Positions 1-64,000 are shown, counted from the stretch's first letter. The stretch: DNA of 64,000 nucleotides from an uncultured Veillonellaceae bacterium (GCA_963805085.1 CAWDTA010000002.1:864001-928000); one strand, 5' to 3'. Numbers and translations are program-made. Notes: generated from the letters alone by a model not told the origin.

Positions 1-84
1 GGTATGTGTGATGTCGTGATTCATGCCGAACCATCAAGCCATAAAGCTGAAGCTGATTTTTTTAGGCAGAGTGAACAAAAATAG
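1..84 (+). CDS. 3' end of a CDS, probably a cation diffusion facilitator (CDF) transporter (partial)
   Basis: Frame 1 reads GMCDVVIHAEPSSHKAEADFFRQSEQK*; DVVIHxEP is typical of the CDF C-terminal domain. Confidence 0.6.
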   Translation, partial: GMCDVVIHAEPSSHKAEADFFRQSEQK

Positions 85-85
85 A

Positions 86-124
86 AAAATAGGATAGTTA
101 TGAATTTCATAACTATCCTATTTT
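86..124. terminator. Bidirectional intrinsic terminator
   Basis: Perfect inverted repeat aaaataggatagttatgaa / ttcataactatcctatttt between convergent genes. Confidence 0.8.
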
Positions 125-172
125 CTTACCATAAAAACAAGCGGTGAAGACTAATATTTCCCGGCAATAACT

Positions 173-955
173 TTAGTATTTATATAAGTTAGGCTTTCTG
201 TCATTAAACACGTTAATCGTAGTACGAATCTCTGCTAACAAATCTAAATTTAATGCTGCTGTTACAATTGCTTCTTTTTCGTCAGCTTGCTTTAGGACAT
301 TACCCCAAGGATCAATTAACATCGAATTGCCAGCTAAATGAAAGTTTTTAAAGGATCCAGCACCATTGATTGCTGCAACGAAAAATTGATTTTCAATCGC
401 ACGGGCTTGGTTTAATATTTGCCAATGGGTTAGACGTTCTAGTGGCCAGGCGGCTGGGACGAATAGGAGATCAATGCCTTCTAAAGCAAGCATTCGAACG
501 AGTTCACAGAAACGAATATCATAACAAATAATCACTGCACATTTTACTCCGTCAAGCATAAAGATACTAAGTTTATCTCCAGTAGAAAAAAACTGGTTCT
601 CCTTGGATGGGGAAAAAAGATGAATTTTATGATAGGTTGCAATCTCCTCGCCTTGCCGATTGAAGGTATAGTTGGTGTTGTATAACTGTTCTCCAATGCG
701 GTTCGCGATAGAGCCACCTACAATATTGACATTGTACTTTTTCGCTAATGTACTTAAAAATGTCCGTGCTTTTTGCCCGTTTTTATCAGCAAAATCAATA
801 ATTGGTTTAGGAAAAAAGCCAACATTCCACATTTCTGGTAATGCAAGTACATCAGGTTTCTCTTGCATCGCTTTTTCAGTGGCTGCGAGGACGGAAACTT
901 TATTTTTTTCAAAATCACCCAAGACAATATGTATTTGGAGTAATGATAGTTTCAT
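173..955 (-). CDS. Carbon-nitrogen hydrolase (nitrilase family, omega-amidase/MtnU-YafV-like)
   Basis: Catalytic triad motifs LPEMW, YHKIHLF, ICYDIRFCE; ARAIENQ. Confidence 0.9.
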   Translation of the reverse strand: MKLSLLQIHIVLGDFEKNKVSVLAATEKAMQEKPDVLALPEMWNVGFFPKPIIDFADKNGQKARTFLSTLAKKYNVNIVGGSIANRIGEQLYNTNYTFNRQGEEIATYHKIHLFSPSKENQFFSTGDKLSIFMLDGVKCAVIICYDIRFCELVRMLALEGIDLLFVPAAWPLERLTHWQILNQARAIENQFFVAAINGAGSFKNFHLAGNSMLIDPWGNVLKQADEKEAIVTAALNLDLLAEIRTTINVFNDRKPNLYKY

Positions 956-1214
956 GGTAGTTTAACCTCACAATTTTTGTCTTTGTAATAGGAAAACGAT
1001 ACTTAGCTGATTTTATACTTTATCTGGAGCTATTTCTGCATAGGTTTTGTAATTCCTTGTTATTTGGAAGATAAACGCTAAGTTTATTTATGTCTACAGG
1101 AAATATCATATAAGATGACTATAGGAACATAACATTGATCCCAGTAAGAGTATCCTTACCATTTTGGCTTAGGTTATACGAATCATTTAGAAAAGTTAAA
1201 ATGAAGTTGTTGGG

Positions 1215-1679
1215 CTACTCAGTATCTGTTTTATCTGATGGAGCCGCAGGTTGCTGCTTTGGGCAGGCAAAACTGCAATCTGGATTCAGCGGGTCTGGCG
1301 GCGAAAAACAAGAATTTTCCTCGCAATAACAGGTTAAAATGCGCCGTAAAACTTCAATTTCGATAATTTCTTCAATGGTATGCTCTTCAATGGGATTTTG
1401 GGCTAAACTAAAGAAGTCAATTGGAGCACAGGTCGTGCTTAAAAATTGAGCCAAGAATTTGATTTTACAACAGAGTAATTCTAATAAAATATCGATCAAT
1501 GTTCCGCTACGGTCAAAGCGAATAATTGCTCGTTCGTAAACTTCAATTGGCACGCCCGGTGTTCGACCGATTTCTTCAGCAGAGCCAACCAATAACCGAT
1601 AGCTACTAGATAATGAAGCGAGATTAGGGACTAGAGCGTTAACATCAGAAATAATGGCACTTAAAATTGGCGTAGCCAT
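1215..1679 (-). CDS. Hypothetical Cys-rich protein, possible spore-associated protein
   Basis: ORF with GAGGTG RBS before ATG 1679; CC pairs and a Pro/Cys-rich tail; sigma-K-like promoter upstream. Confidence 0.6.
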   Translation of the reverse strand: MATPILSAIISDVNALVPNLASLSSSYRLLVGSAEEIGRTPGVPIEVYERAIIRFDRSGTLIDILLELLCCKIKFLAQFLSTTCAPIDFFSLAQNPIEEHTIEEIIEIEVLRRILTCYCEENSCFSPPDPLNPDCSFACPKQQPAAPSDKTDTE

Positions 1680-1712
1680 AACAGAAATCACCTCTCATAC
1701 AGTTGCTACATC

Positions 1713-1740
1713 ATAGTATGCCATAAGTCCTTTCTTGGTG
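1713..1740 (-). promoter_or_regulatory. Sigma-K/E-like sporulation promoter
   Basis: Minus strand reads CACC-N16-CATACTAT, matching the mACm-N16-CATAnnnT consensus. Confidence 0.45.
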
Positions 1741-1824
1741 AAGGCAGGATTGAGTAAGTAAATAGAGAATTATATACTTTAAAAGTAAAATAACAATTAA
1801 TAAATTCATACCAATGAAAGGTAG

Positions 1825-2037
1825 GTGAACAGCGTGGAAAGAGTTCACTATGATATTGGGGACACTGTAAAAATGAAAAAAGTACATCCATGTGGTACCG
1901 ATTTGTGGGAAATTACTCGTACGGGCATCGATTTCGGTGTAAAATGCAAAGGTTGTGGTCGCTTCGTTATGATACCGCGCCCAAAATTTGAAAAGGCAGT
2001 GAAAGCAATCATTGCAAAAAAGCAGGTAGAAGAATAA
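1825..2037 (+). CDS. DUF951 (YyzM-like) protein
   Basis: YDIGDTVKMKKVHPCG...WEITRTGIDFGVKCKGCGR signature. Confidence 0.85.
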   Translation: MNSVERVHYDIGDTVKMKKVHPCGTDLWEITRTGIDFGVKCKGCGRFVMIPRPKFEKAVKAIIAKKQVEE

Positions 2038-2080
2038 TTTGATAACAAAATGGAAAGAAAAATTAATTTCGTGTAAATGT

Positions 2081-2098
2081 TTGTTAAACCATTATAAA
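2081..2098. promoter_or_regulatory. Possible Rex operator
   Basis: TTGTTAA-acca-TTATAAA matches clostridial Rex consensus TTGTTAA-N4-TTAACAA at 12/14, just upstream of the pfl promoter. Confidence 0.4.
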
Positions 2099-2103
2099 TT
2101 CTA

Positions 2104-2133
2104 TTGACAGATTCCTACACCTTCGAATATAAT
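2104..2133 (+). promoter_or_regulatory. Sigma-A promoter P1 of the pfl leader
   Basis: TTGACA-18 nt-TATAAT. Confidence 0.75.
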
Positions 2134-2156
2134 AACCTCATAAAACAAAATATTTA

Positions 2157-2227
2157 TAATACAGAACTGGCGGAACAAGTGGTTTACCACGGGGGACTGT
2201 ATTTTTTAAAAGCCGACCGCCTGGGCA
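2157..2227 (+). ncRNA. ZMP/ZTP (pfl) riboswitch aptamer
   Basis: P1 aatacag/ctgtatt, ACTGGCGGAA, GTGG..CCACGGGGGA, and the 3' hairpin GCCGACCGCCTGGGC; lies upstream of pflB. Confidence 0.92.
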
Positions 2228-2254
2228 TAGTTATCTAAGCTCAGGTGGTTTTTT
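2217..2254 (+). terminator. Riboswitch expression-platform terminator
   Basis: ccgcctgggc...gctcaggtgg followed by tttttt, overlapping the aptamer 3' hairpin. Confidence 0.85.
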
Positions 2255-2372
2255 GTCGTTTTCTTAGGGTGATTTTTAGCTCACAAAAAGCGAATGAGTG
2301 CAAAAATGATGAATCAAAAAGGAGGTAACAATATAAATTTAGTACCAGATATTAAAAGTTACTCATATTACC

Positions 2373-2402
2373 TTGACACATATTGTTTAACTCGAATATA
2401 AT
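2373..2402 (+). promoter_or_regulatory. Second sigma-A promoter P2, downstream of the riboswitch
   Basis: TTGACA-18 nt-TATAAT. Confidence 0.65.
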
Positions 2403-2516
2403 AAGCACATCAAGAACATAATAATCTAATATTGCAGGACTTAAAATAGCGCTGTTTATGGGGAAATTTTTAACGTTCTTAGTGATATTTTTATTGATGA
2501 AATAGGAGGAGTTCTC

Positions 2517-4742
2517 ATGAAAAATTGGCAAGAATTTAAAGAAGGTAATTGGCAACAATTCATAGATGTAAGAAATTTTATTCAAACAAACTATAAACCT
2601 TATGAAGGTGATGATAGCTTTTTAACGGGGATTACTGGCAAAACCAAAGCGGTTTGGGAAGTATGTAAAAATTTATTAGCGGAAGAAAATGAAAAAGGGA
2701 TCCTTGATGTCGATACAAAAATTGTTTCTACTACGACATCGCATAGAGCTGGTTATATTGATAAAGAAAACGAAGTTATTTTTGGTTTACAAACTGATGC
2801 TCCATTAAAACGCGGTGTGATCGTCAATGGTGGAGTTCGCATGGCAGAGCAAGCTTGCGAAGAATACGGGTATGAATTAGATCAAAAAATCAAAGATATC
2901 TATACAAATAATGTGACAACCCATAATAGTGCGGTATTTAGCATTTATACTCCAGAAATGCGTAATGCGCGTAAACTAGGCATCATCACAGGCTTACCAG
3001 ATGCATATGGTCGTGGACGAATCATTGGTGATTATCGTCGCGTAGCGCTTTATGGAATCAACCGTTTAATCACAGAAAAACAAAAAGACTTAAATGAAAA
3101 GTTCAATGTGCCAATGACAGAGGAAACTTTACGCAGCCGTGATGAAATCGCTAAACAAATTGCCGCACTCAAAGATTTAATTACCATGGGTAAAGAATAT
3201 GGCTTTGATATGAGTGAGCCTGCCAAAGATGCCAAAGAAGCAGTGCAATGGGTATACTTCGGCTATCTTGCAGCGATTAAAGATCAAAATGGTGCAGCGA
3301 TGTCTATTGGTCGTGTATCGACATTCTTAGATATTTATATTTCTCGGGATATTGAAAATGGTATTTTAACCGAAAGTGGCGCGCAAGAATTGATGGATCA
3401 ATTTGTCATCAAACTTCGTCTTGCTCGGATGCTTAGAACACCGGAATATAATGAGTTGTTTGCCGGCGATCCACTTTGGGTAACAGAGTCGATTGGCGGA
3501 ATTGGACAAGATGGTCGTTCTTTGGTAACCAAAAACTCTTATCGTGTACTTCATACCTTATATAATTTAGGGCCAGCACCAGAACCAAATTTAACAGTGC
3601 TTTGGTCAGAAAAGTTACCAAGTAACTTCAAAGAATTCTGTGCACAAGTATCGATTGATACAAGCGCAATCCAATATGAAAATGATGAAGTAATGCGTCC
3701 AATTTACGGGGATGATTATGGTATCGCTTGTTGTGTATCAGCGATGCAAATTGGACACCAAATGCAATTCTTTGGTGCACGGGCAAACTTAGCAAAATCA
3801 TTATTGCTTGCCATTAATGGCGGCTTAGATGAAAATGCTGCAAAACAATTAGCACCAGCAATGCCAATTGTCGATGGTGAATATTTAGATTATGAAGTTG
3901 TTCGCAAAAATTACTCTAAAGTACTCGCATGGCTCGCGGGCCTTTATGTAAATACCATGAATTTAATCCATTTTATGCATGATAAACACGCCTATGAAGC
4001 AGGGCAAATGGCGCTTCATGATAGCGAAGTAAAACGTTTGATGGCGTTTGGCGTAGCTGGACTTTCCGTGGCAGTTGACTCACTTAGTGCCATTCGCTAT
4101 GCAAAAGTAAAAGCAATCCGTGATGAAAACGGTATTGCTAAAGAATTTGCAATCGAAGGTGAATTCCCAATGTACGGTAACAATGATCCACGTGTAGATA
4201 GCTTAGCAAAAGAAATTACGCATGAATTTATTACGGAACTTAGAAAACATGGAACGTATCGCAAGGCAGAACATACGTTATCGGTACTTACGATTACCTC
4301 TAATGTTATGTATGGTAAGAAAACTGGGGCAACTCCTGATGGACGTAAAGCTGGCGAAGCGTTTGCGCCAGGGGCAAACCCAATGCATGGTCGTGATAGA
4401 CATGGCGCATTGGCGGCGATGAAGTCGGTAACAAATATTTCTTATGATGATTGTCGTGATGGTATTTCTTATACCTTCTCGATTATTCCTGCCGCACTTG
4501 GTAAAAATGCCGATGCGCGTGCGAAAAATCTAGTAGCTTTATTGGATGGTTATTCTGCTTGCCATGGTCATCATATCAATATCAATGTATTTGATCGGGC
4601 GCTACTTGAAGCAGCAATGAAAGAACCGGAAAATTATCCGCAACTTACCATCCGTGTATCTGGTTATGCAGTTAATTTCGTAAAACTTAGTAAGGCGCAT
4701 CAATTGGAAGTAATTAAACGTACTTTCTATGAAGCAGTTTAA
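2517..4742 (+). CDS. pflB: Pyruvate formate-lyase
   Basis: IACCVSAM cysteine pair; glycyl-radical motif TIRVSGYAV; [17 protein letters not shown]. Confidence 0.98.
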
Positions 4743-4743
4743 C

Positions 4744-5466
4744 ATGGTCGGATATTATCATTCCAAAGAAACCTTTGGCACCGTTGATGGTAAAGGGATT
4801 CGTTACGTACTATTTTTGGCAGGGTGCAGCTTAGGCTGTGCCTTTTGCCATAATCCAGATAGCTGGGCACGTGGTGATAAGACGATTACGGTAGAGGAAG
4901 TAATTGCCGATGTCGAGCAGTATCGCAATTTTTATGAGTCCTCGGGTGGCGGCATTACAGTAAGCGGTGGCGAACCATTGCTGCAATCAGAGTTTGTAGC
5001 CACACTATTTGCAGCCTGTCATAAAGCAAAGATTCATACAACGGTAGATACAGCTGGCTTTTATCAGCAAGATCTCCTTGATGCAGTTCTAGAACATACC
5101 GATCATGTGTTGTTTTCCTTGAAGGCGGTGGCTTCAAAAATTCATCAGTACTTAACAAAGGCTGATAACAAAAAAATCTTAGAGAATCTAGCGTACATTG
5201 CAAAACGTAAACCAATATCGCTTCGTTATGTGGTGGTTCCTGGGGTAAATGATGTTGCTGAAGAAATTGATGGCTTAGCCGATTTAATCAAAAAAATCGG
5301 TGGGGATGTAAAAGTAGAATTACTCGGGTATCATACGATGGGCGTTTATAAATGGAAGGAGCTTGGTATGGAGTACAAGCTTGCTGATGTGAAAGCTGCC
5401 AGCAAAGAAGATGTGCAAAAAGTACGAGTAGAATTAGAAAAAGCCGGAATTGAGATGCAATATTAA
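4744..5466 (+). CDS. pflA: Pyruvate formate-lyase activating enzyme (radical SAM)
   Basis: ETFGTVDGKGIR, CSLGCAFCHNPD (CxxxCxxC), SGGEP; directly follows pflB. Confidence 0.95.
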   Translation: MVGYYHSKETFGTVDGKGIRYVLFLAGCSLGCAFCHNPDSWARGDKTITVEEVIADVEQYRNFYESSGGGITVSGGEPLLQSEFVATLFAACHKAKIHTTVDTAGFYQQDLLDAVLEHTDHVLFSLKAVASKIHQYLTKADNKKILENLAYIAKRKPISLRYVVVPGVNDVAEEIDGLADLIKKIGGDVKVELLGYHTMGVYKWKELGMEYKLADVKAASKEDVQKVRVELEKAGIEMQY

Positions 5467-5498
5467 TTGCTACGTTGTAAAATAAATAAAATGGATAG

Positions 5499-5535
5499 AA
5501 ATATCGGATGCTAGTAGAGTATCCGATATTTTTTT
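5499..5535 (+). terminator. Intrinsic terminator after pflA
   Basis: aaatatcggat...atccgatattt plus T run. Confidence 0.75.
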
Positions 5536-5711
5536 CATCATAAGCATAAGAGGGCACAATCGTTTCGTAAAATAGGGCTAGGTATTGCAATTAAATCCTA
5601 GATACTCTACAATTATAGGGACTTGGTTTTTATTAAATATAGATGCATTTGTAAGGACAATCGCTGTCCATTTCAATAAAATAATATTAGAATAAGGTGG
5701 AATTTTCATTT

Positions 5712-6818
5712 ATGAGTAATTTAGAAGTAGGTATCGTTGGATTACCTAACGTTGGCAAGAGTACACTGTTTAATGCGATAACAAAAGCTGGTGCTGAGGC
5801 GGCCAATTATCCGTTCTGTACTATTGAACCGAATGTTGGGGTCGTAGATGTACCAGATCCTCGTTTAGAGGTATTAAGCGACATGAACAGTGCGAGAAGA
5901 ATTGTTCCAGCATCCATCCGTTTCGTGGATATTGCAGGCCTTGTAAAAGGTGCAGCACAAGGGGAAGGTTTGGGCAATAAATTCTTGTCGCACATTCGTC
6001 AAGTAGATGCGGTTGCGCAAGTAATTCGTTGTTTTATTGATGAGAATATTACACATGTTGAAGGAAATATCGATCCATTGCGAGATATCGAAATCATCAA
6101 TACTGAATTGTGCTTAGCTGATCTGGAATCCGTTGAAAAACGTATGGAACGTTCTCAAAAAATGGTGAAAAGCGGCGATAAAAAAGCAAAAGTAGAAATG
6201 GATTTACTGACCCGCATTAAAGACATGTTAGGTGAGGCATTGCCAGCTCGGCGTGTAGAAATGAATGAAGATGAATTATTAATCGTTCGCGATTTAAATC
6301 TTTTAACTTTAAAACCGATTCTTTTCGTAGCAAATGTTGCGGAAGATGAAGTAGCAACTGCTGAAGCAGAAAATGCCTACGTACAAAAAGTAAAAGAATA
6401 TGCAAAACACGAGGGGGCAGAAGTCATCGTTGTTTCTGCAAAAGTAGAGTCTGAAATTGCTGAACTTGGTGATGAAGATGCGAAAGACTTCTTAGCAGAA
6501 CTAGGCTTAGAACAATCTGGTTTGGATAAATTAATCAAGGCTTCTTTCAAATTATTAGGACTGATCACGTTCTTAACTGCTGGGGTGCAAGAGGTCCACG
6601 CTTGGACAATCACAGAAGGTACCAAAGCACCAGAAGCTGGTGGTAAAATCCATAGTGATATCGAACGTGGTTTTATCCGAGCAGAAATTGTCTCTTACGA
6701 TGACCTGATTGCCGCTGGCAGTCAAAATGCAGCAAAAGAAAAAGGACAAGTTCGTCTTGAAGGTAAAGAATATATCATGAAAGACGGCGATGTAACGTAT
6801 TTCCGTTTTAATGTTTGA
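5712..6818 (+). CDS. ychF: Redox-regulated ribosome-binding ATPase YchF
   Basis: GIVGLPNVGKST, ANYPFCTIEPN, DIAGLV, C-terminal EGKEY..DGD..FRFNV. Confidence 0.98.
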   Translation: MSNLEVGIVGLPNVGKSTLFNAITKAGAEAANYPFCTIEPNVGVVDVPDPRLEVLSDMNSARRIVPASIRFVDIAGLVKGAAQGEGLGNKFLSHIRQVDAVAQVIRCFIDENITHVEGNIDPLRDIEIINTELCLADLESVEKRMERSQKMVKSGDKKAKVEMDLLTRIKDMLGEALPARRVEMNEDELLIVRDLNLLTLKPILFVANVAEDEVATAEAENAYVQKVKEYAKHEGAEVIVVSAKVESEIAELGDEDAKDFLAELGLEQSGLDKLIKASFKLLGLITFLTAGVQEVHAWTITEGTKAPEAGGKIHSDIERGFIRAEIVSYDDLIAAGSQNAAKEKGQVRLEGKEYIMKDGDVTYFRFNV

Positions 6819-6838
6819 TTTCAATCTTATATAATTTT

Positions 6839-6866
6839 AAAGACCTGCTATATTAGCAGGTCTTTT
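6839..6866 (+). terminator. Intrinsic terminator after ychF
   Basis: aaagacctgcta/tagcaggtcttt plus T run. Confidence 0.8.
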
Positions 6867-6942
6867 GTGTTATTATAAAGCTATTATTGATGATGCCACT
6901 TTTTTTGCGATACGATAGATATATTCTTTGGGGGATGATTTT

Positions 6943-8304
6943 ATGTCACAAGCAAGATTGGTATTTTTGGCGGTATTAACTACTTCTTTTATTGGGCCGT
7001 TTATGGGGAGTGCTATTAATTTGGCAATTCCAGCAATGGGGGAAACGTTTGGTGCAAATGCAAATGTGCTTAGTTGGGTTGTAACCGCTTATTTGCTTGG
7101 GTCGGTAATGGTGATGCTACCCATTGGGCGGCTTGCGGATATCATTGGGCGTAAAAAAGTCTATACACTAGGCGTAACTTTATTGATCGTGTTTACTTTA
7201 TTAGCTGGCTTTTCCTGGTCAGTTGAACTGTTGATTCTATTTCGTTTGATTCAGGGAATGGCCACAGCGATGATTTTTAGTACTGGGATGGCGATGATTA
7301 TCTCTGTTCACAAACTATCAGAGCGAGGGAGAGTAATTGGTTTTTCCGCGGCATCTACATATATCGGATTATCGCTAGGACCAATGCTCGGTGGGCTAGT
7401 GACACATTATATTGGTTGGCGTAGTATTTTTTTTATTACCGCAATCGTATTGGGCGTTAGTTTACTAGCAATCATCAGAGTCAAAGAAGAATGGTTTGGA
7501 GCCAAGGGCGAAACGTTTGATATAAGAGGAAGTGTTTGTTATATCATTGCGAGTCCGGCAATACTGTACGGCTGTTCGACGATTGTTACGGTAGGCTATG
7601 CGAAATATAGTTTAGTGGGTGGATTGCTGCTCTTTGCAATGTTTGTTAGAAGGCAACTCAATTGTCCGTCTCCCATTTTTGATGTAAAGCTTTTTCGTGG
7701 AAATACAGTATTTGCAATGTCAAATGTAGCGGCAATGATTAATTATAGTGCGACCTTTGCGATCGGTTTCATCTTATCGCTCTATCTACAGTTGATTCGT
7801 GGTTTTGATGCGCCAACAGCTGGCATGATTTTACTGATTCAGCCAATTATGATGGCACTATTTTCACCAAAAGCAGGGGCCTTGTCGGACAAGAATGATC
7901 CACAAATTGTGGCTTCTATTGGGATGGGCTTAAATACATTAGGTCTTATTTTCTTTGCTTTTATCAATACGGATACGCCAATTGTGCTCATTGGGCTTAA
8001 TCTTATGCTAATCGGGTTAGGGTTTGCCCTCTTTTCTTCACCTAATAATAATGCGATTATGGGGGCGGTCACACCAAAGTATTATGGTGTGGCAGCGTCG
8101 GCATTATCGGTTATGCGGCTCGCCGGGCAAGCAATTAGTATGGCAATTGTGACCTTTGTGTTATCAGTTTATGCGCTAGATACCATATCACCAGCGTATT
8201 TAAGCAATTTGTTGGTTGGTTTTCGTCAGATTTTTTTGATCTTTACCTTACTTTGTACAATCGGAACGATGGCTTCATTTGCCAGAGGAAAGAGAAAAAC
8301 CTAA
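6943..8304 (+). CDS. MFS transporter, DHA2 (EmrB/QacA-like)
   Basis: GRLADIIGRKK motif A, WVVTAYLL, GPMLGG, WRSIFF; about 14 hydrophobic segments. Confidence 0.88.
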   Translation: MSQARLVFLAVLTTSFIGPFMGSAINLAIPAMGETFGANANVLSWVVTAYLLGSVMVMLPIGRLADIIGRKKVYTLGVTLLIVFTLLAGFSWSVELLILFRLIQGMATAMIFSTGMAMIISVHKLSERGRVIGFSAASTYIGLSLGPMLGGLVTHYIGWRSIFFITAIVLGVSLLAIIRVKEEWFGAKGETFDIRGSVCYIIASPAILYGCSTIVTVGYAKYSLVGGLLLFAMFVRRQLNCPSPIFDVKLFRGNTVFAMSNVAAMINYSATFAIGFILSLYLQLIRGFDAPTAGMILLIQPIMMALFSPKAGALSDKNDPQIVASIGMGLNTLGLIFFAFINTDTPIVLIGLNLMLIGLGFALFSSPNNNAIMGAVTPKYYGVAASALSVMRLAGQAISMAIVTFVLSVYALDTISPAYLSNLLVGFRQIFLIFTLLCTIGTMASFARGKRKT

Positions 8305-8400
8305 ATTATTTCAAAAATTTAGTATAAAACTTCTTGCATAGCATGGACAAGAAGTGATATAATAATTTAGTCATAAGACAGTTAGGTTTCAAAAACTATT

Positions 8401-8452
8401 TTTGGACCTTCCCTGCTCCGCTTAAGGAGCCATTAGTCCAGAGAGGGAGGTG
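8401..8452 (+). ncRNA. S6:S18 ribosomal protein autoregulatory leader
   Basis: tggac/gtcca outer stem, gctcc/ggagc inner hairpin with CC element, and anti-SD ccttccct immediately before the rpsF RBS. Confidence 0.65.
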
Positions 8453-8457
8453 ATTTC

Positions 8458-8742
8458 GTGAGAAAATACGAAGTCATATTCATTGTTAAACCACTTGAAG
8501 AAGAAGCAACTAACGCTGTAATCGAAAAATTCGAAAAGCTAATTGCTGACAATGGTGGTAACATTGATAAAGTTGATCGTTGGGGTAAAAAACGTTTAGC
8601 ATATGCAATTGATGATTGCATGGACGGTTATTACTGCTTATTCTACGTTACAGGTGAGCCAGCACTCGTTGCTGAAATTGACCGTGTAATGAAGATTACT
8701 GACGGCATCTTAAAACACATGATCATTAAAGAAGAAGAATAA
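8458..8742 (+). CDS. rpsF: 30S ribosomal protein S6
   Basis: MRKYEVIFIV..WGKKRLAY. Confidence 0.98.
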   Translation: MRKYEVIFIVKPLEEEATNAVIEKFEKLIADNGGNIDKVDRWGKKRLAYAIDDCMDGYYCLFYVTGEPALVAEIDRVMKITDGILKHMIIKEEE

Positions 8743-8766
8743 TATAGGCCAGGGGGAAAAGTTACC

Positions 8767-9177
8767 ATGAATAAGGTTATATTGGTTGGTCGTCTTGCAC
8801 GTGATCCAGAAGTACGTTATACGCAAAGTGGGAAAGCAAATGCTACATTCAGCCTTGCTGTTAGTCGTTATGCTGGTAATGGGCAAAATACAGCTGATTT
8901 TATACCCATCGTAGCGTGGGAAAAACTGGCCGAAATTTGTGGCAATAATCTAATCAAAGGTAGTCAGATCTTAGTTGAAGGTCGTATACAAGTTCGTAAT
9001 TATGAAACACAAGACGGTCAAAAACGTTATGTGACAGAAGTAATCGCTCAAAATATTGAGTTTATGGGCAGTAAACAATCAAAACCAAGTGATGACAGTA
9101 CTACACCTGCACCTGCAACGGGTGGTGCAAATTCCTTTGGTAGTGAAGTCTTCCCTGACGAAGAAATACCATTTTAA
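8767..9177 (+). CDS. ssb: Single-stranded DNA-binding protein
   Basis: MNKVILVGRLARDPE..; acidic C-terminus DEEIPF. Confidence 0.98.
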   Translation: MNKVILVGRLARDPEVRYTQSGKANATFSLAVSRYAGNGQNTADFIPIVAWEKLAEICGNNLIKGSQILVEGRIQVRNYETQDGQKRYVTEVIAQNIEFMGSKQSKPSDDSTTPAPATGGANSFGSEVFPDEEIPF

Positions 9178-9192
9178 AGGGAGGTATGTTCG

Positions 9193-9423
9193 GTGAGACG
9201 CGAAAGAGGAAGAAAACCTAAGAAAAAAGTTTGTAGTTTCTGCGTAGATAAAGTAGATTCTATCGATTATAAAGATGTTCCAAAATTACGCCGTTACGTT
9301 ACAGAACGCGGTAAAATTTTACCACGTCGTATTTCAGGTAACTGTGCGAAACATCAACGTCAAGTAACTGTAGCAATTAAACGTGCACGTAATATTGCAT
9401 TATTGCCATTTACTGCTGAATAA
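9193..9423 (+). CDS. rpsR: 30S ribosomal protein S18 (Zn-binding C+ form)
   Basis: [26 protein letters not shown]. Confidence 0.98.
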
Positions 9424-9433
9424 GATATTTAGC

Positions 9434-9458
9434 GAGAGAGCCGTAAGGCTCTCTTTTT
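9434..9458 (+). terminator. Intrinsic terminator after rpsR
   Basis: gagagagcc-gtaa-ggctctct plus T run. Confidence 0.85.
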
Positions 9459-9517
9459 GTATGCAAAAAAATAATAGGTAGGTATACTTACCTGTTGTAT
9501 AGAAAGATACAAGATAT

Positions 9518-9600
9518 TGTGGATAAGTGCTGAAAAATACTGCTCTAGTCACAAAATATATGAAGTTATACACAAAATCCTGTGATTATGCTGTGTATAA
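9518..9600. promoter_or_regulatory. DnaA-box cluster
   Basis: TGTGGATAA (9518-26), TTATACACA (9566-74) and TGTGTATAA (9592-9600) all fit TTATNCACA. Confidence 0.7.
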
Positions 9601-9760
9601 GTTGAAATAAACCTATAGAATATGATAAAATTTCAAAATTGCTACCACTGAGCAAGACGTTGGTATTACTATTTGGAGGTTTTATTTGCAATTATATTGA
9701 ATCGTTATCTTTTACGAAAAAAGTATCTTATATGGGGTGAGCATAGCAGTTGATAAAAAG

Positions 9761-9809
9761 AAAAATAACCGTAGCTTTACTGAAACTCAGTAAAGCTACG
9801 GTTATTTTT
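9761..9809. terminator. Long perfect hairpin, bidirectional terminator
   Basis: aaaaataaccgtagctttactga / tcagtaaagctacggttattttt. Confidence 0.8.
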
Positions 9810-9844
9810 ATCGGGAAAATGAAACTAATAAAGGAAGAGCTTCT

Positions 9845-10759
9845 TTATATATTCCAATAAGTAAGTAAGCTGGTCATGATAATAATGCTAATCGGAATGG
9901 CAAAAGAACTACAAATACCAGACAATTTCGTATCGGCACCACACTTTTCCGTAAAGATTGTCGTGCTGATTGGAATTGGCGAGAATGTCGTGAGAATCAC
10001 GACTTGCTTAATCGCCATCGAGAATGAAGTGTAGTAGTAAATGATGGCTGCAAACATAGTCGCTGTAACAAGGCGAACTGCTAATACCTTCGTGACATGG
10101 AGCCGTTGATATGTTTCTAATTTTCCCTCAAACAGCATGCCAATGAGCAGCATACATAAAAAGGGATTGGCACTACCGATATGCGAAGTGATGAAAAAAA
10201 TAAAAGCAGGCAATTTTATGCCTGCTATTGTAATAAATAGCATAATCATATACACATCAAAGGGAATGGACGATAGCATCTTTTTTATAAAGTTTTTTAG
10301 CTTTTGTTTTTCGCTATTTCCAGCGATCTCTGAAGCCAAAGCATACGTAATGCCTGTACACATGACGGAGTTACCAATGTCAAACATACTGGTAACAATA
10401 ACCCCGAAAGGACCTAAGGCAGTTTGAACAAAAGGAAGAGTAAAGCAGCCGATATTATAGCCAGGCATATTTAAGACATTAAATGCTTTAATTTCATTAT
10501 GCTGATCAAAGGATAATAATAACGCGAGGATACAAACGATAATATTAAACAGGAGGCTGACAAGGATCACATAATATAACGATGAATCCATGGTAAAGTT
10601 GGCAAACCCTGAAATCAAGGCACAAGGCAACGTAATGAGCATAATCAGATTGGTAATTAATCTACGGCCTTCTAACGTAACGAAATCTTGCCTTTTTAAG
10701 ATATAACCAATGATAATAATGATGATTAAGCTAAGTGCATTTAGTAGAACATTACTCAT
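9845..10759 (-). CDS. AEC (auxin efflux carrier) family transporter
   Basis: ITLPCAL, GYNIGCFTLPF..GPFGV; about 10 TM segments in two repeats. Confidence 0.85.
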   Translation of the reverse strand: MSNVLLNALSLIIIIIIGYILKRQDFVTLEGRRLITNLIMLITLPCALISGFANFTMDSSLYYVILVSLLFNIIVCILALLLSFDQHNEIKAFNVLNMPGYNIGCFTLPFVQTALGPFGVIVTSMFDIGNSVMCTGITYALASEIAGNSEKQKLKNFIKKMLSSIPFDVYMIMLFITIAGIKLPAFIFFITSHIGSANPFLCMLLIGMLFEGKLETYQRLHVTKVLAVRLVTATMFAAIIYYYTSFSMAIKQVVILTTFSPIPISTTIFTEKCGADTKLSGICSSFAIPISIIIMTSLLTYWNI

Positions 10760-10836
10760 AAAAAACCTCTTTTAATAAATACTTTTATCTTATGATAACG
10801 CCTAGAAAAGATAACCGCAAGGTAAGTTGTAAAGAG

Positions 10837-10880
10837 AAAACCAGCCAACGGTAGCTTTCTTGCTAACGTTGGCTGGTTTT
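10837..10880 (-). terminator. Terminator after the DeoR regulator
   Basis: aaaaccagccaacg / cgttggctggtttt. Confidence 0.7.
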
Positions 10881-11678
10881 TTAGATAATTTCATCTAAAG
10901 GGTCGAGCTCGATGATTTCAATCCCTTTGCCGCGAAGGAGGGAAATTTCAGTTTCATCAGCGCCTTTATTCGTAATGATGGTTGAAATTTTATCTAGGGA
11001 ACCACTGAGAAAATTATGCTGCTTGCCAATTTTTGAACTGCCAGCTAATACAAAGCAAGGGCCAATGCAACGTTTTAACATCATATCATTGATGGGGGTT
11101 TCTTGCAGTACAGAGGTGGTAATGCCACCGCGAATACTAATACCACCGACGCCAATAAAGGTTTTGTTAGCAGTGATTTTTGTTAATGTATGAATGGCAA
11201 ATTCACCAACCATGGATTGCTTTCTTTCGTAAATTTCGCCACCAGTTAATACGACTTCTACCCGAGGGTCTTTTTCAGCATTAATTGCTTTTCCATTGTT
11301 CGTAATGACAATCACTCGTTTATTGGTCAGGTATTTTAAAATTAGTAAAGCCGTAGAGCTTGAGTTAATAAAGATGGTATCCCCATCGTCAATCAGTGAA
11401 GCTGCATATTTAGCAATCGCATGTTTTTGTAAAATACTTTTTGGCGATAAGGTATCTGGTGCGGGGTCTTCTTTTAAGTTTCCTTCTAATAATTTTGCAC
11501 CACCATGAAATCTCGCGACGATATTTTGTTGTTCAAAGATCTGTAGATCACGACGAATTGTCGTTGGTGATACTTTCATCTCTTCCGCAAGATCATCGAC
11601 TTGTACACTGTTATGCTCTTTTAAACATTTTAAAATATATTGCTGACGTTTAAATACAATGCCTTTGCTCTTTTTCAT
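10881..11678 (-). CDS. DeoR/GlpR transcriptional regulator (UlaR-like)
   Basis: HTH VSPTTIRRDL..RFHGGA; sensor domain K.AIAKYAA..GDTIFI, VITNN; divergent from ulaG. Confidence 0.92.
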   Translation of the reverse strand: MKKSKGIVFKRQQYILKCLKEHNSVQVDDLAEEMKVSPTTIRRDLQIFEQQNIVARFHGGAKLLEGNLKEDPAPDTLSPKSILQKHAIAKYAASLIDDGDTIFINSSSTALLILKYLTNKRVIVITNNGKAINAEKDPRVEVVLTGGEIYERKQSMVGEFAIHTLTKITANKTFIGVGGISIRGGITTSVLQETPINDMMLKRCIGPCFVLAGSSKIGKQHNFLSGSLDKISTIITNKGADETEISLLRGKGIEIIELDPLDEII

Positions 11679-11750
11679 GATACGGTTCGTCCTTTCAATA
11701 CGTGCATATAATACAATTTTATTATTCGTTTAATGTCCAAATTATAGATG

Positions 11751-12056
11751 AAATGAACATCGATTATTTTGTTTTTATCCATAAGATACTTATATTATAA
11801 TACAATTCTATGGAAATAAACAACTGTTATTAATAAAAAAACATACATATGATCATAAAATTAATTATATCCATATATTATATGATCGTTTTAAATAAAT
11901 AAGCATATAATATTGAACATAAACGAAAAATATTAGATTTATACTTGTAAATCAATAATAAAAGGTGTAATATAAAAACATAAACAATGCTCGTTTGAGA
12001 AAAAATTAAGTGAAATGAGCATAAAATAAATTATATATTGCAAAACGAACATAACG
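11751..12056. promoter_or_regulatory. Divergent ulaR/ulaG control region with repeated (TG)AACATAA-like motifs
   Basis: atgaacat (11753), atgatcataa (11849), tgaacataaa (11914), aaacataaa (11976), tgagcataaa (12016), cgaacataa (12046). Confidence 0.45.
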
Positions 12057-12066
12057 GAGGAATATC

Positions 12067-13131
12067 ATGAGCAAAGTTAAAGAAATTAGCAGAGAATCAT
12101 GGATTTTAAGCACATTTCCAGAGTGGGGCACTTGGTTAAATGAAGAAATTGAACAAGAAGTAGTTGCGCCTGGAACATTTGCAATGTGGTGGCTAGGATG
12201 CACTGGTATATGGGTAAAATCAGAAGGAAGTGCGAATATTTGCATTGATTTTTGGTGTGGTAGTGGTAAAAGAACCAAAGCAAAACCCAATATGGATCCG
12301 CAACATCAAATGGCCAGAATGTGTGGTGGAAAAAAATTACAACCAAACTTAAGAGTAGCACCATTTGTCCTTGATCCATTTGGCATTAAACAAATTGATG
12401 CGGTATTATCCACTCATTATCATAATGATCATATTGATGTCAATGTTGCTGCAGCAGTTATGCAAAATTGTGCAAGTGATGTTTCCTTTATCGGACCTAG
12501 ATATTGCGTTGAAAAATGGATGGAATGGGGCGTGCCAGCAGAGCGTTGCATTACCGTAAAACCTGGTGATGTAGTAAAAGTAAAAGATATGGAAATCGTA
12601 GCATTAGAATCTTTTGATCGTACAGCTTTGATTACAGCACCACCAGATGGAGATTTAAAAGGTTGGTCACCAGATGATATGGATGAAAAAGCGGTAAACT
12701 ATCTAATCAAAACTCCAGGTGGTAATCTTTATCACAGTGGTGATTCTCATTATTCCAATTATTATGCAAAGCATGGCAATGATTACAAAATTAATGTTGC
12801 ATTAGGTTCTTATGGTGAAAATCCTCGTGGCATTACCGATAAAATGACAGCTTCTGATATTCTTCGTATGGGTGAATCCTTAAATACAGAGGTAGTAATT
12901 CCGTTCCATCATGATATTTGGGCTAATTTCCAAGCTGATCCAGCAGAAATTACGGCTTTATATGAAATGAAAAAACATCGCCTGCAATATAAATTTAAAC
13001 CATTTATCTGGCAAGTTGGTGGAAAATTCGTATTCCCAGCGGATAAAGATAAGAGAGAATATCATTATCCAAGAGGTTTCGAAGATTGCTTTGCAAAAGA
13101 TATTAATCTACCATTCACTAGCTTCTTATAA
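12067..13131 (+). CDS. ulaG: L-ascorbate-6-phosphate lactonase
   Basis: [28 protein letters not shown]; metallo-beta-lactamase motifs THYHNDH and HSGDSH. Confidence 0.97.
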
Positions 13132-13245
13132 GACTGTATAAAGCTTTAATGGATACTGCATTAAAATTCGGTTTGTGATCTCTTTTAGATTTTGCAAACC
13201 GTATTTGTCGAATTATTTGAAAATTGAAAATAGGTGGCGAATTAT

Positions 13246-13680
13246 ATGTTTCAAAAATTAATTAAAACGAAACGATATTCCTTCCATAAAGGTTTTGCAA
13301 CGTGGGAAGAAGCTGTTAGAGCGGCTTGTCAACCACTACTTGCTGATAAAACAATCGAACCAGAGTATCCAGATGCGATTATTGGCAAAGTAAAAGAACT
13401 TGGACCATATATCGTCATTGCCCCTAATATCTGCATTCCTCATGCGCAAGAAGGCGTAGGGGTAAATGATACGGCAATTTGTTTTATGAAAACAGAGGAA
13501 CCAGTTCATTTCAGTGATGACCCTAATTATGATGCTAAGTTGTTTTTTGTACTAGCTTCTGTTGATAATACAATCCATTTAGAAAACCTTTGTGAGTTAT
13601 CAGAGTTGTTATCAGATGAAGAAATTGTGGAAAAATTGTTAGCGGCAAAATCCGTAGAAGACTTAAAAGAGTTACCTTGA
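13246..13680 (+). CDS. ulaC: PTS ascorbate EIIA
   Basis: WEEAVR..GPYIVIAPNICIPHA (phospho-His). Confidence 0.88.
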   Translation: MFQKLIKTKRYSFHKGFATWEEAVRAACQPLLADKTIEPEYPDAIIGKVKELGPYIVIAPNICIPHAQEGVGVNDTAICFMKTEEPVHFSDDPNYDAKLFFVLASVDNTIHLENLCELSELLSDEEIVEKLLAAKSVEDLKELP

Positions 13681-13735
13681 TAATAAAAAATTATAATCCG
13701 AGGTTTAAAATCGCAATTATAGGAGGTATACACAT

Positions 13736-15193
13736 ATGGAATTTCTAATGGTTGTTTGGGAATTTTTCCAGAACAACGTATTAACAAAACCTCAATTCTT
13801 CGTCGGTCTAATTGTATTTGTCGGTTATTTATTATTACAAAAACCAATTTATGAAGCACTTGCTGGGTTCATAAAAGCGGTTGTTGGCTATATGATATTG
13901 ATGGTAGCATCTGGTGGATTGGTTGGTAATTTCCGTCCAGTACTTGTAGGTTTAAAGGATAGATTTGATTTATCTGCAGCGGTTATTGATCCATATTTTG
14001 GTCAAGCAGCAGCGCAAGCATCGGTTGAAAGTGTTGGACGATCATTCTCAATGATGATGCTCGTACTATTAATTGCATTTTCATTTAACTTGTTACTTGT
14101 GTTATTTAGAAGATATACAAAAATCCGTACCCTGTTCATTACTGGTCACGTAATGGTACAACAATCCTCTACAGCTTTATGGCTCGTGCTTTTTTGTTTT
14201 CCTCAACTACAAGATGCTGGAGTAGTCGTGATGCTGGGAATCTTACTTGGCACGTACTGGTCAGTGGCCTCCAATCTTACGGTTGAACCTTGTCAAAAGT
14301 TAACGGAAGGTGGCGGTTTTGCGACAGGTCATCAACAAATGTTTGGTATTTGGTTCGTATCCAAAATCGCTGGTAAAATCGGTGATAAAAAGAAATCGAT
14401 TGAAAGTTTAAAATTACCTGGTTTCTTATCGATTTTCAATGAAAACGTTGTAGCAACTGGTATTCTAATGTTATTTTTCTTTGGTGCGATTATCACAATT
14501 TTAGGCCCAGATATGATGCATAAAATTGATAAAAGCTTTGCTACAGAGCAGAATTTTGCGTTCTATATTGTTGAGAAATCCTTTAACTTCTCAGTTTATT
14601 TAACAATCTTACAATTAGGGGTAAGAATGTTCGTATCGGAATTAACAGAATCTTTCCAAGGAATTTCCAACAAAATTCTTCCAGGTTCAATGCCGGCTGT
14701 TGACTGTGCGGCTACGTATGGCTTTGGTCATCCTAATGCAGTTACAATCGGGTTCTTATTTGGTGCACTCGGTCAATTCACAGCAATCATCGGATTACTT
14801 GTATTTCAAAGTCCTATCCTGATCATCAGTGGATTCGTACCGTTGTTCTTCGATAATGCAACTTTTGCTGTATTTGCGAACCGATTAGGTGGGATCAAAG
14901 CTGCCGTCATTATCACTTACTTCTCCGGTATGACGCAAGTTCTTGGTGGTGCCTTCGCTGCTTACTTCTTTATGACTGGTAAGTTCGGTGGGTGGCATGG
15001 TAACTTTGACTGGGATACGATTTGGCCAGCAATTGGTGTGATCATGAAATATGGTCAATATGTTGGGGTAGCAGCTGTGGTTATTTTATTACTTGCAATT
15101 CCACAAATTCTATATCGTCAAAACAGAGATACCTATTTCTTAATCGCGGAAGATTATGATAAATATCTTGAGGTAAAAGGCGAAAAAGAATAA
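13736..15193 (+). CDS. ulaA: PTS ascorbate EIIC
   Basis: FITGHVMVQQ, GHQQMFG, QLGVRMFV.EL..SFQGIS, PAVDCA, GFVPLFFDNA. Confidence 0.95.
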   Translation: MEFLMVVWEFFQNNVLTKPQFFVGLIVFVGYLLLQKPIYEALAGFIKAVVGYMILMVASGGLVGNFRPVLVGLKDRFDLSAAVIDPYFGQAAAQASVESVGRSFSMMMLVLLIAFSFNLLLVLFRRYTKIRTLFITGHVMVQQSSTALWLVLFCFPQLQDAGVVVMLGILLGTYWSVASNLTVEPCQKLTEGGGFATGHQQMFGIWFVSKIAGKIGDKKKSIESLKLPGFLSIFNENVVATGILMLFFFGAIITILGPDMMHKIDKSFATEQNFAFYIVEKSFNFSVYLTILQLGVRMFVSELTESFQGISNKILPGSMPAVDCAATYGFGHPNAVTIGFLFGALGQFTAIIGLLVFQSPILIISGFVPLFFDNATFAVFANRLGGIKAAVIITYFSGMTQVLGGAFAAYFFMTGKFGGWHGNFDWDTIWPAIGVIMKYGQYVGVAAVVILLLAIPQILYRQNRDTYFLIAEDYDKYLEVKGEKE

Positions 15194-15243
15194 GTAATAG
15201 CTAGTTGTATAAATATTACAAATTTAAAAATGAGGTGTTCATT

Positions 15244-15537
15244 ATGTTAAAAGTAATTGCTGCCTGCGGTAGTGGGATGGGTTCAAGTCAGATTATAAAA
15301 ATGAAATTAGAAAAAGTATTTAAGAAACTTGGCATTGAGGCAAGTATTTATCATACCAACGTTGGTGATGCAAAATCACAAGCTGGTAATTATGATGTAG
15401 TTGTTTGTTCTGAATCATTGATTGGAACATTTACCAATGCATCCGCAAAAGGAATTACGGTAATCGGTCTTAAAAATTTATTGTCAGAAAAAGAAATTGA
15501 AGAAAAAGTAACTGAAAATATCGTAAATAAACAATAA
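15244..15537 (+). CDS. ulaB: PTS ascorbate EIIB
   Basis: ACGSGMGSS phospho-Cys loop. Confidence 0.92.
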   Translation: MLKVIAACGSGMGSSQIIKMKLEKVFKKLGIEASIYHTNVGDAKSQAGNYDVVVCSESLIGTFTNASAKGITVIGLKNLLSEKEIEEKVTENIVNKQ

Positions 15538-15606
15538 AATAGACAGTTTGAATAATGGGAAAATAGAAATATTTTCCCATTGTTTGGAGTTGGGAGTGTT
15601 TTTAGT

Positions 15607-16638
15607 ATGAAAATAGAAAAGAAATTTTTAACGAAATTGCATAGATGTTACGCGACAAGCAGTACAGTGATTGATGGCGAAAAGAAAATCTTATTTGCAA
15701 CAGAAGGCGAAGGCCCATGTTACATGTACTCCGGGGCTGAATTTGAGCAGTCTACTGTTTGGGACGGTCCTGGCGGTACGATGTCTATCGTTGCTGTTCC
15801 TGGTAAAAACGGTGATTTTTTAGCAGTGCAAAACTTTTTTCCAACGTTTCAATCGGAGAAGGCAACCATAGTTTGGGGTAAGCCACAAGCGGATGGTAAG
15901 TGGCAGGTAAAAACATTGTTTAAAATGCCATATATTCATAGATTCGATATTCTTTCGGCGGATGGTGTGAATTATTTTATTGGCTGCACGCTTTGTACCA
16001 GCAAAATAGAAAAAGAAGACTGGTCAGATCCAGGGAAAATCTATGTTGGTGTCATTCCAGAAGATTTGGATGAGCCAATAGAACTTAAGATTATCAAAAC
16101 AGGCATGACCAAGAATCACGGCTATAGCCACGTGATTTGGCATGGTAAAATGGCGGGCATGGTTACTTGTGAAGAGGGGGTATTTGCTGTAACGCCACCG
16201 CAAAAAGCAGGCGAAGCATGGACGATTGAAACAGTGCTTGAGCGTCCAGTCAGTGATATTGCTGTTGTTGATATTGATGGCGACGGCGTGGATGAATTGG
16301 TAACGATTGAGCCATTCCATGGTAATCAATTTTTAATTAACAAGAAAACAGACAAAGATTATCAAGTTGTTTATCAATATCCCGAAAAGATGGAGTTTGG
16401 TCATGTAGTATGGGGTGGTCAGTTAAGAGGCGTGCCAACGATTATTGGTGGACAAAGAAGACATGCAAAGGATTTGTTCTATATTCAATATAAAAATGGT
16501 GAGTATGTAAAAACGACAATCGAAACAGATATCGGACCTAGTAATGTTGCCGTGATCACTGATAAAGATCATGATATTATCATTTCTGCTAACCGTGAAA
16601 TCGGTGAAGCTGTTTTATATTTGGTTACTGATAAATGA
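15607..16638 (+). CDS. Hypothetical cytoplasmic beta-propeller protein with an FG-GAP-like repeat
   Basis: 343 aa, beta-rich, no signal peptide; DIAVVDIDGDGVDELV loop; His motifs IHRF, NHGY, EPFHGN, GHVVW. Confidence 0.8.
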   Translation: MKIEKKFLTKLHRCYATSSTVIDGEKKILFATEGEGPCYMYSGAEFEQSTVWDGPGGTMSIVAVPGKNGDFLAVQNFFPTFQSEKATIVWGKPQADGKWQVKTLFKMPYIHRFDILSADGVNYFIGCTLCTSKIEKEDWSDPGKIYVGVIPEDLDEPIELKIIKTGMTKNHGYSHVIWHGKMAGMVTCEEGVFAVTPPQKAGEAWTIETVLERPVSDIAVVDIDGDGVDELVTIEPFHGNQFLINKKTDKDYQVVYQYPEKMEFGHVVWGGQLRGVPTIIGGQRRHAKDLFYIQYKNGEYVKTTIETDIGPSNVAVITDKDHDIIISANREIGEAVLYLVTDK

Positions 16639-16664
16639 CTTTAGGCTAAAGGGGATTGAAAAGC

Positions 16665-17357
16665 ATGTTAGAAGAGTTGAAACAAAAAGTTTATGAAGCC
16701 AATATGTTATTGCCGAAATATGGGCTGATCACCTTTACTTGGGGCAATGTTTCTGCGATTGATAGAGAATCAGGTCTGTTTGTGATTAAACCATCGGGTG
16801 TAGAGTATGACAAAATGGCAGCAGAAGATATGATTGTCGTTGATCTGAATGGTAACGTTATCGAAGGAAGATTAAAACCATCTTCCGATACACCGACACA
16901 TTTAAAATTGTATCAAGAATTTAAGAATATTGGTGGTGTTGTCCATACGCATTCACGCTGGGCAACAGTTTTTGCCCAAGCGGGTTTTGCTATTAAGGCT
17001 TATGGAACAACACAAGCAGATTATTTTCATGGCACGATTCCTTGTACGGAGGCGATGACGAAAGTGGCGATTGAAGGCGAATATGAGTATAATACGGGAA
17101 ATAGTATCGTGGATACATTTAAAGAAAGTAACCCTGATCATATGCCAGCAGTTTTAGTGAGAAATCATGGACCTTTCACTTGGGGCAAAGATGCCTTTGA
17201 AGCTGTGCATAACGCAGTAGTATTGGAAGAAGTGGCAATGATCGCGTTCAATACGGAGTTACTAAGTCAGGGGAAGGTAGCGTCGATGCCAAAAATGTTG
17301 TTAGATAAACATTTTTGGCGTAAGCATGGGCCAAATGCTTATTACGGACAAAAATAA
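16665..17357 (+). CDS. araD: L-ribulose-5-phosphate 4-epimerase (AraD/UlaF)
   Basis: [37 protein letters not shown]. Confidence 0.95.
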
Positions 17358-17372
17358 GGATAGGTACTAAAC

Positions 17373-17423
17373 CTTGCTCGCTTTGCTAGTCTCGCTGTTT
17401 TTGTGGGCAAGCAGAGCGAGCAA
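17373..17423. repeat. GC-rich intra-operon hairpin
   Basis: ttgctcgctttgct...agcagagcgagcaa between araD and ulaE, without a U-tail. Confidence 0.5.
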
Positions 17424-17461
17424 CTCTTTAATCAGATTTATTTCGACGAAGGAAGTGAATG

Positions 17462-18307
17462 ATGATGAAAAATTATATGCTAGGGCTATATGAAAAATCC
17501 ATGCCAGAAACATTGACTTGGGAGGAAAAATTACAAGAGGCGAAAGTGGCCAATTTTGATTTTGTTGAAATGAGTATCGATGAAACTGATGCAAAATTGG
17601 CAAGGTTAGATATGACAAAAACTGAGAAAAAGCAGCTCTGTGAAGTGATGGAGACCGTTGGGATTCCCATTAGAACGATTTGCTTAAGTGGTCATCGTAA
17701 ATATCCGTTAGGCAGTAATGATGCAGAGACAAGGGTGAGAAGTTTAGAAATTATGGAAAAGGCAATCGATTTAGCCTGCGATTTAGGCGTAAGAATTATT
17801 CAACTTGCTGGCTATGATGTTTATTATGAAGAAGCTTCTGTGCAAACAAGAGCAGCGTTTGAAGAAAACCTTGCCAAATGTACCTTGATGGCAGCTAAAA
17901 AAGGTGTGCTATTGGGATTTGAAACAATGGAAACCGAGTTTATGAATACCATGAAGAAAGCAATGTATTATGTAAATAAAATAGATTCGCCGTATCTCCA
18001 TGTATATCCCGATGCAGGAAACCTTACGAATGCTGCAATGATGTATCAAACCGATCTTTTTGATGATATCAAAAGTGGTGCTGGACATATCGTTGCCTGT
18101 CATTTAAAAGAAACTGTCCCAGGAAAATATAGAGAAATACCATTTGGTTCAGGGCATGTTGATTTTAAGGCAATCGTTGATACTACTTGGACATTCGGTG
18201 TAAGGACGTATGTGGCAGAGTTTTGGTATACGGGCAGTGAATCGTGGCAAAGTGATTTAAAAGAGGTAAATCATTTTCTTTCGGCAAATTTTTTTGATAA
18301 AGTTTGA
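17462..18307 (+). CDS. ulaE: L-xylulose-5-phosphate 3-epimerase
   Basis: LGLYEKSM, FDFVEMSIDETD, CLSGHRKYPLGS, IQLAGYDVYYE. Confidence 0.95.
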   Translation: MMKNYMLGLYEKSMPETLTWEEKLQEAKVANFDFVEMSIDETDAKLARLDMTKTEKKQLCEVMETVGIPIRTICLSGHRKYPLGSNDAETRVRSLEIMEKAIDLACDLGVRIIQLAGYDVYYEEASVQTRAAFEENLAKCTLMAAKKGVLLGFETMETEFMNTMKKAMYYVNKIDSPYLHVYPDAGNLTNAAMMYQTDLFDDIKSGAGHIVACHLKETVPGKYREIPFGSGHVDFKAIVDTTWTFGVRTYVAEFWYTGSESWQSDLKEVNHFLSANFFDKV

Positions 18308-18402
18308 TAAAATTTGATAAAATAATGATTGCAAACAAAGATGAAATGTAGTATTTATAGTATAGGAAGCAGTTCAAATTTAATGTAAGGAATGATCTAA
18401 CA

Positions 18403-19377
18403 TTGAGTAAAGTAAAAAAGATAGGTGTGTTAACAAGCGGTGGAGATTCCCCAGGAATGAATGCAGTTGTCAGGGCTGTTGTTAGAAGTGCAAAGGAATT
18501 TGGTTTAGAAGTAGTCGGTATTTGTCGAGGCTACAATGGCTTAATGAATGGTGATGTGATTAAGCTTGACAATCGATCCGTTGGTGACATTATCCAGCGT
18601 GGCGGTACGATGCTTTATACGGCACGTTGTTTAGAATTTATGGAACTTGCTGGACAAGAGCAGGGCTATAAAACTGCGCAGAAGCTTGGGATTGATGGGC
18701 TGGTTGTCGTTGGCGGAGATGGATCGTTTCGGGGGGCTGCGGCACTCAGTAAACTTGGACTCCCGACAGTGGGGATTCCTGGTACGATTGACAATGATAT
18801 TGTTTGTACCGATTACTCGATTGGTTTTGACACTGCCTGTAATATAGCAATGGAAGCAGTAGATAGATTGAGAGATACGACGCAAAGTCATGAAAAATGT
18901 AGTTTGGTAGAAGTTATGGGCCGGCACGCTGGACACTTAGCATTAAATGTTGGCGTGGCAACTGGAGCGACAGCAGTGTTGATACCAGAAAAAGAATATG
19001 ATCTAAAAAGAGATATTTCTGAGAAAATTTTAGCGGCGCAAAAATCCGGTAAAACGCATCACATTATTATTGTTGCGGAAGGCTGTAAAGACAATGTGGC
19101 TGAAATTGGCAAACAAATAGAGGCTGATACTGGCATTAGCTCACGCTTAACAGTCCTTGGACATATCCAACGTGGTGGTGCGCCAACCGTAATTGATCGG
19201 GTAAATGCAACTAAAATGGGCTATCATGCCGTAGAACTATTAAAAGAAGGTATCGGTAATCGGTTAGTTTCAATTAAAGATGACCATGTTGTAGACTTTG
19301 ACATCAAAGAAGGTCTAGCGATGAAAAAATCGATTGATGAAAAACTCTATAATGTTTGCCGTATCGTATCAAAATAA
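18403..19377 (+). CDS. pfkA: ATP-dependent 6-phosphofructokinase
   Basis: TSGGDSPGMNA, GGDGS, PGTIDND, EVMGR, LGHIQRGG. Confidence 0.96.
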   Translation: MSKVKKIGVLTSGGDSPGMNAVVRAVVRSAKEFGLEVVGICRGYNGLMNGDVIKLDNRSVGDIIQRGGTMLYTARCLEFMELAGQEQGYKTAQKLGIDGLVVVGGDGSFRGAAALSKLGLPTVGIPGTIDNDIVCTDYSIGFDTACNIAMEAVDRLRDTTQSHEKCSLVEVMGRHAGHLALNVGVATGATAVLIPEKEYDLKRDISEKILAAQKSGKTHHIIIVAEGCKDNVAEIGKQIEADTGISSRLTVLGHIQRGGAPTVIDRVNATKMGYHAVELLKEGIGNRLVSIKDDHVVDFDIKEGLAMKKSIDEKLYNVCRIVSK

Positions 19378-19393
19378 AATTTAAATGGAAGAT

Positions 19394-19428
19394 AAAAACC
19401 AGCATTAGATTACGAATGCTGGTTTTTT
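19394..19428 (+). terminator. Intrinsic terminator after pfkA
   Basis: aaaaaccagcatt / aatgctggttttt. Confidence 0.8.
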
Positions 19429-19621
19429 GTTTGCAGCTAGTAGTTTGACATTTTTTATAGTTTCGCTTATTATAAATTGCTTAGCAAGATGACTCAAGGC
19501 GAATATGGTGTAAAAATCTTTGCTAGGGGATTAAAACCCTAGCATTTATTATGGACTTCATGTTAGTAGATACTAACATAGTTATATTTGATGAATTTAT
19601 ATAAAAGGAGTAACAAGATTT

Positions 19622-20890
19622 ATGGGAGAAATGATTCCAATAGCGAAAAAAAAGAGTGAAATAGCAATAGAGCAACATGAGTTTGTTAAATCATTTACTA
19701 AGTATTTGCCAGTAATTTTAGGAGCTTTGGTTGCAATTGGACCATTATCGATTGATATGTATCTACCTGCATTGCCACAATTAGCAGGAGAATTTTCTAC
19801 GACAGCATCACTAGTGCAAATGAGTTTAACTGCTTGTTTGTTAGGCATGGCAGTAGGCCAAATGTTTGCAGGCCCGCTTAGTGATATTCAAGGAAGAAGA
19901 AACCCCTTGCTGTTGGGATTGGCTATTTTTTCGTTGGCATCTATTGCATGCGCTTTTTCAACATCAATATGGGTACTTTTGGGGTTACGATTGCTGCAAG
20001 GAATGGCTGGGTCAGCGGGGATTGTTATTGCTCGGGCAATTGCACGTGATTTGTACTCTGGATATGAGCTGACTAAATTTTTTGCTATGCTAATGCTCGT
20101 GAATGGAGTTGCTCCAATTGCTGCACCAGTACTAGGAGGCCAGATCTTAGCATTTTCCTCTTGGCGCGCGGTGTTTGTTACATTGACGGTAATTGGGCTA
20201 TTGCTCACGATTACAGTATTTTTCTTTGTAAAAGAAAGTTTATTAGTAGAAAATCGCCTAAGGGGTGGGGTAAAAAGCACATTAAAAACAGTAGAATCTT
20301 TAATCAGGCAACGTTATTTTATGGGACATTGCTTGATGCAAGGTTGTGCATTTTCAGCGTTATTTGCCTACATATCAGGTTCGCCCTTTGTATTGCAAAA
20401 TATTTATGAAGTATCCCCGCAAGTATTTAGTCTTGTTTTTGCAATCAATGGGATTGGGTTAATTATTGCAGGTCAGCTTACCGGACGATTATCAGGGAAA
20501 TTTTCTGATGTGAAATTATTAGAATTTGGTGTGATACTTGCTATTGTTGGTAGCACAGCCCTAATGTTGGGTACTTTTTTCAAAGGCAATGTATATACGA
20601 TTTTAGTACCGCTCTTTTTCACGGCTTCAAGTTTAGCAATTGTAGCTTCTAGTAGTTTTTCTCTAGCGATGCAGGAACAAGGCAAGATGGCAGGTAGTGC
20701 CGCTGCTTTAATTGGGTTCTTTTCTAATATATCAGGCGGTATTATGGCACCACTTGTAGGAATTGCTGGCAGCCATAACGCGATGCCAATGGGGGTGGTC
20801 ATCATGGTGAGTGAAATCTGTGCCGGAGTATGTTTTTGGTTTATGATCAAACCAGCTCATAAAAAGGCAAATAAAGTAGTGCCAGAATAA
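19622..20890 (+). CDS. Bcr/CflA-family multidrug efflux MFS transporter
   Basis: PLSIDMYLPALP, GPLSDIQGRR, ARAIARDLY, APIAAPVLGG. Confidence 0.92.
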   Translation: MGEMIPIAKKKSEIAIEQHEFVKSFTKYLPVILGALVAIGPLSIDMYLPALPQLAGEFSTTASLVQMSLTACLLGMAVGQMFAGPLSDIQGRRNPLLLGLAIFSLASIACAFSTSIWVLLGLRLLQGMAGSAGIVIARAIARDLYSGYELTKFFAMLMLVNGVAPIAAPVLGGQILAFSSWRAVFVTLTVIGLLLTITVFFFVKESLLVENRLRGGVKSTLKTVESLIRQRYFMGHCLMQGCAFSALFAYISGSPFVLQNIYEVSPQVFSLVFAINGIGLIIAGQLTGRLSGKFSDVKLLEFGVILAIVGSTALMLGTFFKGNVYTILVPLFFTASSLAIVASSSFSLAMQEQGKMAGSAAALIGFFSNISGGIMAPLVGIAGSHNAMPMGVVIMVSEICAGVCFWFMIKPAHKKANKVVPE

Positions 20891-20937
20891 AATATTGTCA
20901 AAAAGAAGCAAAATGCCAGCGGTAGGATCAGCTATTG

Positions 20938-21411
20938 CTAATATATCGTGTTATCAGATTTTATTCTGAATCGGTCAAAAGCTTTGATGGTTAAATGTCG
21001 ACAGTATTGTGTTAGTTTGAGAACGTTTTCATTCGTGCATTTACCTTCGATAAAATTGTAGATGAAATCATCTCTAAAACCTATCGAATCAGCATCTTTA
21101 CTGCTATTCCCATAGTAGATTGTTTTTATATTTGCCCAAATAGCAGCGCTTAGGCACATTGGGCAAGGATAACAAGAGGTGTATAAGATGCAATCTGTTA
21201 AGTGATAGCTTTTCATATTTTTACAGGCCATGCGAATGGCTTGAATTTCAGCGTGGCAAGTAGGATCATTATTTTTTAATACTTCGTTGTGACCAATTCC
21301 AATGATTTTTCCGCTTTTTACGATAATAGCACCAAAAGGGCCACCATCGTTTGTCGCTAAGTTGTTTTCTGATTCCAACGCGGCAATTTTCATGAAGCTT
21401 TCTTGGTTCAT
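20938..21411 (-). CDS. guaD: Guanine deaminase (cytidine/nucleoside deaminase fold, GuaD-like)
   Basis: GGPFGA, DPTCHAE, PCPMCLSA..WA, GFRDDFIY. Confidence 0.85.
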   Translation of the reverse strand: MNQESFMKIAALESENNLATNDGGPFGAIIVKSGKIIGIGHNEVLKNNDPTCHAEIQAIRMACKNMKSYHLTDCILYTSCYPCPMCLSAAIWANIKTIYYGNSSKDADSIGFRDDFIYNFIEGKCTNENVLKLTQYCRHLTIKAFDRFRIKSDNTIY

Positions 21412-21615
21412 GTTAGTCACTCCTATTTTTTAGTATCAATAAATTAATATCTGCCCGATAAAAAATATTTTTATATTATACGTTATATGACACAAATCCT
21501 GTTTATTATAAATAAGGAAAAATTGTAGTGGAACCAAAGTTTGAAAATTCTAGTTTTTCTATGAAAAATAAATAATGTAAGTGTTAATAAGTATGCGTAG
21601 TTTTTATTGATTATG

Positions 21616-21656
21616 CAAAATGGGTGTTGCAAAAGGAACTTGTAACACCCATTTGT
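21616..21656. repeat. Inverted repeat between divergent genes
   Basis: aaatgggtgttgcaa / ttgtaacacccattt. Confidence 0.55.
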
Positions 21657-21721
21657 TATTTTATACAAATAAAGAAATAAAATACAAAGAACGTTTTATC
21701 ATAAAGAAATCGAAGAAAAGC

Positions 21722-21747
21722 AGGAAGAATGATATTTTTGTTAGAAT
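21722..21747 (+). promoter_or_regulatory. Sigma-H-like promoter
   Basis: gcAGGA-N18-GAAT upstream of the MazG-like gene. Confidence 0.4.
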
Positions 21748-21779
21748 ATTACTTCAGATAGGTATAAGGGGGAGTTATT

Positions 21780-22088
21780 TTGTTTTCCCAGGAATCAGAT
21801 ATTGTCAAGACGATGCGACTGATTGAAGGCTTAAAAGCGGATTTGATAAATAATATAGGATCGCTTTATCAAGCGATGGCACAAAACAGTGAAGTTTCGA
21901 TAAAGGAAGCTTTGGCCAGAGTTATTATCCATAGCTATGTATTAGGAAAACGTCTTGGTATCGGATTTGCAGATTTGGATGAAACTATTGAACATAAATT
22001 AGATGATGCTAGCAGAAATAATGATGCTTTGGAAAATCGCTTTGGTGATTTTTCCAAGCTAAAGCGTTTTTTTGAACAGAAGAGGTGA
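21780..22088 (+). CDS. MazG-like family protein
   Basis: DIVKTMRLIEGLKADL..Y.LGKRLGI..FGD; conserved position before yybS. Confidence 0.8.
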   Translation: MFSQESDIVKTMRLIEGLKADLINNIGSLYQAMAQNSEVSIKEALARVIIHSYVLGKRLGIGFADLDETIEHKLDDASRNNDALENRFGDFSKLKRFFEQKR

Positions 22089-22092
22089 AAGA

Positions 22093-23049
22093 ATGGAAAA
22101 TAGAAGAGTGAAACCAATGGTGGAAGGCGGCATTTTAGCGGCAATTGCTGTAGCGATGTCTTTAATTAGTATGTATGTCCCTATCATTGGTTCTTTCATG
22201 GCATTGATTTTGCCGCTGCCGATCATCGTATTGGTCGTAAGACACGGCGTGCGGTGGGGGATTATGTCAACTATTATTGCTGGAGTATTGATTTCGATGC
22301 TAATTAGCCCGTTGCAAGCGATTAGTATTGTGGTCGTTTGCGGTTTTATTGGTGTCGTGTTAGGATATACATACCGTAAAGGTTATAGTGCGGTACGGTG
22401 TTTGACTATTGGTTCGGTATCAGCAGTTGCCTCTATTTTAGTGGTGTTTGCTGTAAGTTTACTATTAATCAATGTCAATCCAATGAACATTCAGATGGAT
22501 ATGATGCAGCAGGCTTTTGAAGAATCATTGGCGGTGTATCGTGGTTCAGGGATGAGTGAAACGGAAATTGCTGATATTGCAGGTAAGTTTCAAACTGGCT
22601 TAGATACAGTGAAGCAACTTGTGCCAGTGACGGTTGTATTAGCGGGTTTATTCGAAACGTATATCAATTTTATTGTTGCTGGAGTAGTTTTAAGGCGTGT
22701 CGGGCATACGAATATTGTAATAATGCCACCGTTTAAGGAATGGAAATTACCTTGGGGCATCGTTTATATCTACGCATTTTCTTTAATTGGGATGTATTGG
22801 GGCTCTAGCCACGAGATACAAGTATTGCTTCAGACTTCGATGAATTTTAATATGTTCGCCAGTATTCTGGCCTTTATTCAAGGCCTTGCGCTTTTATTCT
22901 ATACGGCTGATAGATATCAATTGTCAAATTTTCTTCGTGGTATTATACTAATCTTAATATTAACGAGTGGCCTGTTTCAGGTAGTCGCATTGATAGGATT
23001 ATTTGACATTATATTTGATTATCGCAAGCGTTTTGCGCTAAAGGAGTAG
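22093..23049 (+). CDS. yybS: YybS/DUF2232 membrane protein
   Basis: MVEGGILAAI..PLPII..RHG; C-terminal GLFDIIFDYRK; upstream of gdpP. Confidence 0.9.
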   Translation: MENRRVKPMVEGGILAAIAVAMSLISMYVPIIGSFMALILPLPIIVLVVRHGVRWGIMSTIIAGVLISMLISPLQAISIVVVCGFIGVVLGYTYRKGYSAVRCLTIGSVSAVASILVVFAVSLLLINVNPMNIQMDMMQQAFEESLAVYRGSGMSETEIADIAGKFQTGLDTVKQLVPVTVVLAGLFETYINFIVAGVVLRRVGHTNIVIMPPFKEWKLPWGIVYIYAFSLIGMYWGSSHEIQVLLQTSMNFNMFASILAFIQGLALLFYTADRYQLSNFLRGIILILILTSGLFQVVALIGLFDIIFDYRKRFALKE

Positions 23050-23084
23050 AGTTTCACGCAAAACGAAGAAATGGAGGTTTGATT

Positions 23085-25091
23085 ATGCCTCATAACTCGT
23101 CTACTTGGGTGGATATTCGTATCCACTTGGTTGTAGTAGTTGGTTTGTTATTGGTCATTATGATTTATAATAAATATGTTGCGTTTATTGGATTGATTCT
23201 TCTTATATCGCTTTTTGTTTATGGGCGGGAACGATGTAATGATCGGCAACAGGAGTTGGAATATTATTATAAAAATGTTATAAAAAACATCAATGAATTA
23301 TCTAATTATGCCATTGATAAATTACCAGTAGCGATTTTGATTGTTGGTAGTGATGGCCGTCTAAAGTGGTGTAATGAGGAACTTGCGCGTTGGTTGGGTA
23401 AAAAGCCGACCATCGGGACATCCATCCATAATTTTTGGGAAAAAATTATCATTGAGCCTATTTGGGGGAAAGATGGGGAATATGTTTTTCAAGCGGAAGA
23501 TAAGTTTTATCGCGTAAAGCACCGTCCGATTTTTAATGTTGACGATGTAGATGGTTTGATGGTTTTTTACATTACAGATGTAACAACTATTGAAAAACTG
23601 AAAACGGAAAAAATATTAAGTAAAGTAGTATTTAGTTATATTCAGATTGATAATTATGATGAAGTGTTGCAGGGATTAAATGAAGCGCAACGTACTGTAG
23701 TTTTAGTAGAAATCAATAAATGCTTAAATGAGTGGATTGGTTCGGTTGGCGCCTTTGTAAGACGGATATCAGATGATTTGTATATTGCGATTATGGATCG
23801 TCGGGCTTTAGATAAAACATTGAATGATAAATTTGATGTTTTAGATAGGGTGAGGGCTATTCATGCGGCAAATAAATTTCCAGTAACACTTAGTATGGGG
23901 GTTGCTGTTGGTGATGGCTTAACATTGTCTCAGCTCAGTGAGAATGCCAAAGCTGGTTTAGATTTAGCATTGGGTCGTGGTGGCGATCAAGTAGCTGCAC
24001 AGATTGATGGCAAAATGCAGTTTTATGGTGGCAAGTCAAAAGCCGTAGAAAAGCATACGAGGGTAAAAGCACGCGTTGTTGCCCATGCTTTGTATGAGAT
24101 TATTGAGAATTCGGATATGGTACTCATCATGGGGCATCATAACGAGGATTTTGATAGTCTAGGTTCGGCGATTGGTGTTGCTAAAATGGCACGTCATTTA
24201 GAAAAAGAAGTCCATATTGTATTGAGTGACATGAATGAGGGCGTAGATAAATTTATCGAGTTAACCAGGGACAACCCCGATTATGAAGGCTTGTTTGTCC
24301 TCGCAAGTGAAGTCAACAGTATCATGCCGATGAATGCAATTTTATTTGTTGTAGACACGCATATACCTGATATGACAGCAGCACCTAGTTTGTTAGATCG
24401 TGTAGACAATGTGATTGTGATTGATCATCATCGCCGGTCAGAAAACTTTATTGTTAGTCCGTTGCTCATCTATATTGAGCCATCCTCCTCATCAACGAGT
24501 GAACTGGTAACAGAGTTATTGATGTATTTTAGTGATGATGTTGACTTAAGCAAAATGGATGCGACAGCTCTTTATGCTGGCATTGTCGTAGATACGAAAA
24601 ACTTCGCGGTGCAAACAGGTGTGAGAACCTTTGATGCAGCTGCCTATTTAAGACGTTCTGGTGCAGATCCAGCGGTGGTGAGACACTTGTTTAGAATGGA
24701 TTATGAAAGTACGAGAGCAAAAGCGAGAGCTTTGAGTCGTGCTGAATTCTTAAAGGGTGGGCTCATTGTAACAAGTTGCCCAGAAAATACGCCCAATGCC
24801 CAAGTTACTGCCGCACAAATTGCGGATGCGATGTTACGCATTGAAGATGTGCGCATGAGTTTGGTATTGTTTCAATTGGATGGCGGCATTGGTATCAGCG
24901 CTCGGTCGACAGGTGAAATCAATGTACAAGTGATTATGGAACAGTTCGGTGGCGGTGGTCACCAAAATGTGGCTGGTGCCCAAGTAAATGATGTAGAGTT
25001 AGAAGAATTAAAACGCCAAGTTGTTGAACGTAGCGTTAACTATATTGAGGAGAGTGACCATAATGAAAGTAATTTTGCAACAAGAAGTTAA
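23085..25091 (+). CDS. gdpP: Cyclic-di-AMP phosphodiesterase (PAS, degenerate GGDEF, DHH/DHHA1)
   Basis: IDNYDE, ALGRGGDQ, MGH..DFDSLGS, IDHHR, GGGGH. Confidence 0.95.
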   Translation: MPHNSSTWVDIRIHLVVVVGLLLVIMIYNKYVAFIGLILLISLFVYGRERCNDRQQELEYYYKNVIKNINELSNYAIDKLPVAILIVGSDGRLKWCNEELARWLGKKPTIGTSIHNFWEKIIIEPIWGKDGEYVFQAEDKFYRVKHRPIFNVDDVDGLMVFYITDVTTIEKLKTEKILSKVVFSYIQIDNYDEVLQGLNEAQRTVVLVEINKCLNEWIGSVGAFVRRISDDLYIAIMDRRALDKTLNDKFDVLDRVRAIHAANKFPVTLSMGVAVGDGLTLSQLSENAKAGLDLALGRGGDQVAAQIDGKMQFYGGKSKAVEKHTRVKARVVAHALYEIIENSDMVLIMGHHNEDFDSLGSAIGVAKMARHLEKEVHIVLSDMNEGVDKFIELTRDNPDYEGLFVLASEVNSIMPMNAILFVVDTHIPDMTAAPSLLDRVDNVIVIDHHRRSENFIVSPLLIYIEPSSSSTSELVTELLMYFSDDVDLSKMDATALYAGIVVDTKNFAVQTGVRTFDAAAYLRRSGADPAVVRHLFRMDYESTRAKARALSRAEFLKGGLIVTSCPENTPNAQVTAAQIADAMLRIEDVRMSLVLFQLDGGIGISARSTGEINVQVIMEQFGGGGHQNVAGAQVNDVELEELKRQVVERSVNYIEESDHNESNFATRS

Positions 25092-25509
25092 AAAGGTTGG
25101 TAAAAAAGGTGATATCTTAGAAGTTTCTGAAGGATATGCAAGAAATTTCTTGCTGCCAAAAGGCTATGCAGTCGCAGCAACGTCAACCAATTTAAATGCA
25201 GTCAACCAACAAAAAAAATCCGAAGAACGCAAGCAGCAGCAAGCGGTTGATGAAGCAACGCTTATGGCTGCCCAATTGAGTAAAATTGAAGTCTCCATTG
25301 CTGTGAAAATCGGTGAAGGTGGTAAATTATTTGGTTCAGTAACTGGTAAAGATATTGCGGATGCCTTGAAAAAAGACCATAATATCGATATTGATAAACG
25401 TAAAATTGAAGTAAAAGAAGGCATAAAAAGTCTCGGTGACTACGAAGCTGTCATCAAAGTGCACCCAGAAATCACAAGTAAAATTAAGGTACACATCATC
25501 GCAGGCTAG
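25063..25509 (+). CDS. rplI: 50S ribosomal protein L9
   Basis: MKVILQQEVKKVGKKG..GYARNFL..GKLFGSVT. Confidence 0.98.
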   Translation: MKVILQQEVKKVGKKGDILEVSEGYARNFLLPKGYAVAATSTNLNAVNQQKKSEERKQQQAVDEATLMAAQLSKIEVSIAVKIGEGGKLFGSVTGKDIADALKKDHNIDIDKRKIEVKEGIKSLGDYEAVIKVHPEITSKIKVHIIAG

Positions 25510-25522
25510 AAAGAGGAAGGTA

Positions 25523-27454
25523 ATGAAAAAATTTTTTAGTAAGCTTATCGGTAAAGGTCAAGATGAAGTAAAGATAGATAAGCAAGATCTGATCAATCGA
25601 CAAGTGACAGCCTTATATGGACTGTTATCTGATGTCATCGGTTCAGAAAAGCTGGTATTAAAAGCAGGAAAGTTAGATGCATTGGAACAAATGCGTTCAG
25701 AAAACGTTGCTGAAAGAGTACTTGCCTTGCAAAAGCTTGTACTAGAAAATCCAACGTTTGATAAATTACCTACAGCGGAAGAAATCCCAGAAATTTTAGA
25801 CGAGTTAGAAGAAGAAATCGCTGATTCTATGGCACGGCGTACCGTTGAAGATAAAATAGAAAAGAAAATTGTTGAAAAGATGGAAGAACGCCATCAAGAA
25901 TATATTCAAGAAATCCGCACGCAAGTTTTAAAAGATGAAAACAATGCGGAAAATCCACAAACATTAAGACGGTTTGAGGAGCTTGAAAAATTAGAAAGTA
26001 AAAAGCTGATGAAATCTGTGATGGAATTACTTCGGCCAGCGACGCTGGCTGAAGTTGTCGGGCAAGAGCGGGCGGTACAATCACTTCGCGCAAAACTTAG
26101 CTCGCCTTATCCACAGCATTTAATTCTCTATGGCCCACCTGGGGTTGGTAAGACAACGGCAGCACGTTTGGTGTTAGAGGAAGCACGCAAGGCAAAGTTT
26201 ACCCCATTTGAAGAAGATGCACCATTTGTGGAAACCGATGGTACGACGCTTCGTTGGGATCCGCGAGATATGACCAATCCGCTACTAGGTTCAGTGCATG
26301 ATCCAATTTATCAGGGCGCTAGGCGCGACCTTGCTGAAAGTGGAGTTCCCGAACCAAAAACGGGTTTGGTAACGGATGCCCATGGAGGAATTTTATTTAT
26401 TGACGAAATTGGCGAAATGGATTCTATGTTACAAAATAAGTTGTTAAAGATTCTCGAGGATAAACGAGCTTTCTTTGAATCGGCTTATTATGATCCATCA
26501 GATGAAACAGTTCCGAAATATATCAAAAAGTTATTTGAAGACGGTGCGCCAGCTGACTTTGTCTTGATTGGGGCGACGACCAGAGAAGCTGGCTATATTA
26601 ATCCAGCACTCCGTTCGCGTTGTGCGGAAATTTATTTTGAGCCACTTACGCCAAAACATATTGAGGCAATTGTTAAAAATGCGGCGGATAAACTCGAAGT
26701 TAAGATGGAAGATAATGTTGCTAGTTTAATCAGCGAATATACGATTGAAGGCCGTAAAGCGATCAATATCTTAGCGGATGCTTATAGTTTAGCCTTGCAA
26801 CGCCATGGTAATGACGAAACTGCCGATATTGTGATCAATACAGAAGATATCTACAAAGTGGTTCAAGTGAGCCGCTTATCTCAGTTCGTCATGCAAAAAG
26901 CTTCGGAAAAAGCGGAAATTGGTAAAGTTTTTGGCCTAGGGGTTTCGGGGTATCTTGGTTCGGTAATTGAGATTGAAGCGGTAGTTTTTCCTACCAGCGA
27001 AAAGGGCAAAGGCGCGATTCGCTTTAATCAAACCGCTGGTAGTATGGCAAAGGATTCGGTATTCAATGCAGCTGCAGTGGTGCGGAAAATCACTGGAGAA
27101 GATCTAAGTAACTACGATGCACATGTGAATGTGATCGGCGGAGGAAATATCGATGGTCCGTCAGCTGGAACCGCAATATTAACAGCACTTATTTCCGCAA
27201 TTACCAAACGGAAAGTTCGTCAAAATGTTGCAGTTACCGGTGAAATATCCATTCAAGGCAAAGTAAAACCTGTTGGTGGTGTGTTTGAAAAGGCCTATGG
27301 AGCAAAACAAGCTGGGATTACGACACTGATCATTCCTAAAGAAAATGCAAAAGATATTCCAGAAGGACATCTAGGGCTTGATATTCACATTGTAGAAACA
27401 GCTGAAGAAGCGTTTGAAGTGTTATTTGAGGACGAACATGCAGCCGAAAAGTGA
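25523..27454 (+). CDS. lonC: Lon-family ATP-dependent protease LonC
   Basis: AAA GPPGVGKT, FIDEIG; Lon protease domain DGPSAG and K of VFEKAYGA. Confidence 0.92.
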   Translation: MKKFFSKLIGKGQDEVKIDKQDLINRQVTALYGLLSDVIGSEKLVLKAGKLDALEQMRSENVAERVLALQKLVLENPTFDKLPTAEEIPEILDELEEEIADSMARRTVEDKIEKKIVEKMEERHQEYIQEIRTQVLKDENNAENPQTLRRFEELEKLESKKLMKSVMELLRPATLAEVVGQERAVQSLRAKLSSPYPQHLILYGPPGVGKTTAARLVLEEARKAKFTPFEEDAPFVETDGTTLRWDPRDMTNPLLGSVHDPIYQGARRDLAESGVPEPKTGLVTDAHGGILFIDEIGEMDSMLQNKLLKILEDKRAFFESAYYDPSDETVPKYIKKLFEDGAPADFVLIGATTREAGYINPALRSRCAEIYFEPLTPKHIEAIVKNAADKLEVKMEDNVASLISEYTIEGRKAINILADAYSLALQRHGNDETADIVINTEDIYKVVQVSRLSQFVMQKASEKAEIGKVFGLGVSGYLGSVIEIEAVVFPTSEKGKGAIRFNQTAGSMAKDSVFNAAAVVRKITGEDLSNYDAHVNVIGGGNIDGPSAGTAILTALISAITKRKVRQNVAVTGEISIQGKVKPVGGVFEKAYGAKQAGITTLIIPKENAKDIPEGHLGLDIHIVETAEEAFEVLFEDEHAAEK

Positions 27455-27494
27455 TAAACGTAGTTGCTTTAATTAGTCAAGGGGGATTATAGGA

Positions 27495-28826
27495 ATGATC
27501 GATAGAATACCACCACAAAATACAGAAGCAGAGCAAGCCGTTTTAGGAGCTATGCTCATTGAAAAAGAAGCAATTTCTAAGGTCGCTGAGTTTTTAAAAG
27601 GCAAGGATTTTTATCGAGAAGCGCATAAGATCATTTACGATACGATGATTGATATTTTTAATAAAAATGAGGCAGTGGATTTGGTTACAGTAACTGAGGC
27701 GCTGCGGAAAAACGATAAATTAGAAGCCGTAGGTGGAATAGCCTACATCACTTCGCTGGCCAATAGTGTACCAACAGCGGCGAATATCGGGTATCATGGT
27801 AAGATTATCGAAGAAAAATCTCTGCTAAGAGGGCTGATCAATTCAGCAACCACGATTGCTGGCATGGGCTATGAAGATAATGAAGATGTAGAGACGATTA
27901 TTGATAAAGCAGAAAAAATGATCCTCGAAGTGTCGGAGCGTAAAGTCGGTGCTGATTTTACACCGATTAAGAGTATTATCTTTGACGCCTTCGGAAAAAT
28001 TGAACAACTTTATGCTTCTAAAGGTGGGATTACTGGCCTCGCCTCTGGGTTTAAAGATTTGGATAAACTCACCTCTGGTTTACAGGCATCCGATTTAATT
28101 CTGATTGCTGCGCGCCCAAGTATGGGAAAGACGGCGTTTACTTTAAATATTGCGACTCATGTTGCCATTCGTGAAAAAAAAGCGGTGGCGTTCTTCTCAC
28201 TGGAAATGTCGAAAGAACAACTCGTACAACGTATGCTTTGTGCTGAGGCGACCATTGATTCCCAACGTCTGCGAATCGGTGAACTCGAGGATCGCGACTG
28301 GGGCAAACTGATCAGTGCAGCTGACCGATTGGCTTCCGCACCGATTTTTATTGATGACACTGCTGGTATTACGGTTATGGAAATGCGTTCAAAAGCGCGT
28401 AGACTGAAAATGGAAAATAATTTACAGCTTATCATCATTGACTATTTACAGTTAATGTCGGGGAGCAGCAGTAAAGGCGGCGACAATCGGCAGCAAGAAA
28501 TTTCCGAAATATCTCGTTCACTGAAGGCTTTGGCTCGTGAACTCAATGTGCCAGTTATCGCACTTTCACAGCTCAGCCGTAGTGTTGAGTCACGGCAAGT
28601 GAAAAAACCAATGCTAAGTGACCTTCGTGAATCTGGTTCACTAGAGCAAGATGCGGATATTGTAGCATTCCTTTATCGTGAGGATTATTACAATCCTGAT
28701 ACGGAAAATAAAAACATTACTGAGGTTATTATCGCGAAGCATCGTAATGGCCCAGTGGATACGGTGCAGTTATTCTTCCACAAACAATTTACCAAGTTTT
28801 GCGATTTATCAAGATTGCAAGAATAA
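27495..28826 (+). CDS. dnaB: Replicative DNA helicase
   Basis: EAEQAVLG, ARPSMGKT, IDYLQL, LSQLSR, DLRESGSLEQDAD, KHRNGP. Confidence 0.98.
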   Translation: MIDRIPPQNTEAEQAVLGAMLIEKEAISKVAEFLKGKDFYREAHKIIYDTMIDIFNKNEAVDLVTVTEALRKNDKLEAVGGIAYITSLANSVPTAANIGYHGKIIEEKSLLRGLINSATTIAGMGYEDNEDVETIIDKAEKMILEVSERKVGADFTPIKSIIFDAFGKIEQLYASKGGITGLASGFKDLDKLTSGLQASDLILIAARPSMGKTAFTLNIATHVAIREKKAVAFFSLEMSKEQLVQRMLCAEATIDSQRLRIGELEDRDWGKLISAADRLASAPIFIDDTAGITVMEMRSKARRLKMENNLQLIIIDYLQLMSGSSSKGGDNRQQEISEISRSLKALARELNVPVIALSQLSRSVESRQVKKPMLSDLRESGSLEQDADIVAFLYREDYYNPDTENKNITEVIIAKHRNGPVDTVQLFFHKQFTKFCDLSRLQE

Positions 28827-28890
28827 TATAGTCTTTCAGGCTGGCGTTTGCCAGCCTTTTCATGGGAATTGTATACAGTGTAATTATCAT

Positions 28891-28920
28891 TTGACACTTA
28901 TCATAGTTCAATGCTATGAT
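28891..28920 (+). promoter_or_regulatory. Sigma-A promoter upstream of the purA leader
   Basis: TTGACA-18 nt-TATGAT with extended TG. Confidence 0.6.
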
Positions 28921-29092
28921 AGGCAAGGGACATAAGGATATATTTTTGCAAAACTCAAAATGAGGCATGGCTATGCCAATTTGAGTTGTTTTCGTCATTT
29001 TGGCAATACTAGTTTATAATCTGAACTAGCTATGTAATAGTTATTGCAGTCACATGACAGTTAAGTGTCATTGATATATAAGGAGGATTTCT

Positions 29093-29155
29093 ATGATTGA
29101 CGTTATTACGTCGTGTAGAGACCATCGTGGCTCGTTTCGGGCTATAATAAAATAG
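29093..29155 (+). CDS. Candidate 20-aa upstream ORF MIDVITSCRDHRGSFRAIIK
   Basis: AAGGAGG RBS 6 nt before ATG; stops 47 nt before purA. Confidence 0.35.
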   Translation: MIDVITSCRDHRGSFRAIIK

Positions 29156-29202
29156 CTTAGCATAAAAATGCGAGTAGCTTAACTGAGAGAGGTGTATGTT
29201 TA

Positions 29203-30486
29203 ATGTCAGCAGTTGTTGTAATGGGGACTCAATGGGGAGACGAAGGTAAAGGTAAAATCGTTGACTATTTAGCAGAAAAAGCGGATACAGTGGTTCGTTA
29301 TCAAGGAGGTAGCAACGCAGGGCATACTGTTGTTGTAAACGGCAAAGAATTTAAATTGCGGTTATTGCCTTCAGGAATTTTATATAAAGGGAAGAAATGT
29401 GTCGTTGCTAACGGCGTTGTTGTTGATCCTGAAGTATTACTACAAGAAATGGATGGGATGCAAGAAAAAGGCATTGATGTAGAAGGTATCAGACTTTCTA
29501 ATCGCGCCCATGTAATCATGCCTTATCATAAATTGATCGATGAGCTTTTTGAAGAAGCACGTGGCGTGAACAAAATTGGTACGACGAAACGTGGTATCGG
29601 TCCTTGCTATATCGATAAAGACGATCGTATTGGGATCCGTGTTTGTGATTTAATGGACGAGGAAGAATTTTCCATTAAATTAAAAGCAAATATTGAACTT
29701 AAGAACAAAATGCTCAAAGCTGTTTACAATCAAGAAGGCTTTGATTTTGAAACAGTAAAAAAAGAATATCTTGCTTATGCAGATCGTTTACGCAAGCATG
29801 TTATTGATACTTCCGCATTATTGAATGAAGAAATCAAAGCGGGTAAAAAAGTATTATTTGAAGGGGCTCAAGCTACGATGCTTGATCTTGATCATGGTAC
29901 ATATCCTTATGTTACATCCTCACATCCAATTGCTGGTGGTGTATGCGTAGGTGCTGGCGTTGGTCCAAATAAAATCGGCACTGTTGTCGGTGTTGTAAAA
30001 GCATATTGCACACGTGTTGGTGAAGGTCCATTCCCAACAGAACAATTAAACGAAATTGGTGAGAAGATTCGTAGTTGTGGTCGTGAATTCGGTACAGTAA
30101 CTGGCCGTCCTCGTCGGTGTGGTTGGTTAGATGCCTGCGTTGTTCGTTATGCTGGCTATTTAAGCGGAATCGACTACATGGCAATTACACGTCTTGATAT
30201 TTTAGATACATTTGAAGAAATCAAAATGTGTGTTGGTTATAAATATAAAGGTGAATTGATCAATGAAATGCCAGCAAGTCTTAAAGTATATGCTGAAGTT
30301 GAACCAGTATATGAAACTTTTGAAGGCTGGAATACAGATATCAGTGGTGTTCGTTCTTATGATGCATTGCCTGCAAATGCACGCAAATATGTAGAACGTA
30401 TGGCTGAAGTAACTGGGATTAACCTTGGTATTATCTCTGTTGGTCCAGGTCGTGATCAAACAATTATTTTAAAAGAAGTATTTTAG
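29203..30486 (+). CDS. purA: Adenylosuccinate synthetase
   Basis: QWGDEGKGK, GGSNAGHT, GTTKRGIGP, GTVTGRPRRCGWLD. Confidence 0.98.
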   Translation: MSAVVVMGTQWGDEGKGKIVDYLAEKADTVVRYQGGSNAGHTVVVNGKEFKLRLLPSGILYKGKKCVVANGVVVDPEVLLQEMDGMQEKGIDVEGIRLSNRAHVIMPYHKLIDELFEEARGVNKIGTTKRGIGPCYIDKDDRIGIRVCDLMDEEEFSIKLKANIELKNKMLKAVYNQEGFDFETVKKEYLAYADRLRKHVIDTSALLNEEIKAGKKVLFEGAQATMLDLDHGTYPYVTSSHPIAGGVCVGAGVGPNKIGTVVGVVKAYCTRVGEGPFPTEQLNEIGEKIRSCGREFGTVTGRPRRCGWLDACVVRYAGYLSGIDYMAITRLDILDTFEEIKMCVGYKYKGELINEMPASLKVYAEVEPVYETFEGWNTDISGVRSYDALPANARKYVERMAEVTGINLGIISVGPGRDQTIILKEVF

Positions 30487-30492
30487 TATAAG

Positions 30493-30531
30493 AAAAAGCG
30501 GCGATTCTTGTCAAAGAATCGCTGCTTTTTT
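30493..30531 (+). terminator. Intrinsic terminator after purA
   Basis: aaaaagcggcgattct / agaatcgctgcttttt. Confidence 0.85.
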
Positions 30532-30552
30532 GCTTTTTAGTAGTGAAAAGTG

Positions 30553-30581
30553 TTGACAAGAAAGATATTGTGCTATATAAT
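30553..30581 (+). promoter_or_regulatory. Sigma-A promoter of tRNA-Lys
   Basis: TTGACA-17 nt-TATAAT. Confidence 0.85.
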
Positions 30582-30605
30582 ATTATCTTGTGAGAACACA
30601 AAAAT

Positions 30606-30681
30606 GATCCACTAGCTCAGTTGGTAGAGCATCTGACTTTTAATCAGGGTGTCCCGCGTTCGAGTCGCGGGTGGGTCACCA
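30606..30681 (+). tRNA. tRNA-Lys(UUU)
   Basis: 76-nt cloverleaf, anticodon loop CT-TTT-AA, TTCGA T-loop, encoded CCA. Confidence 0.97.
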
Positions 30682-30741
30682 TCGTAATTAATGCCTTTTA
30701 AACTTTGGTTTGAAGGGCTTTTTTGTTGTAGCAAAACTTAG

Positions 30742-30797
30742 ATAAAAAGTAGTTACAAAAACTTCACACCTGAGAAGTTTTTGTAACTACTTTTTAT
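30742..30797. terminator. Long perfect inverted repeat, terminator of the EAL-HDOD gene
   Basis: ataaaaagtagttacaaaaacttc / gaagtttttgtaactactttttat (24-bp arms). Confidence 0.7.
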
Positions 30798-30805
30798 GTA
30801 TTATG

Positions 30806-32038
30806 TCAGTAATTGCACAGCATTAAGTCATGAGCCCAGATTAAAGATTCTCGATAGGCTTTTAATACTGCATGTTCGTCGATTCCGAGTTCATTTAAGT
30901 AACTGGAATAGGCTTTCCAATCTCCTGATTCATAAGTTTTGATTAACATATATAATACGAAAAATTGGTTGTGCTCTTTTTCGATAAGTGCTTGCTTAAT
31001 ATCTTCATCCAAAGAGATTTCATTGAGTATTGCATTTAGCGGGCGGTCAAGGAGAACATCAATATGAGAGAGCATTCCCATCAGAAAAGCATCAGAAGAT
31101 CGTTGCTCTGACATTTTTATTGACGCCAGTTTTTCGGCAAAACGGGCACGAATCAGAGAGTTTAAAATCAATTCGCTAGGCTTATCATTGGCAACGCCTT
31201 TGAGGGCGATCAGCGATATCCATTTTGTTATCTCTTTTTGTCCTAATAGTGTCAAGGCATGTTGCAAAGAACTAATTTTAGTTTTGAATCCAAAGATAGA
31301 GGAGTTGATAAATTTTAATAGCTTATATGATAAAGAAACATCTTGTTTTATGATGGCTTCAATTTTTTTAAAGTCAAGTTCTGGTTGATTGATTTCTCGT
31401 AAAATTCGCAGATAATTTGTTTTGTAACTAGGTAATGTCTTGCCAGAAAGGATCAATGGTTTACAAAAGAAATATCCTTGAAAATAGGAGTATCCCATAT
31501 GTCGTGCAGATTGAAACTCTTCTTGCGTTTCTACTTTCTCAGCAAGAAATTTGATCGGGTAACTGCGCAGTCGTTGGATGATATCTCTACATTCATTTGG
31601 TGACGTATTACGAAAATCAATTTTAATGATATCGGCTAATTCAATCAGTGGAAGATAGCTTTGCGTAAACACAAAATCATCTAGGATGATTAAATAGCCA
31701 CCTTTTTTTAGTTTTTTACAAACGGTGATGATTTCTTCATCAGGAATAATATCTTCTAAAATCTCTATGCCGATTAGTTCTTTTGGTAGCATAGCAGGAA
31801 GATTATTTTTTAAGGAATTGGCAGTGAAGTTAATGAAGGCTTTTTTACCATAGGTTAGCGTGTCTATGCCGATGAATAAAAAACTATTCGTAATAACATC
31901 TAAGGTTGCTTGATCACCGTCAATTGCAGTATAGCTATTCCTACAACTATTACGAAATAGTAATTCATATCCAAATACATTTAAATTGGTATCAAAAATT
32001 GGTTGTCGAGCTACATGGACTTCTTGTTCCTGTGTCAT
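30806..32038 (-). CDS. EAL and HDOD domain protein (YuxH/PdeH-like c-di-GMP phosphodiesterase)
   Basis: ARQPI..YELLFR, LDDF, LAEKVET, FQGYFF; HDOD D.SLSYKLLKFINS. Confidence 0.93.
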   Translation of the reverse strand: MTQEQEVHVARQPIFDTNLNVFGYELLFRNSCRNSYTAIDGDQATLDVITNSFLFIGIDTLTYGKKAFINFTANSLKNNLPAMLPKELIGIEILEDIIPDEEIITVCKKLKKGGYLIILDDFVFTQSYLPLIELADIIKIDFRNTSPNECRDIIQRLRSYPIKFLAEKVETQEEFQSARHMGYSYFQGYFFCKPLILSGKTLPSYKTNYLRILREINQPELDFKKIEAIIKQDVSLSYKLLKFINSSIFGFKTKISSLQHALTLLGQKEITKWISLIALKGVANDKPSELILNSLIRARFAEKLASIKMSEQRSSDAFLMGMLSHIDVLLDRPLNAILNEISLDEDIKQALIEKEHNQFFVLYMLIKTYESGDWKAYSSYLNELGIDEHAVLKAYRESLIWAHDLMLCNY

Positions 32039-32655
32039 AATAAGCTCCTTTCATAATTGCCTTTATGCTGTGATAAGGTTAATCAAAGGTAGTACTAGTA
32101 GTTGCTTTATAATTTTCTTTATTCTTACTTTAAAGCTAGTTCGATGGATCCGATAATGCTCTGAAAGAGGGTTCTTGACCAATGACACTAGCCATGCAAT
32201 TTTTACTATATGCTACTAAAATCGTTAAGATGATATCTTTAGCATATTTTTAGGTTGGTTTCGCAATTTATTCGTTGACCTACTGGTCATAATAATGCAG
32301 CAAAGATAAATTGATAGAAAAATTCCAGGCAAAATCAGTTTCAGGAAGAAGTCGTTATGATAGCTTCGAGTGGCACAGTAGTTGTAAATGTGAAAAAAGT
32401 TAATATTCAATTAATTCACAAAAATCTTTCTTAATGCAAAGTAATTATTACAGAAACCTTGCATATTATACCATTTTCTACAAAGATAAAAAAAATCCTG
32501 CATAATCGGCTCGTGTAAAAGTTTTAACTAGTAAAGAGAAGGACATAGCCTAGCGCGATTATAGCAAAAAAGAGGGTTGGAAATATGATAAATTTTATGA
32601 TAAATTGAAATAGTAACTAAAAATGATTTTTTAAAAGTGCAATTTGGAGGTAACT

Positions 32656-33078
32656 ATGCAATATCGAGTACAAGAAAATACAGATAACGTCGATTGGCAA
32701 ATAGTTTGTAAGTTATTAGAAGAAGCTGGCTTGGCAACTCATCCTGTAGAACTGACGAGAAAAGCCTTTGAAAGTAGCTACCGTGTAGTTTTTGTTTTTG
32801 ACAATGAAAATTTGATTGGTGTAGGGAGGGCAATTTCCGATGGTGCTTATCAAGCGGCAATCTACGATATTGCTGTGCTGCCTTCCTATCAAGGGAAAAA
32901 AGTTGGTAGAATGATTATGGATGAAATTCACAAAGGCTTGCAAAATATCAATAGTATCTTATATGCAAGCCCCGGAAAAGAAGTTTTTTATAAAAAGTTA
33001 GGGTATAGTAATATGCTTACAGGCATGGCAAAGTTTCAGAATCAAGATATAATGCATGAAAAAGGCTTTATCGATTGA
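32656..33078 (+). CDS. GNAT family N-acetyltransferase
   Basis: GRAISDG..IYDIAVLPSYQGKKVG..FYKKLGY. Confidence 0.92.
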   Translation: MQYRVQENTDNVDWQIVCKLLEEAGLATHPVELTRKAFESSYRVVFVFDNENLIGVGRAISDGAYQAAIYDIAVLPSYQGKKVGRMIMDEIHKGLQNINSILYASPGKEVFYKKLGYSNMLTGMAKFQNQDIMHEKGFID

Positions 33079-33127
33079 TCTGAACATAGTTTAATAAATT
33101 TTGTGACCGTATTAGGAGGGCTCAGCG

Positions 33128-33916
33128 TTGTTTTCACAAGAAATAACAGAGCAATATCTATATCATTACACAACCTTGGAAACTGCAATTGAAAAAATAT
33201 TATACTCTGGGCAATTGAGGTTAGGTCCTTTTGAGCAAACCAATGATCCGCGTGAATCACAGAATTGGGGAATTGGCAGTGTTGAAGGTGCGAGAAATGA
33301 TCGTTCCTTCGGTAAGCTAATAGAGTTGATTAATGAGGATAGATTGAAACGATGTAAAGTATTATGTTTGACTAGAGACGATATGGAACATCATCGATTG
33401 GGTTTTGGACGACGTGGTTTTGCACGTGCGAGGATGTGGGCGCAATATGCAGGAAACCATAGGGGAATATGTCTCATCTTCGATGCTGCAAAATTAGAGG
33501 CAATAATCAATAGAACATTAGGACGCAAGGGGAAAATTTATAAAGGAATCGTAGAATACACAGATTCAGTAGCTGCTGTGACAGAAGCATCAACGTTTAG
33601 GCTAGAGAAAGGTTGCAAAGAAAAACTTGAACTGATCGTTAAAAAGCATATTGATCAGTATGCAAATACGATATTTTTCAATAAAAATCGTGACTGGAAA
33701 GATGAAACGGAATATCGCTATGTATTTTATTCGGATGATAGCGAATATCAATTTATCAAAATTGATAACGTCCTAAAAGGATTGGTGCTGGGGGGAGATT
33801 TTCCTCAAGTGTATTATCCAGTCATTGAGTATTTCAAGGAAAAATATTGTTTAGAGGTAAGGTGCATGAGCTGGGATAATGGGATACCTTATATTCGTAT
33901 AGTTGAATCGTTTTAA
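33128..33916 (+). CDS. DUF2971 domain protein
   Basis: LYHYT, NDPRE, MWAQYAGNHRGICLIFD, KNRDWKDETEYR. Confidence 0.85.
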   Translation: MFSQEITEQYLYHYTTLETAIEKILYSGQLRLGPFEQTNDPRESQNWGIGSVEGARNDRSFGKLIELINEDRLKRCKVLCLTRDDMEHHRLGFGRRGFARARMWAQYAGNHRGICLIFDAAKLEAIINRTLGRKGKIYKGIVEYTDSVAAVTEASTFRLEKGCKEKLELIVKKHIDQYANTIFFNKNRDWKDETEYRYVFYSDDSEYQFIKIDNVLKGLVLGGDFPQVYYPVIEYFKEKYCLEVRCMSWDNGIPYIRIVESF

Positions 33917-34009
33917 TGATTATTTTCAGAGTAATTAGACAATTATTTGTATTTATATGGTAAGTGTATTATAATATTAGTGATTATAACAGAAAGGAGT
34001 TGTTGTTGT

Positions 34010-34066
34010 ATGTTTAACAACACTGCGTTAAGAATTGTAGTAAATGGGGAGGTGTATGCAAAATAA
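34010..34066 (+). CDS. Candidate leader peptide MFNNTALRIVVNGEVYAK
   Basis: AGAAAGGAG RBS; its 3' end overlaps hairpin gggagg..cctccc; followed by a hairpin adjacent to the rsgA RBS. Confidence 0.5.
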   Translation: MFNNTALRIVVNGEVYAK

Positions 34067-34120
34067 TTTAGTGTATAAACCTCCCGTAAAGTTCCGATTG
34101 AAACTTTAGGAGGATAAAAA

Positions 34121-34699
34121 TTGAACAGAATAGATATGAAAAAATTGGGACTCAGTCAGAGATTTATCACGGAGTCTACTTTATATACAGGGCTTTATAT
34201 TGGTCGAGTAATTTCCCAGTATAAAGATTTATACAAGATTGCAACAGAAAATGGCGAGTTAGCAGCCGAGATTTCAGGTAAGTTTCGTTTTACGGTAAAA
34301 TTTTTATCTGATTATCCTGAGGTTGGTGATTTTGTTATGCTTGATCGGAACGAGAATACCAGTGGTAATGCGATTATTCACCACGTTTTAACAAGGAAAA
34401 GTGCCTTTATTAGAAAGGCGGCAGGCACATCAAATAATGAACAAATTGTAGCTGCAAAGTGCAAATTTCACGATTGTACACATAGGAAAGAGCCAAACTG
34501 TGCAGTTCAAAAGGCAATACATGCTGGCCTTTTAGCTGAGGAAAGGTTCGTAAGCTATGGGAAACTCCAAAAGGAAGCGCAGTATGAAGGCTTAAATTCT
34601 AAACAGATAGAAACGGAAAAGATTACGACAATGTTTGCTGAAGTGGGCGGGATGAAAAACGCACGAAAGCTTATCAAATCGAAGCATAAAAAAAGATGA
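34121..34699 (+). pseudogene. rsgA: RsgA paralogue with in-frame deletion of the GTPase core
   Basis: OB-fold (VGDFV..L.RKSAFIRK..EQIVAA) joins directly to the Zn finger CKFHDCTHRKEPNC; no NKxD, GxxGxGKS or DTPG. Confidence 0.85.
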
Positions 34700-34791
34700 G
34701 AATTTTGATATCGTTAAATTTAACCTATTGATATTACCTATATTGAGATCGTCGAAGGGGTGGCAGGAATCAATCGCGACCAATGGAAACT

Positions 34792-34857
34792 ATAATAATA
34801 TAAGAGACCTCATATCGTTATTTTTTATTCACGGTATGAGGTCTCTTATATTATTAT
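34792..34857. terminator. Long inverted repeat, bidirectional terminator
   Basis: ataataatataagagacctcata / tatgaggtctcttatattattat. Confidence 0.75.
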
Positions 34858-34921
34858 GTCTGTTTTTATAGGTTCAGCTTAAAACTTAACACAGTCTTTT
34901 GGTATAGAGTACGGTATTTTA

Positions 34922-35815
34922 CTACATGGATGTTGTATTGTGCAAAGCAAGCTGCGCAAAATGGTCTATAGTAAACTCACGAAATAAGCGCGCTGCTTGT
35001 GGCAGATAGTGCTCTGCTGTCCAGGATAGTACAAGAGTTCGTTTGCATGCAGGATCTTCAATGTGTAAAAGAAACATTGAAGATCCTGTGGAGCCCTCCC
35101 ATGTAATTGCTGGGAGAAATGCAATGCCTTGCCCAGCGTTGATTAAACCTCGTACTGTTGCAGGATCATCACTTTCAAAGATGATATTAGGAGTAAAGCC
35201 TGCATATTGGCAAAAGTTATCCGTTGTTTCTCTTAGAGGTGTACCAGGTTTTAGATTAATAAAATCATCACCAGCAACCTCTCTTAGGTGGATGCTTTTT
35301 CGTTTAGCTAGGCGATGAGCTGCAGGTACGGCTAGAAAAATTTCCTCTGTTAATAAGGGGAAATTTTCAATTCCATGGAGATTCAGTGGTGCTGAAGATA
35401 TACATAGATCGAAGTCTGGACCGGTAATTGACTTTGAAAAATGCTGCATTAGTTTAAATCTTATATGTGGATGCTTCTGTCGAAATGAGGTCAATAGTCC
35501 AGGGAGTAGATTTGATCCTACAATAATTGCAAGTTTAACATCTCCAAAGGTTTCTCCGATCAAATCGCTTAGTTCACGTTTTCCGTCTTCTAGTAAAGTT
35601 AGTGATTGTTCTACTCTTTTTAAAAAGGTTTTACCAAATTGATTTAACTGTATGTATTTACCGTGACGATCAAATAATTGAACACCAAGTTCTTTTTCTA
35701 AAAGTCCAATGGTTTTACTAAGTGCGGGTTGGGCGATACGAAGTTCTCCTGCTGCTCTTGTTACGTGTTCATAGCGAGCGACTGTCTGAAAATATTTTAG
35801 TTGCAATAAATCCAT
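34922..35815 (-). CDS. LysR-family regulator of the malonate operon (MdcR-like)
   Basis: MDLLQLKYF..TRAA.EL.IAQPALSKTI..LEKELGVQLFDR; divergent from mdcA. Confidence 0.93.
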   Translation of the reverse strand: MDLLQLKYFQTVARYEHVTRAAGELRIAQPALSKTIGLLEKELGVQLFDRHGKYIQLNQFGKTFLKRVEQSLTLLEDGKRELSDLIGETFGDVKLAIIVGSNLLPGLLTSFRQKHPHIRFKLMQHFSKSITGPDFDLCISSAPLNLHGIENFPLLTEEIFLAVPAAHRLAKRKSIHLREVAGDDFINLKPGTPLRETTDNFCQYAGFTPNIIFESDDPATVRGLINAGQGIAFLPAITWEGSTGSSMFLLHIEDPACKRTLVLSWTAEHYLPQAARLFREFTIDHFAQLALHNTTSM

Positions 35816-35828
35816 AATTTTACCTTTC

Positions 35829-35865
35829 ATATACTTATATATATAAGATATATATATAAGTATAT
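35829..35865. promoter_or_regulatory. AT-rich palindrome, probable LysR operator
   Basis: atatacttatatatat-aagat-atatatataagtatat (16-bp perfect arms) between lysR and mdcA. Confidence 0.5.
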
Positions 35866-36020
35866 ATTGGACGTTATGTATTTGACAAGTATATAATCCA
35901 AATTAAGAAAGAAATAGATTGAGAAGTTGTTCGAAATTATTTCTTTAATTGAATGATCATTCAAAGGCTTAGTTTGTACAAATTTAAAATCGTTATACAA
36001 AGAAAGGGGAATAATACAGC

Positions 36021-37682
36021 ATGAATCAATTGAATTTTAATCTCAATTCTCAGCGTTCATGGACTACTCGTCGTGATAAGAAAGCCGATCAAATTTTTCA
36101 AGTAGAGCGCATAGTGAAAGGTAAGGTCATCCCCACGAACAAAATAGTTGAAGTACTTGAAGTCCTTATCGCATCTGGGGATCGCGTAGCTTTAGAAGGA
36201 AATAATCAAAAACAGGCATCTTTTCTTTCTACAGCTCTTTCACAAGTAAATCCAGATAAAATTAGCAATTTACACATGATCATGTCAAGTGTTTCAAGAC
36301 CAGAACATCTTGATATTTTTGAAAAAGGAATTGCAAAAAAATTAGATTTTTCTTATTCAGGACCTCAAAGCTTGCGTATGGCACAGATGATTGAGGATGG
36401 GAAAGTGGAGATTTCATCAATTCATACTTATCTTGAATTATATGCACGGCTTTTTGTTGAGCTTACGCCAAACATTGCATTGGTTGCAGCAGATAAGGCA
36501 GATGCAGCGGGAAATCTTTATACAGGGGCGAATACGGAAGAGACTCCAACGATAGTTGAAGCTACAGCGTTTCGTGATGGAATTGTTATTGCTCAAGTTA
36601 ATGAACTTGATGATGATCTACCTAGAGTTGATATACCTGGTTCATGGGTAGATTTTGTGGTTGTCGCTGACAAGCCATATCAATTGGAAGCTCTATTTAC
36701 TAGAGATCCTAGAAATATTACTGAAACGCAAATTCTTATGGCAATGATGGCTATTCGTGGGATATATGAACGTCATAATGTAGCATCTCTTAATCATGGA
36801 GTCGGTTTTAATACGGCAGCCATAGAATTACTTCTTCCTACTTACGGTGAATCACTTGGACTCAAGGGGAAAATTTGCAAAAACTGGACGTTAAACCCAC
36901 ATCCTACATTGATTCCTGCTATTGAAAGTGGTTGGGTAGAAAGTGTGCATTGCTTTGGTGGAGAAGTAGGTATGGAAAAATATGTTGCAGCACGACCAGA
37001 TGTTTTTTTCACAGGACGTGACGGAAGTTTACGTTCCAATCGTGCAATGTGCCAAGTTGCTGGTCAATATGCTGTTGATATGTTCATTGGATCAACTCTC
37101 CAGATGGATGGTGATGGAAATTCTTCAACTGTTACGTTAGGTAGGCTTGCTGGTTTTGGTGGCGCTCCTAACATGGGATCTGATGCTCGTGGTCGAAGAC
37201 ATGCATCAAATGCATGGTTAAATATGATTACTGAGGATAATGATATTGCTCGTGGACAAAAGTTAGTTGTACAAATAGCTGAAACTTTCCAGAAGGGAAA
37301 TGCTCCTGTTATTATAGAATCTCTTGATGCAATTCAAGTTGGACGTAATGCTAATTTACCAATTGCTCCAGTGATGATTTATGGTGATGATGTTACACAT
37401 GTATTAACTGAGGAAGGAATTGCTTATTTATACAAAGCACATAGCTTGGAAGAACGACGTCAAGCATTAGCTGCTATTGCAGGGGTAACTTCAATTGGAT
37501 TACAACATAATCCTAAAATTACTGAAAAATTAAGACAAGATGGAATTGTCGCTTTACCAGAGGATCTTCAAATAAGACGAACTGATGCCAAACGTTCCTT
37601 ACTAGCAGCAAAGAGTATCGATGATCTTGTGAGCTGGTCTGGAGGGTTATACGAACCACCAGCTAAGTTTCGTAGTTGGTAA
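36021..37682 (+). CDS. mdcA: Malonate decarboxylase alpha subunit
   Basis: GDRVALEGNNQKQA, HTYLELYAR, GFGGAPNMG, VMIYGDDVTH, YEPPAKFRSW. Confidence 0.97.
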   Translation: MNQLNFNLNSQRSWTTRRDKKADQIFQVERIVKGKVIPTNKIVEVLEVLIASGDRVALEGNNQKQASFLSTALSQVNPDKISNLHMIMSSVSRPEHLDIFEKGIAKKLDFSYSGPQSLRMAQMIEDGKVEISSIHTYLELYARLFVELTPNIALVAADKADAAGNLYTGANTEETPTIVEATAFRDGIVIAQVNELDDDLPRVDIPGSWVDFVVVADKPYQLEALFTRDPRNITETQILMAMMAIRGIYERHNVASLNHGVGFNTAAIELLLPTYGESLGLKGKICKNWTLNPHPTLIPAIESGWVESVHCFGGEVGMEKYVAARPDVFFTGRDGSLRSNRAMCQVAGQYAVDMFIGSTLQMDGDGNSSTVTLGRLAGFGGAPNMGSDARGRRHASNAWLNMITEDNDIARGQKLVVQIAETFQKGNAPVIIESLDAIQVGRNANLPIAPVMIYGDDVTHVLTEEGIAYLYKAHSLEERRQALAAIAGVTSIGLQHNPKITEKLRQDGIVALPEDLQIRRTDAKRSLLAAKSIDDLVSWSGGLYEPPAKFRSW

Positions 37683-37690
37683 AAACTAAA

Positions 37691-38530
37691 ATGAAATATT
37701 GGTGGGATAGTGAGATTGAATGTGGTGAGTTGCTTGGGAGGTTAGCAGTTTCGGCACTGATAGAAGAAGCACAGCTTACCCCAAAGCCAGCGTTGGTAGA
37801 TAGGAATACCTCTGGAGCGCATACAGATCTTAATATAGATATAATGCTTCGGTCAGCCAAAGCATTATATAGTACTTTCACAGAGATAGGTAGAGTAGCT
37901 TTTTTGCAAAAACCAAGTCAAATGATGCGGGAGAAAATCGCTATTATTGGGCGTAGTGGGGAAGAAATAATGTTAAATGCAACTGGAGGAACTAATACCC
38001 ACAAAGGCGCAATATGGGCACTCGGATTACTAACTGCGGCGGCGGCAATAAACAAGCCTGGTACAGCTGCAAAAGAAATTGCAGTAACGGCTAGTGAAAT
38101 TGCTAGATATTCTGATACATTGGCAACTAAAAAAGTATCTAATGGAAGTCTTGTGATACATAAATATGGCGTGCAAGGAGCAAAAGGGGAGGCTCAAAAT
38201 GGATTTCCTCATGTTGTTGACATCGCTTTACCAGCTTTGTATAAAGCTAGAGAACGTGGTATTCCTGAATCTTTTGCAAGAATTGATACACTTATAGCAA
38301 TTATAGGACATCTGGATGATACATGTTTATTGCATAGAGGTGGTCTGGAAGCGCTAATGGCAGCTAAGAATGGAGCAAGGAAAGTATTGAAGGTAGGCGG
38401 AACTTCCACTGAAGCAGGGTGGAGTGCACTTCATAAGTTAGACCAAGAGTTGGTTAACCGTAATGCTTCGCCAGGTGGTAGTGCTGATTTGCTTGCTGCT
38501 ACATTGTTTCTTGATAAATTGAATGGTTGA
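37691..38530 (+). CDS. mdcB: Triphosphoribosyl-dephospho-CoA synthase
   Basis: LTPKPALVD..GAHTD, NTHKGAIW, DTCLLHRGG, SPGGSADLLA; start approximate. Confidence 0.93.
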   Translation: MKYWWDSEIECGELLGRLAVSALIEEAQLTPKPALVDRNTSGAHTDLNIDIMLRSAKALYSTFTEIGRVAFLQKPSQMMREKIAIIGRSGEEIMLNATGGTNTHKGAIWALGLLTAAAAINKPGTAAKEIAVTASEIARYSDTLATKKVSNGSLVIHKYGVQGAKGEAQNGFPHVVDIALPALYKARERGIPESFARIDTLIAIIGHLDDTCLLHRGGLEALMAAKNGARKVLKVGGTSTEAGWSALHKLDQELVNRNASPGGSADLLAATLFLDKLNG

Positions 38531-38622
38531 AAAAGAATTAAAATCTTACTAATTCAAAATATGTTTCAAAAGAATGCACATTGAATATGAGTTATCTTAT
38601 TAAATTTTGGAGGTGGCCCAAT

Positions 38623-38931
38623 ATGGAGAAATTGACATTTGAATATGCCGCAACTAAGCCTATAGCTCAACGTGCATATGTAGGCGTAGTGGGATCTGGA
38701 GACTTAGAAATTTTGATGGAACCATCAAAAAAACAAAAATCATATGTAGTTGTAAAAACTAGATTTGATGGATACGGAGAAATATGGAAAAATATATTAA
38801 ATAGATTCTTTGATTCTAATAATATCATTGCAAATATTGAAATTAACGATTTTGGTGCAACACCTGGTGTCGTTACCATGAGACTTTTACAAGCTTTGGA
38901 GGTGAGTAGTAATGAATATAATGAAAAATAG
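38623..38931 (+). CDS. mdcC: Malonate decarboxylase acyl carrier protein (delta subunit)
   Basis: GVVGSGDLEIL (prosthetic-group Ser), INDFGATPGVV. Confidence 0.93.
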   Translation: MEKLTFEYAATKPIAQRAYVGVVGSGDLEILMEPSKKQKSYVVVKTRFDGYGEIWKNILNRFFDSNNIIANIEINDFGATPGVVTMRLLQALEVSSNEYNEK

Positions 38932-40606
38932 TTTTGTAGAATTAAAAGCGCGTGAACGTGCAAACGCAGTTCTTGATGAGGGTACATTTAGGGAACTACT
39001 TGACCCATTTGAACGTTTCCAATCTCCTCACTTGGAACTTCAAGATATTGTTCCGCAGAGTGATGATGGGGTTGTAATAGGTCGCGGATTAATTGAAGGT
39101 GAACCTGCAGTTGTAATTTCTATGGAAGGTGCGTTTCAAGGTGGCGGTGTTGGTGAAGTTTCAGGAGCCAAAATTGCTGGGGCATTAGAATTAGCAATTA
39201 GCGATAATGAAAAAGGTATACGTACTCGTGCGGTAGTATTGTTTGATACTGGTGGTGTAAGGCTTCAAGAAGCTAATTATGGATTGCTTTCAATTGCTGA
39301 AATTCAGTCGGCAATAGTTGCCTTACGCAATTATGTACCTGTGGTTGGTGTTATCCCTGGGAAAATTGGATGTTTCGGTGGAATGTCTATGACAGCAGGA
39401 TTATTTAGTACTTTAATTATTACTCGCGAAGGCAGATTAACATTAAACGGCCCTGAAGTTATCGAACAAGAGGCTGGAGTGGCTGAATTTGATTCCAAGG
39501 ATAAGCTGCTTATTTGGAAAACTCTTGGTGGTGAACAGCGTCAGGCTATTGGATTAGCTGATGTTCTTGTTGAAGATGATGTTGCTGATATAGTTGAAGC
39601 CGTTAAAGCTGCTTTTAGAAGAGGAAAACCATCCCAACATAAAAGTGAGCAGGTAGATCTTTTTCTTTCTCGTCTTAAGGCAATTGATCCTATACAACCT
39701 TTAAACCCAATGCAGCTTCGTGGAATGTGGGGACAAGATGAATTTACTAAAAAGGTTGTAGCAAAACAAGAAGAGAAGCAATGTAAAAATGAAGTAGTAA
39801 TGAGTAGAGGTCGATTGTGGTTTGAAAAATTAACGGGTATATCAAATCCAAAGACTGGTGATGTTTCATCAGTCTTGTGTGCGGATGCTACATTAGGAGA
39901 TGAGACTGCTCGGTATATTGCGGTAGTACCAAATCCAAATAATCGCTTCCCTCGTGTACGTCATGGAGAAGTAGGCTTAGAAGAAGGCTGGACTATTGCA
40001 AAATATATTCGTGAAGCAATTGCAGAAGATGCTGGGAAGGAAAAGCGTCGTCCGATAATTGCTGTTGTAGACGTACCAAGCCAAGCTTATGGATATAAGG
40101 AAGAATTACTTGGTATATTCCAGTCTTGTGCTGCAGCAGTAGATGCATATGCAACAGCAAGATATGCGGGACATCCGGTGATTTCAATACTTGTTGGGCC
40201 TGCTATATCAGGAGCTTTTTTAGCTCATGGCTATCAAGCTAACAGGATAATTGCCTTGGATGATCAAGGGGTTTTGGTACATGCTATGTCGAAACAGTCA
40301 GCAGCAAGAGTTACGAAACGTAGTGTTGCTGAACTAGAAGAAGCTGCAAAGAAAGTTCCATCAATAGCTTATGATATTCGTTCCTATTCTACACTGGGAA
40401 CTTTACATGAATTATTAAGTGGTATTAATGCAGATGCACCAGTCGGAGCGGATATTGAAACTGTAATGAATAAATTATCTGATGCCATAGAATCGGCTCG
40501 TACTTCACCGCGAGATTTAAGTAATCGTCTTACTTCAGATAATGCACGTACTGGTAGAACGGCTTCAATTAAAGTCCGTAAAAGATTAGCGGAAACATGG
40601 AATTAA
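38912..40606 (+). CDS. mdcD: Biotin-independent malonate decarboxylase, fused beta and gamma subunits (MdcD-MdcE)
   Basis: N-half SPHL..DDG, GGVRLQEAN, GPEVIEQE; C-half RFPRV..GEVGLEEG, VDVPSQAYG, SGAFLAHG. Confidence 0.92.
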   Translation: MNIMKNSFVELKARERANAVLDEGTFRELLDPFERFQSPHLELQDIVPQSDDGVVIGRGLIEGEPAVVISMEGAFQGGGVGEVSGAKIAGALELAISDNEKGIRTRAVVLFDTGGVRLQEANYGLLSIAEIQSAIVALRNYVPVVGVIPGKIGCFGGMSMTAGLFSTLIITREGRLTLNGPEVIEQEAGVAEFDSKDKLLIWKTLGGEQRQAIGLADVLVEDDVADIVEAVKAAFRRGKPSQHKSEQVDLFLSRLKAIDPIQPLNPMQLRGMWGQDEFTKKVVAKQEEKQCKNEVVMSRGRLWFEKLTGISNPKTGDVSSVLCADATLGDETARYIAVVPNPNNRFPRVRHGEVGLEEGWTIAKYIREAIAEDAGKEKRRPIIAVVDVPSQAYGYKEELLGIFQSCAAAVDAYATARYAGHPVISILVGPAISGAFLAHGYQANRIIALDDQGVLVHAMSKQSAARVTKRSVAELEEAAKKVPSIAYDIRSYSTLGTLHELLSGINADAPVGADIETVMNKLSDAIESARTSPRDLSNRLTSDNARTGRTASIKVRKRLAETWN

Positions 40607-41238
40607 ATCCACATGATTTATTGATACTAAGAGATTTTGATGATCTTATGGGAATTTCGACGAGGCCTCAATGGGTTGACGAAGTGCTGGAGCAGTCACC
40701 GCTTGTAGTGGTGAGGCGTTCACCATTTAAAAATGATAGAGTGCCAGTAGGCGTACGTGGAAAAACTAGAGATCAGCGTTTTGCTGCAACGATATTATCT
40801 AACAATATTGCTAAGCAAATTACTCCAGAAGAATTTACAGCTAATAAAGTGTGGAGAACTAATAAGCATATTCGTGAAACAGAAATGTTTTCTGCGATTG
40901 AACTTGTAGACAATATTTTAGCTGCCAGTGGTCTCGATTGGGGACCAACTGGCAGCCTAGGATTTGAACTTGCTAGTGGCATGCCTACTATTACGAATAC
41001 AAGTGATTTAGATATTGTAGTTAGGGTTCCTAATTTTCTATCGACTAAGATTGCACAGCAAATAGTTGAAAGGATTACCAAAGTTTCGGTTAAAGTAGAT
41101 ATACAACTTGAAACACCAAATGGAGCGGTAGCTTTATTTGAATATGCACGAGATAATAGTAAGGTATTGCTCAGAACTATGAATGGACCCTGTCTTGTTA
41201 CGGATCCGTGGACTCAGGAGAAAAAGTTGGAGGGATAA
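40597..41238 (+). CDS. mdcG: Malonate decarboxylase holo-ACP synthase
   Basis: PHDLL, VVVRR, VGVRG, GPTGSLGFELASG..SDLD, D.QLETP.G. Confidence 0.93.
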   Translation: MELNPHDLLILRDFDDLMGISTRPQWVDEVLEQSPLVVVRRSPFKNDRVPVGVRGKTRDQRFAATILSNNIAKQITPEEFTANKVWRTNKHIRETEMFSAIELVDNILAASGLDWGPTGSLGFELASGMPTITNTSDLDIVVRVPNFLSTKIAQQIVERITKVSVKVDIQLETPNGAVALFEYARDNSKVLLRTMNGPCLVTDPWTQEKKLEG

Positions 41239-41239
41239 T

Positions 41240-42166
41240 ATGAATGTAGCATTTCTATTTCCAGGTCAAGGTTCACAACAACCTAACATGCTCCATGAGT
41301 TGCCAAAGCATCCTGCTATTACAGCAACGCTAGAAGAAGCTAGTAGTGTACTCTGCGAAGATGTACTTTCATTAGATACAGAAGCTGCACTTTCATCAAC
41401 CTATGCGGTTCAGCTTGCTTTACTTGTTTCGGGAGTAGCTATGGCTCGTGCATTAAAAGCTCAAGGAGCTAGTCCAGATATAGTTGCGGGTCACTCAGTT
41501 GGATCCTTTGCAGCAGCTGTTGTGGCTGGGGCTTTAGACTTTTCAGATGCATTGACATTGGTTCAGTTAAGAGGAACACTAATGGAAAATGCGTATCCAG
41601 CTGGTTATGGTATGGCTGCTGTAGTTGGATTAGATGAAAGGCGTATAACAGCATTGGTAGAACAGGTAAGTTCACTTGGTGTGCCAATCTTTATTGCAAA
41701 CTTGAATGCGCCTGATCAAATCACAATTGCCGGTAGCTTATCAGCAATAGAACAAGTGTTTATTTTAGCACGTTCTGCAGGAGCTCATAAGACGCAATTG
41801 CTCAAAGTCAGTGTACCTTCACATTGTAAACTGCTTGATTCGATTTCTGATGAATTAGCAAAGAAAATTTCTAGGGTTAAATTGAGTCCGCCACATATAC
41901 CGTATGTGGGAAATTGCAGGGCAAGAGCACTTAGATCGGCTGAAGAAATTAGAGATGATCTTTCCATGGGAGTAGCAAAACCGGTTCGTTGGCATGATAC
42001 TACGACATTAATTTTTGAGCTAGGCGTAAGACTGTTTGTAGAGGTTGGACCAGGACAAGTACTTACTAATATGGCTAAAAAAGCATTCCCTGTTGCTCGT
42101 TCTATATCTACAGTGGATAGTAAAATTGAATCTACAATTATTTTAGTAAATCGTGAAAAAGAGTAA
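41240..42166 (+). CDS. mdcH: Malonyl-CoA:ACP transacylase (epsilon subunit)
   Basis: FLFPGQGSQ, GHSVG, VSVPSHC, EVGPG. Confidence 0.92.
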   Translation: MNVAFLFPGQGSQQPNMLHELPKHPAITATLEEASSVLCEDVLSLDTEAALSSTYAVQLALLVSGVAMARALKAQGASPDIVAGHSVGSFAAAVVAGALDFSDALTLVQLRGTLMENAYPAGYGMAAVVGLDERRITALVEQVSSLGVPIFIANLNAPDQITIAGSLSAIEQVFILARSAGAHKTQLLKVSVPSHCKLLDSISDELAKKISRVKLSPPHIPYVGNCRARALRSAEEIRDDLSMGVAKPVRWHDTTTLIFELGVRLFVEVGPGQVLTNMAKKAFPVARSISTVDSKIESTIILVNREKE

Positions 42167-42272
42167 TATAGTTAGTTTTAATCAATTTATTGAAAAGTAT
42201 AATGAACGTTATTATTTAGGAATCGATAAGCAATATATTTGATAATTGGCTCTATATAAGGAGATGAAATCA

Positions 42273-43400
42273 ATGCTAAAGAATATTGTTCAATTTGATG
42301 ATGGCGTGAAAGCGGCATTACTTCAAAAAACTTCAGAACCTGATATAATGAAAGTTTTTGCAGTTTTAGCTGTTATGTGGCAGGGAATTTTGGGCTTAAT
42401 GATGAAACAATCGTTTGACATAAGTCAAAATGTAGAAATGATTATTATATCTGATTTTGTAAAGTATTCTGCGCCATTCTTTATTTTTGCTATCTGTTTT
42501 GACATATGTAAAATAAAAAATGTATCTTATAAGAAACAGATACTACATAAAGCTGAAGAACTATTACTACCGTATTTTTGTTGGGCAACAGTTTATATAT
42601 GCAGTAATATCTCAACTTATCAAACCATTGAAGATTTTGCAGAGGGATATTTGCTAGGTACTAATGCTCCACATACATGGTATCTAATTATGATGTTTCA
42701 ATTTCATATACTAGTACCAGTTCTTTGGTATCTATATGCTAAACTTACAGCCAATAAAAAGAGGGTTACTCCTGTTTTAGTTATTTCTTTTGTATTATAT
42801 TTAGTATTTCTATTTGTCTATGATAATTATATATTTAATGTAACAACAAATAAGGCGCTTCTTTATTTGGATCGCTCATTTATTGCATTCAGTATTTATG
42901 CTGTACTTGGTACGGTTGCTGCAGCAAATTATGAAGAATGGAATAGTTTTGTTTCGAAAGTAAAGCTAATTGCTATACCGTTGTTTTTCCTAATATTTAT
43001 TGTAGCCAATAACGAAATGTTTGCTAATGGTTTTAATAATCTTAGCCTAGCAAATTGTATTTATTTAAAACCATCTATACTTTTTTATAATATTTTTGCG
43101 ATTATAATAGTATATGGACTTGCAGGGGCATTAATAAAAACAAACTCTCGCTCATTACCTGTATTTAGATTTTTATCACAATATGCTTTCAGAGCGTATT
43201 TAGCAAATTTCTTTGTAATAACTACATTAATAAAAGTTATGGGGAAATCAGGTGAGCAAATGCCCTTAAATTTACGTTTACTTTTATTATGGATAATAAC
43301 TGCAGTTTTTGCATTCACTATAGTATATACAATAGAGTTTGTTATTAAAAGTGTAAAAAAAATGTTTAGTAAAGAGATTAACCAAGAAGTTGAAGCTTAA
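42273..43400 (+). CDS. Membrane acyltransferase family 3 (IcaC/OafA-like)
   Basis: D.MKVFA..AV, APFFIF, LLPYFCW, G..APHTWY..MMFQF; about 10 TM. Confidence 0.82.
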   Translation: MLKNIVQFDDGVKAALLQKTSEPDIMKVFAVLAVMWQGILGLMMKQSFDISQNVEMIIISDFVKYSAPFFIFAICFDICKIKNVSYKKQILHKAEELLLPYFCWATVYICSNISTYQTIEDFAEGYLLGTNAPHTWYLIMMFQFHILVPVLWYLYAKLTANKKRVTPVLVISFVLYLVFLFVYDNYIFNVTTNKALLYLDRSFIAFSIYAVLGTVAAANYEEWNSFVSKVKLIAIPLFFLIFIVANNEMFANGFNNLSLANCIYLKPSILFYNIFAIIIVYGLAGALIKTNSRSLPVFRFLSQYAFRAYLANFFVITTLIKVMGKSGEQMPLNLRLLLLWIITAVFAFTIVYTIEFVIKSVKKMFSKEINQEVEA

Positions 43401-43468
43401 CTAATCTGTTTTATGGAAAGAATCAATACCAGTGATATAAAAATAAAATAGAATCACATATTCAATAG

Positions 43469-43510
43469 AAAACAGAAGTTAACAGAATTTTTTCGGTGAC
43501 TTCTGTTTTT
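43469..43510 (+). terminator. Terminator after the mdc/acyltransferase cluster
   Basis: aaaacagaagt...acttctgttttt. Confidence 0.7.
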
Positions 43511-43597
43511 ATGTATATTAATGATGTCGTGTAAAAAAACAAATACGAAGGTTTGCCCTATTAATGGATATAAGAGAAAAAATTTCATTTTATTTTC

Positions 43598-43641
43598 AGA
43601 TAATGATTGTATAATAAAAAAATAGATAATAGTAATTATCA
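43598..43641. promoter_or_regulatory. Fur-box-like sites
   Basis: TAATAGT-A-ATTATCA (43627-41; 12/14 to TGATAAT-N-ATTATCA) and AGATAATGATTGTAT (43598-612). Confidence 0.45.
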
Positions 43642-43736
43642 GTTAGGTGCAGCTTTAAATTCAATATTTATTTGTGGCGAGATAACGAGGTAAAGATAAT
43701 TACGAAGCAATAAGTTTATATGTAGGGGGTAAAAGG

Positions 43737-44267
43737 ATGCAATCAAAATTAAATTCAGTTAAATGGGGATTTGTACTTGCTATTTCTACTATTTTATTAG
43801 GTTTTATTTTAGGTGCTGTTATGGGCGGGGCTGAGGAGCAAATCAAAGCATTTTGGAGTGCATCAGCACAGCCTGTTTTAGCAAAGGTTTATAACAATGA
43901 TCCGCAAAAGATTGCGGCAATAGTGGAACGTTCGTGGAAGATGCTGCAAAGAGCACATATGCATGCGGCGGCAATTGGGGCAGCAAGCCTTGCCTTGATG
44001 TACCTATTGGCTTGCTTGAATGTAGCAACATTATACAAGAAATGGATTTCGATACTCTTAGGCATAGGGTCTTTGGGATATTCTTTGTCTTGGTTATATA
44101 CAGCCTTTGCTGCACCAATTATCGGCAATATTCCTGCCACGAAAGCCTCTATTCATATTCTGGCGGCTGGGTCCATTGGGATGTTGCTAGTTGGGACAAC
44201 GGCAATATTGGTTTTCAGTATCAAAGCATTGCTTTCCAATGAATCGGAACATACTGATAAAAATTAA
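43737..44267 (+). CDS. Hypothetical membrane protein with an RAHMH motif
   Basis: GGGGG RBS; four hydrophobic segments; followed by a terminator. Confidence 0.75.
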   Translation: MQSKLNSVKWGFVLAISTILLGFILGAVMGGAEEQIKAFWSASAQPVLAKVYNNDPQKIAAIVERSWKMLQRAHMHAAAIGAASLALMYLLACLNVATLYKKWISILLGIGSLGYSLSWLYTAFAAPIIGNIPATKASIHILAAGSIGMLLVGTTAILVFSIKALLSNESEHTDKN

Positions 44268-44280
44268 ATGTATGATAACA

Positions 44281-44309
44281 AAAACCTCTGTCGGTGACAG
44301 AGGTTTTTT
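44281..44309 (+). terminator. Intrinsic terminator
   Basis: aaaacctctgtc / gacagaggtttt. Confidence 0.8.
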
Positions 44310-44456
44310 ATACGAAGCTGAAATTTAGGCCGAAATCAATACATTAAATTTACAATGAGTATTAATTAATAACATTAACTAAGATAGTATTGCTTTAAAA
44401 AGATGAGGGACATATAATGAAGATAAATAGTCGGATTTATAAGGAGAGATGACATA

Positions 44457-44942
44457 ATGGACGTCTTTGATTTCGCATTGCAGATGGAACTTGAGGGTGA
44501 AGAATATTATCGGGGTATGGCTGAAAAGGTACAATATGATGAATTGAAAAAAGTATTATTGGCTTTGGCAGATGATGAGCATCGGCACTATAAAATTATA
44601 AAACAGGCCAAAGATCAAGTTTTTCAACAAATAGAGGAAGAACCTTTCTTAGAAAAAGTAAAAAATGTTTTTTCAGACAATAAAGACGCTGAAATCATTA
44701 CTCAACTAAGAAGTGAACAAATTGATGTATATAGATTGGCTTTAGTAAAAGAAAAAGAAAGTGTAGCACTTTATAAAAAGTTACAAGCAGAATCCGAGAA
44801 AGAAACTGTTAAGAATATTTTTAACCAGCTTATGCAGGAAGAAGAACGCCATGCGGAACAGCTTGAACATATTATTGATATGTTAAACAATGTCAATGAT
44901 TGGGTGGAATCTGCAGAGTTTAATCATAAAGATATTTATTAA
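44457..44942 (+). CDS. Ferritin-like / rubrerythrin diiron domain protein
   Basis: A.QME..G..YY, LADDEHRH, EKES..LY, EEERH (two ExxH motifs). Confidence 0.9.
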   Translation: MDVFDFALQMELEGEEYYRGMAEKVQYDELKKVLLALADDEHRHYKIIKQAKDQVFQQIEEEPFLEKVKNVFSDNKDAEIITQLRSEQIDVYRLALVKEKESVALYKKLQAESEKETVKNIFNQLMQEEERHAEQLEHIIDMLNNVNDWVESAEFNHKDIY

Positions 44943-45015
44943 GGATTGAATTGGTTATGAAAGATTAAACGAAGAACGGTTAGTGAAAAACTAAAATGAA
45001 GACAGGCAATGCTAT

Positions 45016-45076
45016 AAAAAGTAATGGTGTCTATCCTTTGGCTACATGGCTGAAGGATAGACACCATTACTTTTTT
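45016..45076 (+). terminator. Terminator hairpin containing left copy of a ~33-bp direct repeat
   Basis: aaaaagtaatggtgtctatcctt...aaggatagacaccattacttttt; the core recurs at 49874. Confidence 0.75.
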
Positions 45077-45150
45077 ATTCTTATATGTATTTGGCAGTTG
45101 GAATAATACGATGAAAGATATAGTGCTTTCTCATTTGTTATAAAAATAAT

Positions 45151-45190
45151 TTACCTTTTCATAACACAGATGTAACACAGACGTAACAAA
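45151..45190 (+). promoter_or_regulatory. Pho-box-like 11-bp tandem repeats (OmpR/PhoP family site)
   Basis: ttac / taacac / taacac / taacaa at 45151, 45162, 45173, 45184 in place of a -35; TG-TAAGAT -10 downstream. Confidence 0.6.
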
Positions 45191-45225
45191 TAGTATCTTT
45201 GCTTTTGTTAAGATGGAAATAAAGT

Positions 45226-46020
45226 ATGAAAGAAGGGGCGGAGCTGAAACAAATTTATTTCTCATCAACCCTTATGTGGAACGCATCTGTACAAGAAATA
45301 TTTTCTATGGCGAAATTTTACGAGGTTGGTGGAGTTGAACTTTGGGGAGAGCAGGCTGAGTTTTTTCGCTACAATACTCGCGAGATTCGTCACATGTCAC
45401 ATAAATATGATATACAAATTATCGTTCATAGCAAAAGCTGGGACTTAAATTTTGCTTCTATAAATAAGCAGGTTCGAAATGCATCTTTACGATCAATAAA
45501 AAGATCAATTGATTTTGCAAAATTGCTAGGTGCTTCTGAGGTAACGATTCATCCACCACGGCGCACGCTGTTGATTGATGAGCCATTTTATATAAAGAAA
45601 ACGCAAACTGGTTTGGAAAAACTTTTTGAATATAGTATGAAACAAGAAGTTAATCTTTCATTAGAAATTATGGAGAAATTGCCAAAAGAAATTATCACTA
45701 CACCTGAAAAACTAAAAACAATCTTAGGCTCCTTGTATAAATCTTTCGCGTACACTGTAGATACGGCACATTGTACTGACCCAAAAGAGATTTTTTCAAT
45801 CTTGGGAAATATAGATTCTGTGTCGAAGCTTCACATCAGTAATAAAAAAGGTAAGGTGCTCCATAAACCTTTATATGATGGTGATCTTGATTTTCAACAA
45901 ATATTACCGCGCTTGGAAGGATATAATTTACCGCTTGTTATTGAAGGATTGGAAGCGGGAAACTCATATCAAGTTCTGAAGAATAATATGAATTTTGTAC
46001 AGACTGTTCTAAAAAAGTAG
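45226..46020 (+). CDS. Sugar phosphate isomerase/epimerase (AP endonuclease 2 TIM barrel) family protein
   Basis: GVELW, H..SWDLNFAS.N..VR, TIHP, EIME, DTAH, HISN..H, IEG metal ligands. Confidence 0.85.
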   Translation: MKEGAELKQIYFSSTLMWNASVQEIFSMAKFYEVGGVELWGEQAEFFRYNTREIRHMSHKYDIQIIVHSKSWDLNFASINKQVRNASLRSIKRSIDFAKLLGASEVTIHPPRRTLLIDEPFYIKKTQTGLEKLFEYSMKQEVNLSLEIMEKLPKEIITTPEKLKTILGSLYKSFAYTVDTAHCTDPKEIFSILGNIDSVSKLHISNKKGKVLHKPLYDGDLDFQQILPRLEGYNLPLVIEGLEAGNSYQVLKNNMNFVQTVLKK

Positions 46021-46056
46021 CATTGTAATTAAGCGTGTAGAGGAGATAAAAAGTGA

Positions 46057-47082
46057 ATGAACTTTTTTAAAAAACGAATTTTAACTGGTATTTTCACTTT
46101 CTGTGCGGCCGTTGCTTTTTTAACGGGCTGCAGTAGTGAAAAAGTAACGGGAAATGCTTCAGGTAAGTTAAGTGGTAGTATAACAATCTATACATCACAG
46201 CCCGAACAGGATATTCAAAAACTTATTGAAAAATTTAATGAACAACAGCCAGATATCAAAGTGAATGTATTTAGAAGTGGGACTGAGGAAGTCATTAGTA
46301 AAGTATTAGCAGAAAAAGAAACCGGAAACATACAGGCAGATGTGTTACTAGTAGCCGATGCCGCGACTTTTCAAAGTCTCAAGGAAAAAGAATTGCTCAT
46401 GAGTTATAAATCACCTGAACTTAAAGGGATTAATAAAGATTTTTATGATGGTGATCATACCTATACAGGTACAAAAATTATATCAACAGGAATCATCTAT
46501 AATAAAAATCTTATCAAAGCAGCACCAACTTCGTATAAAGATTTAATAAAAGTAGAGTTTAAGAATAATGTTATTATGCCAAGTCCGCTATATTCCGGTG
46601 CTGCCGCGTACAATTTGAGCGTGCTTACACGTACGAATGACATTGGCTGGAAATATTACCAAGCGTTGAAAGACAATGGCGCTAAAGTAGATAAAGGAAA
46701 CGGTACAGTACAAAAAGCTGTTGTCGATGGGCAGGTAGGCATTGGTATTCTTGTTGATTATATGGCACTCAGAAGTAAAGAAAAAGGCGCACCAGTTGAA
46801 TTCGTTTATCCAAGCGAAGGATCGTTAATTGTGACAGAACCAGTTGGAATTTTGAAAGCTACGACGCATGCGCCACTTGCCAAAGCTTTTGTCGACTTTA
46901 TTTTATCAGAAGCCGGACAAAAGGTAACTGCTGAAATTGGCTATACGCCGATTAAATCTGGAGTACAGCCACCAGAAGGATTTAAATCTGTCGATGAAAT
47001 CAAAAATATGACATATGATTTGGCGACTATTGTTAAGGCGCGTCAGGAAGACAAACAAAAATTCAGTAACATTTTTAATTAA
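46057..47082 (+). CDS. ABC transporter substrate-binding lipoprotein (AfuA/FbpA-like)
   Basis: Lipobox FLTGC; IYTS, RSGT, ADV, SPLYSG, VYPSEG. Confidence 0.9.
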   Translation: MNFFKKRILTGIFTFCAAVAFLTGCSSEKVTGNASGKLSGSITIYTSQPEQDIQKLIEKFNEQQPDIKVNVFRSGTEEVISKVLAEKETGNIQADVLLVADAATFQSLKEKELLMSYKSPELKGINKDFYDGDHTYTGTKIISTGIIYNKNLIKAAPTSYKDLIKVEFKNNVIMPSPLYSGAAAYNLSVLTRTNDIGWKYYQALKDNGAKVDKGNGTVQKAVVDGQVGIGILVDYMALRSKEKGAPVEFVYPSEGSLIVTEPVGILKATTHAPLAKAFVDFILSEAGQKVTAEIGYTPIKSGVQPPEGFKSVDEIKNMTYDLATIVKARQEDKQKFSNIFN

Positions 47083-47140
47083 AATGTAAAAATCATTTAA
47101 AGGCTGTGGGCTATCCACAGTCTTTTTACAGGAGTTTAGT

Positions 47141-48784
47141 ATGTTTAAAAATTTAAGCGCCAACATAGTAAAATTGCTCATGTATTTTGCCATATTTTTT
47201 GTTTTTCTGATGCCTCTTATCAAATTATGTTTCATGAGCTTAAACGAAACCGATGGTATTGGTCTGGAAACCTTTAATCTTTTACTGAATGAGTCTCGTA
47301 CTCGTATGGCGATATACAATACTATTTTTATTGCTGTTTTTTCCACTGTGATTGCACTTTTTTTTGGTGGTATATTTGCTTTTTTAACGGCCTATACCAA
47401 TATACAAAAAAAGCGTCTTATCGAGCTCATGGTGCTGGCTCCATTTATTATTCCATCATATATTATCGCTCTTTCTTGGAGCAGTTTGCTTGATAACAGA
47501 GGAGTTATTCAACAGATCCTTGCATTGCTTTATCTTCCTACCGTCAATATATACAGTATTAGTGGCATTGTCTTCGTCATGGGGCTTTGTCATATGCCAA
47601 TTGTTTATTTGTCAGTCATTAGCACATTACGTAAAATTCCGCAAGATTTGGAATGGGCATCGCGAACGTCTGGTTACACTACTTGGCAGACTCTTTTAAA
47701 AATTAATTTGCCACTTGCACTGCCAGCGATTATTAGTGGTGGAATCCTCGCGTTTCTAGCAGCCATTGACAATTTTGCAATTCCAGCTTTTTTAGGAATT
47801 TCAGCGAATATCCCTGTTCTTAGTACCTATATTTATGAAAAAGTAATCAGTTTTGGACCGAGTTCATTTAGTTTGGCTGCCGGATTGTCGGTGATATTAT
47901 CACTTATCGCAATTATTGGTATAGTTTTACAGAATAATTTTATTAAACGAAGCTCTAGTAAAGAAAGTATGCGTGAAGATTTTTCTATACGAATTTTTCT
48001 AAGCTTGTCGTTGCGCCGAAAAATACAATGGGGATGCATTGTTTTTTTGGGTATTATAGATATTGTTCCATTAATTACGATGTTATTGACAGCTTTTCAA
48101 ACAAACTATGGTATGGAACTGACAATAGAGAATATGTCTGTTCATAATTTTACTTTTTTAATAAGAAATCATGGTGTGCATCAAGCGGTATATAATAGTA
48201 TGCTATTAGCGGTGTTCACTTGTATTATCTGTATAGTCATCGGGACAGTCTGTGCTTATGCTAAAGTACGCTATCATAATCGCGCCGCTGTGGTTTTAGA
48301 ATATGCTGCTTCCTTAACGTATGCGATTCCGGGAATTGTAATCGCGTTAGCAATGATTTTTCATTGGGGGAAAATACCACATATCTATGGGACAGTCAGT
48401 ATTCTTATTTTGGCCTATAGTACAAGATATTTAATCTTTCAGATAAAAAATAGCACAATAGCGATTTTGTCGATTCATCCTTCCTTGGAAGAAGCTGGGA
48501 AAATAGCTGGCAGTAGCCAGCTGCGAATATGGAAAACGATAGTACTTCCTTTGCTCTTGCAACCAATTCTAACGGGATCTTTTCTAATTTTTATCTCAGT
48601 ATTAACAGAATTGAGTCTTTCCTCTCTGCTTGCTACTGCTAGTACAAAAACGATAGGCCTTTTCATATTCAATCTTGAGCAAGGCGGAGACTATAATTTG
48701 TCTTCGGCAATGTCAGTGTGTATAGTCCTTATTGTTTTGCTAGTTTATGGTGTAGCTGAGTATTTCAATCGTCAAAAAGATTGA
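47141..48784 (+). CDS. ABC transporter permease (AfuB/FbpB-like, duplicated EAA motif)
   Basis: LEWASRTSG and LEEAGKIAGS loops; about 12 TM. Confidence 0.9.
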   Translation: MFKNLSANIVKLLMYFAIFFVFLMPLIKLCFMSLNETDGIGLETFNLLLNESRTRMAIYNTIFIAVFSTVIALFFGGIFAFLTAYTNIQKKRLIELMVLAPFIIPSYIIALSWSSLLDNRGVIQQILALLYLPTVNIYSISGIVFVMGLCHMPIVYLSVISTLRKIPQDLEWASRTSGYTTWQTLLKINLPLALPAIISGGILAFLAAIDNFAIPAFLGISANIPVLSTYIYEKVISFGPSSFSLAAGLSVILSLIAIIGIVLQNNFIKRSSSKESMREDFSIRIFLSLSLRRKIQWGCIVFLGIIDIVPLITMLLTAFQTNYGMELTIENMSVHNFTFLIRNHGVHQAVYNSMLLAVFTCIICIVIGTVCAYAKVRYHNRAAVVLEYAASLTYAIPGIVIALAMIFHWGKIPHIYGTVSILILAYSTRYLIFQIKNSTIAILSIHPSLEEAGKIAGSSQLRIWKTIVLPLLLQPILTGSFLIFISVLTELSLSSLLATASTKTIGLFIFNLEQGGDYNLSSAMSVCIVLIVLLVYGVAEYFNRQKD

Positions 48785-48841
48785 AAGAACAAGTACAAAT
48801 GCGATTACGATCAATTTAACAGGAGGTAAAGAACAACGATT

Positions 48842-49870
48842 ATGAGTTTAAGAATAGATCATATTACAAAAAAATTTGATACAGCGATAGCTCTTTCAGA
48901 AATTAATATGGAAATTAGAGGTGGAGAATTTATATCTATTTTGGGTCCTTCCGGCTGTGGGAAAACTACATTATTGCGTATCATTGCTGGTTTTTTACTA
49001 CCAACAAGTGGTGAAATTCATTTTAATAATAGGTTATACGCTAGCAGTAGTTGTTCAATTCCTGTAGAAAAACGTAATCTGGGTATGGTTTTTCAATCCT
49101 TTGCCCTGTGGCCACACATGACGGTCAAAGAACACCTAGCATTTCCGTTGCGAAATCAAGCGCAAAAACGAAGTAAAGAAGAAGAAAATGGTATCATTAA
49201 AAAAATTCTTGCAGTGACCGGGTTGGAGAAATTAGCTGAGAGTTTGCCAGGAGAATTATCTGGTGGACAGCAGCAAAGGGTTTCTTTGGCTAGAGCCATT
49301 ATAAATAAGCCTAATCTTTTGCTTATGGATGAACCACTCAGTGCGTTAGATGCTGAACTTAAAATCAATATGCGGCAAGAAATACAGAAGATACATAAAA
49401 TCACTGGAGCGACAATTCTTTACGTCACGCATGACCAAAGTGAAGCGTTGGCTATGTCAGATCGTATTGTGGTAATGAAAGATGGACATATTGAACAGAT
49501 TGGCACGCCTGAAGAAATTTATACAAAGCCAGAAACGCTTTTTGTGGCAGCTTTTGTTGGTAGACATAATATGATTTCAGGAAAGTGGGATGGGAACCAG
49601 TTTAGTTGCAAAAATGGTGCTGTTTTTACGGCTGTACCACCAGCCGAGTGCTTTGTGGAAGCAGGAATTTGTCCCCTTCGTCCAGAAGAACTTGTGCCAA
49701 ATCAGAATCCTACTGGTATTCCTGTAGAAATTGTCAATCAGCAATACAATGGAAGAGAATTTCTCTATACTGCTGTTGATTGTGAGAAAAATTTTTATCA
49801 TTTTTATGCAACAGCGACAATGACTTTATCAGTTGGACAAAAAATATATTTAACAAAGAAAGCTTCTTAA
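48842..49870 (+). CDS. ABC transporter ATP-binding protein
   Basis: GPSGCGKT, LSGGQQQR, MDEPLSALD, VTHDQ. Confidence 0.95.
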   Translation: MSLRIDHITKKFDTAIALSEINMEIRGGEFISILGPSGCGKTTLLRIIAGFLLPTSGEIHFNNRLYASSSCSIPVEKRNLGMVFQSFALWPHMTVKEHLAFPLRNQAQKRSKEEENGIIKKILAVTGLEKLAESLPGELSGGQQQRVSLARAIINKPNLLLMDEPLSALDAELKINMRQEIQKIHKITGATILYVTHDQSEALAMSDRIVVMKDGHIEQIGTPEEIYTKPETLFVAAFVGRHNMISGKWDGNQFSCKNGAVFTAVPPAECFVEAGICPLRPEELVPNQNPTGIPVEIVNQQYNGREFLYTAVDCEKNFYHFYATATMTLSVGQKIYLTKKAS

Positions 49871-49873
49871 AAG

Positions 49874-49912
49874 GTCTATCCTTTGGCTACATGCTGAGGG
49901 ATAGATTTTTTT
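49874..49912 (+). terminator. Terminator hairpin containing right copy of the direct repeat
   Basis: gtctatcctttggctacatgctgagggataga plus T run; near-identical to 45029-45061. Confidence 0.75.
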
Positions 49913-50038
49913 GCTTTTGCATGTATTTCTATTATTTTATTAAAAAAATAGAAATAAAAGCAGGTTTTTAGAATTTTTTGCCAAATTTAAATAGTGTGAA
50001 AATACTGGTTATTATTTTTGTCATAGGCGGAGGTAAAG

Positions 50039-52744
50039 ATGAAGCGAATTGAGCATGTTTTTGAAATGGTAAAACAATTATGTAGCAAACAGTGTTTAGG
50101 CGCTGGCGTAAGCACTGATGAAGTGGCTTCTCAACTAGGGATTCAACGATCCAATGCTTCTGGCGATTTAAATGAGCTGGTGAAAGCAGGCAGATTAGAG
50201 AAAATCGAGGGTAAGCCAGTTTTATATAAAATAGGCGACAGTATTAGCAAAAGCAGCGGGAGCGGGCCTGATGTGTCTTGTATTATGGATCACATAATTG
50301 GCGCAAATAAAAGTTTAAAAACTGCTGTTCAACAAGCAAAGGCAGCGGTGATGTATCCGCCGTTAGGGCTTCATACATTACTTCTTGGTGAAACTGGTGT
50401 TGGAAAGTCGATGTTTGCCGAATGCATTTATCATTATGCCAAAGACATTGGGCATTTGAAAACGGATGCTCCTTTTGTGACTTTTAACTGCGCCGATTAT
50501 GCGCATAATCCTCAATTGTTATTAGCGCAATTATTTGGAGCGAAAAAAGGTAGTTATACGGGAGCAGAGCGTGATCGGACCGGATTGGTAGAAAAAGCGA
50601 ATCACGGGATTATGTTTTTGGATGAAGTGCATCGTTTGCCGCCAGAGGGACAGGAAATGCTGTTCTACTTAATCGATAAGGGTGCATTTCGCAGTATGGG
50701 TGATATTGAGGCTTATCAAAAGGTAGAAGTGCTCATTATTTGTGCGACAACGGAAAATACGGATTCTACTCTGCTTCGGACATTTACGCGCAGGATTCCA
50801 ATGATTATTAAATTACCGCCAATTAGAGAACGGACGATGAACGAACGATGGGAATTAATTAAGTGTTTTTTCCAAAGGGAAGCACAATGCTTAAAAGTGC
50901 CGATTGGGATTTCACCGAATTCGTTAAAGGCATTTTTGCTTTATGATTGTACGAATAATATTGGTCAATTAAAAAATGATATTAAGCTTAGCTGTGCCAA
51001 AGCATTTTTGGAATATGTGGGAAGCAAAGATAAAATGCTAAAGGTGTGTAGTGAAGATTTGCCTGAATATATTAGGCGTGGCTTTGTAAAATACAAGGAA
51101 CATCGCGGCGAACTTGATAAGCTTGGGGTAACCGATGAAATTGTTTTCCATGCTTCAGAGGAGGCGTGTTTTGCTGTAGAAGGTAAAAACACAACCAATA
51201 TTTATGAAGCATTAGAAGAAAAAATGATGGATCTTAAAGCAAAAGGCATGAGCGAGGCAGATATTCAGCTGATTATGGCGATGGATATTGAAACATATGT
51301 CAAAAAGTATATGGTTAAGTTTCGCCAAGGAAATCTCGAAGAACTATATAAAATCGTAGACAGGAAGATCGTCGAAGTTACGCAAGCCTTTTTGCGATAT
51401 GCTGGCGAGAAGCTAGAACGCCAATATGATGACAACATCTTATTTGGGATGAGTATCCACCTTTCTAGCTCGTTAGAGCGTATTCATGAAGGGCGGGAAA
51501 TCGTAAACCCTTACCTTGCTGAGACACAGAAATTATATGCGAAAGAATATGCTGTGGCGGAGCATTTTAGTGTGCTGATACAAAAATATTTCAACCTGAC
51601 GGTACCTGTAGAGGAAAGTGGTTTTATTACGATGTTTCTTGCTTTTGATGATTATATCGAAAAGGCAAATACAGGCAGGGTTGGGGTTATTGTCGCCATG
51701 CATGGTGCTAGTACAGCAAGTTCTATGGCAGATGTAGTAAATCGGCTATTGGGGGAAAAACATGTGGTGGGTTATGATATGCCACTAGATCAAAAGACGG
51801 AAACTGCCTTGGAGGAAATTACTAAGCTGGTAGAATTGCATAATGAGGGAAATGGAGTCATTATGCTGGTCGATATGGGGTCCTTGGTCATGTTTGGTGA
51901 TATGATTTATGAACGCACCTCGATACCGATCAAGACTGTAGAAATGGTGAGTACGCCAATGGTGCTGGAGGCCTCGCGTAAGTCTTTGATGCGAATCTCG
52001 CTAGCTGAGATCTATTATGCTGTGACTAATTTAAGCCCTTATCTTGGACGGATGCATGGCAATGTATTTCACGATCAGTTGAAGGACAATGTGATCGTTA
52101 CAGCTTGCATTACTGGGCAAGGGACAGCGATTAAATTAAAAAATATGCTTGAAAAGCTATTATGTGAAAAAGGCAAAAAAATTGATGTTATTCCAATTGA
52201 GATTAGTAGTATGGAAAGTTTTCAGCGCACCCTAATCAAAGTAAAACAAGAAAAAAATCTGATTGCGGTAGTCAGTAGCCTGAAACCACAAGATCCAACC
52301 ATCAAATATATCTCAACAAAACAGTTAATCGAAGGTGATGTAGGACTGTTATTTCCAGAGGCAGTGAGTGAAACACGTGTAACCGAACTTGTCTTAGATA
52401 AGTTACAGTTTATGCAAGAGGTAATTAATGAAAACCTTACGATTGATGGCGATCAGTTTATGCGGTCTTGGAATGATTTTTATGCAGAATTGAAACGAAG
52501 AAATATGATGCTCAGTGAAGAGGTTGGTATCGGGTTAATTATGCATTTGGCTTGCGTAGTCGAAAAATTAATTCATGGTGAGGCTATCGATTATTCTCGG
52601 CAGAGTAAAGATTTTGATCAAGATCAATATTGTGAGAGCTGTGAGGCGATAGCGATTTCTTTGCAGTCGTTAGAAGAAAGCTTTGGTATAAAGTTAGCAA
52701 CGCAAGAACATGAAAATGTGATAAAACTAATGTACCGTCTTTAA
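50039..52744 (+). CDS. Sigma-54-dependent PTS-regulated activator (LevR/CelR-like)
   Basis: N-terminal HTH; AAA GETGVGKS, GSYTGA, FLDEVH; PRD; EIIA-Man (AMHGASTASSM); EIIB (CITGQGTA); PRD. Confidence 0.93.
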   Translation: MKRIEHVFEMVKQLCSKQCLGAGVSTDEVASQLGIQRSNASGDLNELVKAGRLEKIEGKPVLYKIGDSISKSSGSGPDVSCIMDHIIGANKSLKTAVQQAKAAVMYPPLGLHTLLLGETGVGKSMFAECIYHYAKDIGHLKTDAPFVTFNCADYAHNPQLLLAQLFGAKKGSYTGAERDRTGLVEKANHGIMFLDEVHRLPPEGQEMLFYLIDKGAFRSMGDIEAYQKVEVLIICATTENTDSTLLRTFTRRIPMIIKLPPIRERTMNERWELIKCFFQREAQCLKVPIGISPNSLKAFLLYDCTNNIGQLKNDIKLSCAKAFLEYVGSKDKMLKVCSEDLPEYIRRGFVKYKEHRGELDKLGVTDEIVFHASEEACFAVEGKNTTNIYEALEEKMMDLKAKGMSEADIQLIMAMDIETYVKKYMVKFRQGNLEELYKIVDRKIVEVTQAFLRYAGEKLERQYDDNILFGMSIHLSSSLERIHEGREIVNPYLAETQKLYAKEYAVAEHFSVLIQKYFNLTVPVEESGFITMFLAFDDYIEKANTGRVGVIVAMHGASTASSMADVVNRLLGEKHVVGYDMPLDQKTETALEEITKLVELHNEGNGVIMLVDMGSLVMFGDMIYERTSIPIKTVEMVSTPMVLEASRKSLMRISLAEIYYAVTNLSPYLGRMHGNVFHDQLKDNVIVTACITGQGTAIKLKNMLEKLLCEKGKKIDVIPIEISSMESFQRTLIKVKQEKNLIAVVSSLKPQDPTIKYISTKQLIEGDVGLLFPEAVSETRVTELVLDKLQFMQEVINENLTIDGDQFMRSWNDFYAELKRRNMMLSEEVGIGLIMHLACVVEKLIHGEAIDYSRQSKDFDQDQYCESCEAIAISLQSLEESFGIKLATQEHENVIKLMYRL

Positions 52745-52804
52745 ATTTTATTTGAAATTTTTAATGAGGCGTAAGCAAATTCATGATAAAAGGAGCGATT
52801 TTGC

Positions 52805-54124
52805 ATGAAGGGATTGGTTCGCTGGTTAGAAAAGTACTTTATGCCAATTGCAAGTAAGGTTGGGCAACAGCGGCACCTAAAAGCATTACGTGATGGGATC
52901 GTTGCAATGATTCCTTTATTATTGATCGGCTCATTCTTCTTGATTATGGCGTTTCCCCCCATTCCAGTTTTGGCAGATTTCGTAGCGCCTTATGTGGATA
53001 GCTTGCTGACCGTGGTGAATGCTACGTTTAATATTTTGGCGCTGATCGTTGCTTTTTCCACTGCGTATTCTTTAGCGAATTCTTATAAGTTGGATACAGT
53101 AGCGGCTGGAAGTTTTAGTGTTTCAGTGTTTCTCCTAGCTACGCTGACAAAATCAGGTAGCATTAATCTGGAGTTACTGGGCAGTAAAGGATTGTTCGTT
53201 GCAGTTATCTTGGCATTTCTAGTGGTAGAAATGCAAAGAATAATGATAAAAAAAAATATTGTCATCAACATGCCTGAAGGAGTTCCCCCGGCGGTTTCTC
53301 GTTCTTTTGTAGCATTGATCCCTGGATTTGCTATCGTGGTGATGGTATGGTTGTTCAATTGTATCTTGTTAAAGACCACGGGGTTGTCAATTTATGGTGC
53401 GATTAACCAAGTTGTTACGATTCCCCTACTTGATTTGGGGGGGAATATCTTTGCAACGCTTATTGCGATTTTTGTAGGACAAGTGTTGTGGTGCTTTGGA
53501 CTGCATGGGACTGCCTTGGTTGATGGCATCATGAGGCCGATTTGGATGACGTTTAGTCAGCAAAATGCTGTAGCTAAAGCCGCCGGAGAAATGATTCCCA
53601 ATATTTTTTCGCAGCAATTTGTTGAGACGTTTGTACTCATTGGTGGATCAGGTACTACGCTGGCTTTGGCGGTACTCTTAGTTACTATGGTGAAGTCAAA
53701 GCAATTGAAAGCTTTAGGAAAAATGGCGATTTGGCCAGCTATCTTTAATATTAATGAAATCATTATATTTGGCATGCCGATTGTTATGAATCCAATTATG
53801 TGGATTCCGTTCATCTTAGCCCCAGTCATTTGTTCTCTGATTACTTACTTTGCCCTTGTTACTGGCCTAGTTGATCGTCCCTACGCTTACGTTCCTTGGA
53901 CAACCCCAGCACTTTTCAGTGGTTTTTTGGTAACGGGTGATTGGAAGGCAAGTGTGTTGCAGTTTGTCAATTTTATCGTTGCAACATTGCTTTACTATCC
54001 GTTTTTAAAGACACTAGACAATGCTAAGGTGCTTGAAGAACAAGGAGGAGAAAGTAGTAATAGTGGTGAAAGTATAGCCGATAGTAATGAAAAAGAAACT
54101 GTAACTTTAGGTACTACCTCGTAG
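52805..54124 (+). CDS. PTS cellobiose/lactose-family EIIC, copy 1
   Basis: QRHLKALRDG, MPEGVPPAVSRSF, GLHG, GGSGTT, FNINE, PWTTP. Confidence 0.93.
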   Translation: MKGLVRWLEKYFMPIASKVGQQRHLKALRDGIVAMIPLLLIGSFFLIMAFPPIPVLADFVAPYVDSLLTVVNATFNILALIVAFSTAYSLANSYKLDTVAAGSFSVSVFLLATLTKSGSINLELLGSKGLFVAVILAFLVVEMQRIMIKKNIVINMPEGVPPAVSRSFVALIPGFAIVVMVWLFNCILLKTTGLSIYGAINQVVTIPLLDLGGNIFATLIAIFVGQVLWCFGLHGTALVDGIMRPIWMTFSQQNAVAKAAGEMIPNIFSQQFVETFVLIGGSGTTLALAVLLVTMVKSKQLKALGKMAIWPAIFNINEIIIFGMPIVMNPIMWIPFILAPVICSLITYFALVTGLVDRPYAYVPWTTPALFSGFLVTGDWKASVLQFVNFIVATLLYYPFLKTLDNAKVLEEQGGESSNSGESIADSNEKETVTLGTTS

Positions 54125-54162
54125 GATTATTTTAAAAATTAGGCTTGGAAAGGGAGCTGTTT

Positions 54163-54465
54163 ATGAATATCATTTTAGTATGTTCGTCAGGTATGTCTAC
54201 CAGTCTCTTAGTCCGTAAAATGATAGCCGAGGGTGAAAATCGAGGTTTAAAAGAACTTCATATTTTAGCCTGTTCTATTGATGAATTAGAAGGTCGTATA
54301 GATCAGTTTGATGTGGTATTGATTGGCCCTCAGCTTCGTTATCGGGAACACGAGGTTGCTGAGCTGACTCAACCTAGAAATAAAAAATATGCTGTGATAG
54401 ATTTGATGAGTTATGGCATGATGAATGGTAAAAAAGTATTGGATCAAGCATTAGATTTATTGTAA
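54163..54465 (+). CDS. PTS cellobiose-family EIIB, copy 1
   Basis: LVCSSGMSTSLL, LIGPQ, YGMMNG. Confidence 0.92.
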   Translation: MNIILVCSSGMSTSLLVRKMIAEGENRGLKELHILACSIDELEGRIDQFDVVLIGPQLRYREHEVAELTQPRNKKYAVIDLMSYGMMNGKKVLDQALDLL

Positions 54466-54497
54466 TAGATGAACTAGACACGAAAGAAGGGATAGTA

Positions 54498-54842
54498 ATG
54501 GATCTCGAACAGGTTGCGTTTAAAATTATTTTGTATGCAGGCAACGCCCGTAGCTATTATTTTGAGGCGTTACGGCTGGCAAGAGAAGGCGATTTTTTTA
54601 AAGCAAAAGAGCTAGTAAACAAGGCGAAACAAGAAATCATTGAAGCGCATCATTGCCAAAGCCTACTCCTCCAACAAGAAGCGGGCGGGCATAAGACGGA
54701 GTTGAGCTTGGTACTGATTCATGCTCAAGACCATTTAATGAATACGATTTTAGCCCAAGATTTGATTCAAGAAATGATTTTGATGTATGAAAAACAGCGG
54801 GAAAACAATGTGAAGCGTGAGAAAGATACGAAAGCATTATAA
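54498..54842 (+). CDS. PTS cellobiose-family EIIA, copy 1
   Basis: AGNARS, AH..Q, IHAQDHLM. Confidence 0.92.
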   Translation: MDLEQVAFKIILYAGNARSYYFEALRLAREGDFFKAKELVNKAKQEIIEAHHCQSLLLQQEAGGHKTELSLVLIHAQDHLMNTILAQDLIQEMILMYEKQRENNVKREKDTKAL

Positions 54843-54868
54843 ATATAAATACAAAAATAATGTAAAAG

Positions 54869-54909
54869 AGGCAGAAATCTAAGCGAATAGCTAAAGATTT
54901 CTGCCTTTT
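54869..54909 (+). terminator. Terminator after the regulator-PTS1 operon
   Basis: aggcagaaatct / agatttctgcct plus T run. Confidence 0.75.
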
Positions 54910-55109
54910 GTGTTTTGGTTCTAGTAGTTGATTGTTTATTGGAGAAATACTATAAGCTTTCAGCCGCTGTAATCTGATAAAAATTTTACAATACAAATAG
55001 CAATACACAACAATACACGTTTATGTAAAAAGGGCTTTTATATAAAATAGAAAAGGACAACTGCTGAATTGTCAGGCTTTTCAAATAATTTGGACACTGC
55101 TATGTGTAT

Positions 55110-55125
55110 TGGCATGCTTCTTGCA
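55110..55125 (+). promoter_or_regulatory. Sigma-54 (-24/-12) promoter
   Basis: TGGCATGCTTCTTGCA with exact GG-N10-GC spacing; cognate LevR-type activator upstream. Confidence 0.85.
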
Positions 55126-55244
55126 AATATTTTAGTTGCGTAACAGTAAAGTAATAAGGAAAGGGGGAGAGTAAGCGGTAGGTTAAGATCGCTAGGTGGT
55201 GTTAATGCAATAGTAACAAAGAAAAAGAAAAGGAGCGTTATTTT

Positions 55245-56543
55245 ATGGACGGAATTATTAAGTGGCTTGAAGAAAGCTATATGCCGATTGCTTCACGCAT
55301 TGGAGAGCAGAGGCATTTAAAAGCAATTAGAGATGGTATCGTAGCCCTTATACCTTTATTATTGATTGGCTCATTGTTCCTTATTTTAGCTTTTCCTCCT
55401 ATTCCAGTATTAGCAGAGATGGTAAAACCTTACGTTGGAAATTTATGCTCAGTTAACAATGCGACAATGGGACTAATGGGGCTGATGGCAGCATTTTCAG
55501 TTGCTTACTCATTGGCGAATTCTTATAAAATGGATCCGTTGGCAAATTCTTTATTTAGTGTTGCTGCTTTTATGTTAGCTACACCTTTTACCAAGGATGG
55601 TAATATTACATCGGCGTGGATGGGCAGCAAAGGTTTATTTGTTGCGATGCTATCAGCGATCCTAGTAGTAGAGATACAAAGATATATGATTAGAAAAAAT
55701 TTAGTTTTTAAAATGCCGGAAGGTGTACCACCGGCAGTAGCTCGTTCTTTCACGGCTCTACTTCCAGGATTTTTTTCTGTAGCTTTTATTTGGTTTATAA
55801 ATAGTATCTTGCTTACTAGTCAAACCAATATACAAGATGTTATTTATAAAATTCTTGCGGCGCCAATTCTTAGCATGGGTGGTAGCTTACCAGCATTTTT
55901 GCTTTGTATTCTTTTTGCTCAATTATTGTGGTGCGTTGGTATCCATGGAGCTGCATTGGTGCAAGGGATCATGAGTCCGGTATGGTATGCATTAGCAGAG
56001 CAAAATGCTGCTGCTAAAGCTGCTGGCGAGGCTCTACCTAACATTGTTTGTAACCAGTTGTGGGATGTATATGCTTTGATTGGTGGATCTGGAGCAACGT
56101 TAGCATTGGCATTTATGCTACTGATGGCTAGCAAATCTAGACAACTTAAAGTTCTTGGTAAGTCAGCGATTATACCTTCGTTATTCAACATCAATGAGCC
56201 AATTCTTTTTGGTATGCCGATTGTAATGAATCCTGTGATTATGATTCCATTTATATTTGCTCCAATAATATCAGCTACAATTGCATATTTCGCAATTGAT
56301 GCTGGTCTAGTAGAAAAGCTGTTTGCTATCGCACCATGGACGACGCCACCAATTATTAATGCTTTCCTTGATACAGGTGATATCAAAGCAGCTGTACTGC
56401 AATTAGGCTGTTTCTTTGTAATTGGTGTTATTTACTATCCGTTCTTTAAAATGTGGGATAAAGCAAAGGTAAAAGAAGAAAAGCTTACTGCAATTGATAC
56501 ATCAGAAACTAAAGTTACACCATCACAAGGATTTCATGTGTAA
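55245..56543 (+). CDS. PTS cellobiose/lactose-family EIIC, copy 2
   Basis: QRHLKAIRDG, GIHG, GGSGAT, FNINEP; paralogue of 52805. Confidence 0.93.
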   Translation: MDGIIKWLEESYMPIASRIGEQRHLKAIRDGIVALIPLLLIGSLFLILAFPPIPVLAEMVKPYVGNLCSVNNATMGLMGLMAAFSVAYSLANSYKMDPLANSLFSVAAFMLATPFTKDGNITSAWMGSKGLFVAMLSAILVVEIQRYMIRKNLVFKMPEGVPPAVARSFTALLPGFFSVAFIWFINSILLTSQTNIQDVIYKILAAPILSMGGSLPAFLLCILFAQLLWCVGIHGAALVQGIMSPVWYALAEQNAAAKAAGEALPNIVCNQLWDVYALIGGSGATLALAFMLLMASKSRQLKVLGKSAIIPSLFNINEPILFGMPIVMNPVIMIPFIFAPIISATIAYFAIDAGLVEKLFAIAPWTTPPIINAFLDTGDIKAAVLQLGCFFVIGVIYYPFFKMWDKAKVKEEKLTAIDTSETKVTPSQGFHV

Positions 56544-56603
56544 GGTGCAAACAGTACAGCGAAAATAAAAAAATAAATGGTTGAATATAAGGAGAGATAA
56601 AAA

Positions 56604-57959
56604 ATGAAAAAAAGTTTGAGTACGCTTTTAGCATTAACATTTTCGTTAGGCATTACTGGTACAGCATTTGCTGAAAGTATTTTTTCTGACGTCCCTGAAA
56701 ATCATTGGAGTTATGGTGCTGTAAATCAATTGGCAAAAGACGGTATCATTGAAGGTTATACAGACGGAACCTATAAAGGTGATCATATTTTAAGCCGCTA
56801 TGAAATGGCGATCATTGTTGGCAGGGCTGTTACAAAAATGGAAAAGGCCAATGCGGAGGATCAAGCTTTGATCAAAAAATTGGAAGCAGAGTATTCCTCA
56901 GAGTTAAATAAATTAAATGATAAATATGATAAATTGGATAAAAGAGTCGATAATGTAATGCTCAGTGGTTTTGTAAGAACAAAATATGACGGTGATACAT
57001 GCGATGGGGATCGTAGTACTTCTGTAAATAAACATTTTTATATGAATTTAGAAGGAAAATTGAAAGTCGATGACCAGTGGGATGCACATTTCCAAAGTGA
57101 AACTCGCAAAGGTTATACGGCAAACGGACAATATTGGAGAGATGGTAAAATAGCGAACGACGACCAAGATGGTACTTTGCAGAGAATCTGGGTCGAAGGG
57201 AAAAGCGGACAGACTGGCGTAATCATAGGCAAAAAATGGTGGGGCTATGGTTTCCAAAATGTCGCTTTCGGGCATGCCGCTGATGGGGTTCAACTTGATT
57301 ACAATTTTTCACCAAATTGGAAAGGCAGTGTATTTAGTTTAAGACCAGCCCAATCTGCGTTGATTAGTATGGGAAATGGACAAGACGATAAAGGTCAAGA
57401 CCCTAATACAGGTGTAATATATAACGACAAAGGATATTCAACGAATATTAGAGGGGTGAATTTTATTGGTAAATTAGCACCAAATTTGGAAACCAATATA
57501 GTGCTTGCTAGTAATGATCACAAAGAAGCGGAAAAAATGGACCGTTGGGGTTCGGTAGATTTGAGAACAAGACTAAATCAAAATTTAACGCTTACAACAA
57601 CCTATACAAGGACAAATGCTGACGATTTTAATGACGGTGAAGAATATAGATTAGATTATAAGGACACAGATTTAAATAAAGTGGGTTCGTTTGGTGCTTA
57701 TATACGTTATGTTAATTTTAATAAATATAGCGATGCTTCACACGATGATGAATGGGGTTCCTTACCAGGAGATATGAAAGGAGTATTTTTAGGCATAAAG
57801 TATGTACCATATAAAAATGTACAATGGGAAACCTTCTACTCCGATCAAAAACTAAATATTTCTGGAACTACTACTAGTAATTACAATTATGGAACAGGAC
57901 CAGTAGCAAAAGATGCAAAGAGACATTTAATTCGTACACAACTAGATTTCCATTTCTAA
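56604..57959 (+). CDS. SLH-domain outer-membrane porin (OmpM-like)
   Basis: Signal peptide ending AFA; SLH FSDVPENHWSY..GIIEGY..RYEMA; coiled coil; beta-barrel ending in F. Confidence 0.88.
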   Translation: MKKSLSTLLALTFSLGITGTAFAESIFSDVPENHWSYGAVNQLAKDGIIEGYTDGTYKGDHILSRYEMAIIVGRAVTKMEKANAEDQALIKKLEAEYSSELNKLNDKYDKLDKRVDNVMLSGFVRTKYDGDTCDGDRSTSVNKHFYMNLEGKLKVDDQWDAHFQSETRKGYTANGQYWRDGKIANDDQDGTLQRIWVEGKSGQTGVIIGKKWWGYGFQNVAFGHAADGVQLDYNFSPNWKGSVFSLRPAQSALISMGNGQDDKGQDPNTGVIYNDKGYSTNIRGVNFIGKLAPNLETNIVLASNDHKEAEKMDRWGSVDLRTRLNQNLTLTTTYTRTNADDFNDGEEYRLDYKDTDLNKVGSFGAYIRYVNFNKYSDASHDDEWGSLPGDMKGVFLGIKYVPYKNVQWETFYSDQKLNISGTTTSNYNYGTGPVAKDAKRHLIRTQLDFHF

Positions 57960-58106
57960 AGTGACAAGGTTAACTAAAAAGAGTGCTATTTGTATCTAAA
58001 CAGTTATTTGAACTTAATACCAGCGAGTAAATGAGGCTGGAATGCATAGAAAAGTGTGATTGGTAAGTTATTTTTGCAATGAATTTTACATAAAAGGGAG
58101 GAATGT

Positions 58107-58409
58107 ATGATGAAAATTATATTAGTTTGCTCAGCTGGTATGTCGACAAGTTTGTTAGTAACCAAGATGCAAAAAGAAAGTGAAGCCAGTGGAGCGCATG
58201 ACGAAATATTTGCCTGTTCAGTTGATCAATTAGAAGAGTATATTGATCAATATGACGTAGTACTGATAGGCCCGCAAATCAGGTATAAAGCCAAGAGTAT
58301 TGGTGAAATTGCTGCGGCGAAGGGGAAAACTTCAGCAGTCATTGATTCGGTAAGTTATGGTATGGTAGACGGAAAAAAAGTTCTTGCTCAGGCCTATGCC
58401 ATGCAATAA
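58107..58409 (+). CDS. PTS cellobiose-family EIIB, copy 2
   Basis: LVCSAGMSTSLLV, LIGPQ. Confidence 0.92.
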   Translation: MMKIILVCSAGMSTSLLVTKMQKESEASGAHDEIFACSVDQLEEYIDQYDVVLIGPQIRYKAKSIGEIAAAKGKTSAVIDSVSYGMVDGKKVLAQAYAMQ

Positions 58410-58434
58410 CGGTTGAATTTTTTAGGAGGCAATC

Positions 58435-58737
58435 ATGATGAATAGTGAGCAAATTGTTTTTACGATAATTATGCATGCAGGTGATGCCCGTAGTCATGCG
58501 TTAGAAGCATTAAGATATGCCCGCGAGGGTAATAGTGATGAAGCCGAAAAAAGTATGGCTAAGGCTAAAACAGAACTGGTGGAAGCTCATCATATTCAGA
58601 CTGAATTATTGCAGGCTGAGGCTCGTGGTGAAAAGCAAGAGATAAATTTGCTATTAATCCATGCGCAGGATCATTTGATGACTGCTATTTTGGCAAAAGA
58701 TTTAATTGAAGAGCTTATGTTAATCTATAAGAAGTAA
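58435..58737 (+). CDS. PTS cellobiose-family EIIA, copy 2
   Basis: AGDARS, AHHIQT, IHAQDHLM. Confidence 0.92.
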   Translation: MMNSEQIVFTIIMHAGDARSHALEALRYAREGNSDEAEKSMAKAKTELVEAHHIQTELLQAEARGEKQEINLLLIHAQDHLMTAILAKDLIEELMLIYKK

Positions 58738-58744
58738 AACAAAA

Positions 58745-58782
58745 ACAATCGATTATAAACTCCGGTTTATAATCGATTGTTT
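58745..58782. repeat. Perfect intra-operon hairpin
   Basis: aacaatcgattataaac-tccg-gtttataatcgattgtt. Confidence 0.6.
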
Positions 58783-58819
58783 CTAAATGTGGACATTTTT
58801 AAAAAAGGAGATCATTAAA

Positions 58820-60253
58820 ATGAAATACTATTTGCCTAAAGATTTTATGATGGGGGCTTCAGCGGCTGCTTGGCAGACCGAAGGTTGGTCGGGGAAAGCA
58901 GCAGGCCAGGAATCTTTGATTGATGTTGCCTATAAGACAAATCCAGAAAGATGGCATCAAGGGTATGGACCGACAGTTGCAACGGATTTCTATCATCGTT
59001 ATAAAGAAGATTGTGTGTTAATGAAGGAAATGGGTATGAAAGCCTATCGAACTTCTATTGATTGGTCTAGATTTATCAAGAATTATGAGACTGGTGAAAT
59101 CAATGAGGAAGCGGCTGACTTTTATAGCAACGTAGTCGATGAACTGATTAAAAATGGCGTTGAACCAATCATTTGTCTAGAACACTGGGAATTACCAAAT
59201 CAGTTGTTTGAGAAGTATGGTGGTTGGAATTCGAAAGAAGTTGTTGACTTCTATGTGAAATATGCTGAAGCGGCCTTTAAACTGCTTGGTGATCGGGTTA
59301 AATATTGGTTTACGTTTAATGAACCCATCGTATTTCCCGAATTAGCGATTATGGAAGGCGTCTGGTATCCTTATAAAAGTGATACCAAAGAAGCAATGCA
59401 GTGGAATTATAACAAAGTGTTGGCAACGGCGAAAGCGGTAAATGTATATCATGAAAAGGAGTATGGTAAGAGTTTGGGCGGGAAAATCGGCATTATTATT
59501 AATGCTGCACCAAGCTATCCACGCTCGCAATCTGCTGATGATGTTCATGCGGCGGATATGTATGATTTGTTTTTTAATAAAATATATATGGATCCGTGTA
59601 TCAAAGGTGAGTTCCCAAAAGAATATTTTTCGATACTCAAAGAGCATGGCTGCATGATTTCCGTTACCAATGAAGAGCTAGCGATTATCAAAAAAAATAA
59701 AATTGATATAATGGGCTTAAATTATTATCGTCCTAATCGGGTTAAGGCAAGAAATGCTGGCTGGAATCCTAATGTGAAATTTAATCCGCGGTATTACTAT
59801 GATGAGTATGAACTGCAAGGTAAAAAAATGAATCCATTTCGTGGATGGGAAATATACGCCAAGGGTCTCTATGATTTTGCCATGATCCTAAAACAAGAAT
59901 ACAATAATCTACCATGGCTAGTAACCGAAAATGGTATGGGTGTAGAGGGAGAATATCAGCATAAAGACGAAAATAACATCATTCAAGATGATTATCGCAT
60001 TGACTTCGTTGCGGATCATTTACATTGGCTATTAAGAGCAATCGGTGAAGGAAGTAACTGTAAAGGGTATCTGATGTGGAACTTTACTGATAATGTTTCC
60101 CCGTATAATGCGTTCAAAAATAGATATGGTTACGTGGAAATAGATCTGGACGATAATCGAAATAGAAGAATGAAAAAATCAGGTTATTGGTTTAAGAAAA
60201 CGGTTCAAATTGGTTATTTTGAATATGATGGATTTGAACCTAGCTATAAGTGA
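58820..60253 (+). CDS. Glycoside hydrolase family 1 (6-phospho-beta-glucosidase-like)
   Basis: QTEG, DFYHRYKED, acid/base TFNEP, nucleophile VTENG. Confidence 0.95.
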   Translation: MKYYLPKDFMMGASAAAWQTEGWSGKAAGQESLIDVAYKTNPERWHQGYGPTVATDFYHRYKEDCVLMKEMGMKAYRTSIDWSRFIKNYETGEINEEAADFYSNVVDELIKNGVEPIICLEHWELPNQLFEKYGGWNSKEVVDFYVKYAEAAFKLLGDRVKYWFTFNEPIVFPELAIMEGVWYPYKSDTKEAMQWNYNKVLATAKAVNVYHEKEYGKSLGGKIGIIINAAPSYPRSQSADDVHAADMYDLFFNKIYMDPCIKGEFPKEYFSILKEHGCMISVTNEELAIIKKNKIDIMGLNYYRPNRVKARNAGWNPNVKFNPRYYYDEYELQGKKMNPFRGWEIYAKGLYDFAMILKQEYNNLPWLVTENGMGVEGEYQHKDENNIIQDDYRIDFVADHLHWLLRAIGEGSNCKGYLMWNFTDNVSPYNAFKNRYGYVEIDLDDNRNRRMKKSGYWFKKTVQIGYFEYDGFEPSYK

Positions 60254-60270
60254 TGTCGAAACACTAGGAC

Positions 60271-60311
60271 AGATAGGATGCGGGCGATAGGCACTTCTCG
60301 CATCCTATCTT
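60271..60311 (+). terminator. Hairpin after GH1
   Basis: agataggatgcg / cgcatcctatct. Confidence 0.65.
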
Positions 60312-60538
60312 CGTACTAATTTAAAAGTAAAACGAGTATGGAGTTTTCTCGTTAATTTCTATAATTATTTCTAATTTGTTTACCCTTTGAGACTTTGCGA
60401 TTTTTTCGCAGGGTTTTTCTGGTTATGTAATAGTTGTCTTTATTTGGTGAAAAAATAATAAAATAAACTATTGCAAAATAGAATGATGTTGTGTATACTA
60501 ATCAAGTGACGTAAGCAGACGATTGCTTATTACAATGT

Positions 60539-60613
60539 GGCCCGTTGGTCAAGCGGTTAAGACACCGCCCTTTCACGGCGGCTTCACGAGTTCGAATCTC
60601 GTACGGGTCACCA
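60539..60613 (+). tRNA. tRNA-Glu(UUC)
   Basis: Cloverleaf, anticodon CT-TTC-AC, CCA end. Confidence 0.97.
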
Positions 60614-60711
60614 AAAAAAGTAGAGAACCAAAATCTGAAAGGATTTTGTGTGAATCACTTTGTTCCAAACGATAGCGAGGAACGTCAATTTTTCCTTAGT
60701 TATTTTTATAT

Positions 60712-60787
<76 letters not shown>

Positions 60788-60792
60788 TATAT

Positions 60793-60869
60793 GGCCTGGT
60801 AGTTTAGTTGGTTAGAATGCCGCCCTGTCACGGCGGAGGTCGTGGGTTCGAGTCCCATCCGGGTCGCCA
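60793..60869 (+). tRNA. tRNA-Asp(GUC)
   Basis: Cloverleaf, anticodon CT-GTC-AC, CCA end. Confidence 0.97.
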
Positions 60870-60873
60870 TTAT

Positions 60874-60949
<76 letters not shown>

Positions 60950-60955
60950 TTTTGT

Positions 60956-61031
60956 GATCCACTAGCTCAGTTGGTAGAGCATCTGACTTTTAATCAGGGT
61001 GTCCCGCGTTCGAGTCGCGGGTGGGTCACCA
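60956..61031 (+). tRNA. tRNA-Lys(UUU)
   Basis: Identical to 30606-30681. Confidence 0.97.
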
Positions 61032-61043
61032 TTTTAAAAAGAT

Positions 61044-61078
61044 AAGTCTTTCAAATTTTAAATTTGAAAGACTTTTTT
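61044..61078. terminator. Terminator after the tRNA cluster
   Basis: aagtctttcaaattt / aaatttgaaagactt plus T run. Confidence 0.8.
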
Positions 61079-61126
61079 GTTGTGTAAAAAAGCACCATTA
61101 CTGGTGTTTTTAAATAATATAGAATT

Positions 61127-61675
61127 CTAAAGTAATTTTTCAATATCTGCTTGCATTGCGCTTGGTAAAGTTGTTGGTTCATAGCGCTGAATGACTTTGC
61201 CGGAACGATCAACTAAAAATTTCGTAAAATTCCATTTAATAGAATCACCTTCTAAAAATTCAGGAAAACGTTCTTTTAGTACACCGTGTAATTTTTCACC
61301 GATAGGGTGATTGTAGTCAAAGCCTTGGAAAGGAATTTGCTCAGTCAAATATTGAAAAAGTGGGTGGGCATTTTCACCGCGGACATCAATTTTTTCGAAT
61401 AAAGGAAAAGTAACGCCATAGTTTACTTGGCAGAAATTTTGAACCTCTGCATTTGTTCCCGGCTCTTGTTCAGCAAATTGATTGCTGGGGAAGCCTAGAA
61501 TTTCTAAGCCTTGATTTGCATACTTTGTATATAACGACTGTAATTCTTGATACTGAGGAGTAAAACCACATTTACTGGCGGTGTTAACAATAATAAGAAC
61601 TTTTCCTTTGTAGTCTGCCAAGGATTGTTCTTTTCCACCAATTGATTTTAAATCGAAATCGTAAATACTCATCAT
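61127..61675 (-). CDS. Glutathione peroxidase family (Cys type)
   Basis: VNTASKCGFTPQY, GFPSNQF..QEPG, KWNFTKFLVD. Confidence 0.95.
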   Translation of the reverse strand: MMSIYDFDLKSIGGKEQSLADYKGKVLIIVNTASKCGFTPQYQELQSLYTKYANQGLEILGFPSNQFAEQEPGTNAEVQNFCQVNYGVTFPLFEKIDVRGENAHPLFQYLTEQIPFQGFDYNHPIGEKLHGVLKERFPEFLEGDSIKWNFTKFLVDRSGKVIQRYEPTTLPSAMQADIEKLL

Positions 61676-61714
61676 ACAGTCCTCCTTGCCATTATTGGCA
61701 CAAATTTTGTTAAT

Positions 61715-61945
61715 TTATTTTAGAGCTAAATATTCATCAATCTTTTCCTTATCAAAGCCAATCACAATGTTTTTGTTGATATTGGACACAGGGACATTCA
61801 GTTGATTGGTGAGTTTGAGTAATTCAGCTCGTCCTTCTTCATCTTCCTCTACATTAATCTCAGTAAAAGCAGCTTCTTTTAGTTCTAGATATTTTTTTAC
61901 CTTATGGCACCATGGGCAATTAGGGATAGAATATACTGTAATCAT
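61715..61945 (-). CDS. Glutaredoxin-like protein (NrdH/YruB type)
   Basis: VYS..CPWC..K.YL, VP, IGFD. Confidence 0.9.
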   Translation of the reverse strand: MITVYSIPNCPWCHKVKKYLELKEAAFTEINVEEDEEGRAELLKLTNQLNVPVSNINKNIVIGFDKEKIDEYLALK

Positions 61946-62889
61946 ACTTGATTCCCCCTTTCCTTTTGTGTAATATATTTTTCGGCCAGTAGAGCGGCAA
62001 CCGTCCCATCGGCGGCGGCAGTGGTTAGTTGCCGAATCAGTTTGGTTCGTATATCGCCAGCAGCAAAAACTCCTTTAATATTAGTTTCGCAAGTTTCCCC
62101 GGCTTTTATGTGCGAAGCAGCGTCTAATTCAATATCACTTTCGTACAACTGTGTTTTAGGAACAACGCCAATATTGACAAAAATACCATCTAACGCTAAA
62201 CTTTTTTGTTCTTTGGTAAGCAAATCCTCAATCAAAATAGACTCGAGCGAAAGCTCTCCAGAAGCCTTTAAGATGTTTGTGTTAAATAAAATTTCTACCT
62301 TAGGATTATTTTTCAACATCTCTTGTGACGAAGTACTTGCTGTTAATGCTGCAGAACGATGAATTATATAAATTTTCTTTGCATATTTATCAAGAAAATT
62401 TGCGGCATCAACTGCGGCATTGCCACCGCCGACGACGGCAATCGTCTTCCCTTGATAAAGGTGACCATCACATAATTCGCAATAATGGATTCCCCTGCCA
62501 CGAAAATGTTTTTCCTCAACGACAGGAAGTTTACGGCGATCCATGCCAGCCGCGATAATAACTGCTTTTGGTTTATAGATAGTAGACTGTGTTTCGACTG
62601 TTTTTTCTGCATCAGTTAATTTGACTGCAATGATCATATCGAATTCATCAATTTTTGCTCCAGCATGCAATGCTTGTTCTTCAATTTTTTCAATTAGATG
62701 GCTGCCTTTAATGGAATGAAAACCAGGATAATTTTCAATGCCATAAGCGTCAATAATTTGTCCACCAATCAATTGATCTTCTAAGATGAGAGTGTCTAAT
62801 TTCATACGTGCTGCATAGATTCCGGCGGTTAAGCCAGCGATGCCCGCGCCGATAATCAGTAAGTCTAATACCTTTTGTGGTTTTGTCAA
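61942..62889 (-). CDS. trxB: Thioredoxin reductase-like flavoprotein
   Basis: IIGAGIAG, IENYPGF, YCELCDG, GGGNAA, GVFAAGD. Confidence 0.9.
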   Translation of the reverse strand: MTKPQKVLDLLIIGAGIAGLTAGIYAARMKLDTLILEDQLIGGQIIDAYGIENYPGFHSIKGSHLIEKIEEQALHAGAKIDEFDMIIAVKLTDAEKTVETQSTIYKPKAVIIAAGMDRRKLPVVEEKHFRGRGIHYCELCDGHLYQGKTIAVVGGGNAAVDAANFLDKYAKKIYIIHRSAALTASTSSQEMLKNNPKVEILFNTNILKASGELSLESILIEDLLTKEQKSLALDGIFVNIGVVPKTQLYESDIELDAASHIKAGETCETNIKGVFAAGDIRTKLIRQLTTAAADGTVAALLAEKYITQKERGNQV

Positions 62890-63133
62890 TCATTTCACCT
62901 TCCATCATTGCATTGGACTAAAAAATTTGATTAATTTTCATATTTTAACAGTATCATACCGCGTTTTCTTTACATTTACAATCTTTGTATTTTAAAATAT
63001 TTTATTTATTATATTTAAAAAAATAATAAATAAAAAGTATTGCTAAATAATAATATATTGTATATAATATCTAAGTGACCTAAGTGAATGATAACAATAT
63101 TACTGATGTTGTTATACGTATTTTGGTTATTAT

Positions 63134-63208
63134 GGCCCGTTGGTCAAGCGGTTAAGACACCGCCCTTTCACGGCGGCTTCACGAGTTCGAATCTCGTACG
63201 GGTCACCA
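63134..63208 (+). tRNA. tRNA-Glu(UUC)
   Basis: Identical to 60539-60613. Confidence 0.97.
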
Positions 63209-63223
63209 TCTCATTTTTTTCTC

Positions 63224-63299
<76 letters not shown>

Positions 63300-63362
63300 T
63301 ATAAGAAGAATAAGCGCCTATCCATCCGGATAGGCTTTTTGCTTTATTTTAGGAGAAATAGT

Positions 63363-63599
63363 ATGGCTGTAATAGAACTGAGCAAAGAGCGCAAAAAAAT
63401 ACTAACTGACAGCATCAAAAAGTTTTTCGCTGAGGAGCGTGACGAAGAAATCAGTGATTTTAAAGCAGATATTTATCTTGATTTTATTTTGAATCATGCT
63501 GGTGTCTATATTTACGAACAAGCAATTGCGGATGCACATGATTTTATGTTAGAAAAAACCGATGAATTATTTACTTTAGAAAAACGAATTGTAAAGTAG
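63363..63599 (+). CDS. DUF2164 family protein
   Basis: IELSKE.K..SIK.FF.EERDEEI.DF.A..LDFI..G..IY.QAI.DA. Confidence 0.85.
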   Translation: MAVIELSKERKKILTDSIKKFFAEERDEEISDFKADIYLDFILNHAGVYIYEQAIADAHDFMLEKTDELFTLEKRIVK

Positions 63600-63612
63600 A
63601 CTATAAATAACG

Positions 63613-63644
63613 AAAGAGCGAATGCGACTTGCATTCGCTCTTTT
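63613..63644 (+). terminator. Intrinsic terminator
   Basis: aaagagcgaatgc / gcattcgctcttt. Confidence 0.8.
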
Positions 63645-63860
63645 CAATCTAGGCAAGAATGTGATTGAAAAGAGCGATACAGGGAGAAGCGCAATGTGAA
63701 ACTAGACAGAAAAGTTAAGGTCATGTAAAATAAAATAAGCTCGTTTGAGTACATAATAACGGAAAAAGGCGCTAGGTATATTAACATGTAGCATAGTAGA
63801 AAAGTAGCAAGCGCGACTATTTCCTAAAAACGGGCTAGTAGAAAGGTAGGATGGATTAAC

Positions 63861-64000
63861 ATGACAATTCAATTTTGGATCATTGTGCTGTATATTTGCG
63901 TGCTTTTCGCAATCAGCATTTATGTAAAGCGTCGGGCGAGCAATAGCAGCGGCTTTCTTTTTGCCGGGCGAAAGTTGAGTACCACTTTGGTAGCGACGAA
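63861..64000 (+). CDS. Sodium:solute symporter family protein (5' partial)
   Basis: MTIQFWIIVLYICVLFAISIY...FLFAGRKL; FxxAGR motif; runs off the window. Confidence 0.8.
   Translation, partial: MTIQFWIIVLYICVLFAISIYVKRRASNSSGFLFAGRKLSTTLVAT

Follow-up and report, generated by a model that had tools for sequence, protein, structure and literature searches.

A putative beta-propeller protein predicted to take the place of the decarboxylase UlaD in bacterial ascorbate operons

Introduction

Which protein carries out the decarboxylation in an ascorbate operon that has no gene for UlaD? The question is raised by an operon of an uncultured Veillonellaceae bacterium, found in a 64,000-nucleotide stretch of DNA that was analysed as a whole and is called the window here. 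The ula pathway is textbook knowledge. Operons with the 343-residue ORF described below, named PROP, are read as incomplete by automatic annotation, so that ascorbate would not be predicted as a growth substrate by metabolic models of Clostridia and Negativicutes. The analysis of the sequences indicates that PROP is probably a cytoplasmic enzyme, predicted to fill the UlaD/SgbH step of L-ascorbate catabolism through an unrelated fold. If this is true, a non-homologous replacement of UlaD closes the hole in the pathway, a function is assigned to more than 1300 'hypothetical' proteins from gut, soil and pathogenic anaerobes, and a further case of repeated non-orthologous displacement is added, in which enediolate chemistry otherwise known from TIM-barrel enzymes takes place on a propeller scaffold. 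The prediction is directly testable by existing coupled assays.

Gene order of the ascorbate operon

ORF calling and searches with Pfam and NCBIfam confirmed the ORFs and the gene order given in a preliminary description of this DNA. With the neighbouring genes, the order is an ulaR-like regulator and then ulaG-EIIA-EIIC-EIIB-PROP-araD-ulaE-pfkA (Table 1). PROP is co-oriented with ulaG, the PTS EIIABC genes, ulaE and araD/ulaF, with a DeoR-type regulator adjoining, as in a ula regulon. Its position, with PTS genes on one side and epimerase genes on the other, is that of the decarboxylase gene in ulaABC-D-E-F of E. coli. The same type of co-localisation is present in 37 related genome loci and 12 metagenome loci, and also in the genomes G154, G227, G282, G492, G515, G525, G539, G566 and G760.

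Table 1. Features of the operon and its flanks (positions in the window)
Feature	Position	Strand	Evidence
DeoR-family regulator, UlaR-like, divergent from ulaG	10881..11678	-	Pfam HTH_DeoR and DeoRC
ulaG, L-ascorbate-6-phosphate lactonase	12067..13131	+	NF008688, 661.3 bits (cut-off 306)
PTS EIIA (ulaC-like)	13234..13680	+	PF00359, 98.6 bits
PTS EIIC (ulaA-like)	13736..15193	+	PF03611 EIIC-GAT, 330 bits; NF006919 ascorbate IIC, 393 bits (cut-off 380)
PTS EIIB (ulaB-like)	15205..15537	+	PF02302, 65.6 bits; match begins at residue 16 (ORF of 110 aa)
PROP, 343 aa, unnamed family	15607..16638 (longer ORF form from 15580)	+	One FG-GAP repeat; family conservation; operon context
araD/ulaF, L-ribulose-5-phosphate 4-epimerase	16656..17357	+	NF006047, 379.4 bits (cut-off 257)
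ulaE, L-xylulose-5-P / L-ribulose-5-P 3-epimerase	17459..18307	+	NF009689, 361.2 bits (cut-off 200)
pfkA, ATP-dependent 6-phosphofructokinase	18403..19377	+	NF002872, 413.8 bits (cut-off 253)
Terminator-like stem-loop 3' of pfkA	19521..19544	+	Consensus match only; count of such sites not above shuffles

UlaG of the window is 76% identical to E. coli UlaG. The regulator scores under all NCBIfam equivalog cut-offs (with the UlaR model, 112 bits for a cut-off of 244), and a DeoR homologue is found at the corresponding position in most related loci. The top NCBIfam match of EIIA is the ascorbate IIA model, under its cut-off. Translation of EIIB probably starts at ATG 15244, since the Pfam match begins only at residue 16 of the ORF. 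No terminator-like site was found in the plus-strand intergenic gaps from ulaG to pfkA, and pfkA, which lies at the matching position in four other loci (L003, L005, L028 and L118), is probably the final gene of the transcription unit.

Sequence features and conservation of PROP

The 343-residue form of PROP starts at ATG 15607, with GGGAG ~11 nt upstream and in agreement with the N termini of the homologues. The motifs YIHRF, NHGY, TIEPFHGN and GHVVW that had been pointed out earlier are all present in the translation. The single Pfam match is one FG-GAP repeat (PF01839) at residues 216-239, with 24.5 bits (cut-off 22.1). Inspection of the N terminus (MKIEKKFLTKLHRCYATSS) by eye agrees with the lack of a signal peptide. 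The VCBS model PF13517 scores 18.5 bits, under its cut-off of 26.9, and the NCBIfam search of PROP gave no match. Within the family, FG-GAP matches 35 of 41 members at E <= 10; at E <= 1 the counts are 47 of 70 for FG-GAP and 49 of 70 for FG-GAP_3. Repeats within the sequence were only weak in an hhalign self-comparison (83-108 against 188-214, E 0.02).

The family comprises 1378 proteins, every one of them named hypothetical or VCBS repeat. Comparison of 157 members spanning 28-93% identity showed that Tyr15, His111, His171, His238 and His266 are invariant (157/157), and that Arg112, Asp138, Trp139, Asn170, Asp222, Glu230 and Arg284 are kept in at least 95%. Judged from these alignments, the conservation pattern is enzyme-like. 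The only DxDxDG loop (D222-I-D224-G-D226-G227, then E230) has Asp222 in 154/157, Asp224 in 140/157 and Asp226 in 148/157. In the available sections of PMC8023676, DxDxDG is described as a loop of FG-GAP/VCBS propellers that lies between strands A and B and binds calcium. From these features we infer a propeller fold with clustered histidines.

UlaD in the source genome

The preliminary description had reported that UlaD/SgbH is missing from the window. No UlaD is present there, and when all six frames of the genome (4.2 Mb, five contigs, 83% complete) were searched with PF00215, one match was obtained, on contig C4. This match is HxlA (206.6 bits against 200 with TIGR03128; 118 bits against 250 with the UlaD model NF009832); it adjoins hxlB and is the only gene of the OMP-decarboxylase family in the genome. 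HxlA and UlaD are members of one suprafamily, and HxlA might be weakly promiscuous; the presence of HxlA counts against PROP as the substitute of UlaD.

Mutual exclusion of PROP and UlaD

The genome loci anchored on PROP number 38, of which 37 are informative, and come from Negativicutes, many Clostridium, Sarcina, Youngiibacter, Oscillospiraceae, Eisenbergiella and Spirochaetaceae. PROP adjoins UlaG, UlaE or AraD in all 37, with UlaG in 36, UlaE in 36 and AraD in 34. No UlaD- or HxlA-like ORF was found in the flanks of these loci, up to 10 kb per side. Whole-genome searches with NF009832 likewise gave no score over the cut-off in the 47 PROP-bearing genomes (0/37, 0/3 and 0/6 in three sets, and 30.8 bits in genome G193), and 29 of the 37 genomes gave no match whatsoever. 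Two Propionispira genomes have a KGPDC/HPS-like gene of 133 bits in a separate operon, a point against the replacement of UlaD by PROP. In 41 of 49 PROP loci the ula span holds no further unassigned ORF of at least 100 residues, and the extra ORFs in the remaining eight are not recurrent.

Among 80 metagenome loci anchored on UlaG, 12 hold PROP and 47 hold UlaD, most of the latter being near-identical enterobacterial operons; none holds both, and the 21 loci with neither are taken as cut operons because none of them holds UlaE. UlaE lies beside PROP in nine of the 12 PROP loci. PROP is missing from the E. coli chromosome. In a tree built from 91 UlaG rows, the UlaD or PROP label needs at least four changes, two of them forced by starred branches, and one starred clade mixes UlaD rows (L122, L126) with PROP rows (L128, L135). 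Only a small number of independent events in evolution, two to four switches, account for the exclusive pattern. In an unbiased phylum sample of 301 genomes, PROP is on the UlaG contig in all four UlaG-positive genomes, and in an unbiased Clostridia sample of 350-351 genomes it is present in all eight, giving 12 of 12 UlaG-positive rows in the two samples combined. The anti-correlation with ulaD, proposed as a check in the preliminary description, is thus confirmed, with several switches on the UlaG tree; the routine co-occurrence that it had named beforehand as contrary evidence was not seen (0/37 genomes over the cut-off, 0/59 loci holding either gene).

A kinase-type cluster

One genome, G193 (99% complete, with neither UlaG nor UlaD), has PROP in a cluster ordered reductase - YiaL-family - MFS - TIM barrel - FGGY kinase - GntR - AraD - UlaE - PROP. 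The layout is comparable to that of yiaKLMNO-lyxK-sgbHUE of E. coli, as far as this operon is described in the available part of PMC6958661, with PROP at the position of sgbH. Both have a keto-acid reductase, a YiaL-family protein, a transporter, an FGGY kinase and UlaE- and AraD-type epimerases. However, the reductase is of the ApbA/PanE type in G193 and of the YiaK type in E. coli, the transporter is MFS rather than yiaMNO-type, and the regulator is GntR rather than IclR. An FGGY kinase is also found in seven PROP loci without PTS genes.

Comparison with known proteins

PROP and UlaD/SgbH (KGPDC, OMP-decarboxylase suprafamily) share the operon slot from the transporter genes to the UlaE/AraD epimerases and the upstream partners, UlaG or an FGGY kinase, and are mutually exclusive in presence. 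The predicted reaction is alike, and dependence on a divalent metal is predicted as well. However, the two are unrelated in sequence, PROP having no match to PF00215, NF009831 or NF009832 at E <= 0.01 and His-rich conserved residues, and the predicted fold of PROP is a beta-propeller, whereas UlaD/SgbH is a (beta/alpha)8 barrel.

The resemblance to the propeller domain of aldos-2-ulose dehydratase (AUDH), a member of the VCBS/FG-GAP propeller superfamily, that was suggested earlier holds in part. Protein-language-model neighbours of PROP at 0.94-0.95 carry PF22301 (AUDH_beta_propeller), and this model matches two of 41 family members at E 0.08 and 17 of 70 at E <= 1 (best 4.2e-4, at most 19.5 bits among the ten scores listed); the matches in P0248 and P0255 are collinear over ~150 residues. 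However, PROP itself has no match to PF22301, none of the 70 members reaches the gathering cut-off of 27 bits, and the PDB profile match to AUDH (4a7k) covers 17 residues of the DxDxDG loop only, at E 0.16. PROP and the AUDH propeller have in common the FG-GAP/VCBS repeat signature, the DxDxDG loop and, as predicted for PROP, keto-sugars as substrates, but the particular substrate and reaction would differ. PROP is a single domain of 343 residues, whereas AUDH has further domains, cupin and lectin. The best PDB profile matches of PROP are the PL11 rhamnogalacturonan lyases YesW and YesX (2z8r and 2zuy, E 0.0056-0.02), which match through repeated DxDGDG-E propeller loops with only the 16-18-residue calcium loop aligned; these lyases have ~600 residues and several calcium loops, and PROP has one.

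Proposed reaction and alternatives

In the proposed pathway, the PTS would bring in L-ascorbate-6-phosphate and UlaG would open it to 3-keto-L-gulonate-6-phosphate. Operon position and alternation with UlaD suggest that PROP then removes C1 as CO2 to give L-xylulose-5-phosphate, which UlaE and AraD would convert to D-xylulose-5-phosphate. PROP would be an FG-GAP/VCBS-type beta-propeller whose central channel is lined from the innermost blade strands by His111/Arg112, His171, Asp217, His266 and Asn313, joined by His238. Three or four of the invariant histidines and Asp/Glu217 may hold a divalent metal, which would bind the C2 hydroxyl and C3 keto groups of the substrate and stabilise the enediolate formed after loss of CO2 from the beta-keto acid. 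A nearby acid, Lys133, Asp138 or Tyr15, could protonate the enediolate, Arg112, Arg284 and Lys133 could hold the 6-phosphate, and the DxDxDG loop (Asp222-Gly227, with Glu230) would hold Ca2+ or Mg2+ in a structural role.

Beta-keto acids slowly lose CO2 unaided, so catalysis is not indispensable. PROP might then be an accessory enzyme, for example a tautomerase or epimerase for enol or hydrate forms of 3-keto-L-gulonate-6-phosphate or a hydrolase of side products, with decarboxylation spontaneous or carried out promiscuously by UlaG, UlaE or AraD. The AraD-like class II aldolase folds do include a known decarboxylase model, weakly matched here (NF043034, 57 bits against 250), and some family members lie outside the pathway: P0273 is a fusion, and G438 has a 41%-identical homologue in an unrelated neighbourhood with no UlaG and no UlaE, so the family is not strictly tied to the ascorbate pathway. 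An accessory role is nevertheless unlikely. It would predict neither the strict alternation with UlaD nor the replacement of sgbH in the kinase-type cluster, and UlaG, UlaE and AraD of the PROP operons are ordinary high-scoring orthologues, the UlaGs being intermixed with UlaD-type UlaGs on the tree.

The preliminary description proposed a propeller enzyme either replacing UlaD or diverting the keto-acid phosphate. Its replacement half is favoured over a diverting branch because UlaE is kept beside PROP almost everywhere. Some other conversion of the keto-acid phosphate, such as an AUDH-like dehydration or isomerisation opening a new branch, would fit the AUDH propeller as the closest superfamily member that has been characterised as an enzyme, a keto-sugar dehydratase (by family name in the available part of PMC8023676, and by sub-threshold matches), and the joining of pfkA to the PROP-type operon in Negativicutes. 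We regard it as improbable: UlaE, whose sole known substrate is the decarboxylation product, is adjacent in 36/37 genome and 9/12 metagenome loci, AraD is kept in 34/37 genome loci, and the loss of UlaD wherever PROP is present would be left unexplained. Least credible is a non-enzymatic binding, scaffold or regulatory propeller, lectin-like as are many FG-GAP/VCBS proteins, that assists the PTS or the enzymes. According to the available sections of PMC8023676, the majority of FG-GAP/VCBS propellers serve as binding modules, and just one DxDxDG loop is recognisable in PROP. However, in sequences of 28-93% identity four His, a Tyr, two Arg and several Asp/Glu residues are fully or almost fully conserved, the protein has no evident signal peptide, family members are fused to enzymes (HAD phosphatase and tartronate-semialdehyde reductase), and a scaffold cannot fill a missing chemical step.

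To our knowledge, no earlier decarboxylase has a VCBS/FG-GAP propeller fold. It appears on balance likely that PROP founds a new class of metal-dependent beta-keto-acid decarboxylases on this fold, which would have displaced UlaD/SgbH repeatedly, in PTS (ula) and kinase (yia-like) routes and in lineages including Clostridia, Negativicutes and Spirochaetes (for example C. perfringens and C. botulinum), and whose reductase-fused paralogues would decarboxylate other 3-oxo acids. One such paralogue, 30% identical to PROP, carries a fused tartronate-semialdehyde (3-oxo-acid) reductase (NF008592, 441.8 bits, cut-off 397), which fits small keto-acid chemistry.

Organization of the ula operon

The ORF order and the family assignments confirm the preliminary description of an ula gene order without UlaD, and all four motifs that it had named are found in the translation of PROP, the product of the ORF between the PTS genes and araD. 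PROP matched none of the NCBIfam models, and its FG-GAP repeat scored 24.5 bits (cut-off 22.1). The most likely start of PROP is the ATG at 15607, predicting a protein of 343 aa, because a GGGAG lies ~11 nt upstream and the homologues start at the same MK-x-EKK. The promoter/terminator scan, with counts not above those of shuffles, showed no terminator-like site in the intergenic gaps within the operon. The pfkA gene also follows ulaE in the Negativicutes relatives (L003, L005, L028 and L118) and is absent there in the clostridial loci.

Coordinates of the ula operon and of the genes compared with it (positions of the window unless a locus or contig is named)
Feature	Location	Strand	Remark
DeoR-family regulator	10881-11678		divergent, upstream of ulaG
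ulaG	12067-13131	+	well above NCBIfam cut-off
PTS EIIA	13234-13680	+	
PTS EIIC	13736-15193	+	
PTS EIIB	15205-15537	+	
PROP ORF	15580/15607-16638	+	one FG-GAP repeat as sole library match
araD/ulaF	16656-17357	+	well above NCBIfam cut-off
ulaE	17459-18307	+	well above NCBIfam cut-off
pfkA (ATP-dependent 6-phosphofructokinase)	18403-19377		directly after ulaE; well above NCBIfam cut-off
hxlA	C4:403839-404435 of the window's genome (G000)		
KGPDC/HPS-like gene	L042 (Propionispira arboris, G003:C9) 349-2130		stretch holding the gene; 133 bits on UlaD model, cut-off 250
yiaK-S-like cluster	L141 (G193:C19) 1633-10705	minus	
TIM barrel, xylose-isomerase-like	L141 6728-7657		
ABC transporter	L035 (Eisenbergiella) 10884-14308		two permeases and binding protein, between PROP and UlaE
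Orphan PROP homologue	L143 (G438:C1) 10420-11451		41% identity

Candidates for the decarboxylation step

A PROP-anchored scan with one genome per species yielded 38 loci (46-93% identity), of which one was cut and 37 were counted. They come from Massilibacillus, Selenomonadaceae, Propionispira, Pectinatus, Sarcina, Youngiibacter, ~20 Clostridium, Oscillospiraceae, Eisenbergiella and a Spirochaetaceae MAG. UlaG and UlaE are each present in 36 of the 37 loci and AraD in 34, and the flanks (up to 10 kb per side) contain no UlaD- or HxlA-like ORF. Sarcina ventriculi has two PROP-type ula operons (L015 and L030), whose PROPs are 63% and 68% identical to that of the window, and a further genome (G539) encodes UlaG three times and PROP twice.

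The decarboxylation could be carried out by a UlaD encoded elsewhere or by another uncharacterized gene of the operon. All five contigs of the assembly (4.2 Mb, 83% complete) were searched in six frames with the OMP-decarboxylase family PF00215, which matched one gene, located on another contig. This hxlA scores 206.6 on the HxlA model (cut-off 200) and 118 on the UlaD model NF009832 (cut-off 250), with an HxlB gene directly adjoining it, so that the two form a ribulose-monophosphate pair outside the ula pathway. On the grounds of these two scores and the hxlB partner, hxlA was rejected as the missing UlaD, an idea further weakened by the other PROP carriers, as 29 of the 37 genomes behind the PROP loci have no NF009832 match at E ≤ 0.001. 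The weak matches in the remaining eight score 23-133 bits; five are HxlA-HxlB pairs and two others score 23-24 bits. In Propionispira, the two weak matches are to a KGPDC/HPS-like gene that follows a Zn-dehydrogenase in a separate operon. In Propionispira arboris this dehydrogenase is accompanied by a ribulose-phosphate-epimerase-like fragment, and the contig numbering makes it look as if the locus lies on the ula contig, ~79 kb from the operon. None of these 37 genomes, and none of the three PROP genomes of a phylum sample, has a match above the UlaD cut-off, and the six PROP genomes of a Clostridia sample have no match. As for a second uncharacterized gene, 41 of the 49 PROP loci from genomes and metagenomes contain no other unassigned ORF of at least 100 aa within the ula span, and this candidate was likewise rejected. 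The extra ORFs in the other eight loci (transketolase/transaldolase, sulfatase-like, a second EIIC, ABC transporter, SorC regulators and FGGY kinase) do not recur. Thus, PROP is the sole conserved unknown in these operons.

The preliminary description had proposed that PROP replaces UlaD, a proposal that a UlaD/SgbH elsewhere in the genome or routine co-occurrence of PROP homologues with UlaD would contradict. The genome has only the HxlA-HxlB pair, and none of the carriers searched exceeds the UlaD cut-off, so that the replacement hypothesis withstands these tests as far as they are computational. The window's genome retains HxlA, a relative of UlaD, which limits the replacement claim. The PF00215 search did not detect the OMP decarboxylase gene pyrF in the 83%-complete assembly, which could reflect an assembly gap or pyrimidine auxotrophy.

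Alternation of UlaD and PROP

A UlaG-anchored metagenome scan, using an alignment headed by the E. coli UlaG, kept 80 loci. UlaD is present in 47 (42 enterobacterial-like and five distant) and PROP in 12, raw counts that are inflated by kin, and no locus holds both, which is the anti-correlation that the preliminary description had suggested as a test. The other 21 loci have neither; they are truncated operons, because UlaE is missing from all of them and the median locus is 6.5 kb long. PROP is absent from the E. coli chromosome. The UlaG tree (91 rows) requires at least four changes between the UlaD and PROP labels, two of them forced by well-supported branches, in comparison with an average of 30.5 for shuffled labels. 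In one well-supported UlaG clade both operon types, with UlaD and with PROP, occur twice each. Therefore, the alternation does not reflect one old split; the independent switch events are few.

Two unbiased genome samples covered the window's phylum and the Clostridia. Among 301 genomes of the window's phylum, UlaG is above the cut-off in four, and PROP is found in five, including all four UlaG-positive genomes, where it lies on the UlaG contig. Among the 350-351 genomes of the Clostridia sample, UlaG is above the cut-off in eight and PROP is found in nine, all eight included. With coordinates and scores in full agreement, the entries G358 and G227 probably represent the same genome. UlaG-like paralogues in four genomes (G253, G266, G088 and G103) score 199-248 bits, below the 306-bit cut-off, and probably represent a different lactonase/hydrolase subfamily; neither PROP nor UlaD was found in G253 and G266.

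The additional PROP carrier of the Clostridia sample, G438, lacks both UlaG and UlaE. Its orphan homologue lies among unrelated genes, which encode a radical-SAM protein, a nitroreductase, a LacI regulator, an aminotransferase and a fumarase, and it does not fit the pathway reading.

Kinase-type and PTS-less clusters

The additional carrier of the phylum sample, G193 (99% complete), has neither UlaG nor PTS, and its best NF009832 score is 30.8 bits. PROP forms the end of a yiaK-S-like cluster with the order ApbA/PanE-type keto-acid reductase, YiaL-family protein (TIGR00022, 152.9 bits), MFS transporter, extra TIM barrel, FGGY kinase, GntR, AraD, UlaE and PROP. As outlined in PMC6958661, in the E. 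coli yiaKLMNO-lyxK-sgbHUE cluster a kinase rather than UlaG yields 3-keto-L-gulonate-6-P, which SgbH decarboxylates. The G193 cluster follows the same logic, with PROP in the place of sgbH. This yia-like arrangement is known from one genome; a congener, G760, has an ordinary PTS/UlaG-type operon with PROP. In seven PTS-less PROP loci (L033, L035, L036, L037, L124, L134 and L135), an FGGY kinase lies beside UlaG, PROP and UlaE, and the Eisenbergiella locus L035 also has an ABC transporter. The PTS-less clusters suggest that ascorbate, or an acid related to it, is taken up by a route other than a PTS.

PROP belongs to the operon, is conserved and alternates exclusively with UlaD/SgbH in two pathway layouts. 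In these contexts it is consistently accompanied by a source of 3-keto-L-gulonate-6-P and by the enzyme using L-xylulose-5-P, which would pin the missing step to the conversion of the former to the latter.

Fold, conservation and proposed mechanism

A word-indexed search found 1378 PROP relatives at E ≤ 1e-3, about 343-346 aa in length and named, wherever a source gives a name, 'hypothetical' or 'VCBS repeat-containing'. In an exhaustive profile search the matches comprised 846 cluster representatives, of which 347 had E ≤ 1e-30. FG-GAP/VCBS repeats were matched in 35 of 41 family members, and then in 47-49 of 70. PROP has one DxDxDG loop, and its language-model neighbours are FG-GAP/VCBS proteins, many with the AUDH propeller domain PF22301. 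This domain matches 17 of the 70 members below threshold, two of them collinearly over residues 95-244. Because of these four features, PROP may be placed among the VCBS-type propellers, a superfamily to which the seven-bladed AUDH propeller is assigned in PMC8023676. A search of the PDB sequences with the PROP profile A1 gave no match at E ≤ 10, and the wider profile A3 gave seven weak matches, each through the DxDxDG loop. PF22301 had no match in 151 genomes and 14 controls, and the internal repeats are weak in an hhalign comparison of the PROP profile against itself.

Comparison of 157 sequences, drawn from orthologues, representatives of 50% clusters, paralogues and parts of fusions, showed that Y15, H111, H171, H238 and H266 are unchanged in all, that only D or E occurs at position 217, and that R112, D138, W139, N170, D222, E230 and R284 are kept in at least 95%. 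Judged from sequence, this pattern fits an enzyme with a putative His-rich metal site, not a binding repeat. Conserved polar residues recur at a spacing of ~50 (Y15, T58, H111-R112, H171, S216-D217, H266 and S312-N313), at the would-be innermost blade strands, suggesting a site at the central channel.

In the proposed mechanism, three or four of the invariant histidines and D/E217 would hold a divalent metal that chelates O2/O3 of 3-keto-L-gulonate-6-P, the phosphate of which may be held by R112, R284 and K133. The metal would stabilize the enediolate arising when C1 leaves as CO2, and protonation would give L-xylulose-5-P, to be passed to UlaE. The DxDxDG loop would hold a structural cation. 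All of this chemistry is a prediction. No paper connecting the PROP family, FG-GAP or propellers with 3-keto-L-gulonate or ulaG was found in open-access text. The proposed replacement of UlaD would give a predicted function to a large family that lacks annotation.

PROP also occurs in fusions. A Cof-type HAD phosphatase is N-terminal to PROP in a 624-aa protein of Acholeplasma/Paracholeplasma (P0126, P0271 and P0272), and, according to the 2011 UlaG paper, ula regulons often contain inserted genes for Cof-like hydrolases. In Bacteroidales MAGs, a 30%-identical PROP paralogue is fused to a tartronate semialdehyde (2-hydroxy-3-oxopropionate) reductase (P0273, 636 aa; a cluster of 163, some members of which are split into ~332 + 300 aa). 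The paralogue retains H111, R112, K133, D138, W139, H171, the DxDxDG loop, H238, H266 and R284, and the fusion is compatible with a possible decarboxylation of another 3-oxo acid.
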